Source: Amphiscolops sp. MND2022
Taxonomy: Eukaryota
DNA length: 64,000 nucleotides
Direction of reading: 5' to 3'
Assembly: GCA_964187785.1 (NCBI GenBank)
Contig: OZ076409.1
Span: forward strand, 29,700,001-29,764,000
Positions 1-64,000 of this stretch are shown here, in pieces (within the stretch, counting starts at the first letter, position 1; the number at the start of each line of letters is the position of its first letter). Both the position numbers and the translations under genes were made by a program. The notes under the pieces were generated by a model that did not search any database, was not told where the DNA came from, and saw only the letters and a list, made by a program, of their open reading frames with translations.

Positions 1-3000
1 ACAATTAAACCAAAAAATGAAGCCATTAAAAGAATCCCATCACCAAAAGAAAAGAAAGATGTTATGCAATTTTAGGCAGTGTAAACTTTTATTCAAAATT
101 CATTGAAAAACTGCATTATTCAAAACCCTCAAACCATTATATACCTTATTACATGGTGGTGTTAAATTTCAATGGACACCCGAATCAGAGAAAATATTTC
201 AAGACCTTAAAAACAAAATGACAGCAGAAACTGAATTAACCATACCCATTACAAAACATCCATTTTTCATAACAGTTGATGCTTCCTTAGTTGGTTGAGG
301 CGCAGTTCTATTCCAAATGAATGAAGAAAATAAAATGAGAGTTGTTTCTTACAATTCACGGATCCTTGATACACAAGAACAAAAACTTTCAACACTAAAC
401 AGAGAACTCCTCGCAATAATTTATGCATTACAAAAATACGAATTTCTCATTATTGGATCCCCTCATCCCATATACATCTTCACAGATCACAAACCTTTTT
501 TACACTGTTTTGCAAAAAAGGGAAACCTTAGCCCAAGATTTTATAGAGCACAAATGCAACTAACAAAATTTTTCAAATTAAAAATCATTCATACTCCTGG
601 AAAAAATTTAACTGTAGCAGACATGCTTTCTAGAACCTTCACAAAGGAACAACTTCAAATACATCAATTACGACACAAACAATTGCCACCTCAAAAAGAT
701 TTCTCTATCATGAAAGATAACCAATTCAAACCTGTACACTATTTAGTAAAACATGAATAAATCAAATATAATCAAAAAAATGATTGCCATCCAATTCTCG
801 CTGATTATGGCGACGACCAATTTTCCATTCGTATAAATAACAAAAGAGAAGACATTCATATAAAACCCTTATATTCTTTTTCTTTTCAATCCATTGTTCC
901 ATTTGAAACTAAGTACAAGAGGCCTACAAAGAATCAAACAGAATCACTCTTACAACAATCAACTGTCCTCAATGACACTGAAATTCTTAGTGATGAAGAT
1001 GAACCAAATCAATCCCAAAATATGAAAAATCAAAACACAAACATATTGAAAGAACAAACCCTAGCAATACAGTACCCCACTAAATCTGATTACTGTAATC
1101 AACAAGTTCCATTTTTTGATCCATCTTTCTTCAAATACACAAGATACTTTCATTATTTCTTCCTAACAGAAGATACTCAATTAACAATTGAAACTATAAA
1201 ATCTCAACAAAAACAAGACCCTGTATTACAAAAGGTTTATCATTGGTTAAAGACTAATGAAAGACCTTTACAAATAGATCCAACAATAGCAAGTAATTCC
1301 TTCCTATCAGTTTACTACAAACTCTTCAATCAACTGTACATCAACCATGATACAAAAATCATTCATATAGATTACCCTAACATTCATGATTCACACCCAA
1401 ATCAACAAGACAAAATATGTTTACCATTTAAACTCTTTCATGCAGTTTTCAATAAATTTCATGCACATGGACACTCTGGAATTATAATATCCAGAAGAGC
1501 TTTCAATCAATTTTTATTTCTACCATTTTTAAATAAATGGATGTCAATATTCATTGATGATTAAATTGAATGTCAACAGAACAAACACATTAATCAAAAA
1601 ATTCAAACAGCAACAAAACAAACATTTTCAGAAAATGCTTCATTTTTCGATTACCGAATATCAATGGATACAAAAGGACCTATAAATCCACCATCAAAAC
1701 AAAACTTATGCATTCATGTGATAGTAGACGCCTCCAGTCATTTTGTTGTAACAATACCTGTTAAACAAAACAAGGCTCAAAACGCTGTCAATTTGTCAAT
1801 TCCATACTACATCATTGGATTACTAAATTTGGACCTCCCATATATCTAGTTACAGACCGTGGTTCGGAATACATTAATTCTGAATTTGCAAACCTTTGTA
1901 CCACAATGGGAATCAGACATTCACCAAGAACTCCTTATGCACCATGGACAAATGGTTTAGTAGGAAATCAAAACAAAACCCTTGGAACCCATCTCAGACT
2001 TTTTCTACATAACACACCAGAAACCTGGTCTACCCAAGTCCATATGTACGCTTATGCACGTAATTCCCAACCACTTTCTGAATAAAATCTTTCACCATAC
2101 GAAATAGTATTTCATACTATACCAAGAATCCCAATAAACATTGAACTCAATCTTCAAAGAGATACTTATAGAAACTGCACTTCTCAATACTGTCAAGACT
2201 TACCACTTCATACACATTATGACAAATCAAATTTAAACCCTTTCTTCCATAAAATCTTATCGAAACCAATCCCACAATGGATTTTGGCTACTAAAACTGC
2301 TATGATACAAATAAATCACACAGTCTATGAAAACATAAAAAGAAATTAAATCATTTGCTTATTTCAATAAAACATTCAATAATCCAAGACCCTTGGACAT
2401 TGGTACTTTTGTACTAAAGAGAAAAATTCTCCATGTTCATTTTTCAGATAAATTGAAACCTCTAAGAATTGGACCAATTAAAATCAATAATAAAACTTCT
2501 GACATTACATATGAAATTGTTAATCAAGATGGTTACACTTCTCATATTCACAGAAATCATTTAATTCCTTATTACCCAAAAGAACCATTTATTTTTCCTT
2601 TCATACAACAATATAACCCGTATCCAAATTATAATGAAAATGATAATAATGACTCGAATATAACTGACTCGATAGAGCCTTTTGATTCTTTTTCTGATGA
2701 AGAACAATCAGTTGAAAACGAAGACTACACATTCATAAATTCCAATAAAGTAATCGATATACCATCCACAATTGATTTTAAGCCAGAACCATTTAACCAA
2801 TACTCCTCATTTCGATAGCAACAAAACAAACAAAAAACCAATAAGACCAACCCAGAAAATCAATATGATATTCATGACTACGATAACTATATTAATCCCC
2901 GAAGACACACCTATGGCAGATACAATTTGCACCCACAACCACGAAAAGATTATCGACTTTTCCTTGGTGAAAAGGACATAATTTTATTTTATCAAAAATC

Positions 3001-3025
3001 CTGCTGAAAGAAAGTCTGAGCTGAA
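1..3025 (+). pseudogene. pol: Gypsy pol (RT thumb, RNase H, integrase), disrupted by stops and frameshifts
   Basis: LGSVNFYSKFI (RT thumb); VDASLVG..GAVLFQ, RELLAIIYAL, IFTDHKP, GKNLTVADMLSR (RNase H); HAHGHSG..ECQ (integrase Zn finger); SMDTKGP, LVTDRGSEY, PYAPWTNGLV (core); KLKPLRIGP..YEI..HRNHLIPY (GPY/F). Confidence 0.95.
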
Positions 3026-4567
3026 TAATAACAGAGAGTAATCTGGAGAAAGAAACATTAGAAAAATAGTAAAAGAAATTGAAATTGAAACATAAACTGA
3101 AATATAAAATAAAAATACTTCAAGATTGATAGACATAGACATTCACCTGCCTCAAACAGAAATAACTCATCATTTGGTTCAACTCATTCATTCCAAACAT
3201 TACCTGAATATGCCGCATATCTAAATTCAGATACAGACATACTGGATTCCTCGTCCTCAAATCATAGCCAAATCTGCTCCATATTCTCCTGATAGGGCAA
3301 CAGTAACGCCCAACAATACACCCATACTTCAAACTCAAACATCAGTAATAACAACTCAATCACAAAATAGTACAACTCAACCACAATATACTCAACAAAA
3401 CCTACCATTTTTAGAAACAAATTCACCAACAAGTGACTCCTGTGATGAATCACTCACAATTCAAAACAATGTACAAAATACTTCGAGTATCCTAAACAGA
3501 CCCCCTCTTCCACCAATTCCTACCACTCGTGCTCCTCATATCCCTGATCCTAGCTCAGTTCTTCAGTACGTTCATTCTTGTCCACATAGGATACCAACTG
3601 CAACAAAAACACCTAGAAAAACTTCTATACCAACATTACCAAAGAACCTTGCCCTACCATCAACAAGTAAAACCCCATTAAAAACTATATCAGAACATAT
3701 AGTTAATTCACCATCTGAACTAAGTTCATTTACGTTTTCTCAAGTGTACCCAAGACTAGAATTAGACCGCCTACAATCAAGCACTACTTCTTCCTTAACA
3801 GACTTATATTACGAAGATAAAGACTCTGATTCAACAGCTAGTACCAGGGTACCACGACATAGTTATAATCTCAGATCTCAATCACGAAGAAATTCTCAAG
3901 AATTACAATCTTTAACTAGTTCAAGTACAAACTCAAGATTAGTTAGACAACAAGCACAACCCAGATCAGAAACTCCTTCTCTTTCTTCATCTCACCCCAC
4001 TATACTATCTGCTCTACCACTACCATTCCAAGTCACATCAGGATTTGATACAGCATCCCTTCTCTCAGAGATCCTCAAACTATATCAGATAGTGCAGCAA
4101 ACTTTTCACGAGTTTATTCAACTAGTTCAATACTATCTGATTCATCCATACAATTACCCGAATATTTTTTAGAAGAATATTCGAGACTTCCTACACCAAA
4201 TCTACACGAATATCCTATTCGTGTTAACTCAAAGATTATTCGCAGTCTTAACAAAGATCCTCGATACACAGTACTCCCAGATAGATTTAAAAACAATACT
4301 TCTCTTTCAAACCCAAGAAAACAAAGAGAACTACGAGGATTACGAGAAGATCAATTATTATTAAAATTCGAAGTTGAAGTTATATTCAACTCCTTAAAAC
4401 CTCATCCATTTACTCTTTCAACAAGAGTAGCACATAAAACAACTCCCTCACCATTTGTAGTCACATCAATATCTTATCTTTGTGACGCTGATTTACCAGA
4501 AATTAGAACAAGTCTTATAAACTTCTTTGATCCCTTCTCAGGACTAAACTATAGAACTATATTTTAA
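3012..4567 (+). pseudogene. ORF-X between pol and env: S/T/P/Q-rich N-half plus probable globular C-terminal domain, unknown function
   Basis: Fragmented reading frames (incl. ORF 3744-4172) continuing to TAA at 4565-4567, two nt before the env ATG; contains RHSYNLRSQ; start inferred. Confidence 0.6.
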
Positions 4568-4569
4568 CC

Positions 4570-7137
4570 ATGAAAAAAATACTTTTCAACACATATTGTA
4601 TATATAATACACATTGTTAACTCTACATCAGTTCCTAAAGTTGATACAACAAATTCAGAAAATCATATTTCAGAACAAGATCCAATTATTTTAAACCTTC
4701 TGGTATCCCATTATAATTGTGCAAAACAAACCAACTTAAGACAATTTAGCTTACTAAATGTTGAACCATGTAAACAAGCACCCTCAGATATACAACACAC
4801 AAAAACCCAAGCAACAGTATATGTTAGAGCAAAAGCAAAAAGAATCAAAGCCTCCAAATGTGAAGCATATATAAAAACTGAAAAAGTTTGGTGTTCACAA
4901 ATATTTTCATCTAGTAGACGATATGATCGTTTACAATGGGAATAAAATACATTAGAACATCCAAAAATACTTGACCCTATTGAATGTAAAAATATGATAA
5001 GATATTTAAACGCGACCGATAGTAAAGAATTAAACAATTACAATATGCAAAGTTCCTTCTCATTTTTTGATGATAGTGTTCATCAAAATAAAATTGAACA
5101 AGTTCAACAACCATTTAGAGTAAAAAGATTAAATTCTTGGCAAATCGGAACGTTCGTATATGATGAACAATCTCCAGACTGGATAGTTAACTTCACACTT
5201 GTTCAAGATGTAGAAAAGACAGAGAACATTTAATCACTCGAAAAAGCTGGAAACTCAGAATAACTAATGCTGAAATAACATATGATGATAAAAACAATCA
5301 AATGATTCACGATGGATATATGATACCCTGTTACCATTCGGACGGATTTTGTAACCCAACAACAAGAACCCCATACACATTAATATGGTTTGATGAAACA
5401 TTTTGTCTCATATTTCGATCACAAGAAGTCATTGGAAGAATGACAAGGATTAAAGACCGATTTTGGATAGAAAATGATCACTTCATCGAATCCTCAAACA
5501 TTACACAAACCCTTCAAAACGAAGGAATACAAGGAACAAAATATCCCAATGTCAAAACACCACAATCAACTGTAGACAATCCAAGTCTTTCTCAATTTGA
5601 GATATACCCAATTGCACAAACCTTTTGTGGGCAACCAGAACCATTATATTCAACACAATATGACGACATCTTTGTTACATACTTAGATGGTTTTGATATG
5701 AATAATGGGCAACCGAGACCACACTCAATAATAGAACAAAACATTAGTGGAAGAATACAATTTGATACTTCTAATCAAAAATATATATATTCCCAGCACT
5801 AAATGTATCAAATAATTTCGCCACCCTAGACTATGATGCTCATATCAATACAAAAATTGACTTCACAATAAATCACGTATTTAAATCTATGACAGTACAA
5901 GAATTAAATACTCTTCACACAGTATGTGAATTAGAAAGAACACAATGGTTAACAATCTTAGCTATGTCAGTTAAGAATCCTCAATTAACCGGTTTTCTTT
6001 TAACTGGAAGTCGTAATAACTTCCTCTATGTTGAAGGATCTACAGCATGGATGTATGATTGCCCTCATTTTATATCACCACTATACAAAGCAGATAAATG
6101 CTTTGATTGAATTCCCATACACTATAGAGAAACTATATTGTATGTAGACCCCATAACAAGACAAACTTTTAATTATGCAACACCAATAGAATGTGGAAAT
6201 AACCCGCAAAATATTATTGAATTAGACCCAGACACAGATGGCGGAATTTTTTTATGTGTTAACACCAGACCCGCTCAAAAGATAAGCACCACAAAGGTTC
6301 AAACATACTCAAATTAAGACAACAATAACACCCAATTCATTTACCGCACAAGATGCTGGTATATACTCCAATGCAGAATTAGATTAATTCTGGAACAGAG
6401 TATTATTCGCAAAACACTCAGATACAACTCTCCAATTACTCGGAAAATCATTAAGTTATGATTTCATTACAGTACATAATGAACAACACTCCCACACAGG
6501 ATCAAATCCTTATAATCATTTAGGGATTGGATTACATGATCACCTGTTAAACCTCTTACCACTTTTCAACCCTGACTGGTTCAGTCAAGCTTTCATCAAT
6601 TTCTTTGGATATCCATGTTATGTTCTAACACAATGTGGAATTTATTTCTCCACCTTTCTTTTCTTTAGAGAAGTTTTAAGTTTTCTACTTAAATTCTACA
6701 GAACAATCACTATAAAATATAGTCTCCAAAGCAACATTTCCGTTTTCAGTTCAATAGCCCATGGATTTTTTAATATAGTTACATCGGAAATGGTTACTGA
6801 TTTGAACAATACTGGAAAACGCAAACGGATATAAACTAAACACAAATCTACCACAAGTGAAAATGATAATATCCTGTTGTCCGACAAAGAATTACAAAAG
6901 AAAATGAGAAGATACTCCGATAGTGACTCCCTTTATTTACCTCCTAAATATACAAGTAAGAATTCAACCCTTCAATCACCAAAAAGGACACACCCCAGTA
7001 AAATTAATGATATTAGTTCACCTCAAATTTCTCAGGCTTATGACCCCATAGTACAAAATGTAATAGCTTTACCAGAAAGCCCCGCAAAAGTCTTTATAAA
7101 ATTCAACTCCTTCCTAATAAGAAAAATATTCAAATAA
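4570..7137 (+). pseudogene. env: Envelope glycoprotein, chuvirus-like/class III fusion protein, disrupted
   Basis: LVSHYNCAK..RQFSLLNVEPCK; KCEAY..VWCS; IPCYHSDGFCNP..TLIWFDETFC; VCELERTQWLTILAMSVKNPQL..EGSTAWMYDCP..ADKCFD.IPIHY..YVDPITRQTFNYATPIECG; hydrophobic C-terminal segment (FFGYPCYVLTQCGIYFSTFLFF) then cytoplasmic tail. Confidence 0.8.
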
Positions 7138-7208
7138 AACAAATTAAACCCAAAGTTTAAAATATCAACAACCAATAACTCCACAATTTAACTTCCATTC
7201 TACCCAAA

Positions 7209-7443
7209 ATGTCTCACTTGGACAAGTTGCCCACCTCAACTCAACCAAACGACTTCACTTGGAACTTCACACCCCACTTGGCAAAATTCGTCGCTCCCTG
7301 TAAACAGCAAATTACAGAAATCACAGACGTTTCTATTCCAGGAATAGATGCCACTGTAATTGTTGGTGTTTTGACCCACAACTAATATTCCAATATTGTA
7401 AGTACAATTGAAACTTTTATTATCAAAAATCTAAACAAGTGAA
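7209..7443 (+). pseudogene. Short accessory ORF-A downstream of env
   Basis: ATG 7209, MSHLDKLPTSTQPNDFTWNFTPHLAKFVAPCKQQITEITDVSIPGIDATVIVGV, internal stop at ~7384. Confidence 0.4.
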
Positions 7444-7550
7444 CAAAAACACTTAAAAAGGATTAACACTTTAATTTGTTTTAACTTAACTTTATCATTT
7501 GTTAAACAAAAGTATTATTTTAGCGCTACAAATGCAAGCAAGTTAAAATA

Positions 7551-8837
7551 ATGGAATCCTTGCCCGAAATTGATGTAGTTAACTCTACTTCATCCTAATT
7601 GCTTGCATCCCCTTTGAATAAAACTATACAACAAAATGTTAACGAAGATAATAATTCATCTTCACAAGAACCCATAGAAACTATCCCAGTAGAACAAATT
7701 GACCATTTCAACGAAAAATCTCAAAAAAGAAAATATCCAGACATAATCGCCGATAAACCTTTTATGGAATCTGGTGCCTGCCCTCCTTTCATAAAGCCAT
7801 TAAAACAAGATGAAAATCGAGATTGTGATTTAATTCCCATCTTATCAACAAGACAATTCACATTTCAATCCCATCTAACCTCTTTGTATATGGTTCCAAC
7901 GAAATACAAATTCATTATCAGAGAATTCAAAAATGATTATCATACCTCAATTGCTTCAAAATTAATCACCACATTTGATTGGTGGTTAAATAATAAAGTG
8001 TAAGTTTTCTCATTTCAATACAAATTCCTAAGACCATCTCCATATGATCTTAGAACTGAAGAGAACGATGCTAATTTCTTGCCATATCAAATAAAGAAAG
8101 CTCATCATATTACATACCAGAAATTCCTCCAATACAAAGAACCTGAAAATTATATCTTCTTCAACTCGAAATATACCTCACTTTTCACTTTCAACTCAGA
8201 ATATCTAATAGATCATACCAAAATAAAAAGAAAACTCAGAAATTATGACCCATTGAAACAAAGATTTCGCTTTCTTCCAAATGAGAATCCAAAAAGACCA
8301 ATCATAGTACCACAAGAATATCTCATCTTGAATGATGACTCGCTCTTACAAGAAGATATACCTCAATGTATATCAGACCCTCTTCCTCCAATTCAACCGA
8401 TAGCTTTCCAACCTCTTAGAGACTGTGAAAAATCTTATTACTACGCCTTAGCAAAAAAGGGATACTCCCATAATGAACTATTATTCATCATTTCTCATCT
8501 CATCTCAGTTCTTACAAAAGGAAATACTAAAGAACACAAAAAGACAAATCAAGAACTTCCAAAGAAATTAGCAATTGACACTCCTAAACCAGAAAGTTTT
8601 CCACCCACTGAAGAAATGCAAAAATATAAAGAAATAATGGAAATTTTAAAACCATATCATAACCCAAAAAAGGATATCCTCATTACAATCGCTGCTATTG
8701 TAAATACTCTTGAACAAGCCCGAGATCTAATGCAAAATATGGCGTTTGATACGACAAGAGTTAGCCAATCAGCTTCGTGTATACGCACATCCTTAGATGA
8801 AATCAACTACATATTTGAAAATATTCAACAATCTTAA
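7551..8837 (+). pseudogene. Accessory ORF-B (~429 codons), unknown function
   Basis: ATG 7551 and ORF pieces 7599-8003 and 8079-8837 share one frame broken by single stops; helical-looking C-terminus. Confidence 0.65.
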
Positions 8838-8988
8838 CTGGTAATTATGGAATAAAAGCTTTAAAATTTTAACACTTATCTCTTAATCCCTTACCAACCT
8901 TGTTAAAATAAATTGAATTTACCTATTTATGCTTGCTATGCATGATTATAGTTAACCAATAGAATACATTTATTCCAGTATAACATAA

Positions 8989-10120
8989 ATGTTCACTGCG
9001 GACAAAAAAACTTTTAACAAAACTCCTCAAATTTTTCAACTTTTGATGAACCGATTTTAACAACTTTTGATGAGACCCCAAATGAAAGATATTTAAATGC
9101 TCTTCAAAAGACTTCCAAAATACGCCATCTTAATCCTTAAATTTAAAAAGATAGAACACAATAAAATACATCATAAAAATGACGAGAAAACAAATTTATT
9201 TAAAAAGGAAATTTAATGTGAACAAACTAATCTATTTTACGTGAAAATCGTCAAACTTCTTTCTTCCATCAACTCACCGATTTACTGCCTCTCCAAAACA
9301 ACAAATCTTCCAAGATTATCCATTACAACTTCTCCATTTCAACCACGATGACTTCTCAGGATACATCCAAAGTTGAATTTCCAATTGCTTCCACTCGACT
9401 CCGATCTCTTATTCTGAAGAAACATATATCAACGTTATATACCCAGCTTACACACGAGAAAAAAGCAGACCCCATTCTAACACGAATGATTCTCTTCAAC
9501 ACGTTCCAAATATTTCAAATCAACAAAATAAACTTTGAGCAATACCTTAAAATGCATAATCACCCTGATAAATTCATTCAAAAAAGTGACTCCATAACTC
9601 AGACGGATTATACTACTATCCGACCAAAACCCTTTCCCAGAAACTTATCCAATAGAATGCGTACCCCAATAGAAAAGAAAGATCTAGTACAATATTGGCC
9701 ATCGGATGACAACGATTCCACCGATGATGAACTTCAAAAAGACCCCCCTGAAGCACTTCTTAACCAAAACTCTCATTACAAGACCTATACTTACGTCGCC
9801 TTTTAAAGTAAATCCCGATTGTTACAGCACAACATCAGCTGTCCGGACTGGACTCCCTAATATTGCCATCTGAGCAGTTTGCAGTGACGACTCCAAAAGA
9901 CGATTCCACACCCTTCCAAGATGACACCATCAACTCTTCCATGCTGACCCCACCATCGAATCTTCCAAGCTGATCCCACCATCAATCCAGCAATTCCAAC
10001 AACCAAGAAGATCCAAAAAGATGATAATGTGAATAGCGACAAATAAATGAGAAGACAATAGAAACATTGTACTTGATAGAACTTGAAAAACTTTCAAAAG
10101 ATAATGACGATAATTTTACT
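8989..10120 (+). pseudogene. Accessory ORF-C, fragmented, unknown function
   Basis: ATG 8989, ORF 9348-9806, acidic/Pro-rich continuation to ~10120; same strand and composition as the element. Confidence 0.5.
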
Positions 10121-10134
10121 TTAATGTGTATATA

Positions 10135-10790
10135 ATGAATACAAATAAAACTTCCCCCCGTATTTGTTTGCCCTAATTTACAATGATATTTATCCCATAC
10201 CGATATTTAATTGCCCACGTTTCAACGAAAATTTATAATTTTTCGGTGCTTTTCTTTCCCATGAATAAAAAGAATTCAATCATATGTTAACAAAAACCTT
10301 TTCAAAATTTCAACAAAATTAGCTCAAAAGTTGATCAAGCACATTGTTCAATTTCAAAGCCCACTTTCTCAAAGATTTCAACAATTCTTACATAACAAAC
10401 CCGCCAAAGTTGAAAACAACCTGAAATCTTTTCAGACAGTTTTCATACTTGATGCAAAAATTTTTAAACAACAATTCTCATTGACCCTTTGACCTTTAAC
10501 TCATATGATGTTTGCTCACGATTTGTCAAATGCGAAGCCAGTTCAATAGATTCAACAAAGGCATAGAACCGAGCCGCTACGAGTTCAAAAACTTAGGCCC
10601 GAAAGAATAGTGAAACAGACCACTTTGAAAACTTTGAACTATAGTCGCACATATGAGGTCTAATGAAGTTGTCACATATTTTGATAGACAACTCGAGGTC
10701 TACCATTGAGTCGAACTCTCACCAACCTAGAAGACACTTATGCCAATCATCCATCAAATAAAAAATTGAACTAGCTGAAACGCTAAAAAC
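10135..10790 (+). pseudogene. Possible accessory ORF-D, heavily decayed
   Basis: Coding-like fragments between ORF-C and the PPT; boundaries approximate. Confidence 0.3.
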
Positions 10791-10856
10791 ATTTGAACAA
10801 AAAATTTTTCCACTTTGTTTTATTCATTTGATATTATGTAAAATTTTAATTTATTT

Positions 10857-10935
10857 AAAAACCCGGGATGGATGTACTGACCTACATTAATAACCAAAAG
10901 TATTTAGATGTTTATAGATTGTTCTAGATTGTACA
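10857..10935 (+). promoter_or_regulatory. Putative polypurine tract and first ~63 bp of element A 3' LTR
   Basis: aaaaacccgggatgga followed by TGTA at 10873; cut at 10936 by an unrelated LTR. Confidence 0.55.
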
Positions 10936-12150
10936 TGTTGTGACCATCATCACTCTCACAAGGTTCAATTGAACTTTCTCTGAGGTGATTATTATAGTAA
11001 CTCTTCGTAGAAATAATTTTAGGAAAATCTACACGTGTTTTGCGGTTAGTTTCACAATTCTGAGCCATTGGGTCGTTTTTGCTCAAATGCGGTCCGTCTG
11101 ACCTAGGGTCACATTGCTGGGCCATTTGACCAATCCTGCTCGAATGCAGTCCGTATGACCGAAGGCCCCATTTTGTGTTTGGTTTTAGCTGGTCTGAATG
11201 CATTTTCTATCGTTGGAAGTATCTTTTCTGCTATAGCCGAGTTAATTACTTCTAACATCTGAGCATTTATGCCAGATTTGAGTTCCTTCAATGGTCTTGA
11301 CACTTGGGACAAAATGTAGGAATCTTTTGTTCTACAGGTTTCCTAATTTAAACCACTATTTTCACTAAGTTAAAGCTTGTGTAAAACCTGAATTCCTGAT
11401 CATGATGGTTTAATCCTTGATCCTGTCTATTTGACCTTAGGCCCACTTCATTCTCACTGTTTTTTTCTTGTACTTCATAGTTATCCCTTGGATCACTGTC
11501 TAACATAACATCCATGTTTTGATGGTCAGACATTACGTCTGATTGCCTGGAAAGCTTTTCTTTTGCTTCCTGTTTCTTTGTTGAAAGCAAAACAATAAAG
11601 TGATTCGTTTACAACAGTGAATTGACAAAGTCAAAATATAGCAAATTGATCAATAATGAGTATAGAGTATCGATAGTATCAACAATGAATTTTTCAGTAA
11701 TAAGTTCCAAGTATATATAGATTAAACACCATGACATTCACGATTTTGGTCATCAGGTAGCTGAATTTGAAGTGAGATAATTCTAAAATTAGCTTTGGCC
11801 CCGTTATTAGGTCATCAGTTTCTGAAAATAGATTAGTGCACCAGACATTACGTCATTTTGGGATGGGAGATATAAATAGCATCAAACAAGTAGCGTATTA
11901 ACTTGAATATTACTAATTCTAGATTCAAAGCAACATTTCATGTAGCGGTAGCATCAATATTTAACAACTCACTAATTCTGACCGAGCGTCAGCATGATTG
12001 CAGTGAATGGCTTGTACTGAATTCTGATTGGCTGGAATGTGTTTGAACCGTGCGTCAACTTGACTGTATCATTGATTTAGTTGAACGCGTTTCCTTGTTT
12101 CTAGCCCATTTTACCAGCTATTAAAGCACCTTTCAACTTGTTTTACAGCA
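10936..12150 (-). mobile_element. LTR of family B (~1.2 kb) containing a decayed gag-like N-terminal ORF (11590 towards 10936)
   Basis: Minus-strand termini TGCTGTAA...TCACAACA (imperfect inverted repeat); ORF pieces LSTKKQEAKEKLSRQSDVMSD.. and ..LEVINSAIAEKILPTIEN; no TSD found. Confidence 0.55.
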
Positions 12151-12899
12151 TAATTACGAATCTGTTACACTCAAAGTATCTGCCGCATTGTCGATGTTTT
12201 AGAGTTACTAAGCAAACATTAAACAAAATAACATCAAAGTAAGTATTTGGAATAATTTAAGAAAACAAATTGCCGTCAAGTTGACCTTCGGTCAATATTA
12301 GAAAATATTACATGTTGATTAAAATCACTATTGTACGACTTTTAACGGTATAATTGCGTATCATTTTGTTGTTTGAAGGCTCCAAGAGGCTTAAAATGTT
12401 TCCTATTTAGGCAAGACTCTCGGTTTAGGGGTACTTTGATTGTTATCCTGCAAAATTTGGTAGAATATGCCGTAGCAGGCGGCAGCCTGCGACATATGAA
12501 GCTACCAAAGTACCCGCCCAAATCTAAAAATTTTCATAACACGAGACAAAACGGACACACCATCAAAACCTATAAACAAAAAGTTGAAGAATGCTGGTTA
12601 GCTTTCGTGCGTTGCGATGATCGACGTTAACACGACTGACGAAATAGCTGATAAATTGTAGAAAATGACTGACTTTCGAAGAGTTTCTGGAACTCGGTGC
12701 AGAATGGAAAACAAATTACACGTCAACTAGTTTTTAGTCGGCACTCTTCGTAGAAAACGCAGACTATAGAACTGGCTTTCCTTTTTTTAAGACCAACGAG
12801 GTGACTGATTTTATAAGCTTTATAAGCTGTTTCTGCCACTAATTGCCATTAAACTCGTAATTTCTACTGCCACTTGTAATTTTGAGGTTTGTTTGAGAT

Positions 12900-13290
12900 C
12901 TGCGAAGCAGAAGGACGTGGGTTCGAGTCTCGCCATTGACCAAAACATTTTCTCAATTTTTTATTAGTTTTTTGACGTCTCCAAAGGGTCCCTCTTCAAT
13001 TTTCTGCAACAAAATGGATGTTCAAAAACTCCCAAAGGATCCCTTTTTACAATTTTTTGGCGTTATGTGACTTACAGGAGACTTCATAAAATAGTGTTCT
13101 CAAAATGTTTCCTCAATGGTTAGTTTTTCGAGGGGTTTTCTTGTCTCCAGTTGCAGAAGAAGTGATTTCCGAATCTTATGCGTATCCCTTGAGGTATAAT
13201 TTGGCACTGGAAAATTGATGAAATTTCAACAAAAGAGTACTATTGCATATGTAAAAAACTTTTTTGAATGTTGCCGGCTTGTTTAATCTT
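12900..13290 (+). repeat. Dispersed short non-coding repeat with tRNA-like B-box (SINE-like); relatives at 27430-27815, 35240-35487, 38440-38660, 57262-57698
   Basis: Shared gaagcag..cgtgggttcgagtc near the 5' end and ..ccggcttgtt / gccgacttg..cttgtt at the 3' end. Confidence 0.55.
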
Positions 13291-13299
13291 GCTTCGGTG

Positions 13300-13885
13300 T
13301 GTTATGTTGAAAGTATCACTTCGTTCAAAACAGTGCTCCATTGAAATGCTTCGACAACTTTGTGGAGTCAAATGTTGACACCAGAGGAGAAATGGAAGGG
13401 ATATCGAATTCGAATGAAGTAGCTAAGACAATGAAATTTGTTTGCTAAGGTTTGGCACACCTATCAATTTTGGGGTTGAAGCTCTGACACAGTTACAATG
13501 TTTTTATGTCTCGAAAACGTTAACGCAGCTAACATTAACTAGTTTAAAGCATTTGATTTTTCCAAGTAGCAACTGTACAAGATTGAACACCAGAAATCCA
13601 TAATTTTTGGGTTCTTCTTTGTGCATTATGCCAAAAAACACGTTTTTGTCAGTCAGTGTGTATTATTAAATCAAAGAGTAGACAGACTCACTATATCGCA
13701 ATAACTTAAGAAGTAAGACTGCATGATTGGATTCCATTGGAAATCAAAGAAGAGTGGTTATCTCCCGAAGATCTGATTGTACAGACACCTTAATTGTCAA
13801 GGCAACTAGCCAATTCTCTTCCTATACTTGCTGCTGCACGGAACACAGGGTTTATGAAGAGCGCCAACCTTTTATCTAAAAGTCA
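13300..13885 (+). pseudogene. Relic of protein-primed family B DNA polymerase (Polinton/Maverick-like)
   Basis: Decayed motifs PLKCFDNFVES..EVAKTMKFV, IEHQKSIIFGFFFVHYAK, VDRDSLY-like (DTDSLY) after frameshift, downstream TCC..H..E. Confidence 0.65.
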
Positions 13886-16785
13886 ACTAATTTGGGTCTT
13901 TCCAGTAATACAAACTGTTATTATGATTCTCACACTCAAGTTCGAGTTTCGCAGCAAACTGATGAACAAAAGAACACACAAGAACATTGTAGGCGGTCCA
14001 GTGTTTAAAAATAAAAGACATGTCGAACCAACAGTTGGAGAGAAGGAGGAAACTTGGGGATTCGACCAGAAGACGAATCTCAATTTCTTTTGCGTGCTGG
14101 CAGAGGGCGAAATTACACTTCCCGAAAAATACAGAGAGGAAGGAAACAACCGGTACGTGTTGTTAGAGAAATCCCTCACTGCCCTAGCGGAGCCGCATTT
14201 TTAAGGTCGAACGGTGCTTTGTTCATACATGGCAAATAAGAGTCGTCTAAGAATTGTTTGTAGATTTTGTCAGAAACCACAGTGCTAGGCTCACATGTTG
14301 ACATGGCAACTGCTGATACAGTATGTTTTTTTGGCAGAGACGAAATGCTTGCAAATATCGATACCGTATTTTTCATCATTCTGCTTCTGAGATTTCCGAC
14401 ATCCAATCCAGTGCTCAACACTGCTGAATACGCAAAATCCTGTTGAAAAGCTGAAAAAGTTGAAAAAGTTGAAAATTGTCTGGGAGTATGACTCGTTTCG
14501 TTAGTCCATCAGTGAATGATCTGATGGGAAGAAATTCGATGGAATTCATGTTCGTTAGTTTGAAAGAAATTCGTGAATCAACAAAAAGTGTTATCACAGC
14601 AGGGTAATGCCTTGCCTTGTTTAACCGAACTCTCACGTACCTTCCAAGGTGTCTCTTTTGTAAAATTTGTGTTGGTTAGGAATATATCGAAATTCTTGAG
14701 TCCGTTACTTGTACTTCAAGTTTTGACCATATACTTTGAAATACCATTGCTTATATTGGCCTGAATTGTGTATATTGATGTACAATTTGTTCAATTTGAA
14801 CGGCGTATTGTTCAAATAGGTGCCAGAAGGTATGTTTCAGAAAACGACAATGAATTCCGAAACTGCAATGGAGCCCAATTTATCTTTTAACAAAACGGCC
14901 GTATAAGGATTAATACAAAACTTGAGAATCAACATACTGAATAAAATTATTAGGATTGGTTTTGTGCATTTAAATGCAGTTTAACAACTCCAACGTAGAT
15001 GTGAGCTGTATTCTGCTTCGTATTATTTCTCTCCCGAGCTATTTCATGGTTTATAACCTATATCCTCGCTTGGTTTCAAAACATTCACAAGAAAGACAAG
15101 AAATGGTGAAAGTTCAATCAAGTACAAAACTATTTTCAGTGCATTCCCTTATTGAAAAGAGCGGAGTCCTGGTAAAATTTTGACGAAAAAGAAGCGACCG
15201 CGTACAATAGTGAAACCGTTTGCATAGTGTCATGGCCCGCTCCCAGCCTCAGCCGATGCACAACTTGCCAGAAAGGAATTCATAAGTTCGCAAGTAACAG
15301 AACCCAGGAAAGAAATTAATTCTTCTTCTTCACCCTGGAAAGAAACATTGAAAACAACATCTAAACCGGTAACCCCTACGGAGTTCAAATCTGAAATGAA
15401 ACAATCTCGCGAATAGGTCCAGTGAATTGTATTAGAGTAATAAAATAGTTGTCAAGGCTCACCGGAACTACAGTCCTGTAATTTAAGCAAATAATCACAA
15501 CGTAATAGCCACGCCGCGCGATAGGTTTGCTATTCTATATTGCCAATCTAACGGACCAATAGCGTCGCTTTTTGACTGAAGTATTTGCGGTCATGCCAAT
15601 CAGAACGATTTTATGACGTCACTAGCTAAAGAATTAAAATTATGCTCCACTGCTTGGCGAAATCCCTTCGTCAACCGCTTTCCAGCTATAGCTAATCTTA
15701 ATACACACGGGGACACTACAAAGCGATTGTACTATTGTGGCTGCGGAAATGAGAGCTCAGAGGCGGTTCAAAAGGAAGTTTTCATGAGAAATTCATATAT
15801 ATTTAAGGTTTTAGTTGGGTTCCTAATTGATAAATCCTGTACTGTAAGATGAGCCGTGAAACTATTGCTTGCTTTTTTGTCTGAAAATTAAGTCTCCTTT
15901 TCATCTCAAATGCCATAATCATACATGAAAAATTGTTTTCTTACAAAGCTCAGAACTACAGATGAACATTGCAACATGCCTTCAATCTGACACAATAGGT
16001 AATCAGAACTGCAACGTAAGGGCATTGTTGTGTGAATGGATGTTTTCCCTTTTGAATACAACCTTGTAATGACGTTTTCGTCAAAGTGTTCTAGGATGAT
16101 GAAATTGTCTTCATCGAATGCCAACTGGAGCAACACCATGTCTATGCAAATAATCGGTGCTTTGAATTAGTATTTCTTAAAGTGTGAAGTTTTCTATAGG
16201 GAAAGTTTCCGAGTTCAACCAAAAATAATTGGAATGTGTTATTCCAGCATCTTTTATTGCTCTTCATCAATAATTTAGTACTTTCAATTCTGAGTACTTT
16301 TGCTTCATTCTAGTTGCGTCACTATTTTTGCTAGACATACAATTGCATCGATCTTCCAAATTCCCAACTTGGAAATTGACTAATTGTTCATGCCGGTGTG
16401 CTCCCGTTGATGAAAAAGTTAAGTAGACTTTTATATTGCCGCCGTTTTGGAGTCCAAACAGGAAGTGTATTTGCCTGAACAAAATGATTTCCACAAAGAC
16501 CACGACTAAACGACGCGACTAGGATTTTCGATACCTGAAGTTTAGACGCCGGACTGAAATATTATAAGTCAATTGGGGTTATGTATGAACAAACCCAAAT
16601 TTTATGATACCTTGGAATTTTTAGGTGAGGAACCAAAGAAGCTAGAAAAGTATATATATGTAAAACTATGTAGAACTTGCCCTTAATCGTTTAGCGTTCA
16701 CACATATCGTTAGTCAGACGTTGAAACCAAACTATTTTCCTTTGAAGATTTTAATCTTTCAAAAGACCTTTCCTTCATTTGAAAA

Positions 16786-19700
16786 ATGACAACTAGAAAA
16801 TAAATGAGGAAAGCAGTTGAAGAGCTAGCTTCTCGGAGCCTAGAAACTCCCATAACTGAGAATAGCCAAGTCAAAACCCTCGAGTAAATCACATAGATCC
16901 GAGTAGCAAGTCTGAGTGAATCACCTACAGTTCACCCTGAAACTCTAGACGAGATCAAAAAACCTCTCAGAAAATAAGTCACGTCCGAACTCACTAAAAT
17001 TCTGGCTGGGAACCAAAAGAAATGCTAAAGTTGATGGTACCAGTTACTAAACAATCTAACAATCACCAGAAAACAGAATGCTTCGAATTGGAGACGGGGA
17101 AGGTTTTTCCTACAACTACATCAACAACGATAAAAAGATAAAGCGACTACTCAAAATAATAATCCGCAAACTAGTCGTAACATGGAGCCAGGAGTCCTCA
17201 GCGACTCTAAGAAATTGAGTACCAAAAAACGAAAACCAAAATGCCTGACGAGCCAACAAGCTAAGGACCGAGCAACAACGTCAATCAATTGTTCTGCCGA
17301 AAGCTCTAACAGTATCACTACGTGTCTTCTATGGTAAGTCTGGAAATTTTAGATTGTTTGAGGTCTTATTCAGAAATAACATCGAAATGTATCCTCCCCT
17401 CACTGAAATACAGAAAAGAAACTATTTTCACACGCTACTTCGAGGAAACATGCTCTAAGCGTATTGCAACTTGGATTACGCGAAAAAAAAATTGAAAAAA
17501 TAATAACGGCGTTCAAACAACGCTTTGGGGACTTCTAATCCACTGTCAAAGCAAGATGTGAGTGGAACGCGCTCCACTTTGATCCAATGAAACAAAAACC
17601 ACACCAGACCAGTTCCTAGACGCACTACAAAAAACCGCAAGAGAAGCGTTCGGACCAGGGGCGCTAAAATTCATAGTCAAAGCGATTCACGCGAATACGA
17701 TGGATCACGTCAAGACAATCCTCAACTGCATGTACCTCGGAGACAAACAATTTAACGACATTGTACTGCATTTGGAACAAGATAACTCGGATTGGGTGCG
17801 CCAGAAAAAACCACATTGGTACCGCTGAACGCTGTTGACACAAACTCGCGTAAAAAAGAGCCAAAACCAAAGAGGCTAATGTTTCCACTGTGACCGATAC
17901 GGTAACTTTTAAGCCCAATGGCGCAAATTTAGAAAAGATCGATGTCTTAAGACCAGAGCCAAAATTGGCGACGAAAACTCGGCTGAAATCCAGAAGCCCC
18001 AATGCGACATTGGTGAGAAAACTCAGAAAACAGAAAACTGCAGGGACGGAGCAAATGACCCCAGGAAAAAGAAACGACACTTCGCAATCCCGACACACAA
18101 AAGTAGAGAAAACCCTCTGCTCAAAACTGAAACTCAGAATAAAAAAACGCCGCATGTACGCTTCAGGGAAAGAGTAGACGCAAGGGCATACACAATCGAA
18201 GACCCCTCAAATCACTTCAGATAAGACTTCATTACTGAGTGCAATGAAAATCCTAGACATTAGAACGTCCGAACAATTTTGCGCACCAACGCGAGACATC
18301 AAAACAATCCAAAACAGCTCTCTGAATGGATAAACGAATCCCTTAATACCTACACGACTATAAACGCCTCCTGTCGGAATCCAAAACAGACAGAATTTAT
18401 GCCTATGACGTAGATTACCGATGCAATCCCTGGGACGAACCAGAATCTACGATAGCGAGTCCCTCTTGTTCAAAATCCACAACCAAAAACCCTCGAAGCC
18501 AAACGAAGTAAAAACAAAAATACCACAACCTCCGTCACGAATCCTGAAGAAGTCGAGAGCACACCCGATCAATTCCGCCATAACCTCGTCAACCTCAATA
18601 AACATAACGGAAATAGTCTACGTGGAAGACGAATCACCATCATTACACAAACCAGAGGAACGAACTACTGATATCTTCTCTCCTCCTCCACCTCAAACCG
18701 CACCTGTTACTCAACACTCTACCAACAATGATGATGACACATCGGAAAAAAAACCAACTCATCTACCACACGACCTAGACGCCATGAAAAAATTCATCCA
18801 ACACGACAAAGAAGACGTCTAATTTCCGTTGTTGTCAGCTATCACTCAATCAAAACCAAAGCCAAAATCGAAGTGTTAATAGACTCAGTGCGTACATCAA
18901 TGCCATTTGCAAAAGGGATACAGGAAAAATAAGGCATGAGGCCCAACACAATCCGAACGGAGAGCAAACACACAATACCGATGCAATCCACCCGGATCAT
19001 CCACTCGTCAATGTCTGTGACCAATGAGCACCCAATAACTTATTGTAGCCCACAGCCAGAGATAAACGGGTCGCCATCAAAATAGCCAATACCACAGATT
19101 TACTTCATACAGTAACACCAAACACCAAGTTGGCTGAGCTTCACATCTTCAAGCCTTACGTAACGAAATCTATACGACCAGTCGACATAACAGCACTAAA
19201 CCTACTAACCAATCATGACGACGTTGTAACGTATGTCAACGCACTCATGCAAGTCCGGAAGACAATCAAGAAAAGCTCTGGTTCCCAACCCCCGAAATCC
19301 CTGGCAATGAATCCAAACACTCTCCGATACAACAACGGAACCTCAAGGAATTACGAGCACTGGCTGGACTGGAAAAACTTCATGCCAAAGAGAACAAAAA
19401 ATCACACACCGAATTTCTATCCATCTTCAAGTGGAGCGATTTTTTTATTCACTGGAGGAGACCGTGGGAACCTTGAATCCATTTTAGTCGATTTCAACGA
19501 CATCATCGAACGACACCGACTAGACATCAGAATGAACACTCAATTCAAAGTCAGCTTAACGACAAAAGATGACAAACCCGTCTACATCCAAAGTTTACCA
19601 GTCCCGATCAATCTCAAAACAGATCTGACAGTAGAACTAGCACCGGTACGAATCCTTACCATGCTTTTTATCTCCACGCGCAACGCAAACCTGACGAAAA

Positions 19701-21780
19701 TTGAGGCTACTGGTGGATCTACGGAAGTCATTGCACTCATCTTGGATGACAACGTTAACAACAACCACTCCATCAGCACCCTCTCAGATGCAGCTCAACC
19801 CCTAGCAAGAAAAAAAACTGTTTTTTAACTTGACCGATTTGAAGCAAATCACTTCCTTCAAATGGCAGATCGGAAATCAGTAGAACTCTTCGCTTTTAAT
19901 TTTGCTAAAAGGACGTTCGCCTTCCGCCGACTAGCCAAACCACTCAGCAGGGCCTTGTCTTCATCCTCAAGTTTCATGCGAGAATACCTGAACAAAGTTT
20001 TTCAAACAGACAAGTGCGACCAATACGTCGACGAGATTGGGATAGCTGCAAACCAGCGGAGCTATTGATAAGGAAAATCCGAGCAGTCTTCAAATGCATC
20101 AGAAAAGCTGGTCTAAAACTGAGCCTTGGAAAATGCTACTTTGGCGTAACCCAGGTCACATTCCTTGGCCGAAAAATCACCGCTAACGGATTAGTACCGC
20201 AGGCTCATGAAATCACAAAGTTTCTGTCAAAAGTTCGATTTCAAAGTCAACAAGCAAGTACAGAAATACATCGGCTCTGTGATCTACTACAGAAACTACA
20301 TACCAGAAAAGCTAATCGGAATGTACAAACTCCTGAAAACCTATGCGATAATCAGCATCTCCGAAGAATCATTGGAAAACTTCAAAGCAATCAACGCTAG
20401 CCTAGCGGAAGCCTGTGGACTCGCACCACCACGACCAGGACACAAGTTTTTGTGCATCGCGATACGCATCGATGATACAAGAAAACAACGAACTGAAAAT
20501 ATTGTCAAAGCGGAAGACATTCGCCCCAGTAGCATTTGGATCACGTATCTTCTCACCTTACCAACTGAATTTGTCAATATACTGCAAAAATTACCTTTCA
20601 AAATGTCACGCTTTCCTTGGAAACAGCCATATTCTATAGCAAACTACCATACCAACCCTAGTAAAGACACACAAGAGATCTTTAACGAGATTGTTTCAAA
20701 CAAAAACCACACCCATCTGCTTTGTGAAACGCCTGCTACTGCGTCTTGCAGTTCAAACTTCACATTTATGCCAGTAGCAGGCTCGCAATTACAGCAGCGG
20801 AATTTTGGTCCAGAGTGGAACTAACTCCAGAGGAAAAAGTGCAACTAAAACTATGTGACGATATACTAACAGCACCAGTAGAAGTCAACCTTCAACCAAC
20901 AGATGTCGCATATTAGGATCAGTTCCTCTTTTTCTCAAACGAGGAAGGAGAATTAGAACGAGAATTTTTTTCCAGAAAAGAACGCAGTAAACGAAAGCGG
21001 GCAACACGTTTTGTTAACCAAGGTAATCGAAGTAATCAAAAGACCACTCAAAACTGCAGTCTCCTCGTTTGGTGCAATTAAAGAAAACGCGCGCATCAGG
21101 ACTGAACAAGATGCGGACCATCTCCTCAAAGCATTGATACTATGAATACTCCACGAAGAATATGGAAGAATATGACAAACACCTACTCAAAACCGAACCG
21201 AGAAGAAACCTCTTACGTCACGAAGAGAGAGTTATCATGAAAGATGGAGTTTCACTGAGGAAACAAAACAGCAAAAACTGAAATGTAACGAATCGCCATA
21301 TATTAATGCCGAAACGTATAGTCCCAGAACTCTCATCTAATCTGCATGGAAAAACAATAAAACACCCTGTAACAACAAAAATTATACAAGAATGCAGAAC
21401 GAAACACTACTTCCCGGCAAGAACGCAACTGCAACCCCTCTGAAAATAAAGGATTATTGCCACGTTCTCAATCCGAAAGCAGACAATCAACTAATGAATT
21501 TTGCATCCAATCGATATTGGGCGCCCAATCATCGATTACCTGACGTAACAGTCAGACCGGAAAATCACCTTCCAGATCCTGAGATTAAAACAACTCATGA
21601 CAATTGGTACGCGCATGCTTGGGAAGTCGAATTCGGAGAAGTTGTGGTCAGAGCATCAACGGAAGAGCAGCAAAAGGAAGCCACAATCACAGAAATTGAA
21701 GACAACGCTGACGCTACAACGGAAAGCGAGATGGAGATAAAACTTCCTCCGACAACAAAACGTCGTTCAACCTAGTCTGA
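16786..21780 (+). mobile_element. Decayed Ty3/Gypsy element C: LTR 3' end at 17182, PBS-like 17183, gag-PR-RT-RH-partial IN
   Basis: ..gtcgtaaCA|TGGagccagg; gag (LFRNNIEMYPPLTEIQKRNYFHTLLRG); protease VLIDS.AYINAI (~18875); RT HRLDIRMNTQFKVSL, FAFNFAKRTFAFRRLA, QYVDEIGI, KCYFGVTQVTFLGRKI; RNase H FAPVAFGSRIFSP; integrase core deleted. Confidence 0.9.
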
Positions 21781-21962
21781 GTAACTACGGCAGACCTTCG
21801 TCAAACTCAAATCTGAACAAAAACAAACGGCTAACAAAACTGAACCGAAACGGCAACGTCATTTGTTTCTGTTTCTCTTCTATTCAGACAACTAAACTAC
21901 CATAATAATAAAAATCGAAACCACAAATAGCACAGATGAAAAAATAACTAACTAAATGCAGC

Positions 21963-24900
21963 TCAAGAATGGTTCCGAACAACAGAACCCAGAGATAAAA
22001 CTTCATCATCATCAATATACAAAACTGAAATAAGCCTCACGATCGGCATCCTTCCATTTTTTTGGCGTCGTCTTCGAAGTACTGTCATCCCTACCTTTCC
22101 GTGTCTCAGCCGTCGAAGACGAGGCCTTGGTCTTCGCCACTTCAGCATCGTCCATCTTCTGTTTAACAACAGCACTCAGAGAACTAGTACTGCCGACAAC
22201 ACTCGGGCGCTGATCAGTCTGAGTTTGACTTTTAGCGCGGTTGAACTCGACATAACAATCCTGGCATGCTTTACGTCGCTGAGCTAAGAAGTTGACTCAG
22301 CAAATTCACTGAACAGGTTGATGTTCGTTCATCGCCACGGAGAACACACAGGTGTCTCCAATTGCTTCCCGCATCCAGAATTGGAGCCGTGAAAAATGCT
22401 TGATGCGTATATCCGAACTCATCACGTAAGTCTGCCCCGAACGAACACAACTGTCGAAATCTTCCTGCTCAAGAACACAACCAGACAAATCCAGAGACAC
22501 ACGTGGAAAATCGTTTCGAGCAGACGCAATTACAATGCAGCACAACTTGATTACTCGCAGAACAAGATGGCCCGACTGGGAAGCAAAATTGCCAAAGAGG
22601 AAATTCATCATGTTTGTAATTGTACTGGCAACACGATCGCTATCAACGCGTTGGCGACGTTTCTCGACGACATAACTGGTATATTCTTCAACTGCAGCTT
22701 TGGATACTTCTAACGGGACCACGCCGCAATCAACAAACAATTTACTTACAGATGTCAGAAAACAATACACACACGCCGCTGGTGTCCCTCTCCGAGAAGA
22801 TTTCAGCACAGAAACCAAATAATTCACGAGATATGCACGAGATTACCCTCCCATGAGTCACGATCTCATCAACAATGTGATCCATGAAGGTTTTAGAGCC
22901 GATGAGGAAATCACGGAACTCACTCGTCTTTCCTTCTAGAAGAGCTTTGTCGCAATCGTAATTGAAGAGCAAGGAATCAAGGGGTGCCAATGGATAGCGA
23001 TCAACTTTACCTGGGTCCATATACTCTTCCCATTGGTGAAAACTTGGCAATCCCTCAAGAGCACAAGTTTTAAGCAAGAAACAATACACGAAGTTGCAAA
23101 TCTCTCCGTAGCAACCGAAATCGTAATCATCATGGTGTTGACGAAATTCCCCAATATTGAGATGAACTGAAACACAACGTACCTTTTCCGTTATGACACA
23201 TCAGGAAAAGACGCGCACAGTGATCGCGAAAACTGAAATTATACAAAAAAGAGCACTTACATGTATCAAATATCACCTGTAAGAGTCCGAACATATGAAC
23301 AAGCAACTTATCGGCAATAACGTTCCAATCCGTTGCGCGCAACTAATACAAATGACAAAAAAATTTTGGTAACCAATAGAAAGGACTAAAAAACACCACT
23401 AACGCTATCAACTTTATCTTTCAGGTGTGGCAGTCCAGTGTATCGAACATGGGGGGTATTAAGGGCCAAAGGTCAATAAGGTCGCTCACTAAATTCCGCA
23501 AATCACTGAAGCTCACGGAGCCTTGCCTCATGCATTTACAGAGAAGCGGCTTCGCGTCCATCCAGTACTCATACAACTCGCACCTCAATCGTTGTACAAT
23601 GTATTCCACAAGCGTCACGAACTCCACCATATCGAAAATGTTTTGATTTGCACGAAGAAAACACTCTGGGAAAACACCTTCAGTGAACTGTTGGTGCACA
23701 ATGAACCGTCGCCAATCAACTCTAGACTCGCCTAACACCCGCAGCAAGGACGACTCGCCTCACGATCAATTAAAAGCAATTGCTGTGAATCGAAACGATT
23801 TTTCATCCGAGCCGTTCTGGAACCACCTCTGCGTCATGAGGTGACTGCTCAATACTCTGAGCTCAAGACTCTGAACGCCCATACACACCTTTTTGTCGTC
23901 CTCCCAGTAAATCACATAGCGGAACTCCTCTTCCGTACTCTTTTCGAACTGCATGGCATACTCTTTAAACACTGCATTGCTGCTGAACAGCAAATAGCGT
24001 ACTCGCGGCGCATGTCTTCGACACAGGAAAGACTAAAACAAAAACACCCTGAATTACGACAACAAAATGCAAATTTGAGTATATCCAAAAGAAAACTATC
24101 CTAGGTTTATTCAAAACTTCAGGGGAAAAAGAAAAAACACAACAAACACTAACCACAGTCTCCGGGCGACTCCGATGAATTGCAAACTTGGGTTCACGTG
24201 CACCCAGTGATTAGCACCACACAACCGCCGGAGCAACGTAAAATCCCCGTCACTTCGCAGGAGGTCACACAAGCTTGACACAAGTGTCATGGAGGGTCAC
24301 ATGGGGGTTCCACTCGTGCATCTCTCGGTACCAAGTTCTCGGGAAAATGAAAGCCATCACTCCACAAACGGACGGAAACGGAAATCCGCTAGCTGCTGGA
24401 CAGAGAGTGTCATCGGTTCCATCAGTCTGTTGTAAACCGGAAGGCCAATATGATTCCGAGACGTAACTTCCCGGTACCAGTGACCATCTGAGTAATAGTG
24501 CCCACAGAATTCCCCGGAACATTGCGCCTTCATGGCGACGTCCCTCTTACACACTTTACAATCGAAGTGTGTCTCACGTCCGCACTCCGGGCCTCCAACT
24601 AAATCGGCAAACAAAAGATTCAAACCCAGCCTGCGTTTAGACAGCATATTGCTACTTCTGTACTTCTCTGTCCTCTTTTTGCCCATATTGTCTCTAACGT
24701 TCTCGCTTAGCTCGTTTAAACATACAACACAAAACATATTCAGAAACACCGAAGGGACCGGGAAACAACCAAAGACCCACCCAGTAACCCCAACCCAAAG
24801 ACCCCACACAGAACAGCACATGGTTACTAGGACAAACCCACAAAAAACTGAATAAAACATACCGCTGTGAACTGTATGCATTGTCCGGCTTTCAACTTCA

Positions 24901-25728
24901 TCAACTATGTGCCGACCCAGTGCCACCACGTTCTAAGAACTCAGCGGCACATCTCCCAAAACATTTGCGGTAACATCGAGGCCTAAATAAAAGACCAAGA
25001 AATGACACAAAAATACGCACAGAAACATAAAACCTACTCCCCTCTCTTATCAAAGATTACGAACACTCACTGCGAATATCATCAAGACTAAATTCAGTGC
25101 GCTCAGTTCTTGCAGCAGTTTCTTGTTGTTTGGGTGGCATTTTAGAACTGACAGAAACATTACGAAAAAGAACACCACACCTACTGGAACAAAACAACAA
25201 TGAAACAATAAACCAAAAACACCACTACGTTCATACTGACCCAAAGAAAGACAAACCTTTAATAGTCAACTTCTTCGTTTCACTGGCTGGAACAACCTTG
25301 TCTTTTTGAGGCTGTGAAACGCTAACAGCAGTAAGAGAGGTCGCAGCCACAACACTGAACCCGGGCACAGGTATTGACGTCTCGGGTTTGGCCGAAGCTG
25401 GTCGAATTGGAGAAGTAGAGCCCCCAGTAACGCAGCGAGTGGAACCTACAGGCAGAAGGGTAGGCACAGGAGGCAATTCCTCAGCATTAGATGAAGAAAA
25501 CACACCTGCAACAGCAACGGGCACAACACAAGAGCTACCAGGTTAAACTACTGAAAATCAAGAACCCGATTAAGACGCATGAGATAAACAAGTAAGACTA
25601 GAAGGCTGAAAACCAAAAACAGTTCTCTTACCCATGGAAATTGGAACAATTTTACAACCTGAAGCGGAGCAACCAACTTTGGTCGCCGAAGCAATAACTG
25701 GAGTTGTGAGTTCAAATTCTTTATCCAT
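21963..25728 (-). pseudogene. Multi-exon decayed gene with CxxC..H..H zinc finger, probably a divergent hAT-like transposase
   Basis: ATG 25728 (MDKEFELTTP), GT-AG introns (donors ~25632, 25236, 24862), FDCKVCKRDVAMKAQCSGEFCGHYYSDGHW, EYAMQFEKST..FRYVIYW (cf. hAT FSLQLDEST), VLRVIKLCCIV near the C-terminus (dimerisation-like). Confidence 0.4.
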
Positions 25729-26334
25729 CTTCAAACAGGAAAACACAACAGTCTGAATAAGAAAAAATATCAGAAAACTCGAGCAATATAGGAAATATCA
25801 TTTTGAAACTGTGACTTCATATTGGCGCAATGCTGTCAATAGAAATTGATGACGTCATAATGACGTAGCTGAAGTGAAAAGGAAGTATCGTTTCGTTTCG
25901 TTTCAGCAAATCACGGCCCAGACAGAAGCAAAACGCTTCCAAAATGAAAACGAACGGACATGGGAGGGAAAATTAGCCAAAAGGAAATCATCAAAAGCTA
26001 CGACAAACGGAGAATTGAATTCTCCAAAGGACGTTCAAACGATCAAAGAAAGAAGTTGCTTCAATTTTGAGAATTTCCCGCGTGAATCCTACAGAATGAA
26101 CGGAAATGTTTTCGTATTCGACATTTTTTCAGACTGAGAAGAAAACAATGCACAGAGCACTTCTATAAAACCGTTGCCACTAAACCTAATAAAAGCAATA
26201 AATCTGAGCGGATTATCCACGAGAGCCACGAAGTGCAGTGGAACGTGCCTGGACAGCTCAGTTTCTACCTCCATATCCGAACATTCTCCAAGGAAATTTG
26301 GCGTCGACACCTTTCTTCAACTACCGATTGGGAC

Positions 26335-29300
26335 ATTAGGTCATCAGTTTCTGAAAATAGATTAGTGCACCAGACATTACGTCATTTTGGGATGGGAGAT
26401 ATGAATAGCATCAAACAAGTAGCGTATTAACTTGAATATTACTAATTCTAGATTCAAAGCAACATTTCATGTAGCGGTAGCATCAAAATTTAACAAATCA
26501 CTAATTCTGACCGAGCGTTAGCATGATTGCAGTGAATGGCTTGTACTGAATTCTGATTGGCTGGAATGTGTTTGGACCGCGCGTCAACTTGACTGTATCA
26601 TTGACTTAGTTGAACGCGTTTCCTTGTTTCTAGCCCATTTTACCAGCTATTAAAGCACCTTTCAACCTGTTTTACAGCACAATTACGAAGCTGTTACACT
26701 CAAAGTATCTGCCGCATTGTCGATGTTTTAGAGTTACTAAGCAAAAATTAAACAAAATAACATCAATGTAAGTATTTTGAATAAATTAAGAAAAAAGTTG
26801 CCGTCAAGTTGACCTTCGGTCAATATTAGAAAATATTACATGTTGATTAAAATCACTATTGTACGACTTTTAACGGTATAATTGCGTATCATTTTGTTGT
26901 TTAAAGGCTCCAAGAGGCTCAAAATGTTTCCTATTCAGGCAAGACTCTCGGTTTAGGGTTACTTTGATTGTTATCCTGCAAAATTTGGTAGAACATGCCG
27001 TCGCAGGCGGCAGCCTGCGACATATGAAGCTACCAAAGTACCCGCCCAAAACTAAAAATTTTCATCACACGAGACAAAACGGACACACCTTCAACACCTT
27101 TAAACAAAAAGTTGAAGAATGCTGGTTAGCTTTCGTGCGTTGCGATGATCGACGTTAACACGACTGACGAAATAGCTGATAAATTGTAGAAAATAACTGA
27201 CTTTCGAAGAGTTTTTGGAACTCGGTGCAGAATGGAAAACAAATTACACGTCAACTAGTTTTTAGTCGGCACTCTTCGTAGAAAACGCAGACTATAGAAC
27301 TGGCTTTCCTTTTTTTAAGACCAACGAGGTGACTGATTTTATAAGCTTTATAAGCTGTTTCTGCCACTAATTGCCATTAAACTCGTAATTTCTACTGCCA
27401 CTTGTAATTTTGAGGTTTGTTTGAGATCTGCGAAGCAGAAGGACGTGGGTTCGAGTCTCGCCATTGACCAAAACATTTTCTCAATTTTTTATTAATTTTT
27501 TGACGTCTCCAAAGGGTCCCTCTTCAATTTTCTGCAACAAAATGGATGTTCAAAAACTCCCAAAGGATCCCTTTTTACAATTTTTTGGCGTTATGTGACT
27601 TACAGGAGACTTCATAAAATAGTGTTCTCAAAATGTTTCCTCAATGGTTAGTTTTTCGAGGGGTTTTCTTGTCTCCAGTTGCAGAAGAAGTGATTTCCGA
27701 ATCTTATGCGTATCCCTTGAGGTATAATTTGGCACTGGAAAATTGATGAAATTTCAACAAAAGAGTACTATTGCATATGTAAAAAACTTTTTTGAATGTT
27801 GCCGGCTTGTTTAATCTTGCTTCGGTGTGTTATGTTGAAAGTATCACTTCGTTCAAAACAGTGCTCCATTGAAATGCTTCGACAACTTTGTGGAGTCAAA
27901 TGTTGACACCAGAGGAGAAATGGAAGGGATATCGAATTCGAATGAAGTAGCTAAGACAATGAAATTTGTTTGCTAAGGTTTGGCACACCTATCAATTTTG
28001 GGGTTGAAGCTCTGACACAGTTACAATGTTTTTATGTCTCGAAAACGTTAACGCAGCTACCATTAACTAGTTTAAAGCATTTGATATTTTCAAGTAGCAA
28101 CTGTACAAGATTGAACACCAGAAATCCATAATTGTTGGGTTCTTCTTTGTGCATTATGCCAAAAAACACGTTTTTGTCAGTCAGTGTGTATTATTAAATC
28201 AAAGAGTAGACAGACTCACTATATCGCAATAACTTAAGAAGTAAGACTGCATGATTGGATTCCATTGGAAATCAAAGAAGAGTGGTTATCTCCCGAAGAT
28301 CTGATTGTACAGACACCTTAATTGTCAAGGCAACTAGCCAATTCTCTTCCTATACTTGCTGCTGCACGGAACACAGGGTTTATGAAGAGCGCCAACCATT
28401 TATCTAAAAGTCAGCTAATTTGGGTCTTTCCAGTAAAACAAACTGTTATTATGATTCTCACACTCAAGTTCGAGTTTCGCAGCAAACTGATGAACAAAAG
28501 AACACACAAGAACATTGTAGGCGGTCCAGTGTTTAAAAATAAAAGACATGTCGAACCAACAGTTGGAGAGAAGGAGGAAACTTGGGGATTCGACCAGAAG
28601 ACGAATCTCAATTTCTTTTGCGTGCTGGCAGAGGGCGAAATTACACTTCCCGAAAAATACAGAGAGGAAGGAAACAACCGGTACGTGTTGTTAGAGAAAT
28701 CCCTCACTGCCCTAGCGGAGCCGCATTTTTAAGGTTGAACGGTGCTTTGTTCAGACATTGGACTGTTGTGAAATTAAAGAATGAGGGCAAATAAGAGTCG
28801 TCTAAGAATTGTTTGCAGATTTTGTCAGAAACCACAGTGCTAGGCTCACATGTTGACATGGCAACTGCTGATACAGTATGTTTTTTTTTGCAGAGACGAA
28901 ATGCTTGCAAATATCGATACCGTATTTTTCATCATTCTGCTTCTGAGATTTCCGACATCCAATCCAGTGCTCAACACTGCTGAATACGCAAAATCCTGTT
29001 GAAAAGCTGAAAAAGTTGAAAAAGTTGAAAATTGTCTGGGAGTATGACTCGTTTCGTTAGTCCATCAGTGAATGATCTGATGGGAAGAAATTCGATGGAA
29101 TTCATGTTCGTTAGTTTGAAAGAAATTCGTGAATCAACAAAAAGTGTTATCACAGCAGGGTAATGCCTTGCCTTGTTTAACCGAACTCTCACGTACCTTC
29201 CAAGGTGTCTCTTTTGTAAAATTTGTGTTGGTTAGGAATATATCGAAATTCTTGAGTCCGTTACTTGTACTTCAAGTTTTGACCATATACTTTGAAATAC

Positions 29301-31838
29301 CATTGCTTATATTGTCCTGAATTGTGTATATTGATGTACAATTTGTTCAATTTGAACGGCGTATTGTTCAAATAGGTGCCAGAAGGGATGTTTCAGAAAA
29401 CGACAATGAATTCCGAAACTGCAATGGAGCCCAATTTATCTTTTAACAAAACGGCCGTATAAGGAATAATACAAAACTTGAGAATCAACATACTGAATAA
29501 AATTATTAAGATTGGTTTTGTGCATTTAAATGCAGTTTAACAACTCCAACGTAGATGTGAGCTGTATTCTGCTTCGTATTATTTCTCTCCCGAGCTATTT
29601 CATGGTTTATTACCTATATCCACTCATAGTTTCAAAACATTCACAAGTAATACAAGAAATGGGGAAAATTCTATCTGTTACAAAACAAATTTCAGTGCAT
29701 TCCATCATTGAAAAGAGGGGAGTCTTGATAAAGTTTTGACAACAAAGGAAGCGACTGCTTTCAATAGTGAAACTGTTTGCATAGTGTCATGGACCGCTCC
29801 CAGCCGATGCACAACTTGCCACGAGGGAATCCATACGTTCGCAAGTAACAGAACCCAACAGAGAAACTATTTCTTCTTCTTCACCTTGAAAAGAAACATT
29901 GAAAACAACATCTAAATCCGTAACCCCTACGGAGTTCAACAAATCTGAAATGAAACAATCACGCGAGTAGGCCCAGTGAATTGTATCACAGTAATAAAGT
30001 ATATGTCAAAATTCACTTAAAGTACAGTGTAGTAATTTAGGCAAATATTCACATAGTGATGTCCACGTCGCGCGATAGCTTTGTTGTTCTATATTGCCAG
30101 TCTAACGGACGAATAGCGTCGCTTTTTGACTGTGGTATTTCCGATCTTGCCAATGAGAACGATTTTTTGACGTCACTAGCTAAGGAATGAAAATTATACT
30201 CCACTGCGTTACCGTACTCCTTCGTCAACCGCTGGCCAGCTATAGCTAATCTTAATACACAAGGAAACACTACGGAACGATTTTTTTATTGTAGCTATTG
30301 TAGCTACGGAAATGAGATCTCAGACGCAGTTCATATGAAGGTCTTCATGAGAAATAAAAAAAATAATTAGGGTTTTAGTTGGGTTCTTACTTGTTGAAAG
30401 CTGTACTGTAAGACTAATGTTTGCTATTTAGTGCCTGAAAATAATGAGAGTCTCCTTTTCATCCCACGTTCCATAATCAGACAAAAAAAACCGTTAGTTT
30501 TACGTTGCTTGGGATATCCATTCTTGACTGATAGATGAACGTTTCAACATGCCTCAAATCTGACACAAAAAAATATTCAAAAATGCAACGGAAGGGCAAA
30601 GTTACATGAATATATGATTTTCCTTTTGAGTACAACTTTGTAATGACGTTTCCGTCAAAGTGTTCTAGAATGATGAAATTGTATTAATCGTATGGCCATT
30701 GGAGCAATACCATGTCTGTGCAATGAATCGGTGCTTCGAGTAAGTTTTTCTTAAACTATGAAGTTTGCTATACGGAAAGTCTTCGTTGTCCAAGTATTTG
30801 AGTGCGTTACAAATTGTAGGATACGACTTGTATTGATGTGTTGTATGTTTAGTTTAGATGTATTTAGGTCACTTTGAGTTCATACCAATAATATTTGGAA
30901 TGTGTTATGCGAGCATCATTTTTGCCTCTTCATCAATATTTTAGTACTCGCATTTCTGAGTATACTGTCTCCGTTCTAGTTGCGTCACTAGTATTGGTAG
31001 TTATACTTTTGCTTCGATATTCTAAATTCCCAAGTTAAAATGTGACTAATTGTTCATGCTGGCGTGCTCCCGTCGATGAAAATGTTCAGTTGACTTGTAT
31101 TTTGCCGCCATTTCGGAGTCCAAACAGGACGCGTACTTGCATGATCAATGATAATTTTCACAAAGGCGGCGAGTAAGTGGCGCGACTAGTAATTTCGATA
31201 CCTGAATTTTAGACACCGGACTGAGATAGTATGAATCAACTGGGGTTTTGTATGAAAAAACCCGATTTTCATGATACCTAAGAAATATAAGGAGAGGAAC
31301 AAATGATTCCAGGAGAGTATATATTTGCAAAATCATGTAAAGTTTGCATTTAATTGTTTCGTCATTGTTTCGTCACACCTATCCTTATTCAGACGTTGAA
31401 GTAGAACTATTTTTCTTTGAAGAATTTATTCTTTCCAAAGATCCTTCTTTCATCTGCAAAGTGACAACTAGAAGCCAACAGATAAAAACAGTTGAAGCGC
31501 TAGCTTCGCGGAGCCTACAAAGTCATAACTGAGATTAGTCAAATCGAGACCCTCGTAGCAGGTCCAAGTAAATCACCTGAAATTCACCCTGCAAATCTAG
31601 ACGAGATCAAAACATCTCAGAAAGGAAATCATATCCCATCTCACTAAAACTAAAATTATGGCTGAGAGCCAAAAGGAGATGCTAAAGTTGGTAGTACCAG
31701 TTAAAGAAAAACCTAACAATCACCAGAATATAGAAGACTCCGACTCTGAGACGGACAACGTTTTTCCTACAACTACATCTACACGGATAAAATCTAAAGC
31801 GGCTACTCATAAAACTCCTCCGGCAACTAGTCGTAACA
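26335..31838 (+). repeat. Segmental direct repeat, copy 2; ends in a family C LTR end not followed by PBS/gag
   Basis: Direct match to 11806-17182; homology stops exactly after gtcgtaaca at 31838. Confidence 0.95.
27830..28413 (+). pseudogene. Duplicate pPolB relic
   Basis: Near-identical to 13300-13885. Confidence 0.65.
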
Positions 31839-32381
31839 AATAGAAACATGGAAACGTATTCTCGCAACAGTGGAATCCAATACAGGTTCAAGGAAATCCA
31901 CTGAAGCTGAAAATGCGGACTTTTTAGGCTAGTTTCTGAATTTTGGTTTCAACCCCTGCATATGTTACCGTCCTAGATTTCCATGTTATAGACTCAACTG
32001 GAAATCATTGAATTACATTTTAAAAAGTAGGTTAGTGCTAACCGCTGACTTATCGAAACAGATTTGTGTCATCCTAAATTTGACACAGTATCAAGTCAGT
32101 CACCTAAATATTTTAGATATTTTACATAGCGATATAGTGCATTTTACATATTCTATTTTACATATGCTGACTATCATGTACTGACTATAAGCGATGACAG
32201 TGGCTTCAAAGAAGCGCAGTTCATAACCGAGAACAAGCTCTAAAAATTTAGGAAAGCATTAGTCAGCTAAAAATGTATACCCGACGGAAATCTCGAGTGT
32301 AAACTTAGGTCATGCAATTCTTAACGGCTTATTCGATGTTATATTTGGAGCTTTAAGAACCCATTTGGATTCCTTTAAGAA

Positions 32382-34053
32382 CCCAGTGTAAAATATCCTG
32401 AAACTCTTGCCAAGAATCTTGCAAATTCCTGAAACTCTTGGTAAGATTCTTGGCCAGACTCTTACCAAGAGCGCCAAGAAAATGTACAATCTTGCAAGAT
32501 CTTGCCAAGAACTTCATGAAAAATGCCAGCTTTTTCGACCAAAAAACGCACAAAAAGGATTCTTGGCATATAAAACCTCTCAAGAAGTACCAAGAAAAGT
32601 CACGAAACGTCAAGAATTTTGCCTAGAAATCAGGAAAAACCCAAGAATTAGTGGGAAAAAGCGAGAGGTCTCAAGATCCCATCGCAAAGAAACCCGAGCC
32701 ACAAACGTTTAGGAAGGAAACCTTAAATCAAAAGACATAAGATTTATAAGCATCAAAAAGTCGATCAGATAGTCGTCGGATATGGTTTTGAACCAAAAAC
32801 AAAGTTTGCAGCTATTGTGAACTTTCCGTTTCAAAACAGTGATTTTGGACGTTATTCCCAAAAAATGGTTTTAGACGTTATTCCTGAAAAATAGTGATTT
32901 TTAAGTAAGAATTCCAGAACACCAAAAACAAGCACATGTTAAAGTGATTTATAAAAGGGTGAAAATGAAGGTCCTGAAACTTACAGGCCAAAATCAATGA
33001 CGTCTTCCCAAGATTTGGACAAATCCTAAGAGAACAACTAAACGAATACCTTGAGAGGAACAAATTACTTTGCAGTTGGGATTCTGAGCAAATTACTCAC
33101 CAATGGATGCTTTACTATACGTTACGGAAAATATAAGAAAAGATATAGACGACAATCGAAGCACTGCAGCAGCATTTTTGGAATCATCAAAAGCAATCAA
33201 TTTGATGTCTCATGAAACTATTCTTGGAAAAATTGCAACATCCTAATTTCGATGAAAAGGCTAGCAAAATAATGAAAAGTTTTTTAACTTAAAAACACCA
33301 AACGGGACCAGGGTATTCCACAAGGCACATTTCTCAACCATTTCTTTTCATTATCCATGTTAATGACATGCAACAATCTGTCATGGCAAATTGCATAATA
33401 TTGCAATATGGAGATGATACTAAGATGAAGATGATATCATCTACCATAAATTTGTCCCCCAAAATCACCCCCTTTTTAACACCGTTTTTTAAAATCATTT
33501 ATATACTTATGTTCTATACACTACCTCTTGAATTAGAAATGCAATTTTTTTACTTTTATGTAGGAATACAATGTTTTTTCGACTAGTTTTTTTTTCGTTG
33601 GACAACAAAATGTATGCCTATTGGACACTTGTTACAGAACTACTAAACTAAGCGACTGGCGAGCCGACTCTGGACCACTTTCATCTAGAAATCATGACAG
33701 TCTAACCAAAAATTCATAAAATTCTACCTCTCCAGCGGCTTCACGAAACGCAGTGCCAAAAAACGTCCTTAATGCTACCCGGGTCACTAAGGTAACCCTG
33801 AAGGAAACGATTTGTGTACAGTTCTAATGAGCTAAAACTGTGATACGTGCAAATTTCATGCCCGAACGATGAATTCGAATTTTTGACCTCTCGAATTTCT
33901 TGTTAAGCATCTTGACAAAAATCTTGTCAAGAATTTCAAGAATTTTAACGGTCCAAGAACAATTCACGGATTTATCAAAGGTTTCAAGAGGTAACGGGAC
34001 TTTGCTGGAAAATCCAAGATCTTGGAAAGAGTTTCAAAATATTCTACACTGGA
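32382..34053. mobile_element. Non-autonomous TIR element with TCTTGCAAGA-type subterminal repeats
   Basis: cccagtgtaaaatatcctgaaactcttgccaag at the left is the imperfect reverse complement of cttggaaagagtttcaaaatattctacactgga at the right. Confidence 0.6.
32990..33425 (+). pseudogene. LINE reverse transcriptase fragment
   Basis: DALLYVTENIRKDIDDNRSTAAAFLESSKA; GIPQGT; FIIHVNDMQ; LQYGDDT. Confidence 0.8.
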
Positions 34054-34101
34054 AGTCATTCTGGCGTAATCAACTACTTTTATAAGTTTCAATTGAAGCT
34101 T

Positions 34102-34883
34102 TGTAACGACAAGCTCTAGTACAGCAATATCAACCGATTTTGCAACTTTGACATGTTCAGAAATTTTGTCAAAAATTCTAATCCGATGTGTGACGTGGCA
34201 CTGAGCATGTGATTGCTCTTTTCGCTGTTTCCACGAAATTGGCAGGTACTTCGACAACAAAGAGCAAGAACGAGCAAAAACACGGGCGCGCCGCCATGAC
34301 AGAAGCCGGAGAGCTAGAAAAACTCTAAAATAGACTCTTTTTGAGGTGCTAACCCCGGTTTTCATCGATTTCAGCATTATGCTACCCTATGTAGCAGAAA
34401 CCGGTAAAATGAGTCTTTTTGCTTAATTGTCCTTGTTTGGTGCTTGGAGCTCCTGCGCCCCAGCTTTTTAGCTGTGTGGTTTGCCATTCCGATGTGTGCT
34501 TTGATGTATTTTTGCTGGATTTAGCCGTTTGAACTAGCGCTAGCGCTAGTTTGTGCAATTTTAGATCTTATTCCCCGTTTTAGATTTTATTCCGATATCA
34601 GATGAAAGATGGAAATTTACACTGTTTATTCTCGGCATTGTTTTTAAAGGCTGTCTAAACGGTGGTCCCAGGCAAAGTGCCGAGACGGATGCCCGTTATT
34701 CTCAGCAGTTACAGACTGGGAGCAGGCCAGAGAGCGTCCTACAAGACGGTTCCCCCACCTTGGGACTGGCTCCTTCGGAGGGAAAATGAGCTAGGGCCGC
34801 GGAGATCTAGGTCCCGGATCCTATTCGCTGTTCTAGTTCCTCCACTCTACGTTGCGGTTCAAGCGCCTGCGCTTATCGTTACA
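34102..34883 (+). mobile_element. Solo LTR, family D (782 bp), with gag-like ORF start running to the LTR end
   Basis: Perfect 8-bp terminal inverted repeat TGTAACGA...TCGTTACA; homologous to 62635-63351; only a 3-bp flank match (ctt). Confidence 0.7.
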
Positions 34884-37060
34884 CTTAAACTACATGATTA
34901 AACATATTTGTGAGAATAGCAGAACTGCTTCATGATACTGGGCAAAACTGAATGTGGTTCTGTACTTTCCCGTCCATGAAACTGTATGAAAAGTATGGAT
35001 ACCTGGTTCTGTGTAGAGAATGCCATGGAAGCGCGTTGATCCAGGTATATACGGTTCCAGTAAGGAATTGGTTTAAAATCTAATGAATTCGGATGTAGTT
35101 ACTACAAAAAAGAACCATAGAAACCATTTTTGAAATTCTGTTTTTGAACATCTACAAAACTTGGCATGATCAAAGTGTTTTTTGCCACAGTGCATCTTTT
35201 TCGGGAAAATCTTCAATTCACCGAAGGGCACCTTAAAGTTTCGCCAATATTAATTTCGGAAGAAACATTTTACGTGCCTCTTTGAGTTCTTCGGCACTAT
35301 GCAACTTTTTTGGGAAAAGTTCGAATATTTTTTTGATGTTTTTCGATGCCACAAGGAGCTCCTTCGGATTTTTTGGATCTCTGAATTTTATGAGAATTTG
35401 CTTAAAGCAACTCCGAGTATATTCATGAGACTTAGCGCTTTTTAAGCCTTAAGCGGGGCGCCGACTTGAAACATTCCTGTCTTGTTTGCCCAACTTTCAG
35501 AACATAAGAAAACTGAAACCTCCAGAAACGTTGGAGAAACTTTTGACAAAAGTACTCACAAAGTGAAGTGGCAATGGTTAACCCGTGTTTAACTTTAGAA
35601 AGTTTTTACGTCCTCTGCTGCTTTTAATTTGCCGTTTTTATAAAGAACATCAAGACTCTTACAGTACATAGTTTTTTTCAGCTCACCCTGAAACGTCCAC
35701 TTTTATCAATTTGATTTTAAATTACCAAATGAAAGAAGATGGTCAGAGCCCGTAGCGTCTATGTCAAACATCTATTTGAAAAATTGAATTTGGGAAATCA
35801 CAATTTTTTGGCCGGGCGCCAATTTTAAGACCTCTTCGTTGAGTTACAAAGCTGTATGAGACAAATGGATCACTTGTCGTTTTTTGGTGCTTTGCGATGT
35901 TTGCCCAATATTTCCGACACAAAAAATAGTTGCGTTATTTTTGTTGAAATGCGAAGATATTGACTTAGATTTCGTCTTCATGTTTATTCCTTCTTTTCTC
36001 TGTTCTATGCTTGACGTATTTGGAAAGAAAGCTTGGGAAGAACAATTCGAAAAAGGTTGGAAATTTCGAATAAAAGAAGAAATCGATAACATTAAATTCT
36101 ACTGGTGAAAATAAAAGGGACTTGTTTTGAGGAAATTTCCATAAAGAAAATCATTTTTTCCAGGAACAACGCCTAGCTGTCTTGGCGCACTGAAGTAAGT
36201 TTGTGATCAATCAATTATTCATCAGTTTCAGCAGTTGGATTTTAAAGAACTGTAAATGCAAGCAAATGATGAAACCTTTTGGAATTGCGTGCAGGCTGTT
36301 TAGTTTCCATTGAAATTCATTCCTACTTTGCGGCGGGTGTATGCCGTTTGGAGCGGGGATCTTTTGTCAATAGAATTTTATTTGGACACTTTTAGAGAGG
36401 TTTCTGCAAAATAACAGCAGCTGTGTTTTGGAACCTCCTGTCACATAAAACATGGGCGCATATAGCTAACTTGCATTGCAAAAACACTCGCCGTTTAATA
36501 CCGTGCAAACATTTCCATCATTTTTGTCGATAAAAAATAAATCCCCTGCGATTCCTTTTTTACTTTTTTTTGGTTATGAAGTTATCACTTGGCTAGATTC
36601 ACAAGCAGACGCATATAATTGACTATATAACATGGATACCGACATCATACTCAAAAGTTAGAATTTTCTTGAGCATTCTTTTTTTCAGAATAATTTTATA
36701 GTCTTTGAAGCTTATACGCTTGAAACAAATATCACGTGGTAAAAAAACGTCCCTTTTTTCAGACTCGTTGAACCGTAAATCCTGTTTTGTTTCCTCAAAA
36801 AGTTTACTTAACTGATCAGACTACAATTTTTTCAAGAAATAAGAATAATAAAAATGGAGGAAAACATTTTGGAACGTGATGATGAAATTTAATCATTGTT
36901 GCAAGAAGGATGAACAAATTATGAAATTTGGTTCACCGTAGAGCAAGATTTTTATTTCAAAGCTTTTTCATTCAAGTACAGTAAACTTCATTTCCTTTTT
37001 AAAAAATTATAAAAATTTTTCCATTCAATCAAGCGGTTACAAACTGTCCTATAGGAATGT

Positions 37061-37183
37061 CGAGTAGAATTATTGTCTTGGAGGCGCAAAATTCACATTG
37101 GTGTCAATATATTAAACTTTGAGGCGACACCAATGTGAATTTTGCATATTTTTCACGCCTCCAAGACACAATAATTCTACACG
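37061..37183. repeat. ~120-bp hairpin/MITE
   Basis: gtagaattattgtcttggaggcg..gcaaaattcacattggtgtc pairs with gacaccaatgtgaattttgc..cgcctccaagacacaataattctac. Confidence 0.8.
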
Positions 37184-40100
37184 CTTCGTTCAAACCAAGT
37201 TTCGTCTCGAAGTTTTGGTAAATTTTCAGAGACAAACGTCTGGAAAAATACCTTTGGATAGACAAAAAATCTGGTAATTTGGTAACCGACCAGTTTTGAT
37301 GCCATGCAAAAATTTTTGAGTCATGTCAAAAAACAATGTAGCAAGGTACGCTAGTCGAAGTTGTCGCAAAATTTTACAGGCATCTTCAAAAAATGCCGGC
37401 TAACTTTTTATAAAACATGGAAAATTCAGGGACCACGCCTGGAAAAATTTTGTAAAATTAACAGGCAACGTATAAAATATTGCAAAATTACCAAGCAACT
37501 TGGAAAATGGTGGCAGCATTTCGAGGTGCTTTTAAAAAATTTCCCTGCAACATATAAATCATTTTTTTAAAATCGAAGTAGTGTCATCCGAAAAATTCAA
37601 CGAAAAACTCTAAAAACGACCTTTCCATTTGATCTCATTTCTCATTCTGACGAAGTCTAATTCCTTCAATAATGATGTCCTTGTAAAAAAATTATTAAGA
37701 ATGAAACTGAATTAAAATGAGTCACAAAATACAAAAACTATTGGGTCTTTCTGTCCCCCCCACCGCCAAAATTTTTTCAGGAAAATATACAGGAATAGCT
37801 TTTTCAATAAATTCTCGGCAACAAAACCACTTCAAAAACTAGCCTTTTCAAGATAGCTGCACCGACGAAAAAGATGATATGGTCTAAAATCACTGTATTT
37901 TTAAAATCTGTAAAAATTATTTCATAAGAAACAAAACCGTCTAAATCTAGAATTTTAAAGCCTATATAGAATTTCCGGAAGCGACTGCAATCATTTCATA
38001 GCATTCGTTGATGTAAAATAGAGCTATGAGATAACAAAACGCTTTGAAGTGCCATCAACCGCAAAATTGTTGCAGCAAAGTGATTTTCAAAACCAACATT
38101 GGTACCTTTTTAATAAAAAGAGATCGAATATTGTGTATAATACAACATATCTCTTCAATATTTGCTTTTGAAGTACATGCTAGAAACAAGCCTCTTTGTA
38201 AAAAACAATTGAATCAGTCAATGTGGGTTCTTTCAAAAACTGTCTCTACTTTCGCTGTCTTTATAAAAGAGCTAAAAATACTATCTGGTAAGTATCCCGC
38301 TGCTTTTTTCGTTTACTTGAAAAATTGAAAAATCTTACATTTGGAGCAGTTCTTTTTCTTCGAACTATTTCTGCCCGAAACTACTGGCAGAACTTAAAAG
38401 TTTTTTCCATTTGTTTGGAGGTTACTGCAAGCTGGGGTTGGGAAGCAGGACTACGTGGGTTCGAATTGCTTGCTGAATTGAATTTTTTTAATGTTTATCC
38501 TCGTGGGACGTTTCTGATGTTTTTAACTGGAGAGTCACATGATTTCAAACACGAAAACTTTTTTCGAAAACGAGGGCTCCTCAAAAAGATTTTTTGGCAC
38601 TGTGCGACTTCGTTTCTGAAAACAATCAATCCACCAAAAGGATTCTATTTTTGAGGCTCGAGCTTTGCGAGGTGCCGATATGGTGACGTTTTTTTCGCAG
38701 ATTTTGTAACATCGGCCAACTTTTTAAACTTGTGAGGCAAGTTTTCCACACTGAGAATAGATATGAATAACATGTCTTCGCTAAAAGTTGCAGAAGATCC
38801 TAGACTACATTTTCGTCGAAACAGTTTTCAAAAAATATCGGCTTCATGGTTTTTTTTGAAAAGAAGTTTTGAAAAAAGGCAATTTTCGAGTTTTTTATTT
38901 TTGATCCCCTATATCTCAGAACCAATACCAAATACAGAGACCATGGTTTCGTAAATTGTACAAGCATTCCATAGGCTACATTTTAGCCTCATATTGACGT
39001 CAAAATTTTTTTCATGCTCAGTTTTTTTGGGCAAAAAAGGCTTTAAAAATGTCGAAAACTTTTTCCTGATGTGTAGCTCAATTTCTTAAAAATGATGAAA
39101 ATACAGAACCCATTCCCCCTCAAGACAAACAACAAGGATGTAGACTAGTTACCGTCATCAAGTACTTGATTTGTGTTTTTAAAAATTTAATTAGTTCTTG
39201 CATACTTGAGCTCCTATATCTCAGGACCGACAACAAATACGGAGTCCATGTTTTCGTAATTTGTACGAGGGTTCTGTTGACTACGTTCAAAGCTAAAAGT
39301 GGCGTCGAATGTTTTCGCTCTGGTTTTTTTGAGCAAATTTTTCCAATTGAGCATTTTTTTCCAATTTTTCCCAATTTGTAACTGATTTTTCTCAGAACTG
39401 AAAATAGATACCAAAACCATTGTTCCTCACCGAGTAAGGCCAAGATGTATGCTAGTTTTTGTACTATCATCATTTCCGTCATCAATATTTTTATTCATTC
39501 ATTCAGCTTTTACTTCTTTCATCAAATTTTCCTGATCTGAGACTAGATAAGTTCACTAGATTTTGGGTCCTGGAATATACATAATCTTGTAGCACCTTCT
39601 GCAGACCATTGAAGGTTTCTGCTCGAGGCCAAGCGCGACATGCCGCCGCGCCTATGTTTTAAATTTTTCTGATATTTCACTCGGGATTGTTTTCGACTGT
39701 GTACTACTTTTTGGATTTGCTTATCACTAGTTGGCCTCCCTGCTGTATCTTCTCAAATTCAGTTGTTTTAAAACCATTCAGAGACAACGTCTCTTTCTAC
39801 GGTAACTGTGCTTTTTTGACGTCAATTGGGGAATATATTAGATCTTGTCTGGAAGAAAGTGGTTTTTGAATTTGACTACTTCCAAACTTTTGAAAAAACG
39901 ATTTAATATGCGGTTTATTAAAAGGTTTGACGTTTTCTTCCGAATTAAATTATGACAAGTAGAAGACGGCCCTTGTTGAAATTGCCTGTACTTTTTGCAT
40001 GTTCTTCAAAATTGCCATCAACTTTCAACAAGATCCTCTAAAACTCACGGAAACTTTCATGCGGAATCATTTTTATGCTGTCTTTGACTTTCATGAAGAT

Positions 40101-41274
40101 GTCATATTTGGCGTCATTTTTGAACCTTGCAATTTCGGTGGTTTCACCAAAGAGATCTGATCTATTTTCAAATGCAACTAGGAAGCTATCAATTTAAAAG
40201 CCATTCAATGCAAACAATTTCAATGACGTTATACACTGCCAACTAGCGTAATGTTCAGCGTATCATTTGAGAAGCAGTGATTATCTCAGATGAAGAATTG
40301 AAGAGTCAAAGTGTGATCATAACGTGGTCGTGTCAGTAACGAAGTGAAAAGTATTTTCAATTTTTTTAGAATAGCGGAGACTGCAACAGTGTAGTCCTTC
40401 AAAATTTGAAACCGGAAATTTCACCGAACTTTCTATTTTTCCCTGAAAATTACTCTGCATGCAGGCCTGCAGTGTGTAAAAAGTTCCAGCAGTATCGATC
40501 AGGGGTAGAAATGTTTTTTTTAACCGAGTAGTTCGGGTCCCTGTATGCATGAACTACTTTTCAGATCCGTATAGTTATTTTCAATTGAGATTTTACAGTT
40601 CCTCTTTCTTTCCTTGACAATTGAGAGTTGAAAGTGTGCGGCTTTTCCCTGAAGGCGACTTGTGACAGTATACGATCAATTTTGCAGTGCCATTTCTAGT
40701 TCCCGGTCTAGTTTTGTTAATTTTGTTCGGCAGTTTTCCTTAAAAAAGGTAAACCAAATCGTTCTGGTCATTGGGTACTAGCAGGTGGTAATCGCATAAA
40801 AGCTTCACAATATTTTAAATGGGCACCAAATGTTATTGTTAAATGGATACGGACGTTGTTCAAAAACTTACGATTTTCGAAATTCGGTACAAATTTTGAA
40901 ACATACGACCCGCGAATTGTTCAAAAAAGCATTTTCTCTGTCTGAAATTTAAAAAATGGGGCTGAGAACTTTTGTTCCGAATAAACTCTGCAAATAGAAT
41001 CAATATCCGGCCTTGATTATTTGTCTTTCCTATTTCATTTTTGAAAGGAAAAAAATCTCCCAGTCGCGTTTTTGTTCAGAGATTGCCATGTTCCAACTTC
41101 ATACTCTAAAAATAGTTGATCCACATAAAGTTCTTCCACAGAATATAACACTCAGGTAATTAGGTTTGTAGCTTATGTATTTGTGAATCAACAACAAAAC
41201 AATTAATTTCTTAGCATACCCTCGATATTGAAATTTTATATTTTTTGTTTAAAATGCACTCAAAAGTGTCAAAC

Positions 41275-42050
41275 TATTCATTTTTCCCAACTTTTCGGGC
41301 AATTTTCGTTGCAGGCTAAGCTCGAGCCCTGAGGTATTCTTTTTGCTAAAACGATCCATTGAGGGCTGAAATTATCTCTATGCTCAGCAGGCGTCTGATA
41401 CTTACTCAAAGTAGTTCACCAAAAATTGTTTATGAAAGAAGGTACACCAGGGGGGGGCTTTTGACATTTCTCTACTACTGACCCGGGAACGACAGTGAGA
41501 AATTAACTTACAATGCCATTTTTCTTTTACAATGTCTTGAATAATACTTTGGATATAAGAAAAAAATTGAAGTAGAAAAAGTCTCTTCTGATCTGAAAAC
41601 TAACCCTGGTTGACAAAAAATGCATTCCTTGCAAGGATCTTGATTGTTTCCTTGAAAGATCTTGCAAGGAAAGCGTTTTTTGCAAGGTTCTTGCAAGATC
41701 CTTGCAAGGAATGCATTTTTTGTCAACCAGGGTTAGTTTTCAGATCAGAAGAGACTTTTTCTACTTCAATTTTTTTCTTATTTTCATAGAATTATTTAAG
41801 ACATTGTAAAAGAAAAATGGCATTGTAACTTATATTCTCACTGTCGTTCCCGGGTCAGTAGTAGAGAAATGTCAAAAGGGCCCCCTGGTGTACCTTCTTT
41901 AATAAACAATTTTTGGTGAACTACTTCAAGACGCCTGCTGAGCATAGAGATAATTTCAGCCCTGAATGGATCGTTTTAGCATAAAGAATACTTCAGGGCT
42001 CGAGCTTAACCTGCTACGAAAATTGCCCGAAAAGTTGGGAAAAATGAATA
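41275..42050. repeat. Long imperfect palindrome (arms ~365 bp, short spacer)
   Basis: 41275-41640 is the reverse complement of ~41695-42050 with scattered mismatches and one small indel. Confidence 0.95.
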
Positions 42051-42774
42051 TTTGCAAGGAAATTGTTTCCTTGAAAGAAGGTATAATAACTTCACAAGGA
42101 GTGTAACGACCAAGAATTTTTCTGAAAGCAAACGGTCACTACCATCAATTTCGATGTGCAGATATTGTGCAAATGTTCAAACTGTCAATTTTGCAAAAAT
42201 TTCACCAAGAATGCAAAAACGTAGCCAAAACGTAACTTTTAAATTTTTGAAATTTTGACTCTCTTACACTTTTTTGATTTCGAAAGTATTTTAGTAAAAA
42301 GTCTCAACATCTCGAATCTTACAAAACATTTTTTCTCTCAGAAAAGTTGTAAATAGTATTAGTATCAGCTTAGTTCAAGATTTCCCATTGAATCCGGAAT
42401 CAAAAACTATCAGGAGCTTCGGTAAAATCAGGGCGTCGAGTGAACACAAAAGTTTGAGCAAAAGTATACCAAACGTGGAAAAACCTTGAATTTTTTCAAG
42501 GAAATTTTTCTCCTTGAAAGAATCTTGCAAGCAAATGTGTTCCTTACAAGAATCTTTCAAGGAACTTTTTGTCCTTGAAAGAATCTTGAAAGGAAACATT
42601 TCTCCTTGGAAGAATCTTGCAAGGAAACTTTTCTCCTTGAAAGACTCTTCCAAGGAAATTTTTCTCCTTGCAAGATACTTGCAAGATGTCTTGCAGAGAA
42701 TTGCATTAATTTGCAAGACCTTGCAAGAAAATCTTGCAAGATCCTTGTAAGGAACGCATTTTTTTCAACCAGGG
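41604..42774. mobile_element. MITE-like element with TIRs CCCTGGTTGA(A)nTGC and internal TCTTGCAAGA repeats, rearranged
   Basis: ccctggttgacaaaaaatgc at 41604; gcatttttttcaaccaggg ending 42774; related truncated copy at 62219-62375. Confidence 0.7.
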
Positions 42775-43274
42775 AAATCATGCTTTTATGTATATACAGT
42801 TGCGAACTGGCATATTTGGAAAATGTATTTGTGCCTTCATCTTCGCAAGTTGCACTAATGGTTCCGCATTAGCGTTAAAAATTCGGATGAAATGCATTTT
42901 CTCGTTACATGTTGAACCAGAAAAGAAAATGGATCATCAAAAACTAGACAACCTGGTGACAAAACCTGGTGACAAAAATACACAGTGCCGAGAAATCTAA
43001 AAGGTCTCATTCATAATTTTTAACATACCCACAAACGTAAAAGAATCAATTGGAGCCCTTTGGCTTCCCTGGACGCAATATACATCTTAGGTTGAATTAA
43101 CGAGCCGGGAAAAGGCATAAATTGTCACCACGCCAAAAGCTGCAAAAGTACTTCAAAGTTTAAATGATTCTCTTTTCAATTATTACTCAATTTCACAGTA
43201 CAGAAAAAACAAAAGGAAACTTTTTTGAAATTACGAAGGCTTTTCGGCTTTTATTTTGACCAGAAAAATCAATG

Positions 43275-44340
43275 ACTTCGCATATAACGTTAAAAAATCA
43301 GATAAACGGCAATTATTTCGAGCCTCCGTCTCCTCCTTGTTAAAACGATATCTACTTCGGATGTAACGTCCAAAAATTGGATATTTTCACGTCCAAAAGA
43401 TTTTCAAAATTCCGGGTCCTTTTTGTAAAACGCCAATAGCTTCGGATATAACGTCAATAAATCGGATAGAGAACCATTTTTCGCACTTCCGCCTCTTCGA
43501 CAGTAAATGCAATTTACTTCGGATTCAACGTCAAAAATTCGCATTCTGTACAGTATTTTTCAATCTCCGCCTCCAATCTTAGTAATGCAAAGTACTAAGG
43601 ATGTTACGTTGAAAACTCTGATATAGAACAATATTTATGACACATCAGCCTCCTGCGTAGTGAAATGCACTTTACTTCGAATATACCGCCAACAATTTAT
43701 CGCACAATACCTTCGAGCCACTGGCTCCTTCTAGGCAAAACGCGAAATATTTCGTACAAAACGTCAAAAATTCGGATGAAGCACATTTTGTTCGAACCAC
43801 AGGCGCCTTCTTAGTATAAAAGCAAACTTACTTCGGACTAAACGTCAAAATTTTCGTATAGATAACTATTTCAAACTTCCGTCTTCTCAACAGTGAAACG
43901 CAATTGACTTCGGATATATCATCGAAAATTCGGACATAGTTCAATACTTTCGAACCCCTACCTCTTCCTTAGTAAAATGCAATTTACATCGGGAATAACG
44001 TCGAAATTTGGATAAAGCACATTAGTTTTGAACCACTGGCTCCTTCGTAGTAAAACGCAATAAATTATATCGGGCGTAAGTTCAAAATTTCGTATGAATA
44101 GCAATGTTTTGGATTTCTGGTTTCGCCACTGTAAAACCCCATTCATTTCGGACGTAACGTCAAGAGTTTCGATTTAACGTTCTCTTTTAGAGCCTCTGGG
44201 TCACTCCCCGTATTGACACAACTTACTTCGGGTATAATATCAAAAAGTTCGGATTTATTTCAGGTTTCCGAACCTCCGCCTCCTTCTTAGCACATCGCAA
44301 AATAACTTAGTAGTTACTGATAGTACGTCAGAAATTCGGT
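43275..44340. repeat. Degenerate minisatellite, ~78-80 bp unit, about 14 copies
   Basis: Core acttcggatataacgtcaaaaattcggat recurs at ~43440, 43517, 43595, 43675, 43750, 43831, 43908, etc. Confidence 0.85.
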
Positions 44341-44429
44341 TTTGGCGTGGTGGGCCAATTGGCACATTTCAATGTAACGTCCATCAACCTGGTGGATCTG
44401 TCAGAAATTTTGAAAAATTAGGAGAAAAC

Positions 44430-44990
44430 ATGCTCAACCTAGCTGGTACCTGAAAATCAGTCGAGAAGGCGGTGAAAGAAGAAAAACACACACACACACA
44501 CACATCCACACCAGACATCCGGAAAATGTAGAGAAGATACGCCGGTAAGAGAAAGACAGTCCGCAGAAGTCACTGTGTTGTGCCATGTAATAGGAGAAGG
44601 TCCGGAGTGGCTTCAGACGAAAGATGCGGGCTTTCCCGGGAGCACAAGGAAATGCATGATTTTCGTACAAGCTATACCCGAAACTCAGAACTCGCTTAGA
44701 CTGTTCCAGATGCTTTTGCAGTAGTTTCTCATAGTTTCTGTTATGATGTGTTGGATGATCTACAAGGCCCCCATTTTATTCGCTTCAGGAAGTTTAATCA
44801 AGCTCGGAAGTATGCAGGAAGTCGCAAGAACCCTATGAATTGTTTTTACATGCTTGTGGGACGTGTCCAGACTTTGAGAGTGCTGGCATGTCGCCATGGA
44901 GCTCTGTTATGAGGAGCCTCCTTGATGTATAAAAAGTCCCCCCAGGAGACCTTCTTTGGGAGAAAAACTGGTGTCTAGGCTTGTAGTAAG
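44430..44990. repeat. Dispersed repeat, homolog at ~59370-59930
   Basis: Shared gtttttacatgcttgtgggacgtgtcc..tgctggca.gtcgcc core plus weaker upstream similarity. Confidence 0.7.
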
Positions 44991-47900
44991 ACAATGGTCT
45001 CCTGTTTAAGCAACTTAGGAACTGTCTCAGTTCTAGGAAAAACGCTGCTAGCTTGACCTTACACAAGATTTCAAGATTTTGTAGAACGTTTGTAGAACTG
45101 TTTTGGTCAATTCGTGTGGATTGAAAGTAACGACGAAAATCCACTTTAATAGTTGTGTTTTATTTTCAATAAAGCGTCGACTAAAACCTGGGGAAAACTC
45201 CCTAGCGTAACGCAAAAAAAAAACTAAATTTGTGATCAATTTTTTAAAATCTTTCAATACTTGAACAAAAAGTGGAAGTGTCAAAAAACCTTTTGGTGTC
45301 ATACCTTTACAAGCTCAAAACGTTTTGGGTCTAGCTCGAGACTCAAACCTATGAACACTTGCTTCCCAGCCCTGGTCACCACGTACTACGAAATGGGTTC
45401 GAATCTCGCTACTGTCCTTCTTTTTGCGCCTACTATGAAGCTCTTCTCGGCTGGTTTGTTCTTGCGTTTTTGTCTGTCTTTACGCAATGAGTATTTTCTG
45501 ATCAAGTTTCATCTGTTCGAGACGCATGCATCATATTTGTAAGCTAAAACGTTCAAATCTTGCAGAAAAAAATTAAAGAACTGACGTCTATTAAAATAGA
45601 ATGTTTAGCCGTCCATTTTTATTGTTGACCGCTCTGGATATTCATCTCCGAAACATCTCTGAACTTTTGCCATTGAATGGCAAAAATGGTTTTCTTGAAA
45701 TGACTCAAATACACTCAGAAAATGTGGTACCCGAACAAATCAATGAGCTGCAACTTTGAACTGACCATGATTTGACCAGATGATAATGCAAAAGACATCA
45801 TAGTTTGCGACAAAAGTATTAGCTTCCAATAAATACGATTTCTGCTCGTTCGGTCGGTGTCTTTTCGGCTCTATTCGTGAAGTATATGTAAACTTTTATA
45901 ATTGAGAGAAAATACATTCAGTGTCATGGTATGTCTTTTTCCCATGGAATAATTTCTAAACTTATGGAGTAGATTCAAAATTAAAAATTCAAGACAACTT
46001 GACACTTTTGATAAGTTGCTACTTTCACTAGGCATCTCGAAAACTTGCTGTTTAAAATTGTTTAACTTTTTTTAGCCTTGCCATTGATGACAGAACTCTC
46101 GCCAGTTTGCTTGCAAGAGGCAATTTTCCCGCTTGTTAATTTTTCCAATAACTTCCGCTCAAATTTCAATTATTTTCCTACTCGGCAAAGTTGTTTTAAA
46201 AGTATGAGAAGTTGTTTTTTATCGAATTGTCAACTTCATTGGCTTTTCTTGTCAGTGGAATTAATTAGAAAAATGAAGTCATTCGAGTCAGTTAAACCAG
46301 GAATAAAGTTCCATATTTTATATCCTATAGAAAGGAAGAAAAATAGTTGGAATCGGGAGAAGGCAAGCACAAACAGGAGGCATCGGTTAAGAGGTTCTTG
46401 GCCAGTTGAACGGAATAAAGTGTGAACTCGGTAGATAAAATACTCATCTATCTTGTGGTTGTTTGTTCAAGTGGATTATAATTCATCTTCCACATCCACC
46501 TAATTCCATCGAACCTTAAATCCCACCCTCTCCTTGCGTCTGCTTTTTATGAGATTTTTTCAAACAACAAGGAATGATTTTGCATATTCTTATAAGAGCT
46601 GGAGACAGTATTAGAAAGTACCTATATCACACATTCAATGATACCTTTCACATTGTGAGAGTTGAATGGCTAACTTTTTTAATTGGCACCGCTGTTCTGT
46701 ATGCACTTAACATGAAGATAACTCAAACTTCTTTGAACTACTGAAAATTCATCTTAATTGAAAATTCTGAAGAAGCGGGTTGAATTAACTGTGAAAGCAT
46801 TAACTATGCTTCCAGTAAAACAATTTTTCATTATTTTTCTCAGAAGAAGCCTTTTCTTGTCCATATGCTTTAGACTTTTAAGAATGATAATTTATGTAGG
46901 AATCATTGCAGAAACGTCCCTGTAAGGTTCCTGTGATTTTTCATCAAAGGTAAGAACATTTCGGCACTTTATTATAAAAATGCCTTTTTTCTCCCCTATT
47001 ATAAAATGTAGCCATAGTACATAGTTAAACAAGAAATTGTATGACAGTCAATGTTTGCATTCAAGAGATAACAATTTAGTTTTTTTTTTAATTTATCCAT
47101 TTATCAGAATCCCCCTTCACCTTTACCATGCATACATATCTGCAACATCTATGCATTATCAACAGAAAATAAAAGGGCGGAAATAGTCGAATTTTACCGC
47201 TTATGTGAAGAATTATAGTATATATATATAAAAAAACACCCTTTCCGTTTGATGGCTTTGAAGCTTACCAGATTGAGTAATATCACTTAGCCAGCATAGA
47301 ATATTCCCTGGATGCACAGCTGCCACTCCTGGTTGTTCAAGTGACAGCAGGAAGTGTGGAAATGTTTCCCGTTTCTTTTTCGTCCGTTTTTCCGCCACCG
47401 CCTCTCTCACGCTACGGCTGCAGCATTGTCATCATTTTCCCACCGTTTCCCTGAACTCTTGTCCCTTCTCTCCCCCCATCATTCCCGGCCACTGCACCTG
47501 AAGCCATACAGCGCAGCCAGCAAAATCCGGTTATTCCAAATTTATTCCCCGCAACTGCAGAGACTATGGAACTTCAATATTGAAGAGAAGCTATTCGATT
47601 TGCCATTGGCTGGTTGTTTTATAATTTATATTACATTTGTTTGCGACTAAATCCCTTCAAAGTGTCAAATTTTGAAAGAATTGTTCGCGTCAATCCCGCC
47701 AAAGAATACCCACAGACAACAAAATCAAACACAAGACGCCCGCTGAGGAGCGGGATATTTTCCGCCCCGAACTGTTCTACAACTACATAAATGAGGCTCA
47801 AGAATAACTAATGCACTATAAAAACGCTGAGAAGTTCGAAGAAAAGAAAGCTTCGATTCATCTTGTCCATTTTTCTAATTCGCGGTGTCTCTCAAAAAAA

Positions 47901-48095
47901 TGGCAAAAATTGCATAAAAACGTTTAAAAATGAGAAATTTGGGAATTTTTGTCATTAAGGGGTCATTTTGTCATTAAGGGGTCATTTTCGTCATTTTTAA
48001 AAAAAAAACTTCAAAAATCTCTACAAATACATATCGCACGAAGCTAAATTTATGTGGGTTGAATTCTATGGGTAACACCCTTAAATTTAAATATA

Positions 48096-48280
48096 AATAA
48101 AATCTTGGCAAATTTTGTAAAAAAAAAAAAAAAAAACCCGTTTGATTTAAATATTTTCCTTTCCCATATGAAATATGGGCGGAAAATAATAAAATCTTGG
48201 CAAATTTTGTAAAAAAAAAAAAAAAAACCCGTTTGATTTAAATATTTTCCTTTCCCATATGAAATATGGGCGGAAAATAA
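48096..48280. repeat. Near-perfect 92-bp tandem duplication with poly-A tract
   Basis: aataaaatcttggcaaattttgt(A)n cccgtttg...gggcggaaaataa twice. Confidence 0.95.
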
Positions 48281-49399
48281 CAATAAATCTAATTGCCACT
48301 TTTATTGCAAACCGCAGGGAGTACGCCGGGATTGAAACAGCATCACATAATTATTACATAAATCGGACCTGCCGTACATTTAATTATGTGACTCCTGGGG
48401 TTAATCGAATTTGACCTGTTTATGTGTTGACAATAAAGATGACAAAACTGACCTCATCCAAAGCTTAAGGAACAATCATATCATTTTGCTCCCTTATTCT
48501 TCAACCAATTTTTCCAATAATTTAAACTATTCTACCCGAAGTTTTCTGCCGTATCATTATATTACTATGAACAGCATGGAATCAAACGTCCTACGTATAT
48601 TACAAGACAATTCAGTTCATTACAAAATCGTCCCTCCGATGTTTAGAAGGCAATCGGAGCTACCAAAACTAGAAACTTGAAAATAAATCTGGGAAGTCTT
48701 TTTTATCTAATTTGTTCTCTTTTGAAGCTTCTTTCCAAACCTATTTCATTCGTCAACAAGTAGGTCCTATGGTACCAATTTTTACGACGACTTAATTACT
48801 CCACGAACGTTTCAGCCTTCACTGATGTCTCTTGCTAATTTTGAGATAATTTACTTTTCTTGCTACCGGCTGCGCTTCAGCGTGAAAAGGATACCAAAAG
48901 GTAAGGAAGTCTGACAATCCATAAATCGAAAATATGTACCTCTTCAATTGATGATACTGACTATTGATCCTTCTGGGTTGTTTTTCGATGATAACCAATC
49001 CTTCATATAGCTCCTACGATTTGCAACATCGTCCGTGTCCGTAGAGTTGCAAACGAAAAATATCAAGTTTATCGCCGGCGGAATAACTAACCTATAACTC
49101 TAGTGAAGCAAGTCACGGTCGTCTAATTTGAGATCGCACCACGGTTGTAAAAATTTGCAACAAGTTCATCCGGTTTTAGCAAATACATGCTATTCACTAC
49201 ACTTCGTCTCAGCAATAATGTACGTCCCTCTTCAGTTTCGCAGCTACGAAATTCATGGCCTCCTTCACAAAGAAGCCATTCTAAGCGCCATGTCAAAAAA
49301 CAAACTACGATGCAACAACGCTGTTCACCGCCGCATTGCTCGAGGAATCCCCCGATACCAATTCCAAAGTCCAAGTTGCCAATGGTGGCTTTGTCCCAG

Positions 49400-50780
49400 T
49401 TCTGAAACAAATGCTGTCACGGTTCCTCAAGAGCGGAGAGATATTCTATGAGACGTTTGTGATTTCCCAACGATGGGACCTTTCATCATAGGAATTTTTT
49501 GTTAAGTTTAAAGGGGTGCTCCGTCACAATTGACTTGGCCATTAACATCGTCCGCTTTCCTGACATCACGCTTCAACTGAAGCCCACCAATAGATAGTTC
49601 TTAAACATGTTGATGGAGCTGACAGCCACCCAAAAGTTACCATGCAACCATCACAACAAGTGTTCGTTTCACTTGCCATCGACCGAGAGCTGGGAGTAAT
49701 AGCAGCATAGTAAAAAAAATTGCCAGCATTGCCGTGGGGATTACATTGACGGAGCTATCCAGCACTAGTTGAAAATGAAGTTAACCGGAGCTTCGTCCGA
49801 ATCAACGATGCTTTCGACTACCAGATAACCATCAAAGCTTGTACACCCTAAGCATCTTTGGAGATTGTCACTTCTAACTAATTTTCAAACATCCAAGCCA
49901 TGTCCACACGCCAGAATCCAAAAGTACCCCAGTGAAGATGAAGCTAGTATGAACGAGCTTTTTCAAAATCCAGCATCCAAAACGGGATTGCAATGATAAC
50001 CCTGAAACGTGTATTGATCCTTCAACCGTCACCAAGATCAAGACATGCATCCATAAAGAGATCATAACACTCAGACAACAAGGGACGCTGGGTCGAGCAT
50101 CAGACGAAGATCTAAGACGTAAAGTCTTGGCCAACTTCAAAGGGGAACAATCGATGCTGACGCTTCCTGGATTTCAGCGGGGGAATTATTAATGGTTAAT
50201 AACCGTGATAATTTTGCTTGGAATGAGTTAGGCAATGGCTATAACACCGAGTTTAGGAACAACCTAACGCCTAAGATCCATGAGCCTGACTACGCTCAAA
50301 ACGTCTTCACTCCAACTAACCTAAATGATGACCACCTCTTAGAACTAACCCTCATGCAAGACTGCATATTACTGTATGACGGCATAATACTGTTATCCTA
50401 TAGTAAGTATTCGTCTCCAATTCGATCAAAGTAAATTGAAGGTAACCACAGGATTTTTCGTCGATCTCTGTTGTAATAACTTTTGCTGAAAAACAATTAT
50501 AACCATCATGAACATCCCCTGCATGCCTATAAGTGGAGGAAAATTGCTTCTACAAGCTCGACTGCTCCTCAGCGCACCACCGTGGTGACTGTTTTCTAAT
50601 GGCTGATGAGAAATCCGTTCAGCTGTCAGTCTTCAACTTCGGTAGGTAAACGGACATTCGCTAACCACCGGCAGGCTCAAAGACTGAATTAAGTTAAACG
50701 CACAGTGCTTGAGTATATTGACCCTCTGGTCAAAGCAGATAAATGCGCCAAATACGTCGACTTTATTGCCACTGCAGATG
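49400..50780 (+). pseudogene. Highly decayed Gypsy PR-RT fragment
   Basis: GYNTEFRNNLTPKIHEPDYAQNVFTPTNLNDDHLLELTLMQ..YSKYSSPI; KLDCSSAHH; ADEKSVQLSVFNFG; ADKCAKYVD. Confidence 0.8.
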
Positions 50781-51835
50781 CCAAAATTAGTCGGATCAAA
50801 AGTAGAATATGATCAGGAAAAATATCATTTCCCCAATTACGTGTTGTCCAGGACTGACCCGTTCTTAATTTTCGAACTCTAATTTTTTACCCATATAACA
50901 AACTACAGTTCCTTAGTTGCAGCCATATGGTCAACCAATGCAGCCACGTGGTCCACGTGGTGGGCTGGAAGCTGTAATTTCGAAGTGATTTGTTCAAGTC
51001 TCAAAGGTCTGTCTACCTGTGGTTGCTTCTTCACTTTTGTTGATTTCTTTGTCATCATTAGTTTTAAAGTGTTGACCAGAAGCACTACGCAAGCATTTTT
51101 GGGCATTTCATGGTGCACATTATGTTTTCTTCGATTGGTGTGAACAAACAACTGAACCACACAATCCGAAATGTAACAATTTTTGAACTATTCATTCCGG
51201 TTGAAAATTTTGTGGGTTAAAATCTTCCTTTCCTTGAGAAATGCAGTGTTATGTATCAACAAAAACTTAAATTATGCTCTGAACATCACAGACAGACCAA
51301 TATTTTTTGTTAGTCATCAAAGTTCACTGGGCTGGGTTTTTGGCGGTGATCTCCCGTGACACGTTTTGCTCATAGTATATATACTATAAGCAAAACGTAT
51401 TGTATATAAAGTACTGAAGAGTCGCTCCGCATTGTTAGAAGTTGGTGGTATCCAAGATAGATTGAGAATATCGGTAACTATTCTCGAATTTAATTGGCTG
51501 ACGATATGTTAAATTTCTACGCTCTTAGTTTTAGTTATCTCAAGAATAATTATTTTTATTTTAACAGGTCAAAAAATAATTATTTTTTAATCATTTGAGT
51601 GTAAAAAATTATTCTATTTTATTTATTACCATTATTCTTACCCATAATTATTTATTGAACACGCCTGGTTATAGAGCTTCATCAATCCTCTGTATACGAT
51701 TTTCACCTCCTATTAAATCTGATTATTCAGACGAACGAAAGCATAGCTAATCAGACGAACGAATGCATAGCTAATGATCAGTTGAGCGTGCCGCTGCTTG
51801 AAATAATTCAAACGATTACGTAATCAGCCACCACT

Positions 51836-52739
51836 GTGCAAAAGTTAGCGCTTCAAAAAATTGATTCTCAGCTGAAGATGGCCTCTCTTACCGAAATATC
51901 AAAACAATTAGATTCTATTCAAGATATGAATCCGACACTTAGAACTTTCCTTATTTCAATGGGCAAACGTTTAGAGTCCCAACAAGACAAAATTACTGAA
52001 TTACGCTCGGAGGTTCAATTTCTTAAAAACAAACTCAACGACGTCGAACGTTATCAATCAAAAGACTGTAATATTTTTTGAAATCTTCCATTATTATCCA
52101 ACCGAAACGTTACTGAAGATGTAGTCCACTTTGTGAAGACAGCACTGGGAGTACAAATGGACGGTTCTGCCCTTGCAGCTTGCCACCCATTGGGGAGAAT
52201 TGATGATGCAAGACAACCTCCGGCAATCATAGCTAAGTTTCTTTATTTTGATTTTAAAAAAGGATTTGGGGAAGAAAAAAATTTCTGAGTGGTTACCGAA
52301 ACCAGTTGAACGGGCGCCCAGTTTTTCTCGACGAAAGATTAACGAGGGCGGATAAGGACCTTATGGATTATGCTCGAGAAAAAGGTGCAAAAACTCAAAC
52401 ATTCAATAGCCAACCTCAAGTTCTTGTACAAACAGTGAATGGTTTTAGGGCGCATACAATCACGAGTAAAGTCGATATTGATGAGTTACTGGAAGAAAAT
52501 AAAGTCCTTGGTAGCAGAACAAACGTCCAAAAACCTACATCTTCGTTTAATACAAGAATGGAAATGAAAAGCAAGCGACTGGCAAGCGACCTTTCCAAAT
52601 TAGCAGCCCTATTAATGATGTCGATATAATCAAACAACTGGAATCATTCAGAGGCGACAATGACAAAATGCTGGACTATGTTAAAGGTCTTCTGGACAAA
52701 TCGCCTGCAAACAAACTCTTGCACCAAGACGGTGACTGA
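51836..52739 (+). pseudogene. LINE ORF1 (coiled coil + RRM-type), frameshifted
   Basis: QQDKITELRSEVQFLKNKLNDVERYQSKDC; ACHPLG; PPAIIAKF; VFLDERLT. Confidence 0.85.
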
Positions 52740-52740
52740 A

Positions 52741-55663
52741 ATGATTTACAAACTCTGGCAGCGGCTACACTCAAACTTTTGACTATCTGTCAAAACTATC
52801 ATGTGCCAAACTTCGACATTGTTTGCTCAGAACCCGGAAAGTGTTGAAACGAGAAATGATTTTTCATCCGTTTTAGGGCTCAATTTCCGATGTTTAGATT
52901 ATCATTTTGAAGACTTTTTGGTACTACTGGAAACTCTGACACCTAAATGGCAATTACAGAAACTTGGATGACAGAAAATGACCCATTAGAAGAATTTCAA
53001 ATCGATGGATACCAGCCCATTGTTTCGAATCCTCGTAAAGAATTTAAACGGCGATCAGGCAGGCAGGGTTGCTTTCTATATCAAAGAAGGAATCGAATAT
53101 GAGCCAATAGAAACTTGCATTGATATTGAGTGCCAGCTAGTCAAAGTGAAATACGACCACGATTTAGTCAAAGTTTTTTGTGTAATCTATCGTCCTGATA
53201 CCTTTCGGCTGACAAAATTTTCCCCAAAATTCGAGGAGCTTCTGTTTTTCCTAAAATCACTCAGCTATGAAATTTTTGTATTCGGTGACTTCAATATAAA
53301 CACATTATTCACTGATAAAGACAAAGTCAATTATGGAAATCTTCTCAATTCATATGATTGCAAAATACAGAATACTCTACCAACTGGAGTTACACCATCA
53401 ACGAAAAGCTGTTTAGATCATTGGATTGCGAGTGATGAGCTGTACACGCAAACGATTGAAACAACTATAAGTGATCATTTCACTGTCGCGGCATCAATTC
53501 CTCTTACTTCTCGTAAATCATACAAAAAGATCTGGAAAAGAAAAAGGTCAGAAAAATGAAGAACTTGAAAGGCGATAATGCATTGAATTTTCTCTTCCTA
53601 CTCGATCAAAAGCTTAAAACAATACAATCAACATCATGCCATGAAATGCGAGCCCAGATGATGTGCGAAAAAATAATTGAATGTATCGATAAGTTTGCAC
53701 CGGAAAAAGAAGTTGTCATCAAAAATGAAACGAACTCATGGATTACCAACGAAATCAAAAACGCAATGGTCAAACGAGATTGCCTCTTCCGGAAGTGGGT
53801 TGAAAATCCAAACTCCAAAAATCATATCGAATATAACAATCAACGGAATGTAGTAACCCAAAAAACACGACTTACAAAAAAGGAAGCTAATTTCAAAAAT
53901 TAGGTCCTAATCCAAGTCCAAAACATATTTACCGGACGTTGAAATCAAAAAAACTTCAACAAATGCAACAGCATTGTAATGTTTTGCCCGATCTTGACCA
54001 TTTGAATAACTACTTTGTGTCTGTTGGTCAAATTCTGTCATCCAAGTTACCTACATTTGAGAACAATGCTAAAATCGCCAACAATAAGGAAACCATGTTC
54101 GTGTATCCCACTGATGAGTTCGAAGTTTCGAAGATACTTAAAGACATGAAAAACAAGAAGAGTACTGGTGAAGATGGGATAAGTAATGAGATGTTAAAGG
54201 GTTGCTCTCCCATAATAGAACCTCATATTGCAACATTGTTCAACAACTGTATTGAAGACGGGATTTTTCCCGATTGCTTCAAAACAGCCAAAGTAATACC
54301 ATTACATAAAAAGGGTGATCGCAAATACCCTGGGAATTACAGACCAATCAGCCTTTTAAGTTCATTGAGCAAAAATTTTGAAAAATTGTTGCACAAAAGA
54401 ATGATGAATTTTTGTGAGTCCAATAACCTTTTACATGGAGCCCAGTTTGGGTTTAGATCTAAAATGTCTTGCGTTCATGCCATTACCACTGTTACTGAAT
54501 ACATAAGAACAGCTATAGAAAACAAGCAGTTAGATCAATCTTGTTTTATTGATTTGCAAAAAGCCTTCGATACACTCAATCATGAAATACTTTTATAGAA
54601 AATGGAAAATTATGGTTTCAGAGGGAAAATCTTGAGCCTTATTGCAAGTTCTTTAAAAGACAGGCGTCAATTTGTATATCACAATGGGAGAACCACATCA
54701 AAACGACTGATTACTACGGGTGTCCCACAAGGATCTGTGTTAGGGCCATTTCTTTTTCTTTTATACATAAATGATCTACCGACAATCATTCAAGAAAGTC
54801 AAGTAACCATGTTTGCTGATGATACAAGTCTCTTGAAAAGTGGGAAGAAAGGCGAACTTTTATTACAACCAGATGTTGAAAGATTGTCAAACTGGTTCAT
54901 TAGTAACAAATTAACCATCAATGTCGGGAAATGTGAAATTATTTCATTTGGCATTGGAGCTCCACAAGAGCCTCATATTTTGGAGAAACCTTTGACCTTT
55001 AAAAAGTCATGTAAATACTTAGGGCTGCATCTAGATGGATCTTTGAGATTTCGTGAGCATATAGATTATGTTGTTAAAAAACTCAAAAAGTTTTGTGGCC
55101 TAATTTATAGAATACGAGAGCAATACACCAGGTCCTCGCTCCTGATGTTCTATAATTCGTTTGCCAAGTCTGTCATAAGCTATGCTTTATTATTGTATGG
55201 GACTGCTGCTAAAACTAATCTAATGAAAGTTGAAAATGCTCAACGCAGAATTCTTAGAGCTATTTTTTTCAGGCGAAAGTTCGATTCCTTAAACAATATC
55301 TGGTACGAACACAAGTTTCAGACTGTATTTGAAATGTATATATCAGAATTGATTGAAGAGATGTTAAAACAGATTAGATTGGAGTCTCCTGTACTATTTT
55401 TCACGCCATATGCATGCAAAGAGTCCCATTTACCAACTCGTGGGAGCTCAAGAAACAATATTCCCTCGAAATATTATAGGACAGTCGTCAAGCGTAAATG
55501 TCTTGAAAATTCTTTTCGGAAAGTTTATAATTACTTGTTGAACTTGGATTTGATACCGCAAAACTTATTGAAGATGACTAAATCAGAAATGAAGTCATAT
55601 GTTGACAGTATTAGTCTATTGTATGTACGTGAACACAGAGAGGTATTTTCATTGTTTTTTTGA
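52741..55663 (+). pseudogene. LINE ORF2 endonuclease-reverse transcriptase with a few stops/frameshifts
   Basis: VIYRP, FGDFNI, CLDHW, SDHF (APE); NYRPISLLS, QFGFR, DLQKAFD, GVPQGSVLGPFLFLLYINDL, FADDT, KYLG (RT). Confidence 0.95.
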
Positions 55664-57901
55664 GTATTGGAATATATATTCGATATGAGAATGATCTTGC
55701 CAAAATCTTGGATCTGTTTTCTGTAAAAAACAAGTTTCTAGGGTTTCCTTTATTCATCCACTTATCGGGTTCTAAGGGCAGGGACTTGACGAGCAGCCTG
55801 CTCTTTTCCTGTCCTGATTGGATACGTTGTAGTTACATTCATATGAAAATCATCTTTATTTTTATGTATCTTGTATATCCAATGAAATTAACTGTTCTGT
55901 TCTGTTCTAAATATTTCTTTCAAAAGTGCCGTCAATGTTAGAATTGTTCGCCTTTGAAATACGGACAGAAAAGTCTTGAACTTATATTACCGAAAGCGAT
56001 TTACCTTATATTACGTTAAGGATATTATGTTTGCGATGAGCGTTTCTATTCATTTCATCTTGCTTTGTCAGTCAGGCTTGGCAATTTCTGATCTTTCAGA
56101 AACGTAATTATTTTTGTCTTCAAACCAATTGCCGAAAAATTAAGAACAGAAATATTTAAACGAATCAAAACCGACGAATTAATCAAAGGATTATATCAAA
56201 GAGCTTGTTTGAATGACCAATAAAGCTTTGAAAAGGTTGAAAAGAAAAATGACATGAAAGTTGCTGAAGAATGCGGAATTTCGGAAAATGCCAAAGAATC
56301 GGAGACTTCACAGGGCAAAGATGCATATGTTTAGCTGAACAACTTTCTTAGAAATATGAAGTGGATTTGTTGGTTGTAAACTTCGCAGCGGCTCTGAAAT
56401 TATGCAAACAAAAATGCAGTCATTTTTGCCCAAACTGTTTGTGCAAAGCAATCACTCATAGCTACCAATAGAAAAATGTGGATTCAAACTGAAATTGAGT
56501 TCCTACCTCTAAAATGTTAGACAAGCTAAGTGTAACAACTCAACCCCAATAATTTTTGAGTCTTCAGGTATGACTTTTCGAGTTCACTTTGCCTTTCAAC
56601 TTTTTTCGTTATTTTCTGCTCTATATCTTTATTTCTAAGTTATTTCTAAGTACAGCAGAAGGCAACATCTCACGGGAGTTTTTTGATCATCTTTTGGGCA
56701 GAGTTGGTACGGAATAACATCTTCAGTGATATTGAAATTTAAAAGTTGTTACCGCGAGACTGATTAGTTCATTGTGTAAAATTTTTCCTTTAGGCAAGAC
56801 AGGTGTGATTTTTTGAAATTATTTGACAATCTCAGAAGAAATTGGAAAATTTTTTTAAAGTTGAAAAAGTTGTGTCAGAAAAAATCTCAGTACACCTCAA
56901 AAGTTACTGCAACAATGCAACCAATGACAGGCGATACAACATCGAAATGATTAGATGACATTTCGTCCCCCTAGTGGAAAAAATCGCATCTTTTGCAAAA
57001 TTTTTACAAAAAATTTAGTTGACACTAACTATCACAAAATTCTTGCGAAATTTGCGAATTTCAGCTAAAATGGTAGAAAAAATGCATAAATTTCACAAAA
57101 TTTTTCGAAATTTGCATTGTTTGAAAATACAGTGTTTTTAATCGGTGTTTTCGAAGGAAATGCACGACTTGTACAGTGGCTTGTTTTTTTTTCCTCAGTT
57201 CAACGTGATCGGTCTACTTTTTTGTTCATTTGTTCAATTTTTTGGCCAGTTAATTTTCTGGGGTCTGAGAAGCAGGAGAGCGTGGGTTCGAGTCTGGCAC
57301 TAAACCACAAAATTTTCTTATGCTTTCAAACGTAGAGGGGAGACCAATGCGATTTTTTGGGAAATTTTTGAATTCTTTCAAAGGGTACCCCTTGAATTTT
57401 TTGAAGCTTTCAGTTTGTAAAAAAAACGTTTTATGAGCCCAAAGGTCTTCTCTTTTTGGGTTTTTCGGCAATATGCGACTTTTTTTACCAAATACTTTTT
57501 AGAAAAAAGTTTTTCCCAAAGGCAAGTTAGTTTTTTCTGATGTTTCCAGTTCAGAAAACAAGGTGTTTTCGAGTTTCGGGGAAAACCCTTTCGGATATTA
57601 TCGGAACCGTGTGATAATTGAAAAATTTCACCATACTTGTTTTTTGGATATTTTTGAGCCTTCGATATGACGCCGACTTGGGCAGTTCCCGGCTTGTTAG
57701 ATCTAATTCTATCAAAAGACGGTGACTTTAGACCCTATCTAAGTAAAATAAAATTTTTTAAGAACTTATTCCATCTATCATTTGTTTGTTTCTCCATAAC
57801 AGTTTTTCGCTAGGGAATAAAACGGCTGAGAAACTTGAAGACTGTTGAAGAGGAAAAATACAGGGCAATACACTTTCAACTTATGCAATTTGAACCGTTG
57901 C

Positions 57902-59216
57902 TGTCATACCGGATGGTGTGAAATACAACAACTGAAAGATGAAGTCATCACCAATTGCCCAAACATTTCAACTATAAACAATTTAAAATACATGTAATAT
58001 CATATAACGGACGACTGTACCATTCAGTCGTCACTCCAATTTCACCTGTGCTACGAAATACAAAATTGTGCTAAGCAACGACCAATACTATTAGTCGTCG
58101 CAACCACAAACCAAACAATTAAAACAGAAATCTCAGGTGCACTTTGATCTCATCTTTTGTAAAATACAGAAATATGTTTCTCTTCACCTGATTTACAGCA
58201 ACGACTAAAACATGTAGTCGACTTTAGGAACCCTTTAGTGCAATACATTATTCATTCATGTAACTTTAGTGCATTACAGTATTCATTCATGTAAACGACT
58301 GGTATATCTAGTCGTATTTTAACCGATATGTACATGCAGTTCTTCATATCCAAATCATTGATACTTCAGTTACTAGAGCATCGTTTAGTTCATATACGGT
58401 CATTTGTGTTAATTTCTAGTAAGAAGCACCAACAACGACTTCGAACACTAGTTGTCATTTGTGCTTAGTGCGTTAAAATTGCTAATTGGGAAAATACTAC
58501 CAGTAATCAAGTACAGTAATTATGCCCAACAGTTCGATCACTAGTTGTAAATTAGTACGTACTGTGATGTTGTGAGATCAATGATACGTGCTGGTGCGAC
58601 AACAGAAACTCAAACGCTACAATGGCAATTAGCGACGACTGAAGTGACCAGTCGTGTAATGTACCATGAGGCGATAATAGCAGGTTGACCAAAAAAGTTG
58701 AGTGAAAGAGACGCAAAACAATCAAGTGCAATTACCAAGTAATTAGGAGTTTGAAGGTGCTATTGCAATATAGAAATTCGACAGATGAAACTTATTACCG
58801 TGAGATACAGACGTACTGTAAATGCACTTTGCAAAGTTTCACTACATTAAAATCATTTCTTTCAATTCAATTGACTCAAACCTTAACTTTTCCAACAATG
58901 GTAAATACTCGATCGAGATACAATAGAGAGAGCAGAATTGAACAGTCCGGAATAGATAGATATTCTGATGAAGACGACTACATGAGTGTAGCGGACCACT
59001 ACACTGAGGACAATTTCAACAAAGACATCGAAAGTGACGTGAGATCTATAGAAAGGGATCATGAGAAACACAGGATTGAACAACGTTTCCTGGAAATGAA
59101 CCGTCAACTTGGAGAACTCACAAGTATAGTGAGAGCCCTTACTGATAAACTAGCTAAGAGTAGGGAAGAGAACGGTAGAGACGTACTAAATTCTGAGACG
59201 TCGACACGTTCTGACA
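57902..59216 (+). mobile_element. Solo LTR, family E (1315 bp), with intact 106-codon gag-like ORF start (58898 to LTR end)
   Basis: TGTCA...TGACA termini flanked by perfect 5-bp TSD GTTGC (57897-57901, 59217-59221); ORF MVNTRSRYNRE..IEQRFLEMNRQLGELTSIVRALTDKL. Confidence 0.9.
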
Positions 59217-60003
59217 GTTGCCATTTCAACCGCTCAACAATTTCATTTTACTGCAATTTCAGCTTTCTGCAACTTGGACCTACACCTCATCCTCAGTGAA
59301 ACGTTATTTACTTCAAATATAACATCAAAAATCCGAACCTGTTCGAAATTTTTAAGACTTCGATTTGTGTCAGTCTCGACCTAGCAGGTACCAAAAATCA
59401 GTTGAGAAGACGGCGCACGACAAGAGAAACAACCCGACCGAAAGAACTTTGAAAAAGTAAGAAGATACTGACGGAATAAACCACGAATACCTAGTGTTAT
59501 GCCAGTTCTTCCAGAACATCCCTCTGACCGTTTGGCAGAGATGCGGACACCCCCGGAGCACGGAAGGAAGGTACAACCTATCTAGGACTGTTTCGCAGAC
59601 CTGAAACGTTTTGATATTGATGCAAATATTTGTACTGATTCAATTCGTGAGGTATTAATGCTAATTTGACGATGTCCGATAATGCCGGATATGTTAGGTC
59701 CCCTAATTCCGTCATTTAGCCTTAAAAGAATCTACTTCCGCCTAATACATTTTTGGACCTCGGAGCAATGTATGAAGTCGCAGGAACCTTAGGCATCGTT
59801 TTTACATGCTTGTGGGACGTGTCCGGGCTTTGCGTATGCTGGCACGTCGCCGTAGAGGTCTAATTGAGGAGCCTTCTCGACACTAGAAAAGCACCCATAG
59901 GGTTCTTTCGGAGGAAAAGCGGGCGTCTTGTTAGTTTTGATTCGTCTTTTTTTGCGCTGTGTGAACAGAAAAGGAGATACGTTCATTCTATCGCATTCAT
60001 TAG

Positions 60004-60786
60004 TAGGAACTTCAAAAATCAGCGGAAAAAAACAAGATTTCGGCGGCAAGATTTATTGCGAATTCGGCATAGATTATGCAAAATTCGGCAAAGTGTGAAA
60101 AAGTTGTTTCACAAATCATTTCAAAACCAGGACTAATACAAAGCCCTTAAGTACGCTACAAAACTGAGTTGTATTGCACGAATGAGAGTATTTCCAGTGT
60201 TGCTTCTGTCATATTCGATCTGTCTGTCACAAAATGATTAGGATTTGAAAAGAATTTCTCAACATCAACAGACGTACATGGTGCAAATGAATAAATCTGA
60301 ACTTCTTGAGGGTCACTTAGATCTATACCCTTCGCTTTACAGACGACAGTTTTGAATCCCTTATTTTTTTCCAAAATAAAGAACAGTTTGTTCAGGGAAA
60401 TTCCCGCAGCCGGATTTCCAGTATTTGAGAGTACATTCAATTTCTCACTCAGATCCTCGATATCCTCAAAATGCCATTCTCAACTTTCAAAATTTCTAGG
60501 CATTTTTCATCTTTTACCCTTTTCTGTAACGCAGAAATTGAGGATGCCTTGGTTGCCATTGTGTGCAGACACTGGCGGAAAATGTGTCGTGTGTTGTATT
60601 GTGTAAACAAACCTCTTAAAGCACAGACACGGTCAGCCCTTGGTAAATGAGTGTGTTGTGTTTTATACAAACAAGTATCTGAAAGCGGTCACTGTATTAA
60701 GCAAATACGTTTGGTAGAAATCGGCGCGAAACTGACAAAATCGGCGGTTATTCGGCGCTCGCCAGCGCCGGTTTTCGAAGTTCCTT
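60004..60786 (-). mobile_element. Internally deleted hAT DNA transposon retaining the transposase C-terminus (60156-60440)
   Basis: TIRs taggaacttcaaaaatcagcg / cgccggttttcgaagttcctt; perfect 8-bp TSD TTCATTAG (59996-60003, 60787-60794); FAPCTSVDVEKFFS..TDRSNMTEATLE dimerisation motif. Confidence 0.9.
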
Positions 60787-62218
60787 TTCATTAGTTTTTT
60801 TTAATTTGACAGTACGATGCCTGGAAAATACCTAAGCTCGTTCCTGAGATTTTAGGATTTCTTGTTTGTTCACTGGTTTCTAGAGGTGTGTACGGAAGGC
60901 ATTAGCAGAGCAACCTAAAAAACTAATCGTACCGATATCTGGGATTTAGATCAATCGAAGCATTTGACGAAAGTTTTCGAGAATCAATTTCTTCGTAACG
61001 GTGTGAACTTTGGAAATTCAATCGTTCTCAGCTAATGAAACTAACTAATATAATATAATAAATCTTTCGGTAAACACAGCGCAAAAAATGGAAAAATGGA
61101 AAAATGGACTGTTTTGAAAGGTTTTAAAACATCAAAACGATTTAAGAAATCTCTAAAGGTTCTCTAAAATTCTTGAATACTTGAACAAAAATGGGCTGTA
61201 GCTTTAAAAAACGATTAACTACGACCCCAATTCTTTCATATTGTGGTCCATTCCATGGTGGCAGCGGTTGCCACCAACTTTCTGAAATTCCGAACTGTTT
61301 ATTCTATTCATGAAAACTTGATGACGCAGTTGTTACCTTCCAAAACATGGCTCGTTCAATTTATTTATATTCATGGTGTATGCTGTACTCGGTGAATTCA
61401 TTTACACAGAATATCTTTTGTTGGCTAACTTTCGTTCTCCAAATGTTCTTCGTTTGAAATGAAAAATTTAACAAATGAACATGTTTCTTGAAATTTTTCA
61501 ACACAGGTGCAAGCTAAAACATAGGTTTTATTCTAAATAATTATTTGTTTAGACCAAAATTGCGATTGTAGAAGAGCAAAAGCAAGCACAACTTTCGTTT
61601 ATTTAAAAATGTATGAATTTTGATGATAATATGAATAATCTTTAGATGATGCAGGATTCAAGCGAAACACCTCTTTCGTCGCTAAAGGAAATCCATTCGT
61701 AGTCTATTGTATTTTTTTGTTTCTTGTTATTTCAGATAAATAGTGCAAATTTTGATGCATTGTCATAAAAGATATCTAGGTAAGGAAATGAATTTTAGAA
61801 GCAGTTTTTTATTCATATTCAAAATGAACTTTTCAGAAACTCTGCATTTTTCTCGAGAACAAAAAAACTGTCAAAGGTGGAAAAAATAATTATGAATAAA
61901 CAAAAAATAGAGGACAAATACTACAAAGGTGATCGAAGGCGGGAGACAATGAGCTCATTGAGGCTGCCATGAACAGTTTTCCAGATTTTGATTTTGTCCA
62001 GCTTCAAATTACATCCTTACAATAAAATGAAGGACTGAAAAACCAAAGGTTGGAATCAGCTTCAACGCGTGTCACCTTTTTCTTTATACTTGTATTGATT
62101 TCTGTGATTCCACCAAAAGGAACACTTTTCAGTTCCAGCAAAAAATCATGTCAAAAATTTTGTTACCAATTGCAAGGACCTACATTGACAATATTTACAA
62201 TTTTGATGCACATGTTGT

Positions 62219-62375
62219 CCCTAGTTGAAAAAAATACAAATCTTGCAAGAATCTTGCAAGATCTTGACAAAAAATACAAACCTTGCAAGATTGGTTCTGT
62301 CAGAAAATACATTTCTTGCAAAAACCTGACAGAAAAAATATTTCTTGCAAGAATCTTGCAAGATTCTTGCAAGAT
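62219..62375. repeat. Truncated TCTTGCAAGA-family MITE
   Basis: ccctagttgaaaaaaatac start and palindromic tcttgcaaga repeats. Confidence 0.7.
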
Positions 62376-62634
62376 ATACATCGAACCAAAATTTCCATGA
62401 AACATTCGAAGTTGCGAATAGGGCGCGGCCATTTTGAATTTGAGTAGGGAAAACTACTTGCTTGTATTTCCTATCACATTTAAGTGTATTTCGTATCAAT
62501 TATGCCCCATGAACATTGGGTTATGGTCAGAATAATTGTTCCGGTACTATTCCCATAGTCGAGACTATGTCTGGGCTCAATAGTACCGGATATAATAATA
62601 GAAAAAGGGCTTTTCCCGGAAAGGGGGAATAAGA

Positions 62635-63351
62635 TGCAACGGCATCTTGTGATCAATGAATTTTTGACAAATTTTCGAAAGTTTCGTTCAAAACTGACGT
62701 GGCACCCAATCATGATTTTGGACAAGTACCTGTCAGCAGAAAGTGTAGAAAGACGGTTAAAGAAGACGCCCCGCTAAAAGAGAGCGTGACGAACGCGGAC
62801 GAAGACATATAAAACAGCCAGAATTAACAAAAACCACGGTGTTTGTCTGCTGAAATCAGGGTTTTGCAGAGAAGAACCGAAAAACAGCATGACAGCCTGA
62901 AGACTGTACCCGTGCACGGGGGTTGTGCCCAGCTCGAGCGCTGGTGCCATGCTGCCCGAATATCCACAGCTTTCGCTGAACTGGACTTCGTTATTATAAT
63001 TTGTGTACTTTTGTTGTGTGATTAATAATATGCTCGAGGGCTATTTTCTAGTTTGTCGCATTTATTCAGATTCCCCCTGGAGAAATTCAGTTATCTACGA
63101 CCTTGTTGTTTTTACAAGCTATCTACGCGGTGGTTGTGAGGAGAAAAAGCACAATGCCCGTAATTCCTAGCAAATACAGACTGGTATCAGGCCAGAGACG
63201 ATGCTTAGAGACGGTTCCCCCTCCTCGGGACCGGCTATCCTTAGGAGGACAAAGTGAGCTGATATCATGGTGGTTTGTCCCGGACCATATCCATGGTACC
63301 AGTTCCTCCATTCTACTGTTACAATACAATCACTCAGCGCTTGCCGTTACA
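62635..63351 (+). mobile_element. LTR, family D, second copy, preceded by a PPT-like tract (probable 3' LTR)
   Basis: ggaaagggggaataaga|TGCAACGGCA...TGCCGTTACA; ORF MPVIPSKYRLVSGQRRCLETVPPP homologous to that in 34102-34883. Confidence 0.7.
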
Positions 63352-64000
63352 TGATCTATTATGTTGGAGGGAGCATGCTACGAGGACATTGTGGAACATG
63401 TTGAACACAACAATCTAGAAATTGGATATCTTGCTTGCTTTTCCCGGAATGAGATCTAACGGAGTACGATCTAAACCAATCAAATGTCTCTGAGCAAAGT
63501 TGAGGTTAAAATTTTGATCATAACCCATGTTGAGCACTCCCTGCGAATCTTACAGATCTGTACAGATCCTGACAAATATTCCGGGACTTGTCGAAAATTA
63601 CCGTCATATATACAGCTTTGAAATTGTCATTAATTGATTAAAAATTGCTCTAAAAGATAAACACTTCGCCTAATTGAAGTTTTAAAAAAGTTTCTGTACG
63701 ATTCAGAACAGATTTGTACAGATCCTGACAGATACACCAGGATTTGTCGAAAATCAACCATACGAAATTAACCAATAAAAGTCTATACCGTTTTCCAAGT
63801 ATCCAGCAATTACTAAAACTACTGCAGCAATCAATGTTCCCGAAATATTAGAACCATATCATTTCATCAACACCTCTATCAATCCAGACGATGGCCACAT
63901 ATCTAATTGCATCCACTAAAACGAATTCAATGAGTCAAACAAGCCTCTCAAAGTTGAACAACCACTTCTGGAAGTTTCAAGTGAAATGGATCAATTACCG

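Follow-up and report, generated by a model that had tools for sequence, protein, structure and literature searches.

The window, by which we mean the whole 64,000-nucleotide stretch of DNA that was analysed, opens with a decayed and doubly truncated copy (positions 1-10936) of a high-copy Ty3/Gypsy family. On its 5' side this copy is cut some 1.3 kb before the window begins, where homology to other copies ends, and its 3' end falls within the LTR. The features that we recognise, all on the plus strand, are these.

1..3005, + strand: decayed 3' portion of pol with RNase H and integrase; RT_RNaseH at 317-757 (E=6.5e-17), with rve and H2C2 recognised in a young copy
3113..4567, + strand: ORF-X, Ser/Thr/Pro-rich; 489 codons in young copies, dN/dS 0.23-0.30; frameshifted in the window copy
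4570..7137, + strand: env of the Monjiviricetes-fusion type; broken in the window copy, 858 aa long in a young one
7317..7397, + strand: conserved non-coding block inside a previously proposed ORF at 7209
7398..7403, + strand: predicted splice donor GTAAGT, in 18/18 young and 28/33 old copies
7518..7523, + strand: predicted splice acceptor TTTTAG, 27 nt 5' of the B ATG; AG in 18/18 young and 33/34 old copies
7551..8837, + strand: orphan accessory gene B with a soluble product of 430 aa; recognised by dN/dS, intact young copies and a sister-family homolog
8841..8846, + strand: donor-like G|GTAA, 3 nt past the B stop, in 17/18 young and 33/36 old copies
9226..9240, + strand: predicted branch point and acceptor 5' of C; AG in 17/18 young and 29/33 old copies, degenerate in the window copy
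9348..9806, + strand: accessory gene C, orphan, soluble; 152 aa in the window copy, 158 in young copies
9807..10864, + strand: 3' non-coding region, including a previously proposed ORF at 10135-10790; shared stops, frame-breaking indels
10865..10872, + strand: PPT-like GGGATGGA, read directly and kept in most of 30 copies
10873..10936, + strand: first 64 nt of the 3' LTR of about 270 nt, where the window copy is truncated

The family has evidently been copied recently. Its young copies are 17.9-18.5 kb long with LTR pairs that are 98-99.6% identical (mismatches at 2, 1, 3 and 6 of 268-272 sites), and all four young copies with both ends carry TG...CA LTR pairs of 268-272 nt and 4-bp target-site duplications. 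A TGG-starting motif directly 3' of the 5' LTR, common to the sister family, is the candidate PBS, and the PPT-like tract of the window copy is only 8 nt long. In a young copy the Pfam domains run Retrotrans_gag, RT_RNaseH, H2C2 and rve, and the best PDB match of the RT is Ty3 Gag-Pol (E=3.4e-48), with foamy at 1.6e-17 and MLV-type sequences at about 1e-12; judged by these matches, the RT is Ty3-like and outside the retroviral RT lineage. The trees that we built cover families of this genome only, and the open-licence literature yielded no description of the family.

The env of the young copy is an ORF of its own that lies 3' of pol and has homology to a viral fusogen (PF24664, E=2.6e-24, 85.6 bits with a cut-off of 27), and its 3' part has a dN/dS of 0.18-0.20; the window env gives weak piecewise Pfam matches only, and a comparison of env with PDB sequences gave no match. 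Ahead of it, ORF-X is without a Met codon and is depleted in ATG. ORF-X and env would probably share a separate message, on which X would start at a non-AUG codon or a spliced junction, and the env start would be reached by scanning through the ATG-poor X.

What follows env is the heart of the matter. The preliminary description saw a cassette of about four accessory ORFs here, packed between env and the PPT, and its general setting holds up well: env ends at 7137 and the PPT-like tract lies at 10865-10872, the G-poor bias of the plus strand extends over the whole region (GC skew of -0.16 to -0.41 across 1-11000, near 0 beyond), and the distance from the end of pol (about 3005) to the LTR (10873), put at some 7.9 kb, measures about 7.87 kb. 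The region is also present family-wide, with 55 matches (40 scored of 1,747 candidates), most of them across the entire query and at 77-91% identity. Within it, two of the proposed genes survive, one of them only in part, and dN/dS shows B and C to be under purifying selection throughout the family.

Gene B has a dN/dS of 0.08 (0.05-0.12) and 0.16 (0.12-0.21) against the young subfamilies, falling to 0.05-0.08 in its core, whereas off-frame controls give 1.3-4.3. It is full length in 16/18 young copies, and the two premature stops of the window copy are private to it (0/34-35 old and 0/18 young copies). A short NLS-like basic motif (KRK/KKK) stands ahead of the conserved core, and neither B nor C has a TM segment (maximum KD19 1.1-1.2). 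B shares 35% identity with its sister-family counterpart, B2, and has homologs in 461 clusters at E<=0.001; two of these, P0328 (multi-copy and full length) and P0241, come from other genomes, since their best matches in this one reach just 31-33% and 45-50%. By these comparisons B is a new protein family, present in several genomes. It has no Pfam assignment, even when 109 aligned members are searched, and no PDB sequence match; neither B nor C received an Atlas assignment, and word-index searches returned close relatives only among the matches listed (120 of 233, 298 and 255). A weak, recurrent MJ1010-like match to B (best E 0.0012, 7/109 members) was not accepted.

Gene C, which lies within the ORF formerly drawn from 8989 to 10120, has a dN/dS of 0.08 (0.05-0.13) and 0.21 (0.11-0.34) against the young subfamilies and is full length in 14/18 young copies. 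No relative was found outside its own family, and no Pfam or PDB sequence match. We considered lengthening C in frame at its N-terminus and rejected this: the distance from acceptor to ATG shifts phase even among young copies, and dN/dS there is about 0.6-0.9.

The remaining ORFs fail, and per-ORF dN/dS, so clear for B and C, is weak or near 1 for them. The ATG at 7209 occurs in 0/33 other old and 0/16 young copies, and its frame ends after 58 codons; the 8989-10120 frame contains 19 stops, with its ATG in 21/34 old and 0/17 young copies, and codes in 9348-9806 only; and that of 10135-10790 contains 11, with an ATG in 4/30 old and 0/18 young copies, while all frames of this last stretch carry 4-15 stop columns common to the subfamilies and are disrupted by indels. 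In place of short spacers there is non-coding DNA of about 0.4, 0.5 and 1.05 kb. A defender of four packed ORFs could point to the 7209 frame, with dN/dS of 0.49 (0.28-0.95) and 0.60 (0.41-0.88) in two comparisons, to one frame of 9807-10134 (0.45 and 0.40, with confidence intervals below 1) and to one frame of 10135-10790 (0.60, 0.41-0.92, in one comparison). However, a few such intervals are expected because many frames were tested, the ATGs are private or rare, indels disrupt the frames, and shared stop columns number 2-3, 2-4 and 11-15 in those respective frames. For the longest ATG-ORFs the median length is 3-34 codons between env and B and 44-48 codons in the 3' region, and the signal at 7209 traces to a block conserved at the nucleotide level. 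The four-ORF reading is largely refuted, and we give it next to no credence.

That block, 7317-7397, has a 30-nt identity of 0.8-0.9, against 0.46-0.76 in most adjoining windows of the env-B gap, and shows 3 synonymous versus 7 amino-acid states, where B shows 71:19; the possibility that 7317-7370 is coding was rejected. It is likely to be a small leader exon or an internal-promoter element. The distal 0.65 kb of the 3' non-coding region has a divergence of about 0.24-0.31, below the dS of 0.75 in B and 1.4 in C. Rfam gave 0 matches over the region, no strong RNA structure that could serve as an RRE analogue turned up (best z -2.3, 60 windows, two copies), and no minus-strand ORF is conserved.

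How might B and C be expressed? Conserved donor-like and acceptor-like sites stand before both genes, and spliced subgenomic mRNAs are therefore likely for each. The stretch from the acceptor at 7523 to the start of B is free of ATG in 50/52 copies, and the acceptor ahead of C has a 30-nt identity of 0.90, compared with 0.43-0.58 immediately downstream, although its exact hexamer is found in only 20/33 old copies. Conservation alone cannot single out splice motifs, because 201/1,555 6-mers from non-coding DNA satisfy the same filter. We think it quite probable that a donor, at 7398 or in the 5' leader, joins 7523 for B or 9240 for C, and that the first ATG after the acceptor starts the gene.

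Related families offer a mixed but instructive comparison. The sister family, 18.9 kb long, has the same order of pol, X, env, B and a second ORF; the donor-like G|GTAA motif follows the B2 stop too (3/3 copies), and TTTTAG stands 2 nt ahead of the second ORF's ATG, while its env-B gap showed neither a GTAAG donor nor a clear TTTTAG beside the B2 ATG. Among the copies listed for distant families that share the env, the first post-env ORF (p1) is Met-less and opens directly after TTTAG in 4/6, and the other 2/6 have YAG 3-6 nt before an ATG. Homology between B and p1 is a lead only: hhalign gives an ungapped match of 47-48 columns (P 0.013-0.018, probability about 3%), and the p1 profile scores B2 at -0.1 bits and does not report B, with shuffled 99th percentiles at 1.9-2.9. 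The slot of C turns over, being occupied in the sister family by an unrelated protein, with no similarity to C, and in the distant families, whose second ORF after env is a TRAF/MATH gene (Pfam E 1e-22 to 4e-10), by that gene.

Our favoured explanation, which we regard as an even call, is that the post-env stretch forms the 3' accessory part of an env-carrying Ty3/Gypsy element of about 18 kb, with two orphan genes that are likely spliced, and that B is likely a nuclear regulator, CERV- or Rev-like, which raises the level of full-length RNA. With a genome of 18 kb and several splice sites, the element would still need to export its unspliced RNA. B, being soluble, with an NLS-like basic motif, a beta-rich conserved core and a helical C-terminus, could bind the element's RNA, or chromatin, and form oligomers, working in the nucleus to boost the output of the full-length RNA. 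The narrower proposal, that B exports or regulates unspliced element RNA by such binding and oligomerisation, seems to us rather unlikely as it stands; counting against an export role, the fold leads, themselves non-significant, favour Tudor-type chromatin readers over RNA export. C may be a fast-turnover host-interaction protein, because of what other families hold in its slot.

Those fold leads bring us to the strongest competitor, which we consider unlikely: that B binds chromatin as a transactivator or an anti-silencing factor of the Tas/Tat kind, with a Tudor-like barrel at about 229-259, perhaps having an internal promoter at 7317-7397 as its target. Structure prediction, which the preliminary description had recommended, gave AlphaFold2 models of B of low confidence (mean pLDDT 33 with 38 close sequences and 44.6 with 109) and no significant fold match, with no Foldseek hit at E<=0.001 in PDB or viral structures and no VIA-align Z>=5; such failures, from low-confidence models, are no demonstration of a new fold. 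In the folded piece, strands 169-196 (B about 229-256) span the most conserved motif, local pLDDT being 53-57, and PHF1, PHF19, MTF2 and RDM15 chains make up 11/44 of the Foldseek PDB rows listed, mostly over some 30 residues at an rmsd of about 1.1 A. We take the short PHF chains to be Tudor domains, and the top three Atlas matches are LIN9/DIRP clusters, LIN9 holding a Tudor domain as well. Against this, every Foldseek E exceeds 1, the Atlas score of 0.75 is under the lead threshold, and any three-strand meander can fit 30 Tudor residues, so that a Tudor-like fold in B is a weak lead. Internal env promoters are known in Tor elements, according to the relevant passages of PMC4402516.

Less likely again is the idea that B and C work in the cytoplasm against the host's innate immunity or small-RNA defence and do not regulate element RNA. 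The TRAF/MATH genes of the distant families with this env type suggest it, as do the MATH_TRAF_C domain that the Burro section of PMC6431247 reports from planarians and the variability of C's slot; yet neither B nor C is TRAF-like, and B, with its strongly constrained core, shows no arms-race divergence. Least probable of all, B might be a structural, matrix- or nucleoprotein-like env partner that was acquired, together with the glycoprotein, from a virus with negative-strand RNA, for it adjoins a Monjiviricetes-type env and presumably resembles the nucleoproteins of that group in size, but the 109 aligned members match no Pfam viral family, and the distant families with homologous env lack B as such, offering at most the weak 47-column similarity.

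To return to the nuclear-regulator reading of B, its functional model, by analogy, is CERV of the C. elegans element Cer1, likewise a Gypsy element with an orphan protein 3' of pol; CERV has about 500 aa and is encoded by a spliced mRNA (PMC10309623). Cer1 differs in lacking env and in encoding just one accessory protein, and B is likened to CERV by layout. This single-protein case is the Gypsy precedent that we found in print, whereas accessory-protein gene regulation is a hallmark of lentiviruses, deltaretroviruses and foamy viruses. In foamy viruses and lentiviruses accessory genes lie between env and the 3' LTR. Our element shares with complex retroviruses such genes kept by selection, a large genome (foamy-like fish ERVs reach 17 kb, as given in the text of PMC6431247) and predicted alternative splicing; it differs in its Ty3-like RT, an env of another class and accessory proteins in which homology went undetected. 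The earlier suggestion, a layout like that of complex retroviruses and accessory genes that are novel, thus stands for two post-env genes plus ORF-X, minus the count of four, and its idea of spliced or subgenomic RNAs has indirect support in the conserved donor- and acceptor-like sites. For the transactivator or silencing suppressor that it envisaged, the basic NLS-like motif and the Tudor-like hint are weak leads towards a role in the nucleus. Its remark that typical Gypsy elements carry only gag-pol(-env) overstates the surprise, post-env extra ORFs being known in LTR elements (PMC6431247).

If the proposal is right, a high-copy, recently active Gypsy lineage that combines env and conserved splice signals with three or more accessory genes under selection would represent an independent origin of the complex design. 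We would go further only tentatively, to an undescribed 'complex' Metaviridae clade of env-bearing Gypsy elements of about 18 kb, at thousands of loci in this genome, which might have evolved a lentivirus- or foamy-like programme independently. This would comprise a non-AUG gene read before env, post-env regulators that derive from a single ancient new domain (B, p1) and are made by alternative splicing, a membrane micro-peptide in the leader, and a slot in which decoys of host signalling, TRAF for example, can be exchanged.

Other invertebrate elements share parts of this layout. Planarian Burro, as outlined in PMC6431247, is also a giant Gypsy with mononegavirus-like env homology, but it exceeds 30 kb and has these domains, MATH_TRAF_C included, in one polyprotein with env between gag and pol, where we see separate ORFs around a 3' env. 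Oikopleura Tor elements are Gypsy-like with a pol-env spacer and a subgenomic env RNA; a multi-gene accessory region is absent from Tor as described in those passages of PMC4402516. The 'ancient errantiviruses' with HSV/gB-type env (Chary & Hayashi, PMC13524379) likewise have gag-pol-env order, multi-copy young insertions and an env related to negative-strand-virus glycoproteins, the gB class having been seeded with chuvirus-like glycoproteins according to the main text, in which 'accessory' and 'splic' are absent ('accessory' appears twice in the longer version). Unlike those elements as presented there, ours has the 1.5-kb X between pol and env and two more genes after env, a layout that the non-insect screen in that text is likely to have missed because it set a pol-env gap of <=1000 nt and regions of <=10 kb.

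The stretch between env and the PPT almost certainly holds two real genes, B and C, and not the four accessory ORFs that the preliminary description had placed there, so that its idea of novel accessory genes stands in part while its count does not. The evidence is an alignment of 54 copies of this Ty3/Gypsy family (14 duplicate loci dropped), in which pairwise Nei-Gojobori dN/dS was calculated across four groups, two of them young (12 and 6 copies) and two old (22 and 13), L049 being left out; intervals come from a codon bootstrap, and pairs are not independent. Between the two young groups, and then between the first of these and the old copies, dN/dS is 0.08 (0.05-0.12) and 0.16 (0.12-0.21) for B, 0.08 (0.05-0.13) and 0.21 (0.11-0.34) for C, and 0.20 and 0.18 for the 3' part of env; off-frame controls give 1.3-4.3. 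ORF-X, between pol and env, is also selected (0.23-0.30). B is full length in 16/18 young and 4/35 old copies, C in 14/18 and 6/32.

Genes around env
ORF-X: window 3113-4567, L074:1532-3001, L118:1291-2652; 489 codons in young copies, without Met
env: 858 aa in young copies; PF24664 Monjiviricetes_fusion, E=2.6e-24 (Pfam)
B: window 7551-8837; 430 aa in young copies
C: window 9348-9806; 158 aa in young copies

In the window, the stop-to-stop frames after env are 7179-7385, 7599-8003 with 8004-8837, 9231-9806 and 10265-10492, and reading the four ORFs first described onward from each ATG meets 2, 2 (besides the terminal one), 19 and 11 in-frame stops. The second of them is gene B itself, and the third (8989-~10120) survives only where it encloses C, its 8989-9230 portion giving dN/dS of 0.80 and 1.03. 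The first fails: its ATG at 7209 is found in 0/33 other old and 0/16 young copies, and its frame has 2-3 shared stop columns and dN/dS of 0.48 (0.17-2.06) and 0.49 (0.28-0.95). Nor does the fourth hold, with its ATG at 10135 in 4/30 old and 0/18 young copies, and dN/dS across the three frames of 0.60-0.99 and then 0.76-1.08, with 4-15 shared stop columns. A frame at 9807-10134 (0.45, 0.40), where the alignment is poor and 2-4 stops are shared, was not counted as a gene; the stretch could conceivably hold a short exon.

As a DNA query against its own genome, 7200-10880 gave at least 55 matches (40 scored of 1,747 candidates), mostly full-span, so the region is part of the family rather than an unrelated insertion; B as a protein query gave 7,751 candidates, 96 of them scored. 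The window copy (1-10936) is a single LTR element, G-poor on the + strand throughout, as had been noted; it retains the first 64 nt of its ~270-nt 3' LTR, and at the other end it breaks off ~1.3 kb upstream of the window, where an unrelated Gypsy element (L031:3000-8600), itself split by another insertion, adjoins it.

Eight young copies were examined over the 3' 10 kb, six of them also over the 5' part. The four in which both ends were measured span 17,858-18,490 bp; their LTR pairs show 2, 1, 3 and 6 differences over 268-272 sites, and each copy sits between 4-bp target duplications. Their order is LTR, ~1.9-kb leader, gag-pol, ORF-X, env, ~415 nt, B, ~520 nt, C, ~1.05 kb, PPT and LTR. Compared with Pfam, a young copy matches Retrotrans_gag, RNase H, integrase and Monjiviricetes_fusion, with no credible match for X, B or C, and the top PDB match of the RT region is Ty3 Gag-Pol. 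In the leader, immediately 5' of gag, lies a 37-aa hydrophobic micro-ORF (L082:3168-3281; two young copies, one old), reminiscent of the small membrane ORFs of MDG1-group elements (PMC11952523).

A sister family (~18.9 kb, same layout) is 72% identical in RT, 53% in env, 30% in X and 35% in its B counterpart, B2 (E=2e-61); its second post-env ORF (298 aa) is unrelated to C. In neither family does X contain an in-frame Met. Its out-of-frame ATGs are also few, 2 against 4.5-8.6 expected here (P 0.054/0.0025) and, for the sister, 0 against 3.5-6.2 (P~0.002), with no such depletion in env, B or C, a pattern consistent with scanning across X to env. Read by eye, conservation of X starts at an ATT codon (CTG in the sister); having A at -3 and G at +4, this codon is a candidate for non-AUG initiation.

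B and C are probably made by spliced expression, to go by the predicted signals below.

Predicted splice signals
Acceptor-like TTTTAG, 27 nt 5' of B: AG in 18/18 young, 33/34 old copies
Branch point and acceptor motif, ~107-116 nt 5' of C: AG in 17/18 young, 29/33 old
Donor GTAAGT, window 7398: 18/18 young, 28/33 old; ends block 7317-7397, conserved at the nucleotide level

In all young copies the interval from acceptor to start is free of ATGs for both B and C, and a donor-like motif 3 nt past B's stop is common to this family and the sister. Since 201 of 1,555 non-coding 6-mers are equally conserved, the case for splicing is made by motif and position, and not by conservation alone. Spliced or internally promoted subgenomic RNAs have precedents (PMC4402516, PMC10309623). 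The leader also has a candidate micro-exon (L082:~2460-2495), where TTTCAG, resembling an acceptor, lies 25 nt from a donor-like GTAAGA; young copies and two old ones retain both motifs.

More distant families, which a genome-wide Pfam scan for the same env type brought up along with the sister family, are 43-52% (RT) and 25-31% (env) identical to this one; both trees pair the window family with the sister (RT 99/100, env 100/100; effectively unrooted, with a long-branch warning). They carry several ORFs 5' of env, including 2-4 small orphans, some paralogous to one another, and, 3' of env, a small ORF (p1) and a coiled-coil/TRAF-MATH gene; in one family there is a single ORF of 519 aa. In 4/6 copies shown, the first post-env ORF of these families is without Met and opens directly after TTTAG; the TAG is the frame's own bounding stop, but a conserved frame that lacks Met must either begin at a non-AUG codon or be joined to an exon further upstream. 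The TRAF/MATH gene (L115:5657-6409, L116:5475-6467, L120:5719-6723; L129 and L130 by position; Pfam E 1e-22 to 4e-10; N-terminal part coiled-coil-like) is possibly a host-signalling decoy; from this gene and the env type, the host is presumably an animal. Extra ORFs 3' of env, and MATH/TRAF in giant Gypsy elements, have precedents (PMC6431247); a literature search among open-licence papers listed no env-bearing Gypsy element in which three orphan genes under selection surround env, and supplements could list related elements.

The N-terminus of B looks disordered; after KRK at 61 (KKK in B2) comes a conserved core at ~107-260 that peaks at G229-P256, and the protein has a helical C-terminus and no TM segment. 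By analogy with CERV, the accessory protein of the C. elegans Gypsy element Cer1 (PMC10309623), the preferred reading, held with low confidence, is that B acts in the nucleus to regulate the RNA of its own element; the main rival is a chromatin-reading transactivator. Weak leads for the fold suggest a Tudor-like meander, the structure predictions being of low confidence. A B-core profile reached 461 clusters among 1.84 billion representatives (many fragments among the 150 listed), two of which, when tested, proved absent from this genome. A motif spacing without gaps is common to B and p1, but no score between them is significant, and C has no relative beyond its own family among the matches listed.

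Elsewhere in the window, a second decayed LTR-type element (~17000-26000, + strand A-rich, pol-like fragments at 19049-21775) has no detectable similarity to the family's RT and is flanked by a ~5-kb duplicated segment (11806-17182 and 26335-31838, 14.5 kb apart, 78-100% identity). Nested inverted repeat arms at 41272-42053, 95-98% complementary, are probably a foldback/MITE element, and 52990-55663 holds a LINE-like element, assigned by eye, with endonuclease/RT frames in fragments.

Follow-up and report, generated by a model that had tools for sequence, protein, structure and literature searches.

A solo LTR of a likely Ty3/gypsy family with the beginning of gag inside its 3' part

Solo LTRs are usually regarded as non-coding promoter debris, and the gag gene of Ty3/gypsy elements normally starts after the primer-binding site (PBS); shorter or similar overlaps between LTR and gag have been described for some insect gypsy elements. 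A 64,000-nt stretch of the Amphiscolops sp. MND2022 genome (contig OZ076409.1, positions 29,700,001 to 29,764,000; hereafter the window) consists of repeat-rich eukaryotic DNA and contains an LTR-like unit at 57902..59216, in which a gag-like reading frame leaves the 3' end and runs on into the flanking DNA. The question raised by this locus is whether the unit is a genuine LTR with the beginning of gag inside it and, if so, whether such a frame still has a role once it stands in a solo copy.

The unit and its reading frame

The unit (1315 bp, + strand) begins with TGTCA, ends with TGACA and is flanked by the direct repeat GTTGC, read at 57897..57901 on the left and at 59217..59221 on the right. 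It lies in a short degenerate repeat (57870-57901, 59217-59280), and the tail of one related protein (P0097) encodes a similar repeat in another frame, possibly pointing to a shared type of target. According to the original prediction, the perfect target-site duplication (TSD) and the TG..CA termini define the LTR; both the coordinates and the TSD proved exact, but they do not define it by themselves, as 34 pairs in the 64-kb window share these features (a TG start, inverted ends of 5 bp and a 5-bp TSD, at a spacing of 100-3000 bp). The TG...CA ends and a TSD within the 4-6 bp range are present at 57902-59216 and are weak evidence when taken alone. A TGTCA..TGACA pair with a 5-bp direct repeat at 37582-39957, rejected as a chance occurrence in a sequence of unrelated mixed repeats, served as control. 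The 5' boundary of the unit is backed by the TSD and the inverted end alone. No PPT-like (purine) tract was seen upstream of 57902 and no PBS downstream of 59216, nor did tblastn with the full Gag as query recover other parts of the family within the 64-kb window, so the unit is a solo copy and not the 3' LTR of an element. Searches in viral contigs and in metagenome contigs did not find DNA of the same family.

The frame opens at ATG 58898, the first in-frame ATG after a stop approximately 64 codons upstream, and comprises 133 codons on the + strand up to a TGA at 59297-59299, with the coordinates originally given for it. Its start lies 319 nt before the LTR end; the LTR holds 106 codons and the first base of codon 107 (58898..59216, + strand), and the remaining 27 residues (107-133) and the stop derive from the host flank (59217..59299, + strand), a read-through tail without likeness to Gag from residue 107 onward. 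The description of the frame as gag-like was borne out as well: residues 1-106 share 71% identity with a 517-aa Gag (P0004) and 83% with a second relative (P0001), and the 517-aa Gag matched the Pfam families zf-CCHC (E 2e-5) and Retrotrans_gag (E 7e-4). Relatives of the window ORF made up 55 of the 58 candidates of near length and 10 of the 117 longer ones, the latter including two 517-aa proteins with zinc knuckles. After residue 106 the 517-aa Gags read MVTG, and the window protein turns into unrelated sequence. The Atlas neighbours of the Gag were of the zf-CCHC/Retrotrans_gag kind, the Atlas search with the 106-aa head returned unnamed matches alone (all below 0.9), Pfam gave nothing beyond a weak UPF0449 row for the 133-aa ORF, and Rfam no credible match. 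Judged by these protein comparisons, the 106 LTR codons are confirmed as the N-terminus of a 517-aa zinc-knuckle Gag. An accessory gene of the nef or sag kind in U3 was rejected, as the frame is continuous with gag at the 3' end of the LTR.

The junction in relatives and the placement of the family

The 124 related proteins fall into 53 that read on into Gag, 48 that part from it after residue 106, 22 that fail to cover the junction and one that stops short of it. Since the LTR ends one base into codon 107, copies in 3' or solo LTRs must have a codon starting with A at residue 107. This residue is compatible with such a codon in all 48 diverging copies (background frequency in these tails 0.415, p ~5e-19), being T, S, N, R, K, M or I, of which R and S have other codons too. 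The 3' boundary of 57902-59216 is thereby fixed at the last A of the LTR, and by the proteins of relatives as well as the DNA of a sister family (L001) it corresponds to the LTR/PBS junction. The last bases of the LTR (xAC A) and the PBS (TGG) make up the codons for D/N/H and Met of the Gag junction motif, as with an LTR end of ACA the residue ahead of this Met can only be D, N, H or Y. In a set of 146 more distant proteins, 28 had the junction motif together with a preceding residue, which was D/N/H in 27 (background 0.135), a count to be taken as a pattern and not as an independent test, as the families are related and one row (P0227) was probably mis-picked; the others were called from the junction Met (8), had no motif (42) or had no anchor (68). 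The 14 Gags picked for apparently whole N-termini, some with uncertain starts, have 96-126 residues before the junction, and in related families about 96-129 gag codons lie inside the LTR. To judge from the sequences compared, the deep inset of gag in the LTR is a clade-wide layout, given that the sister family and a decayed element of the window show the same junction.

The sister family is represented by one locus, obtained from 84 pattern matches in a scan with the wide Gag alignment, and has the order RNase H-integrase (2-2071), minus-strand ORFs, purine tract, LTR, PBS, gag and protease. Its LTR (1792 bp, TGT 7949 to ACA 9740) is preceded by a PPT and followed by the PBS TGGTGACAGGAGT, and its gag (541 aa, 29% identical to the Gag of the window family) starts at 9353, i.e., 388 nt or 129 codons inside the LTR, as a separate ORF followed by the protease (E 0.002). 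The expectation that the frame continues through the PBS into gag was therefore realized both in the proteins of full-length relatives and in sister-family DNA, and the claim that the unit is an LTR stands, its 3' end being the junction in relatives and the PPT-LTR-PBS order of the sister family agreeing with it. A tRNA-Leu was called for two of the six loci that match the PBS complement beside a T-loop motif, which is a lead only. Other observations on this locus include ORFs without a name on the minus strand, situated after pol and ahead of the 3' LTR (3275-5741) and common to the decayed element of the window (~23000-24900, minus strand); one of them has a zinc-finger-like motif, and none matched a Pfam family at the curated level. 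A 239-aa plus-strand ORF (7309-8028) crosses the purine tract into the 5' end of the LTR, which is overlapped by coding at both ends, and the locus itself is a tandem internal-LTR-internal array.

The decayed element of the window (element 2) was assigned to the same clade by tblastx. Its first LTR (15167..17182, + strand) is preceded by a PPT (15154-15166) and followed by the PBS-like TGGAGCCAGGAG at 17183, and its 3' LTR (29723..31838, + strand) by position follows a second PPT (29710-29722). The element has the same junction, and both LTRs hold a broken gag head, extending from ~16786 to the junction in the first and running into the flank in the other. At the DNA level the solo LTR is unlike the LTRs of both L001 and element 2, and no match to the Gag profile was obtained with the element-2 gag head, so the families are linked through their capsid region and the junction. 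Within 11806-17182 and 26335-31838 of element 2, the 3.4 kb leading up to the LTR are 96-100% identical between the two segments, and the LTRs only ~76-87%; the arrangement is that of a tandem or recombinant element, with recent duplication or gene conversion as candidates. Elsewhere in the window, a decayed gypsy-type element with RNase H and integrase (1-10000) has env-like remnants that match a Monjiviricetes-type fusion glycoprotein (4574-4942, E 5e-5; 5775-6107, E 0.0025). Further features are a frameshifted LINE with endonuclease-like and RVT_1 ORFs (53005-55663), a long MITE-like inverted repeat (41272-42053), a 79-bp tandem array (43264-44248) and tRNA-derived SINE-like copies (at 12889, 27417 and 57254); ARAGORN called no tRNA genes in the 64 kb.

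Several traits were considered for the superfamily placement. The Ty3/gypsy order of pol (PR-RT-RH-IN) was found in the sister family only, a close pol relative (P0298) having RT at 241-406, RH at 471-600 and IN at 802-971 by Pfam, and the best PDB match of the sister-family pol was Ty3 Gag-Pol (E 1e-39). A PBS after the 5' LTR and a PPT before the 3' LTR are present in L001 and in element 2. A Gag with two-lobed capsid and CCHC knuckles is indicated by Pfam, and the P0004 model had the capsids of dArc1, PNMA2 and Arc as its top Foldseek rows (E 0.002-0.02, with no row reaching 0.001), which, together with the RT-RH-IN order of the sister pol, resembles Ty3/gypsy elements (Metaviridae) with an Arc/PNMA-like capsid. 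BEL/Pao elements have BEL-type protease and integrase domains and usually a single gag-pol ORF; no such Pfam family was detected at E 0.001 in P0298 or P0276, and gag of L001 is a separate ORF, which speaks against this superfamily. The Gags do match DUF1759 (E 5e-5 and 1.6e-7). The family of the window LTR is likely Ty3/gypsy by these comparisons, in which we infer its PBS and pol from related proteins and L001, and 57902-59216 is confirmed as a genuine solo LTR with the Gag head of this likely Ty3/gypsy clade in it.

Signals, predicted structure and decay of the Gag head

Upstream of the frame, pattern matching located a TATA-like motif 131 nt before the ATG (58767..58772, + strand), and motif matching a candidate ATTAAA poly(A) signal 52 nt before it (58846..58851, + strand). 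Comparable TATA-like motifs occur at -197 in L001 and, in element 2, at about -136 in one LTR and -143 in the other; an AATAAA lies at -61 in L001, and over 330 nt no such signal was found in either of the decayed element-2 LTRs. The borders between U3, R and U5 are set by motif matches of this kind, with a poly(A) signal seen in just two of the four LTRs. As the candidate signal lies upstream of ATG 58898, the ORF would fall in U5.

We propose that gag is read in frame over the LTR/primer-site junction from an ORF situated in U5, downstream of the TATA-like motif and the poly(A) signal. The genomic RNA would carry the gag-head ORF once, at its 5' end, strong-stop DNA would copy it into both LTRs during reverse transcription, and LTR-LTR recombination would leave it behind in a solo copy. 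In a solo or 3' LTR the frame would continue into the flank until a chance stop. The copy in a 3' LTR would lie beyond the poly(A) site, and that of a solo LTR would be transcribed only if the poly(A) signal were bypassed, as in the 5' LTR. The segment would be under selection in active elements as a disordered and coiled-coil head and would decay after insertion. We consider it quite probable that 57902-59216 is a solo LTR of a likely Ty3/gypsy family in which gag is in frame across the junction and the solo ORF is a passive by-product.

In the AlphaFold model of P0004 (mean pLDDT 59), residues 1-43 are disordered, 41-88 form a single helix and 88-133 a disordered linker, followed by a helical capsid region (~162-325) and the knuckles. 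The capsid helices begin near residues 162-171, and the LTR part, which stops at 106, ends ~55 residues short of them. A trimeric coiled coil is predicted for residues 56-88 (59063..59161, + strand) from the helix of the model, the heptad score and a trimer model. The heptad score of the window head was reached by 0 of 300 shuffles, those of four other families by at most 9 of 300 and that of L001 by 27 of 300. The trimer model of residues 38-92 scored 0.42 (best of three controls 0.02), with 100% contact agreement between runs and pLDDT of at least 77. In the microbial part of the calibration, the mark used for this score was passed by 21 of 30 solved homo-pairs and by none of 23 single chains; for eukaryotes the figure was 17 of 29 (7 of 16 in animals), and among eukaryotic pairs without an older relative only one of seven. 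A three-copy job is unlike this calibration, and the pass may reflect likeness to known solved coiled coils. The LTR-encoded Gag head is thus predicted by modelling to be a disordered segment with a trimeric coiled coil and no capsid.

The original prediction proposed a comparison of ORF retention with the neutral expectation. The window copy differs by five residues from the nearest other insertion and by two from a copy with the same flank, and for 2-5 changes the neutral survival of an intact frame is 0.27-0.91, depending on the assumed indel rate. The intact frame therefore requires no selection and fits neutral decay. In seven copies a stop or a departure from the frame occurs between residues 59 and 77. 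The read-through tails have a median length of 19.5 codons vs. 14 in random flanks (p 0.06), a difference to which gene calling contributes by favouring longer tails, and 26% of random flanks stay open for at least 27 codons, as the window tail does. The suggestion that solo LTRs make truncated or chimeric proteins is accordingly not supported so far, with a frame that fits neutral decay and tails that match random flanks.

Substitutions common to at least four copies avoid the coiled coil at 56-88 (10 of 64, p 0.003), which would be as expected of selection in active lineages. Private changes were compared in 75 copies at ≥62% identity under four thresholds, with an expected helix share of 0.31. 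In LTR-only copies, 9 of 46, 4 of 32, 4 of 29 and 3 of 18 changes fell in the helix (p 0.06, 0.014, 0.029 and 0.14), and in Gag-continuing copies 16 of 42; this comparison was post hoc, small and at the protein level, and it did not tell 3' and solo LTRs apart. The depletion in LTR-only copies may be read as a hint against pure neutrality, one that older unsampled subfamilies would produce equally.

Precedents, competing readings and meaning

The cited reports offer several systems for comparison. As the original prediction stated, gag of Ty1 starts in its LTR by a few codons only: with a 53-nt 5' UTR and the PBS at nt 95-104, ~14 GAG codons precede the PBS (PMC5454406). The uniqueness this implied for a deep inset was too strong a claim, because the first in-frame ATG of Tca5 of Candida albicans (Ty5-like, Ty1/copia) lies 382 bp into a 685-bp LTR, leaving ~100 codons inside (PMC4139406); that report calls the inset unusually deep, leaves the start unsettled and mentions very few solo LTRs. 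Tca5 resembles the window family in the ~100-codon inset of its coding start, but belongs to another superfamily and has a single ORF, a tRNA-iMet primer and a low copy number, whereas the window clade combines a clade-wide inset with a predicted coiled coil and many LTR-only copies. Ty1 shares with it a GAG start before the PBS, a coding PBS and a disordered Gag N-terminus, which in Ty1 is needed for assembly and is accompanied by a prion-like domain at residues 66-136 (PMC10372613); it differs in having just ~14 codons ahead of the PBS and its prion-like domain outside the LTR. In the literature searched, mostly without subscription and older papers, we found no report of a deep gag inset in a Ty3/gypsy clade, and the accessible portions of PMC13524379, PMC4402516, PMC6451197, PMC11117352, PMC12471100 and PMC4202319 do not describe gag insets.

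The original prediction also suggested a dominant-negative restriction by truncated Gag. The Ty1 restriction factors p22/p18 and the factor DRT2 consist of the C-terminal domain of the capsid and are produced from an internal start (PMC10951436, PMC13709905), and the likeness to the window family lies in the idea of a Gag fragment that acts in trans on its own family. A factor of this type was rejected, as it requires the capsid C-terminal domain and the LTR part ends at residue 106, ~55 residues before the capsid in the P0004 model. The p22-type route fails in this way, and the predicted coiled coil gives the idea another one, since truncated human LINE-1 ORF1p with N-terminus and coiled coil (98-157 aa) suppresses L1 in trans, fragments of 132 and 157 aa having been observed to pair with the full protein (PMC5605252). 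The truncated ORF1p is similar to the window Gag head in size and make-up, the coiled coil being a predicted one here; it belongs to a non-LTR element and arises from chance stop codons, whereas the cut in the window family is set by the LTR end. By analogy, truncated ORF1p would be the better counterpart than Ty1 p22, and with this precedent a restriction by the Gag head would be mechanistically sound.

The reading as a solo LTR with a passive ORF has to be weighed against others. For 57902-59216 being a truncated element, or a TSD pair that frames a gag fragment by chance, one could cite the 34 pairs of this kind in the window and a 5' end with no second copy to confirm it, but 48 independent insertions leave Gag at the same base and the PPT-LTR-PBS order of L001 places the LTR end at this junction, which makes this extremely improbable. 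Recruitment of this insertion as a 133-aa chimeric host gene is equally improbable: a second copy with the same flank tail (P0070) has kept its frame too and an AATAAA follows at 59475, 176 nt after the stop, yet between these copies 2 of the 106 LTR residues and 1 of the 27 tail residues are not the same, the tail is of unremarkable length and AATAAA occurs at chance density in the window (133 vs. 125 expected). Hardly more credible is a true Gag start at the ATG of the LTR/PBS junction, with the upstream frame open but untranslated. The junction Met is nearly invariant, the eight distant proteins mentioned above were called from it and the true start of Tca5 is likewise unsettled (PMC4139406). 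Any CA|TGG junction creates an ATG, however, so that its conservation follows from constraints on LTR and PBS, and the upstream frame retains its ATG and its length of 96-129 codons, has a heptad pattern in five of six families (at most 9 of 300 shuffles, against 27 of 300 in L001) and includes the helix avoided by shared substitutions.

A stronger role for the solo ORF would be that transcribed solo or 3' LTRs make a Gag head of ~110-180 aa, whose coiled coil joins full-length Gag without bringing capsid or knuckles and so poisons assembly according to the number of LTRs. We regard this as unlikely. It would draw on a predicted coiled coil that is entirely LTR-encoded, the score of the 38-92 trimer model against its best control, the suppression of L1 in trans by truncated ORF1p (PMC5605252), the at least 48 LTR-only ORFs and the weak depletion of private coiled-coil changes in them. 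Against it, with the candidate poly(A) signal placed before the ATG, a transcript from a solo copy has to read past this signal and terminate anew in the flank; the trimer pass may reflect likeness to solved coiled coils, given the one in seven that passed without an older relative; and the depletion fades at the strictest threshold, is post hoc and could stem from older unsampled subfamilies. Moreover, copies broken at residues 59-77 exist, and the known Ty1 factors act via the capsid C-terminal domain instead. In its general form, the proposal that a Ty3/gypsy clade keeps an oligomerising Gag head in U5, each 3' or solo LTR being a promoter with a dominant-negative fragment and copy-number control growing with the number of solo LTRs, is one to which we likewise give a low probability.

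Each solo LTR of the clade carries Gag coding sequence of ~100-130 codons, in which a predicted self-binding helix is encoded. For annotation, this means that short 'genes' of such genomes are in many cases the ends of LTRs, of which at least 48 distinct ones were found here. The layout also opens the idea of trans-inhibition to a direct test in a retrotransposon of animal type. Should the fragments prove silent, it would be a neat variant of architecture, for which yeast Tca5 and Ty1 provide precedents; if the Gag head does poison assembly, the debris of past insertions would limit the family's own activity.
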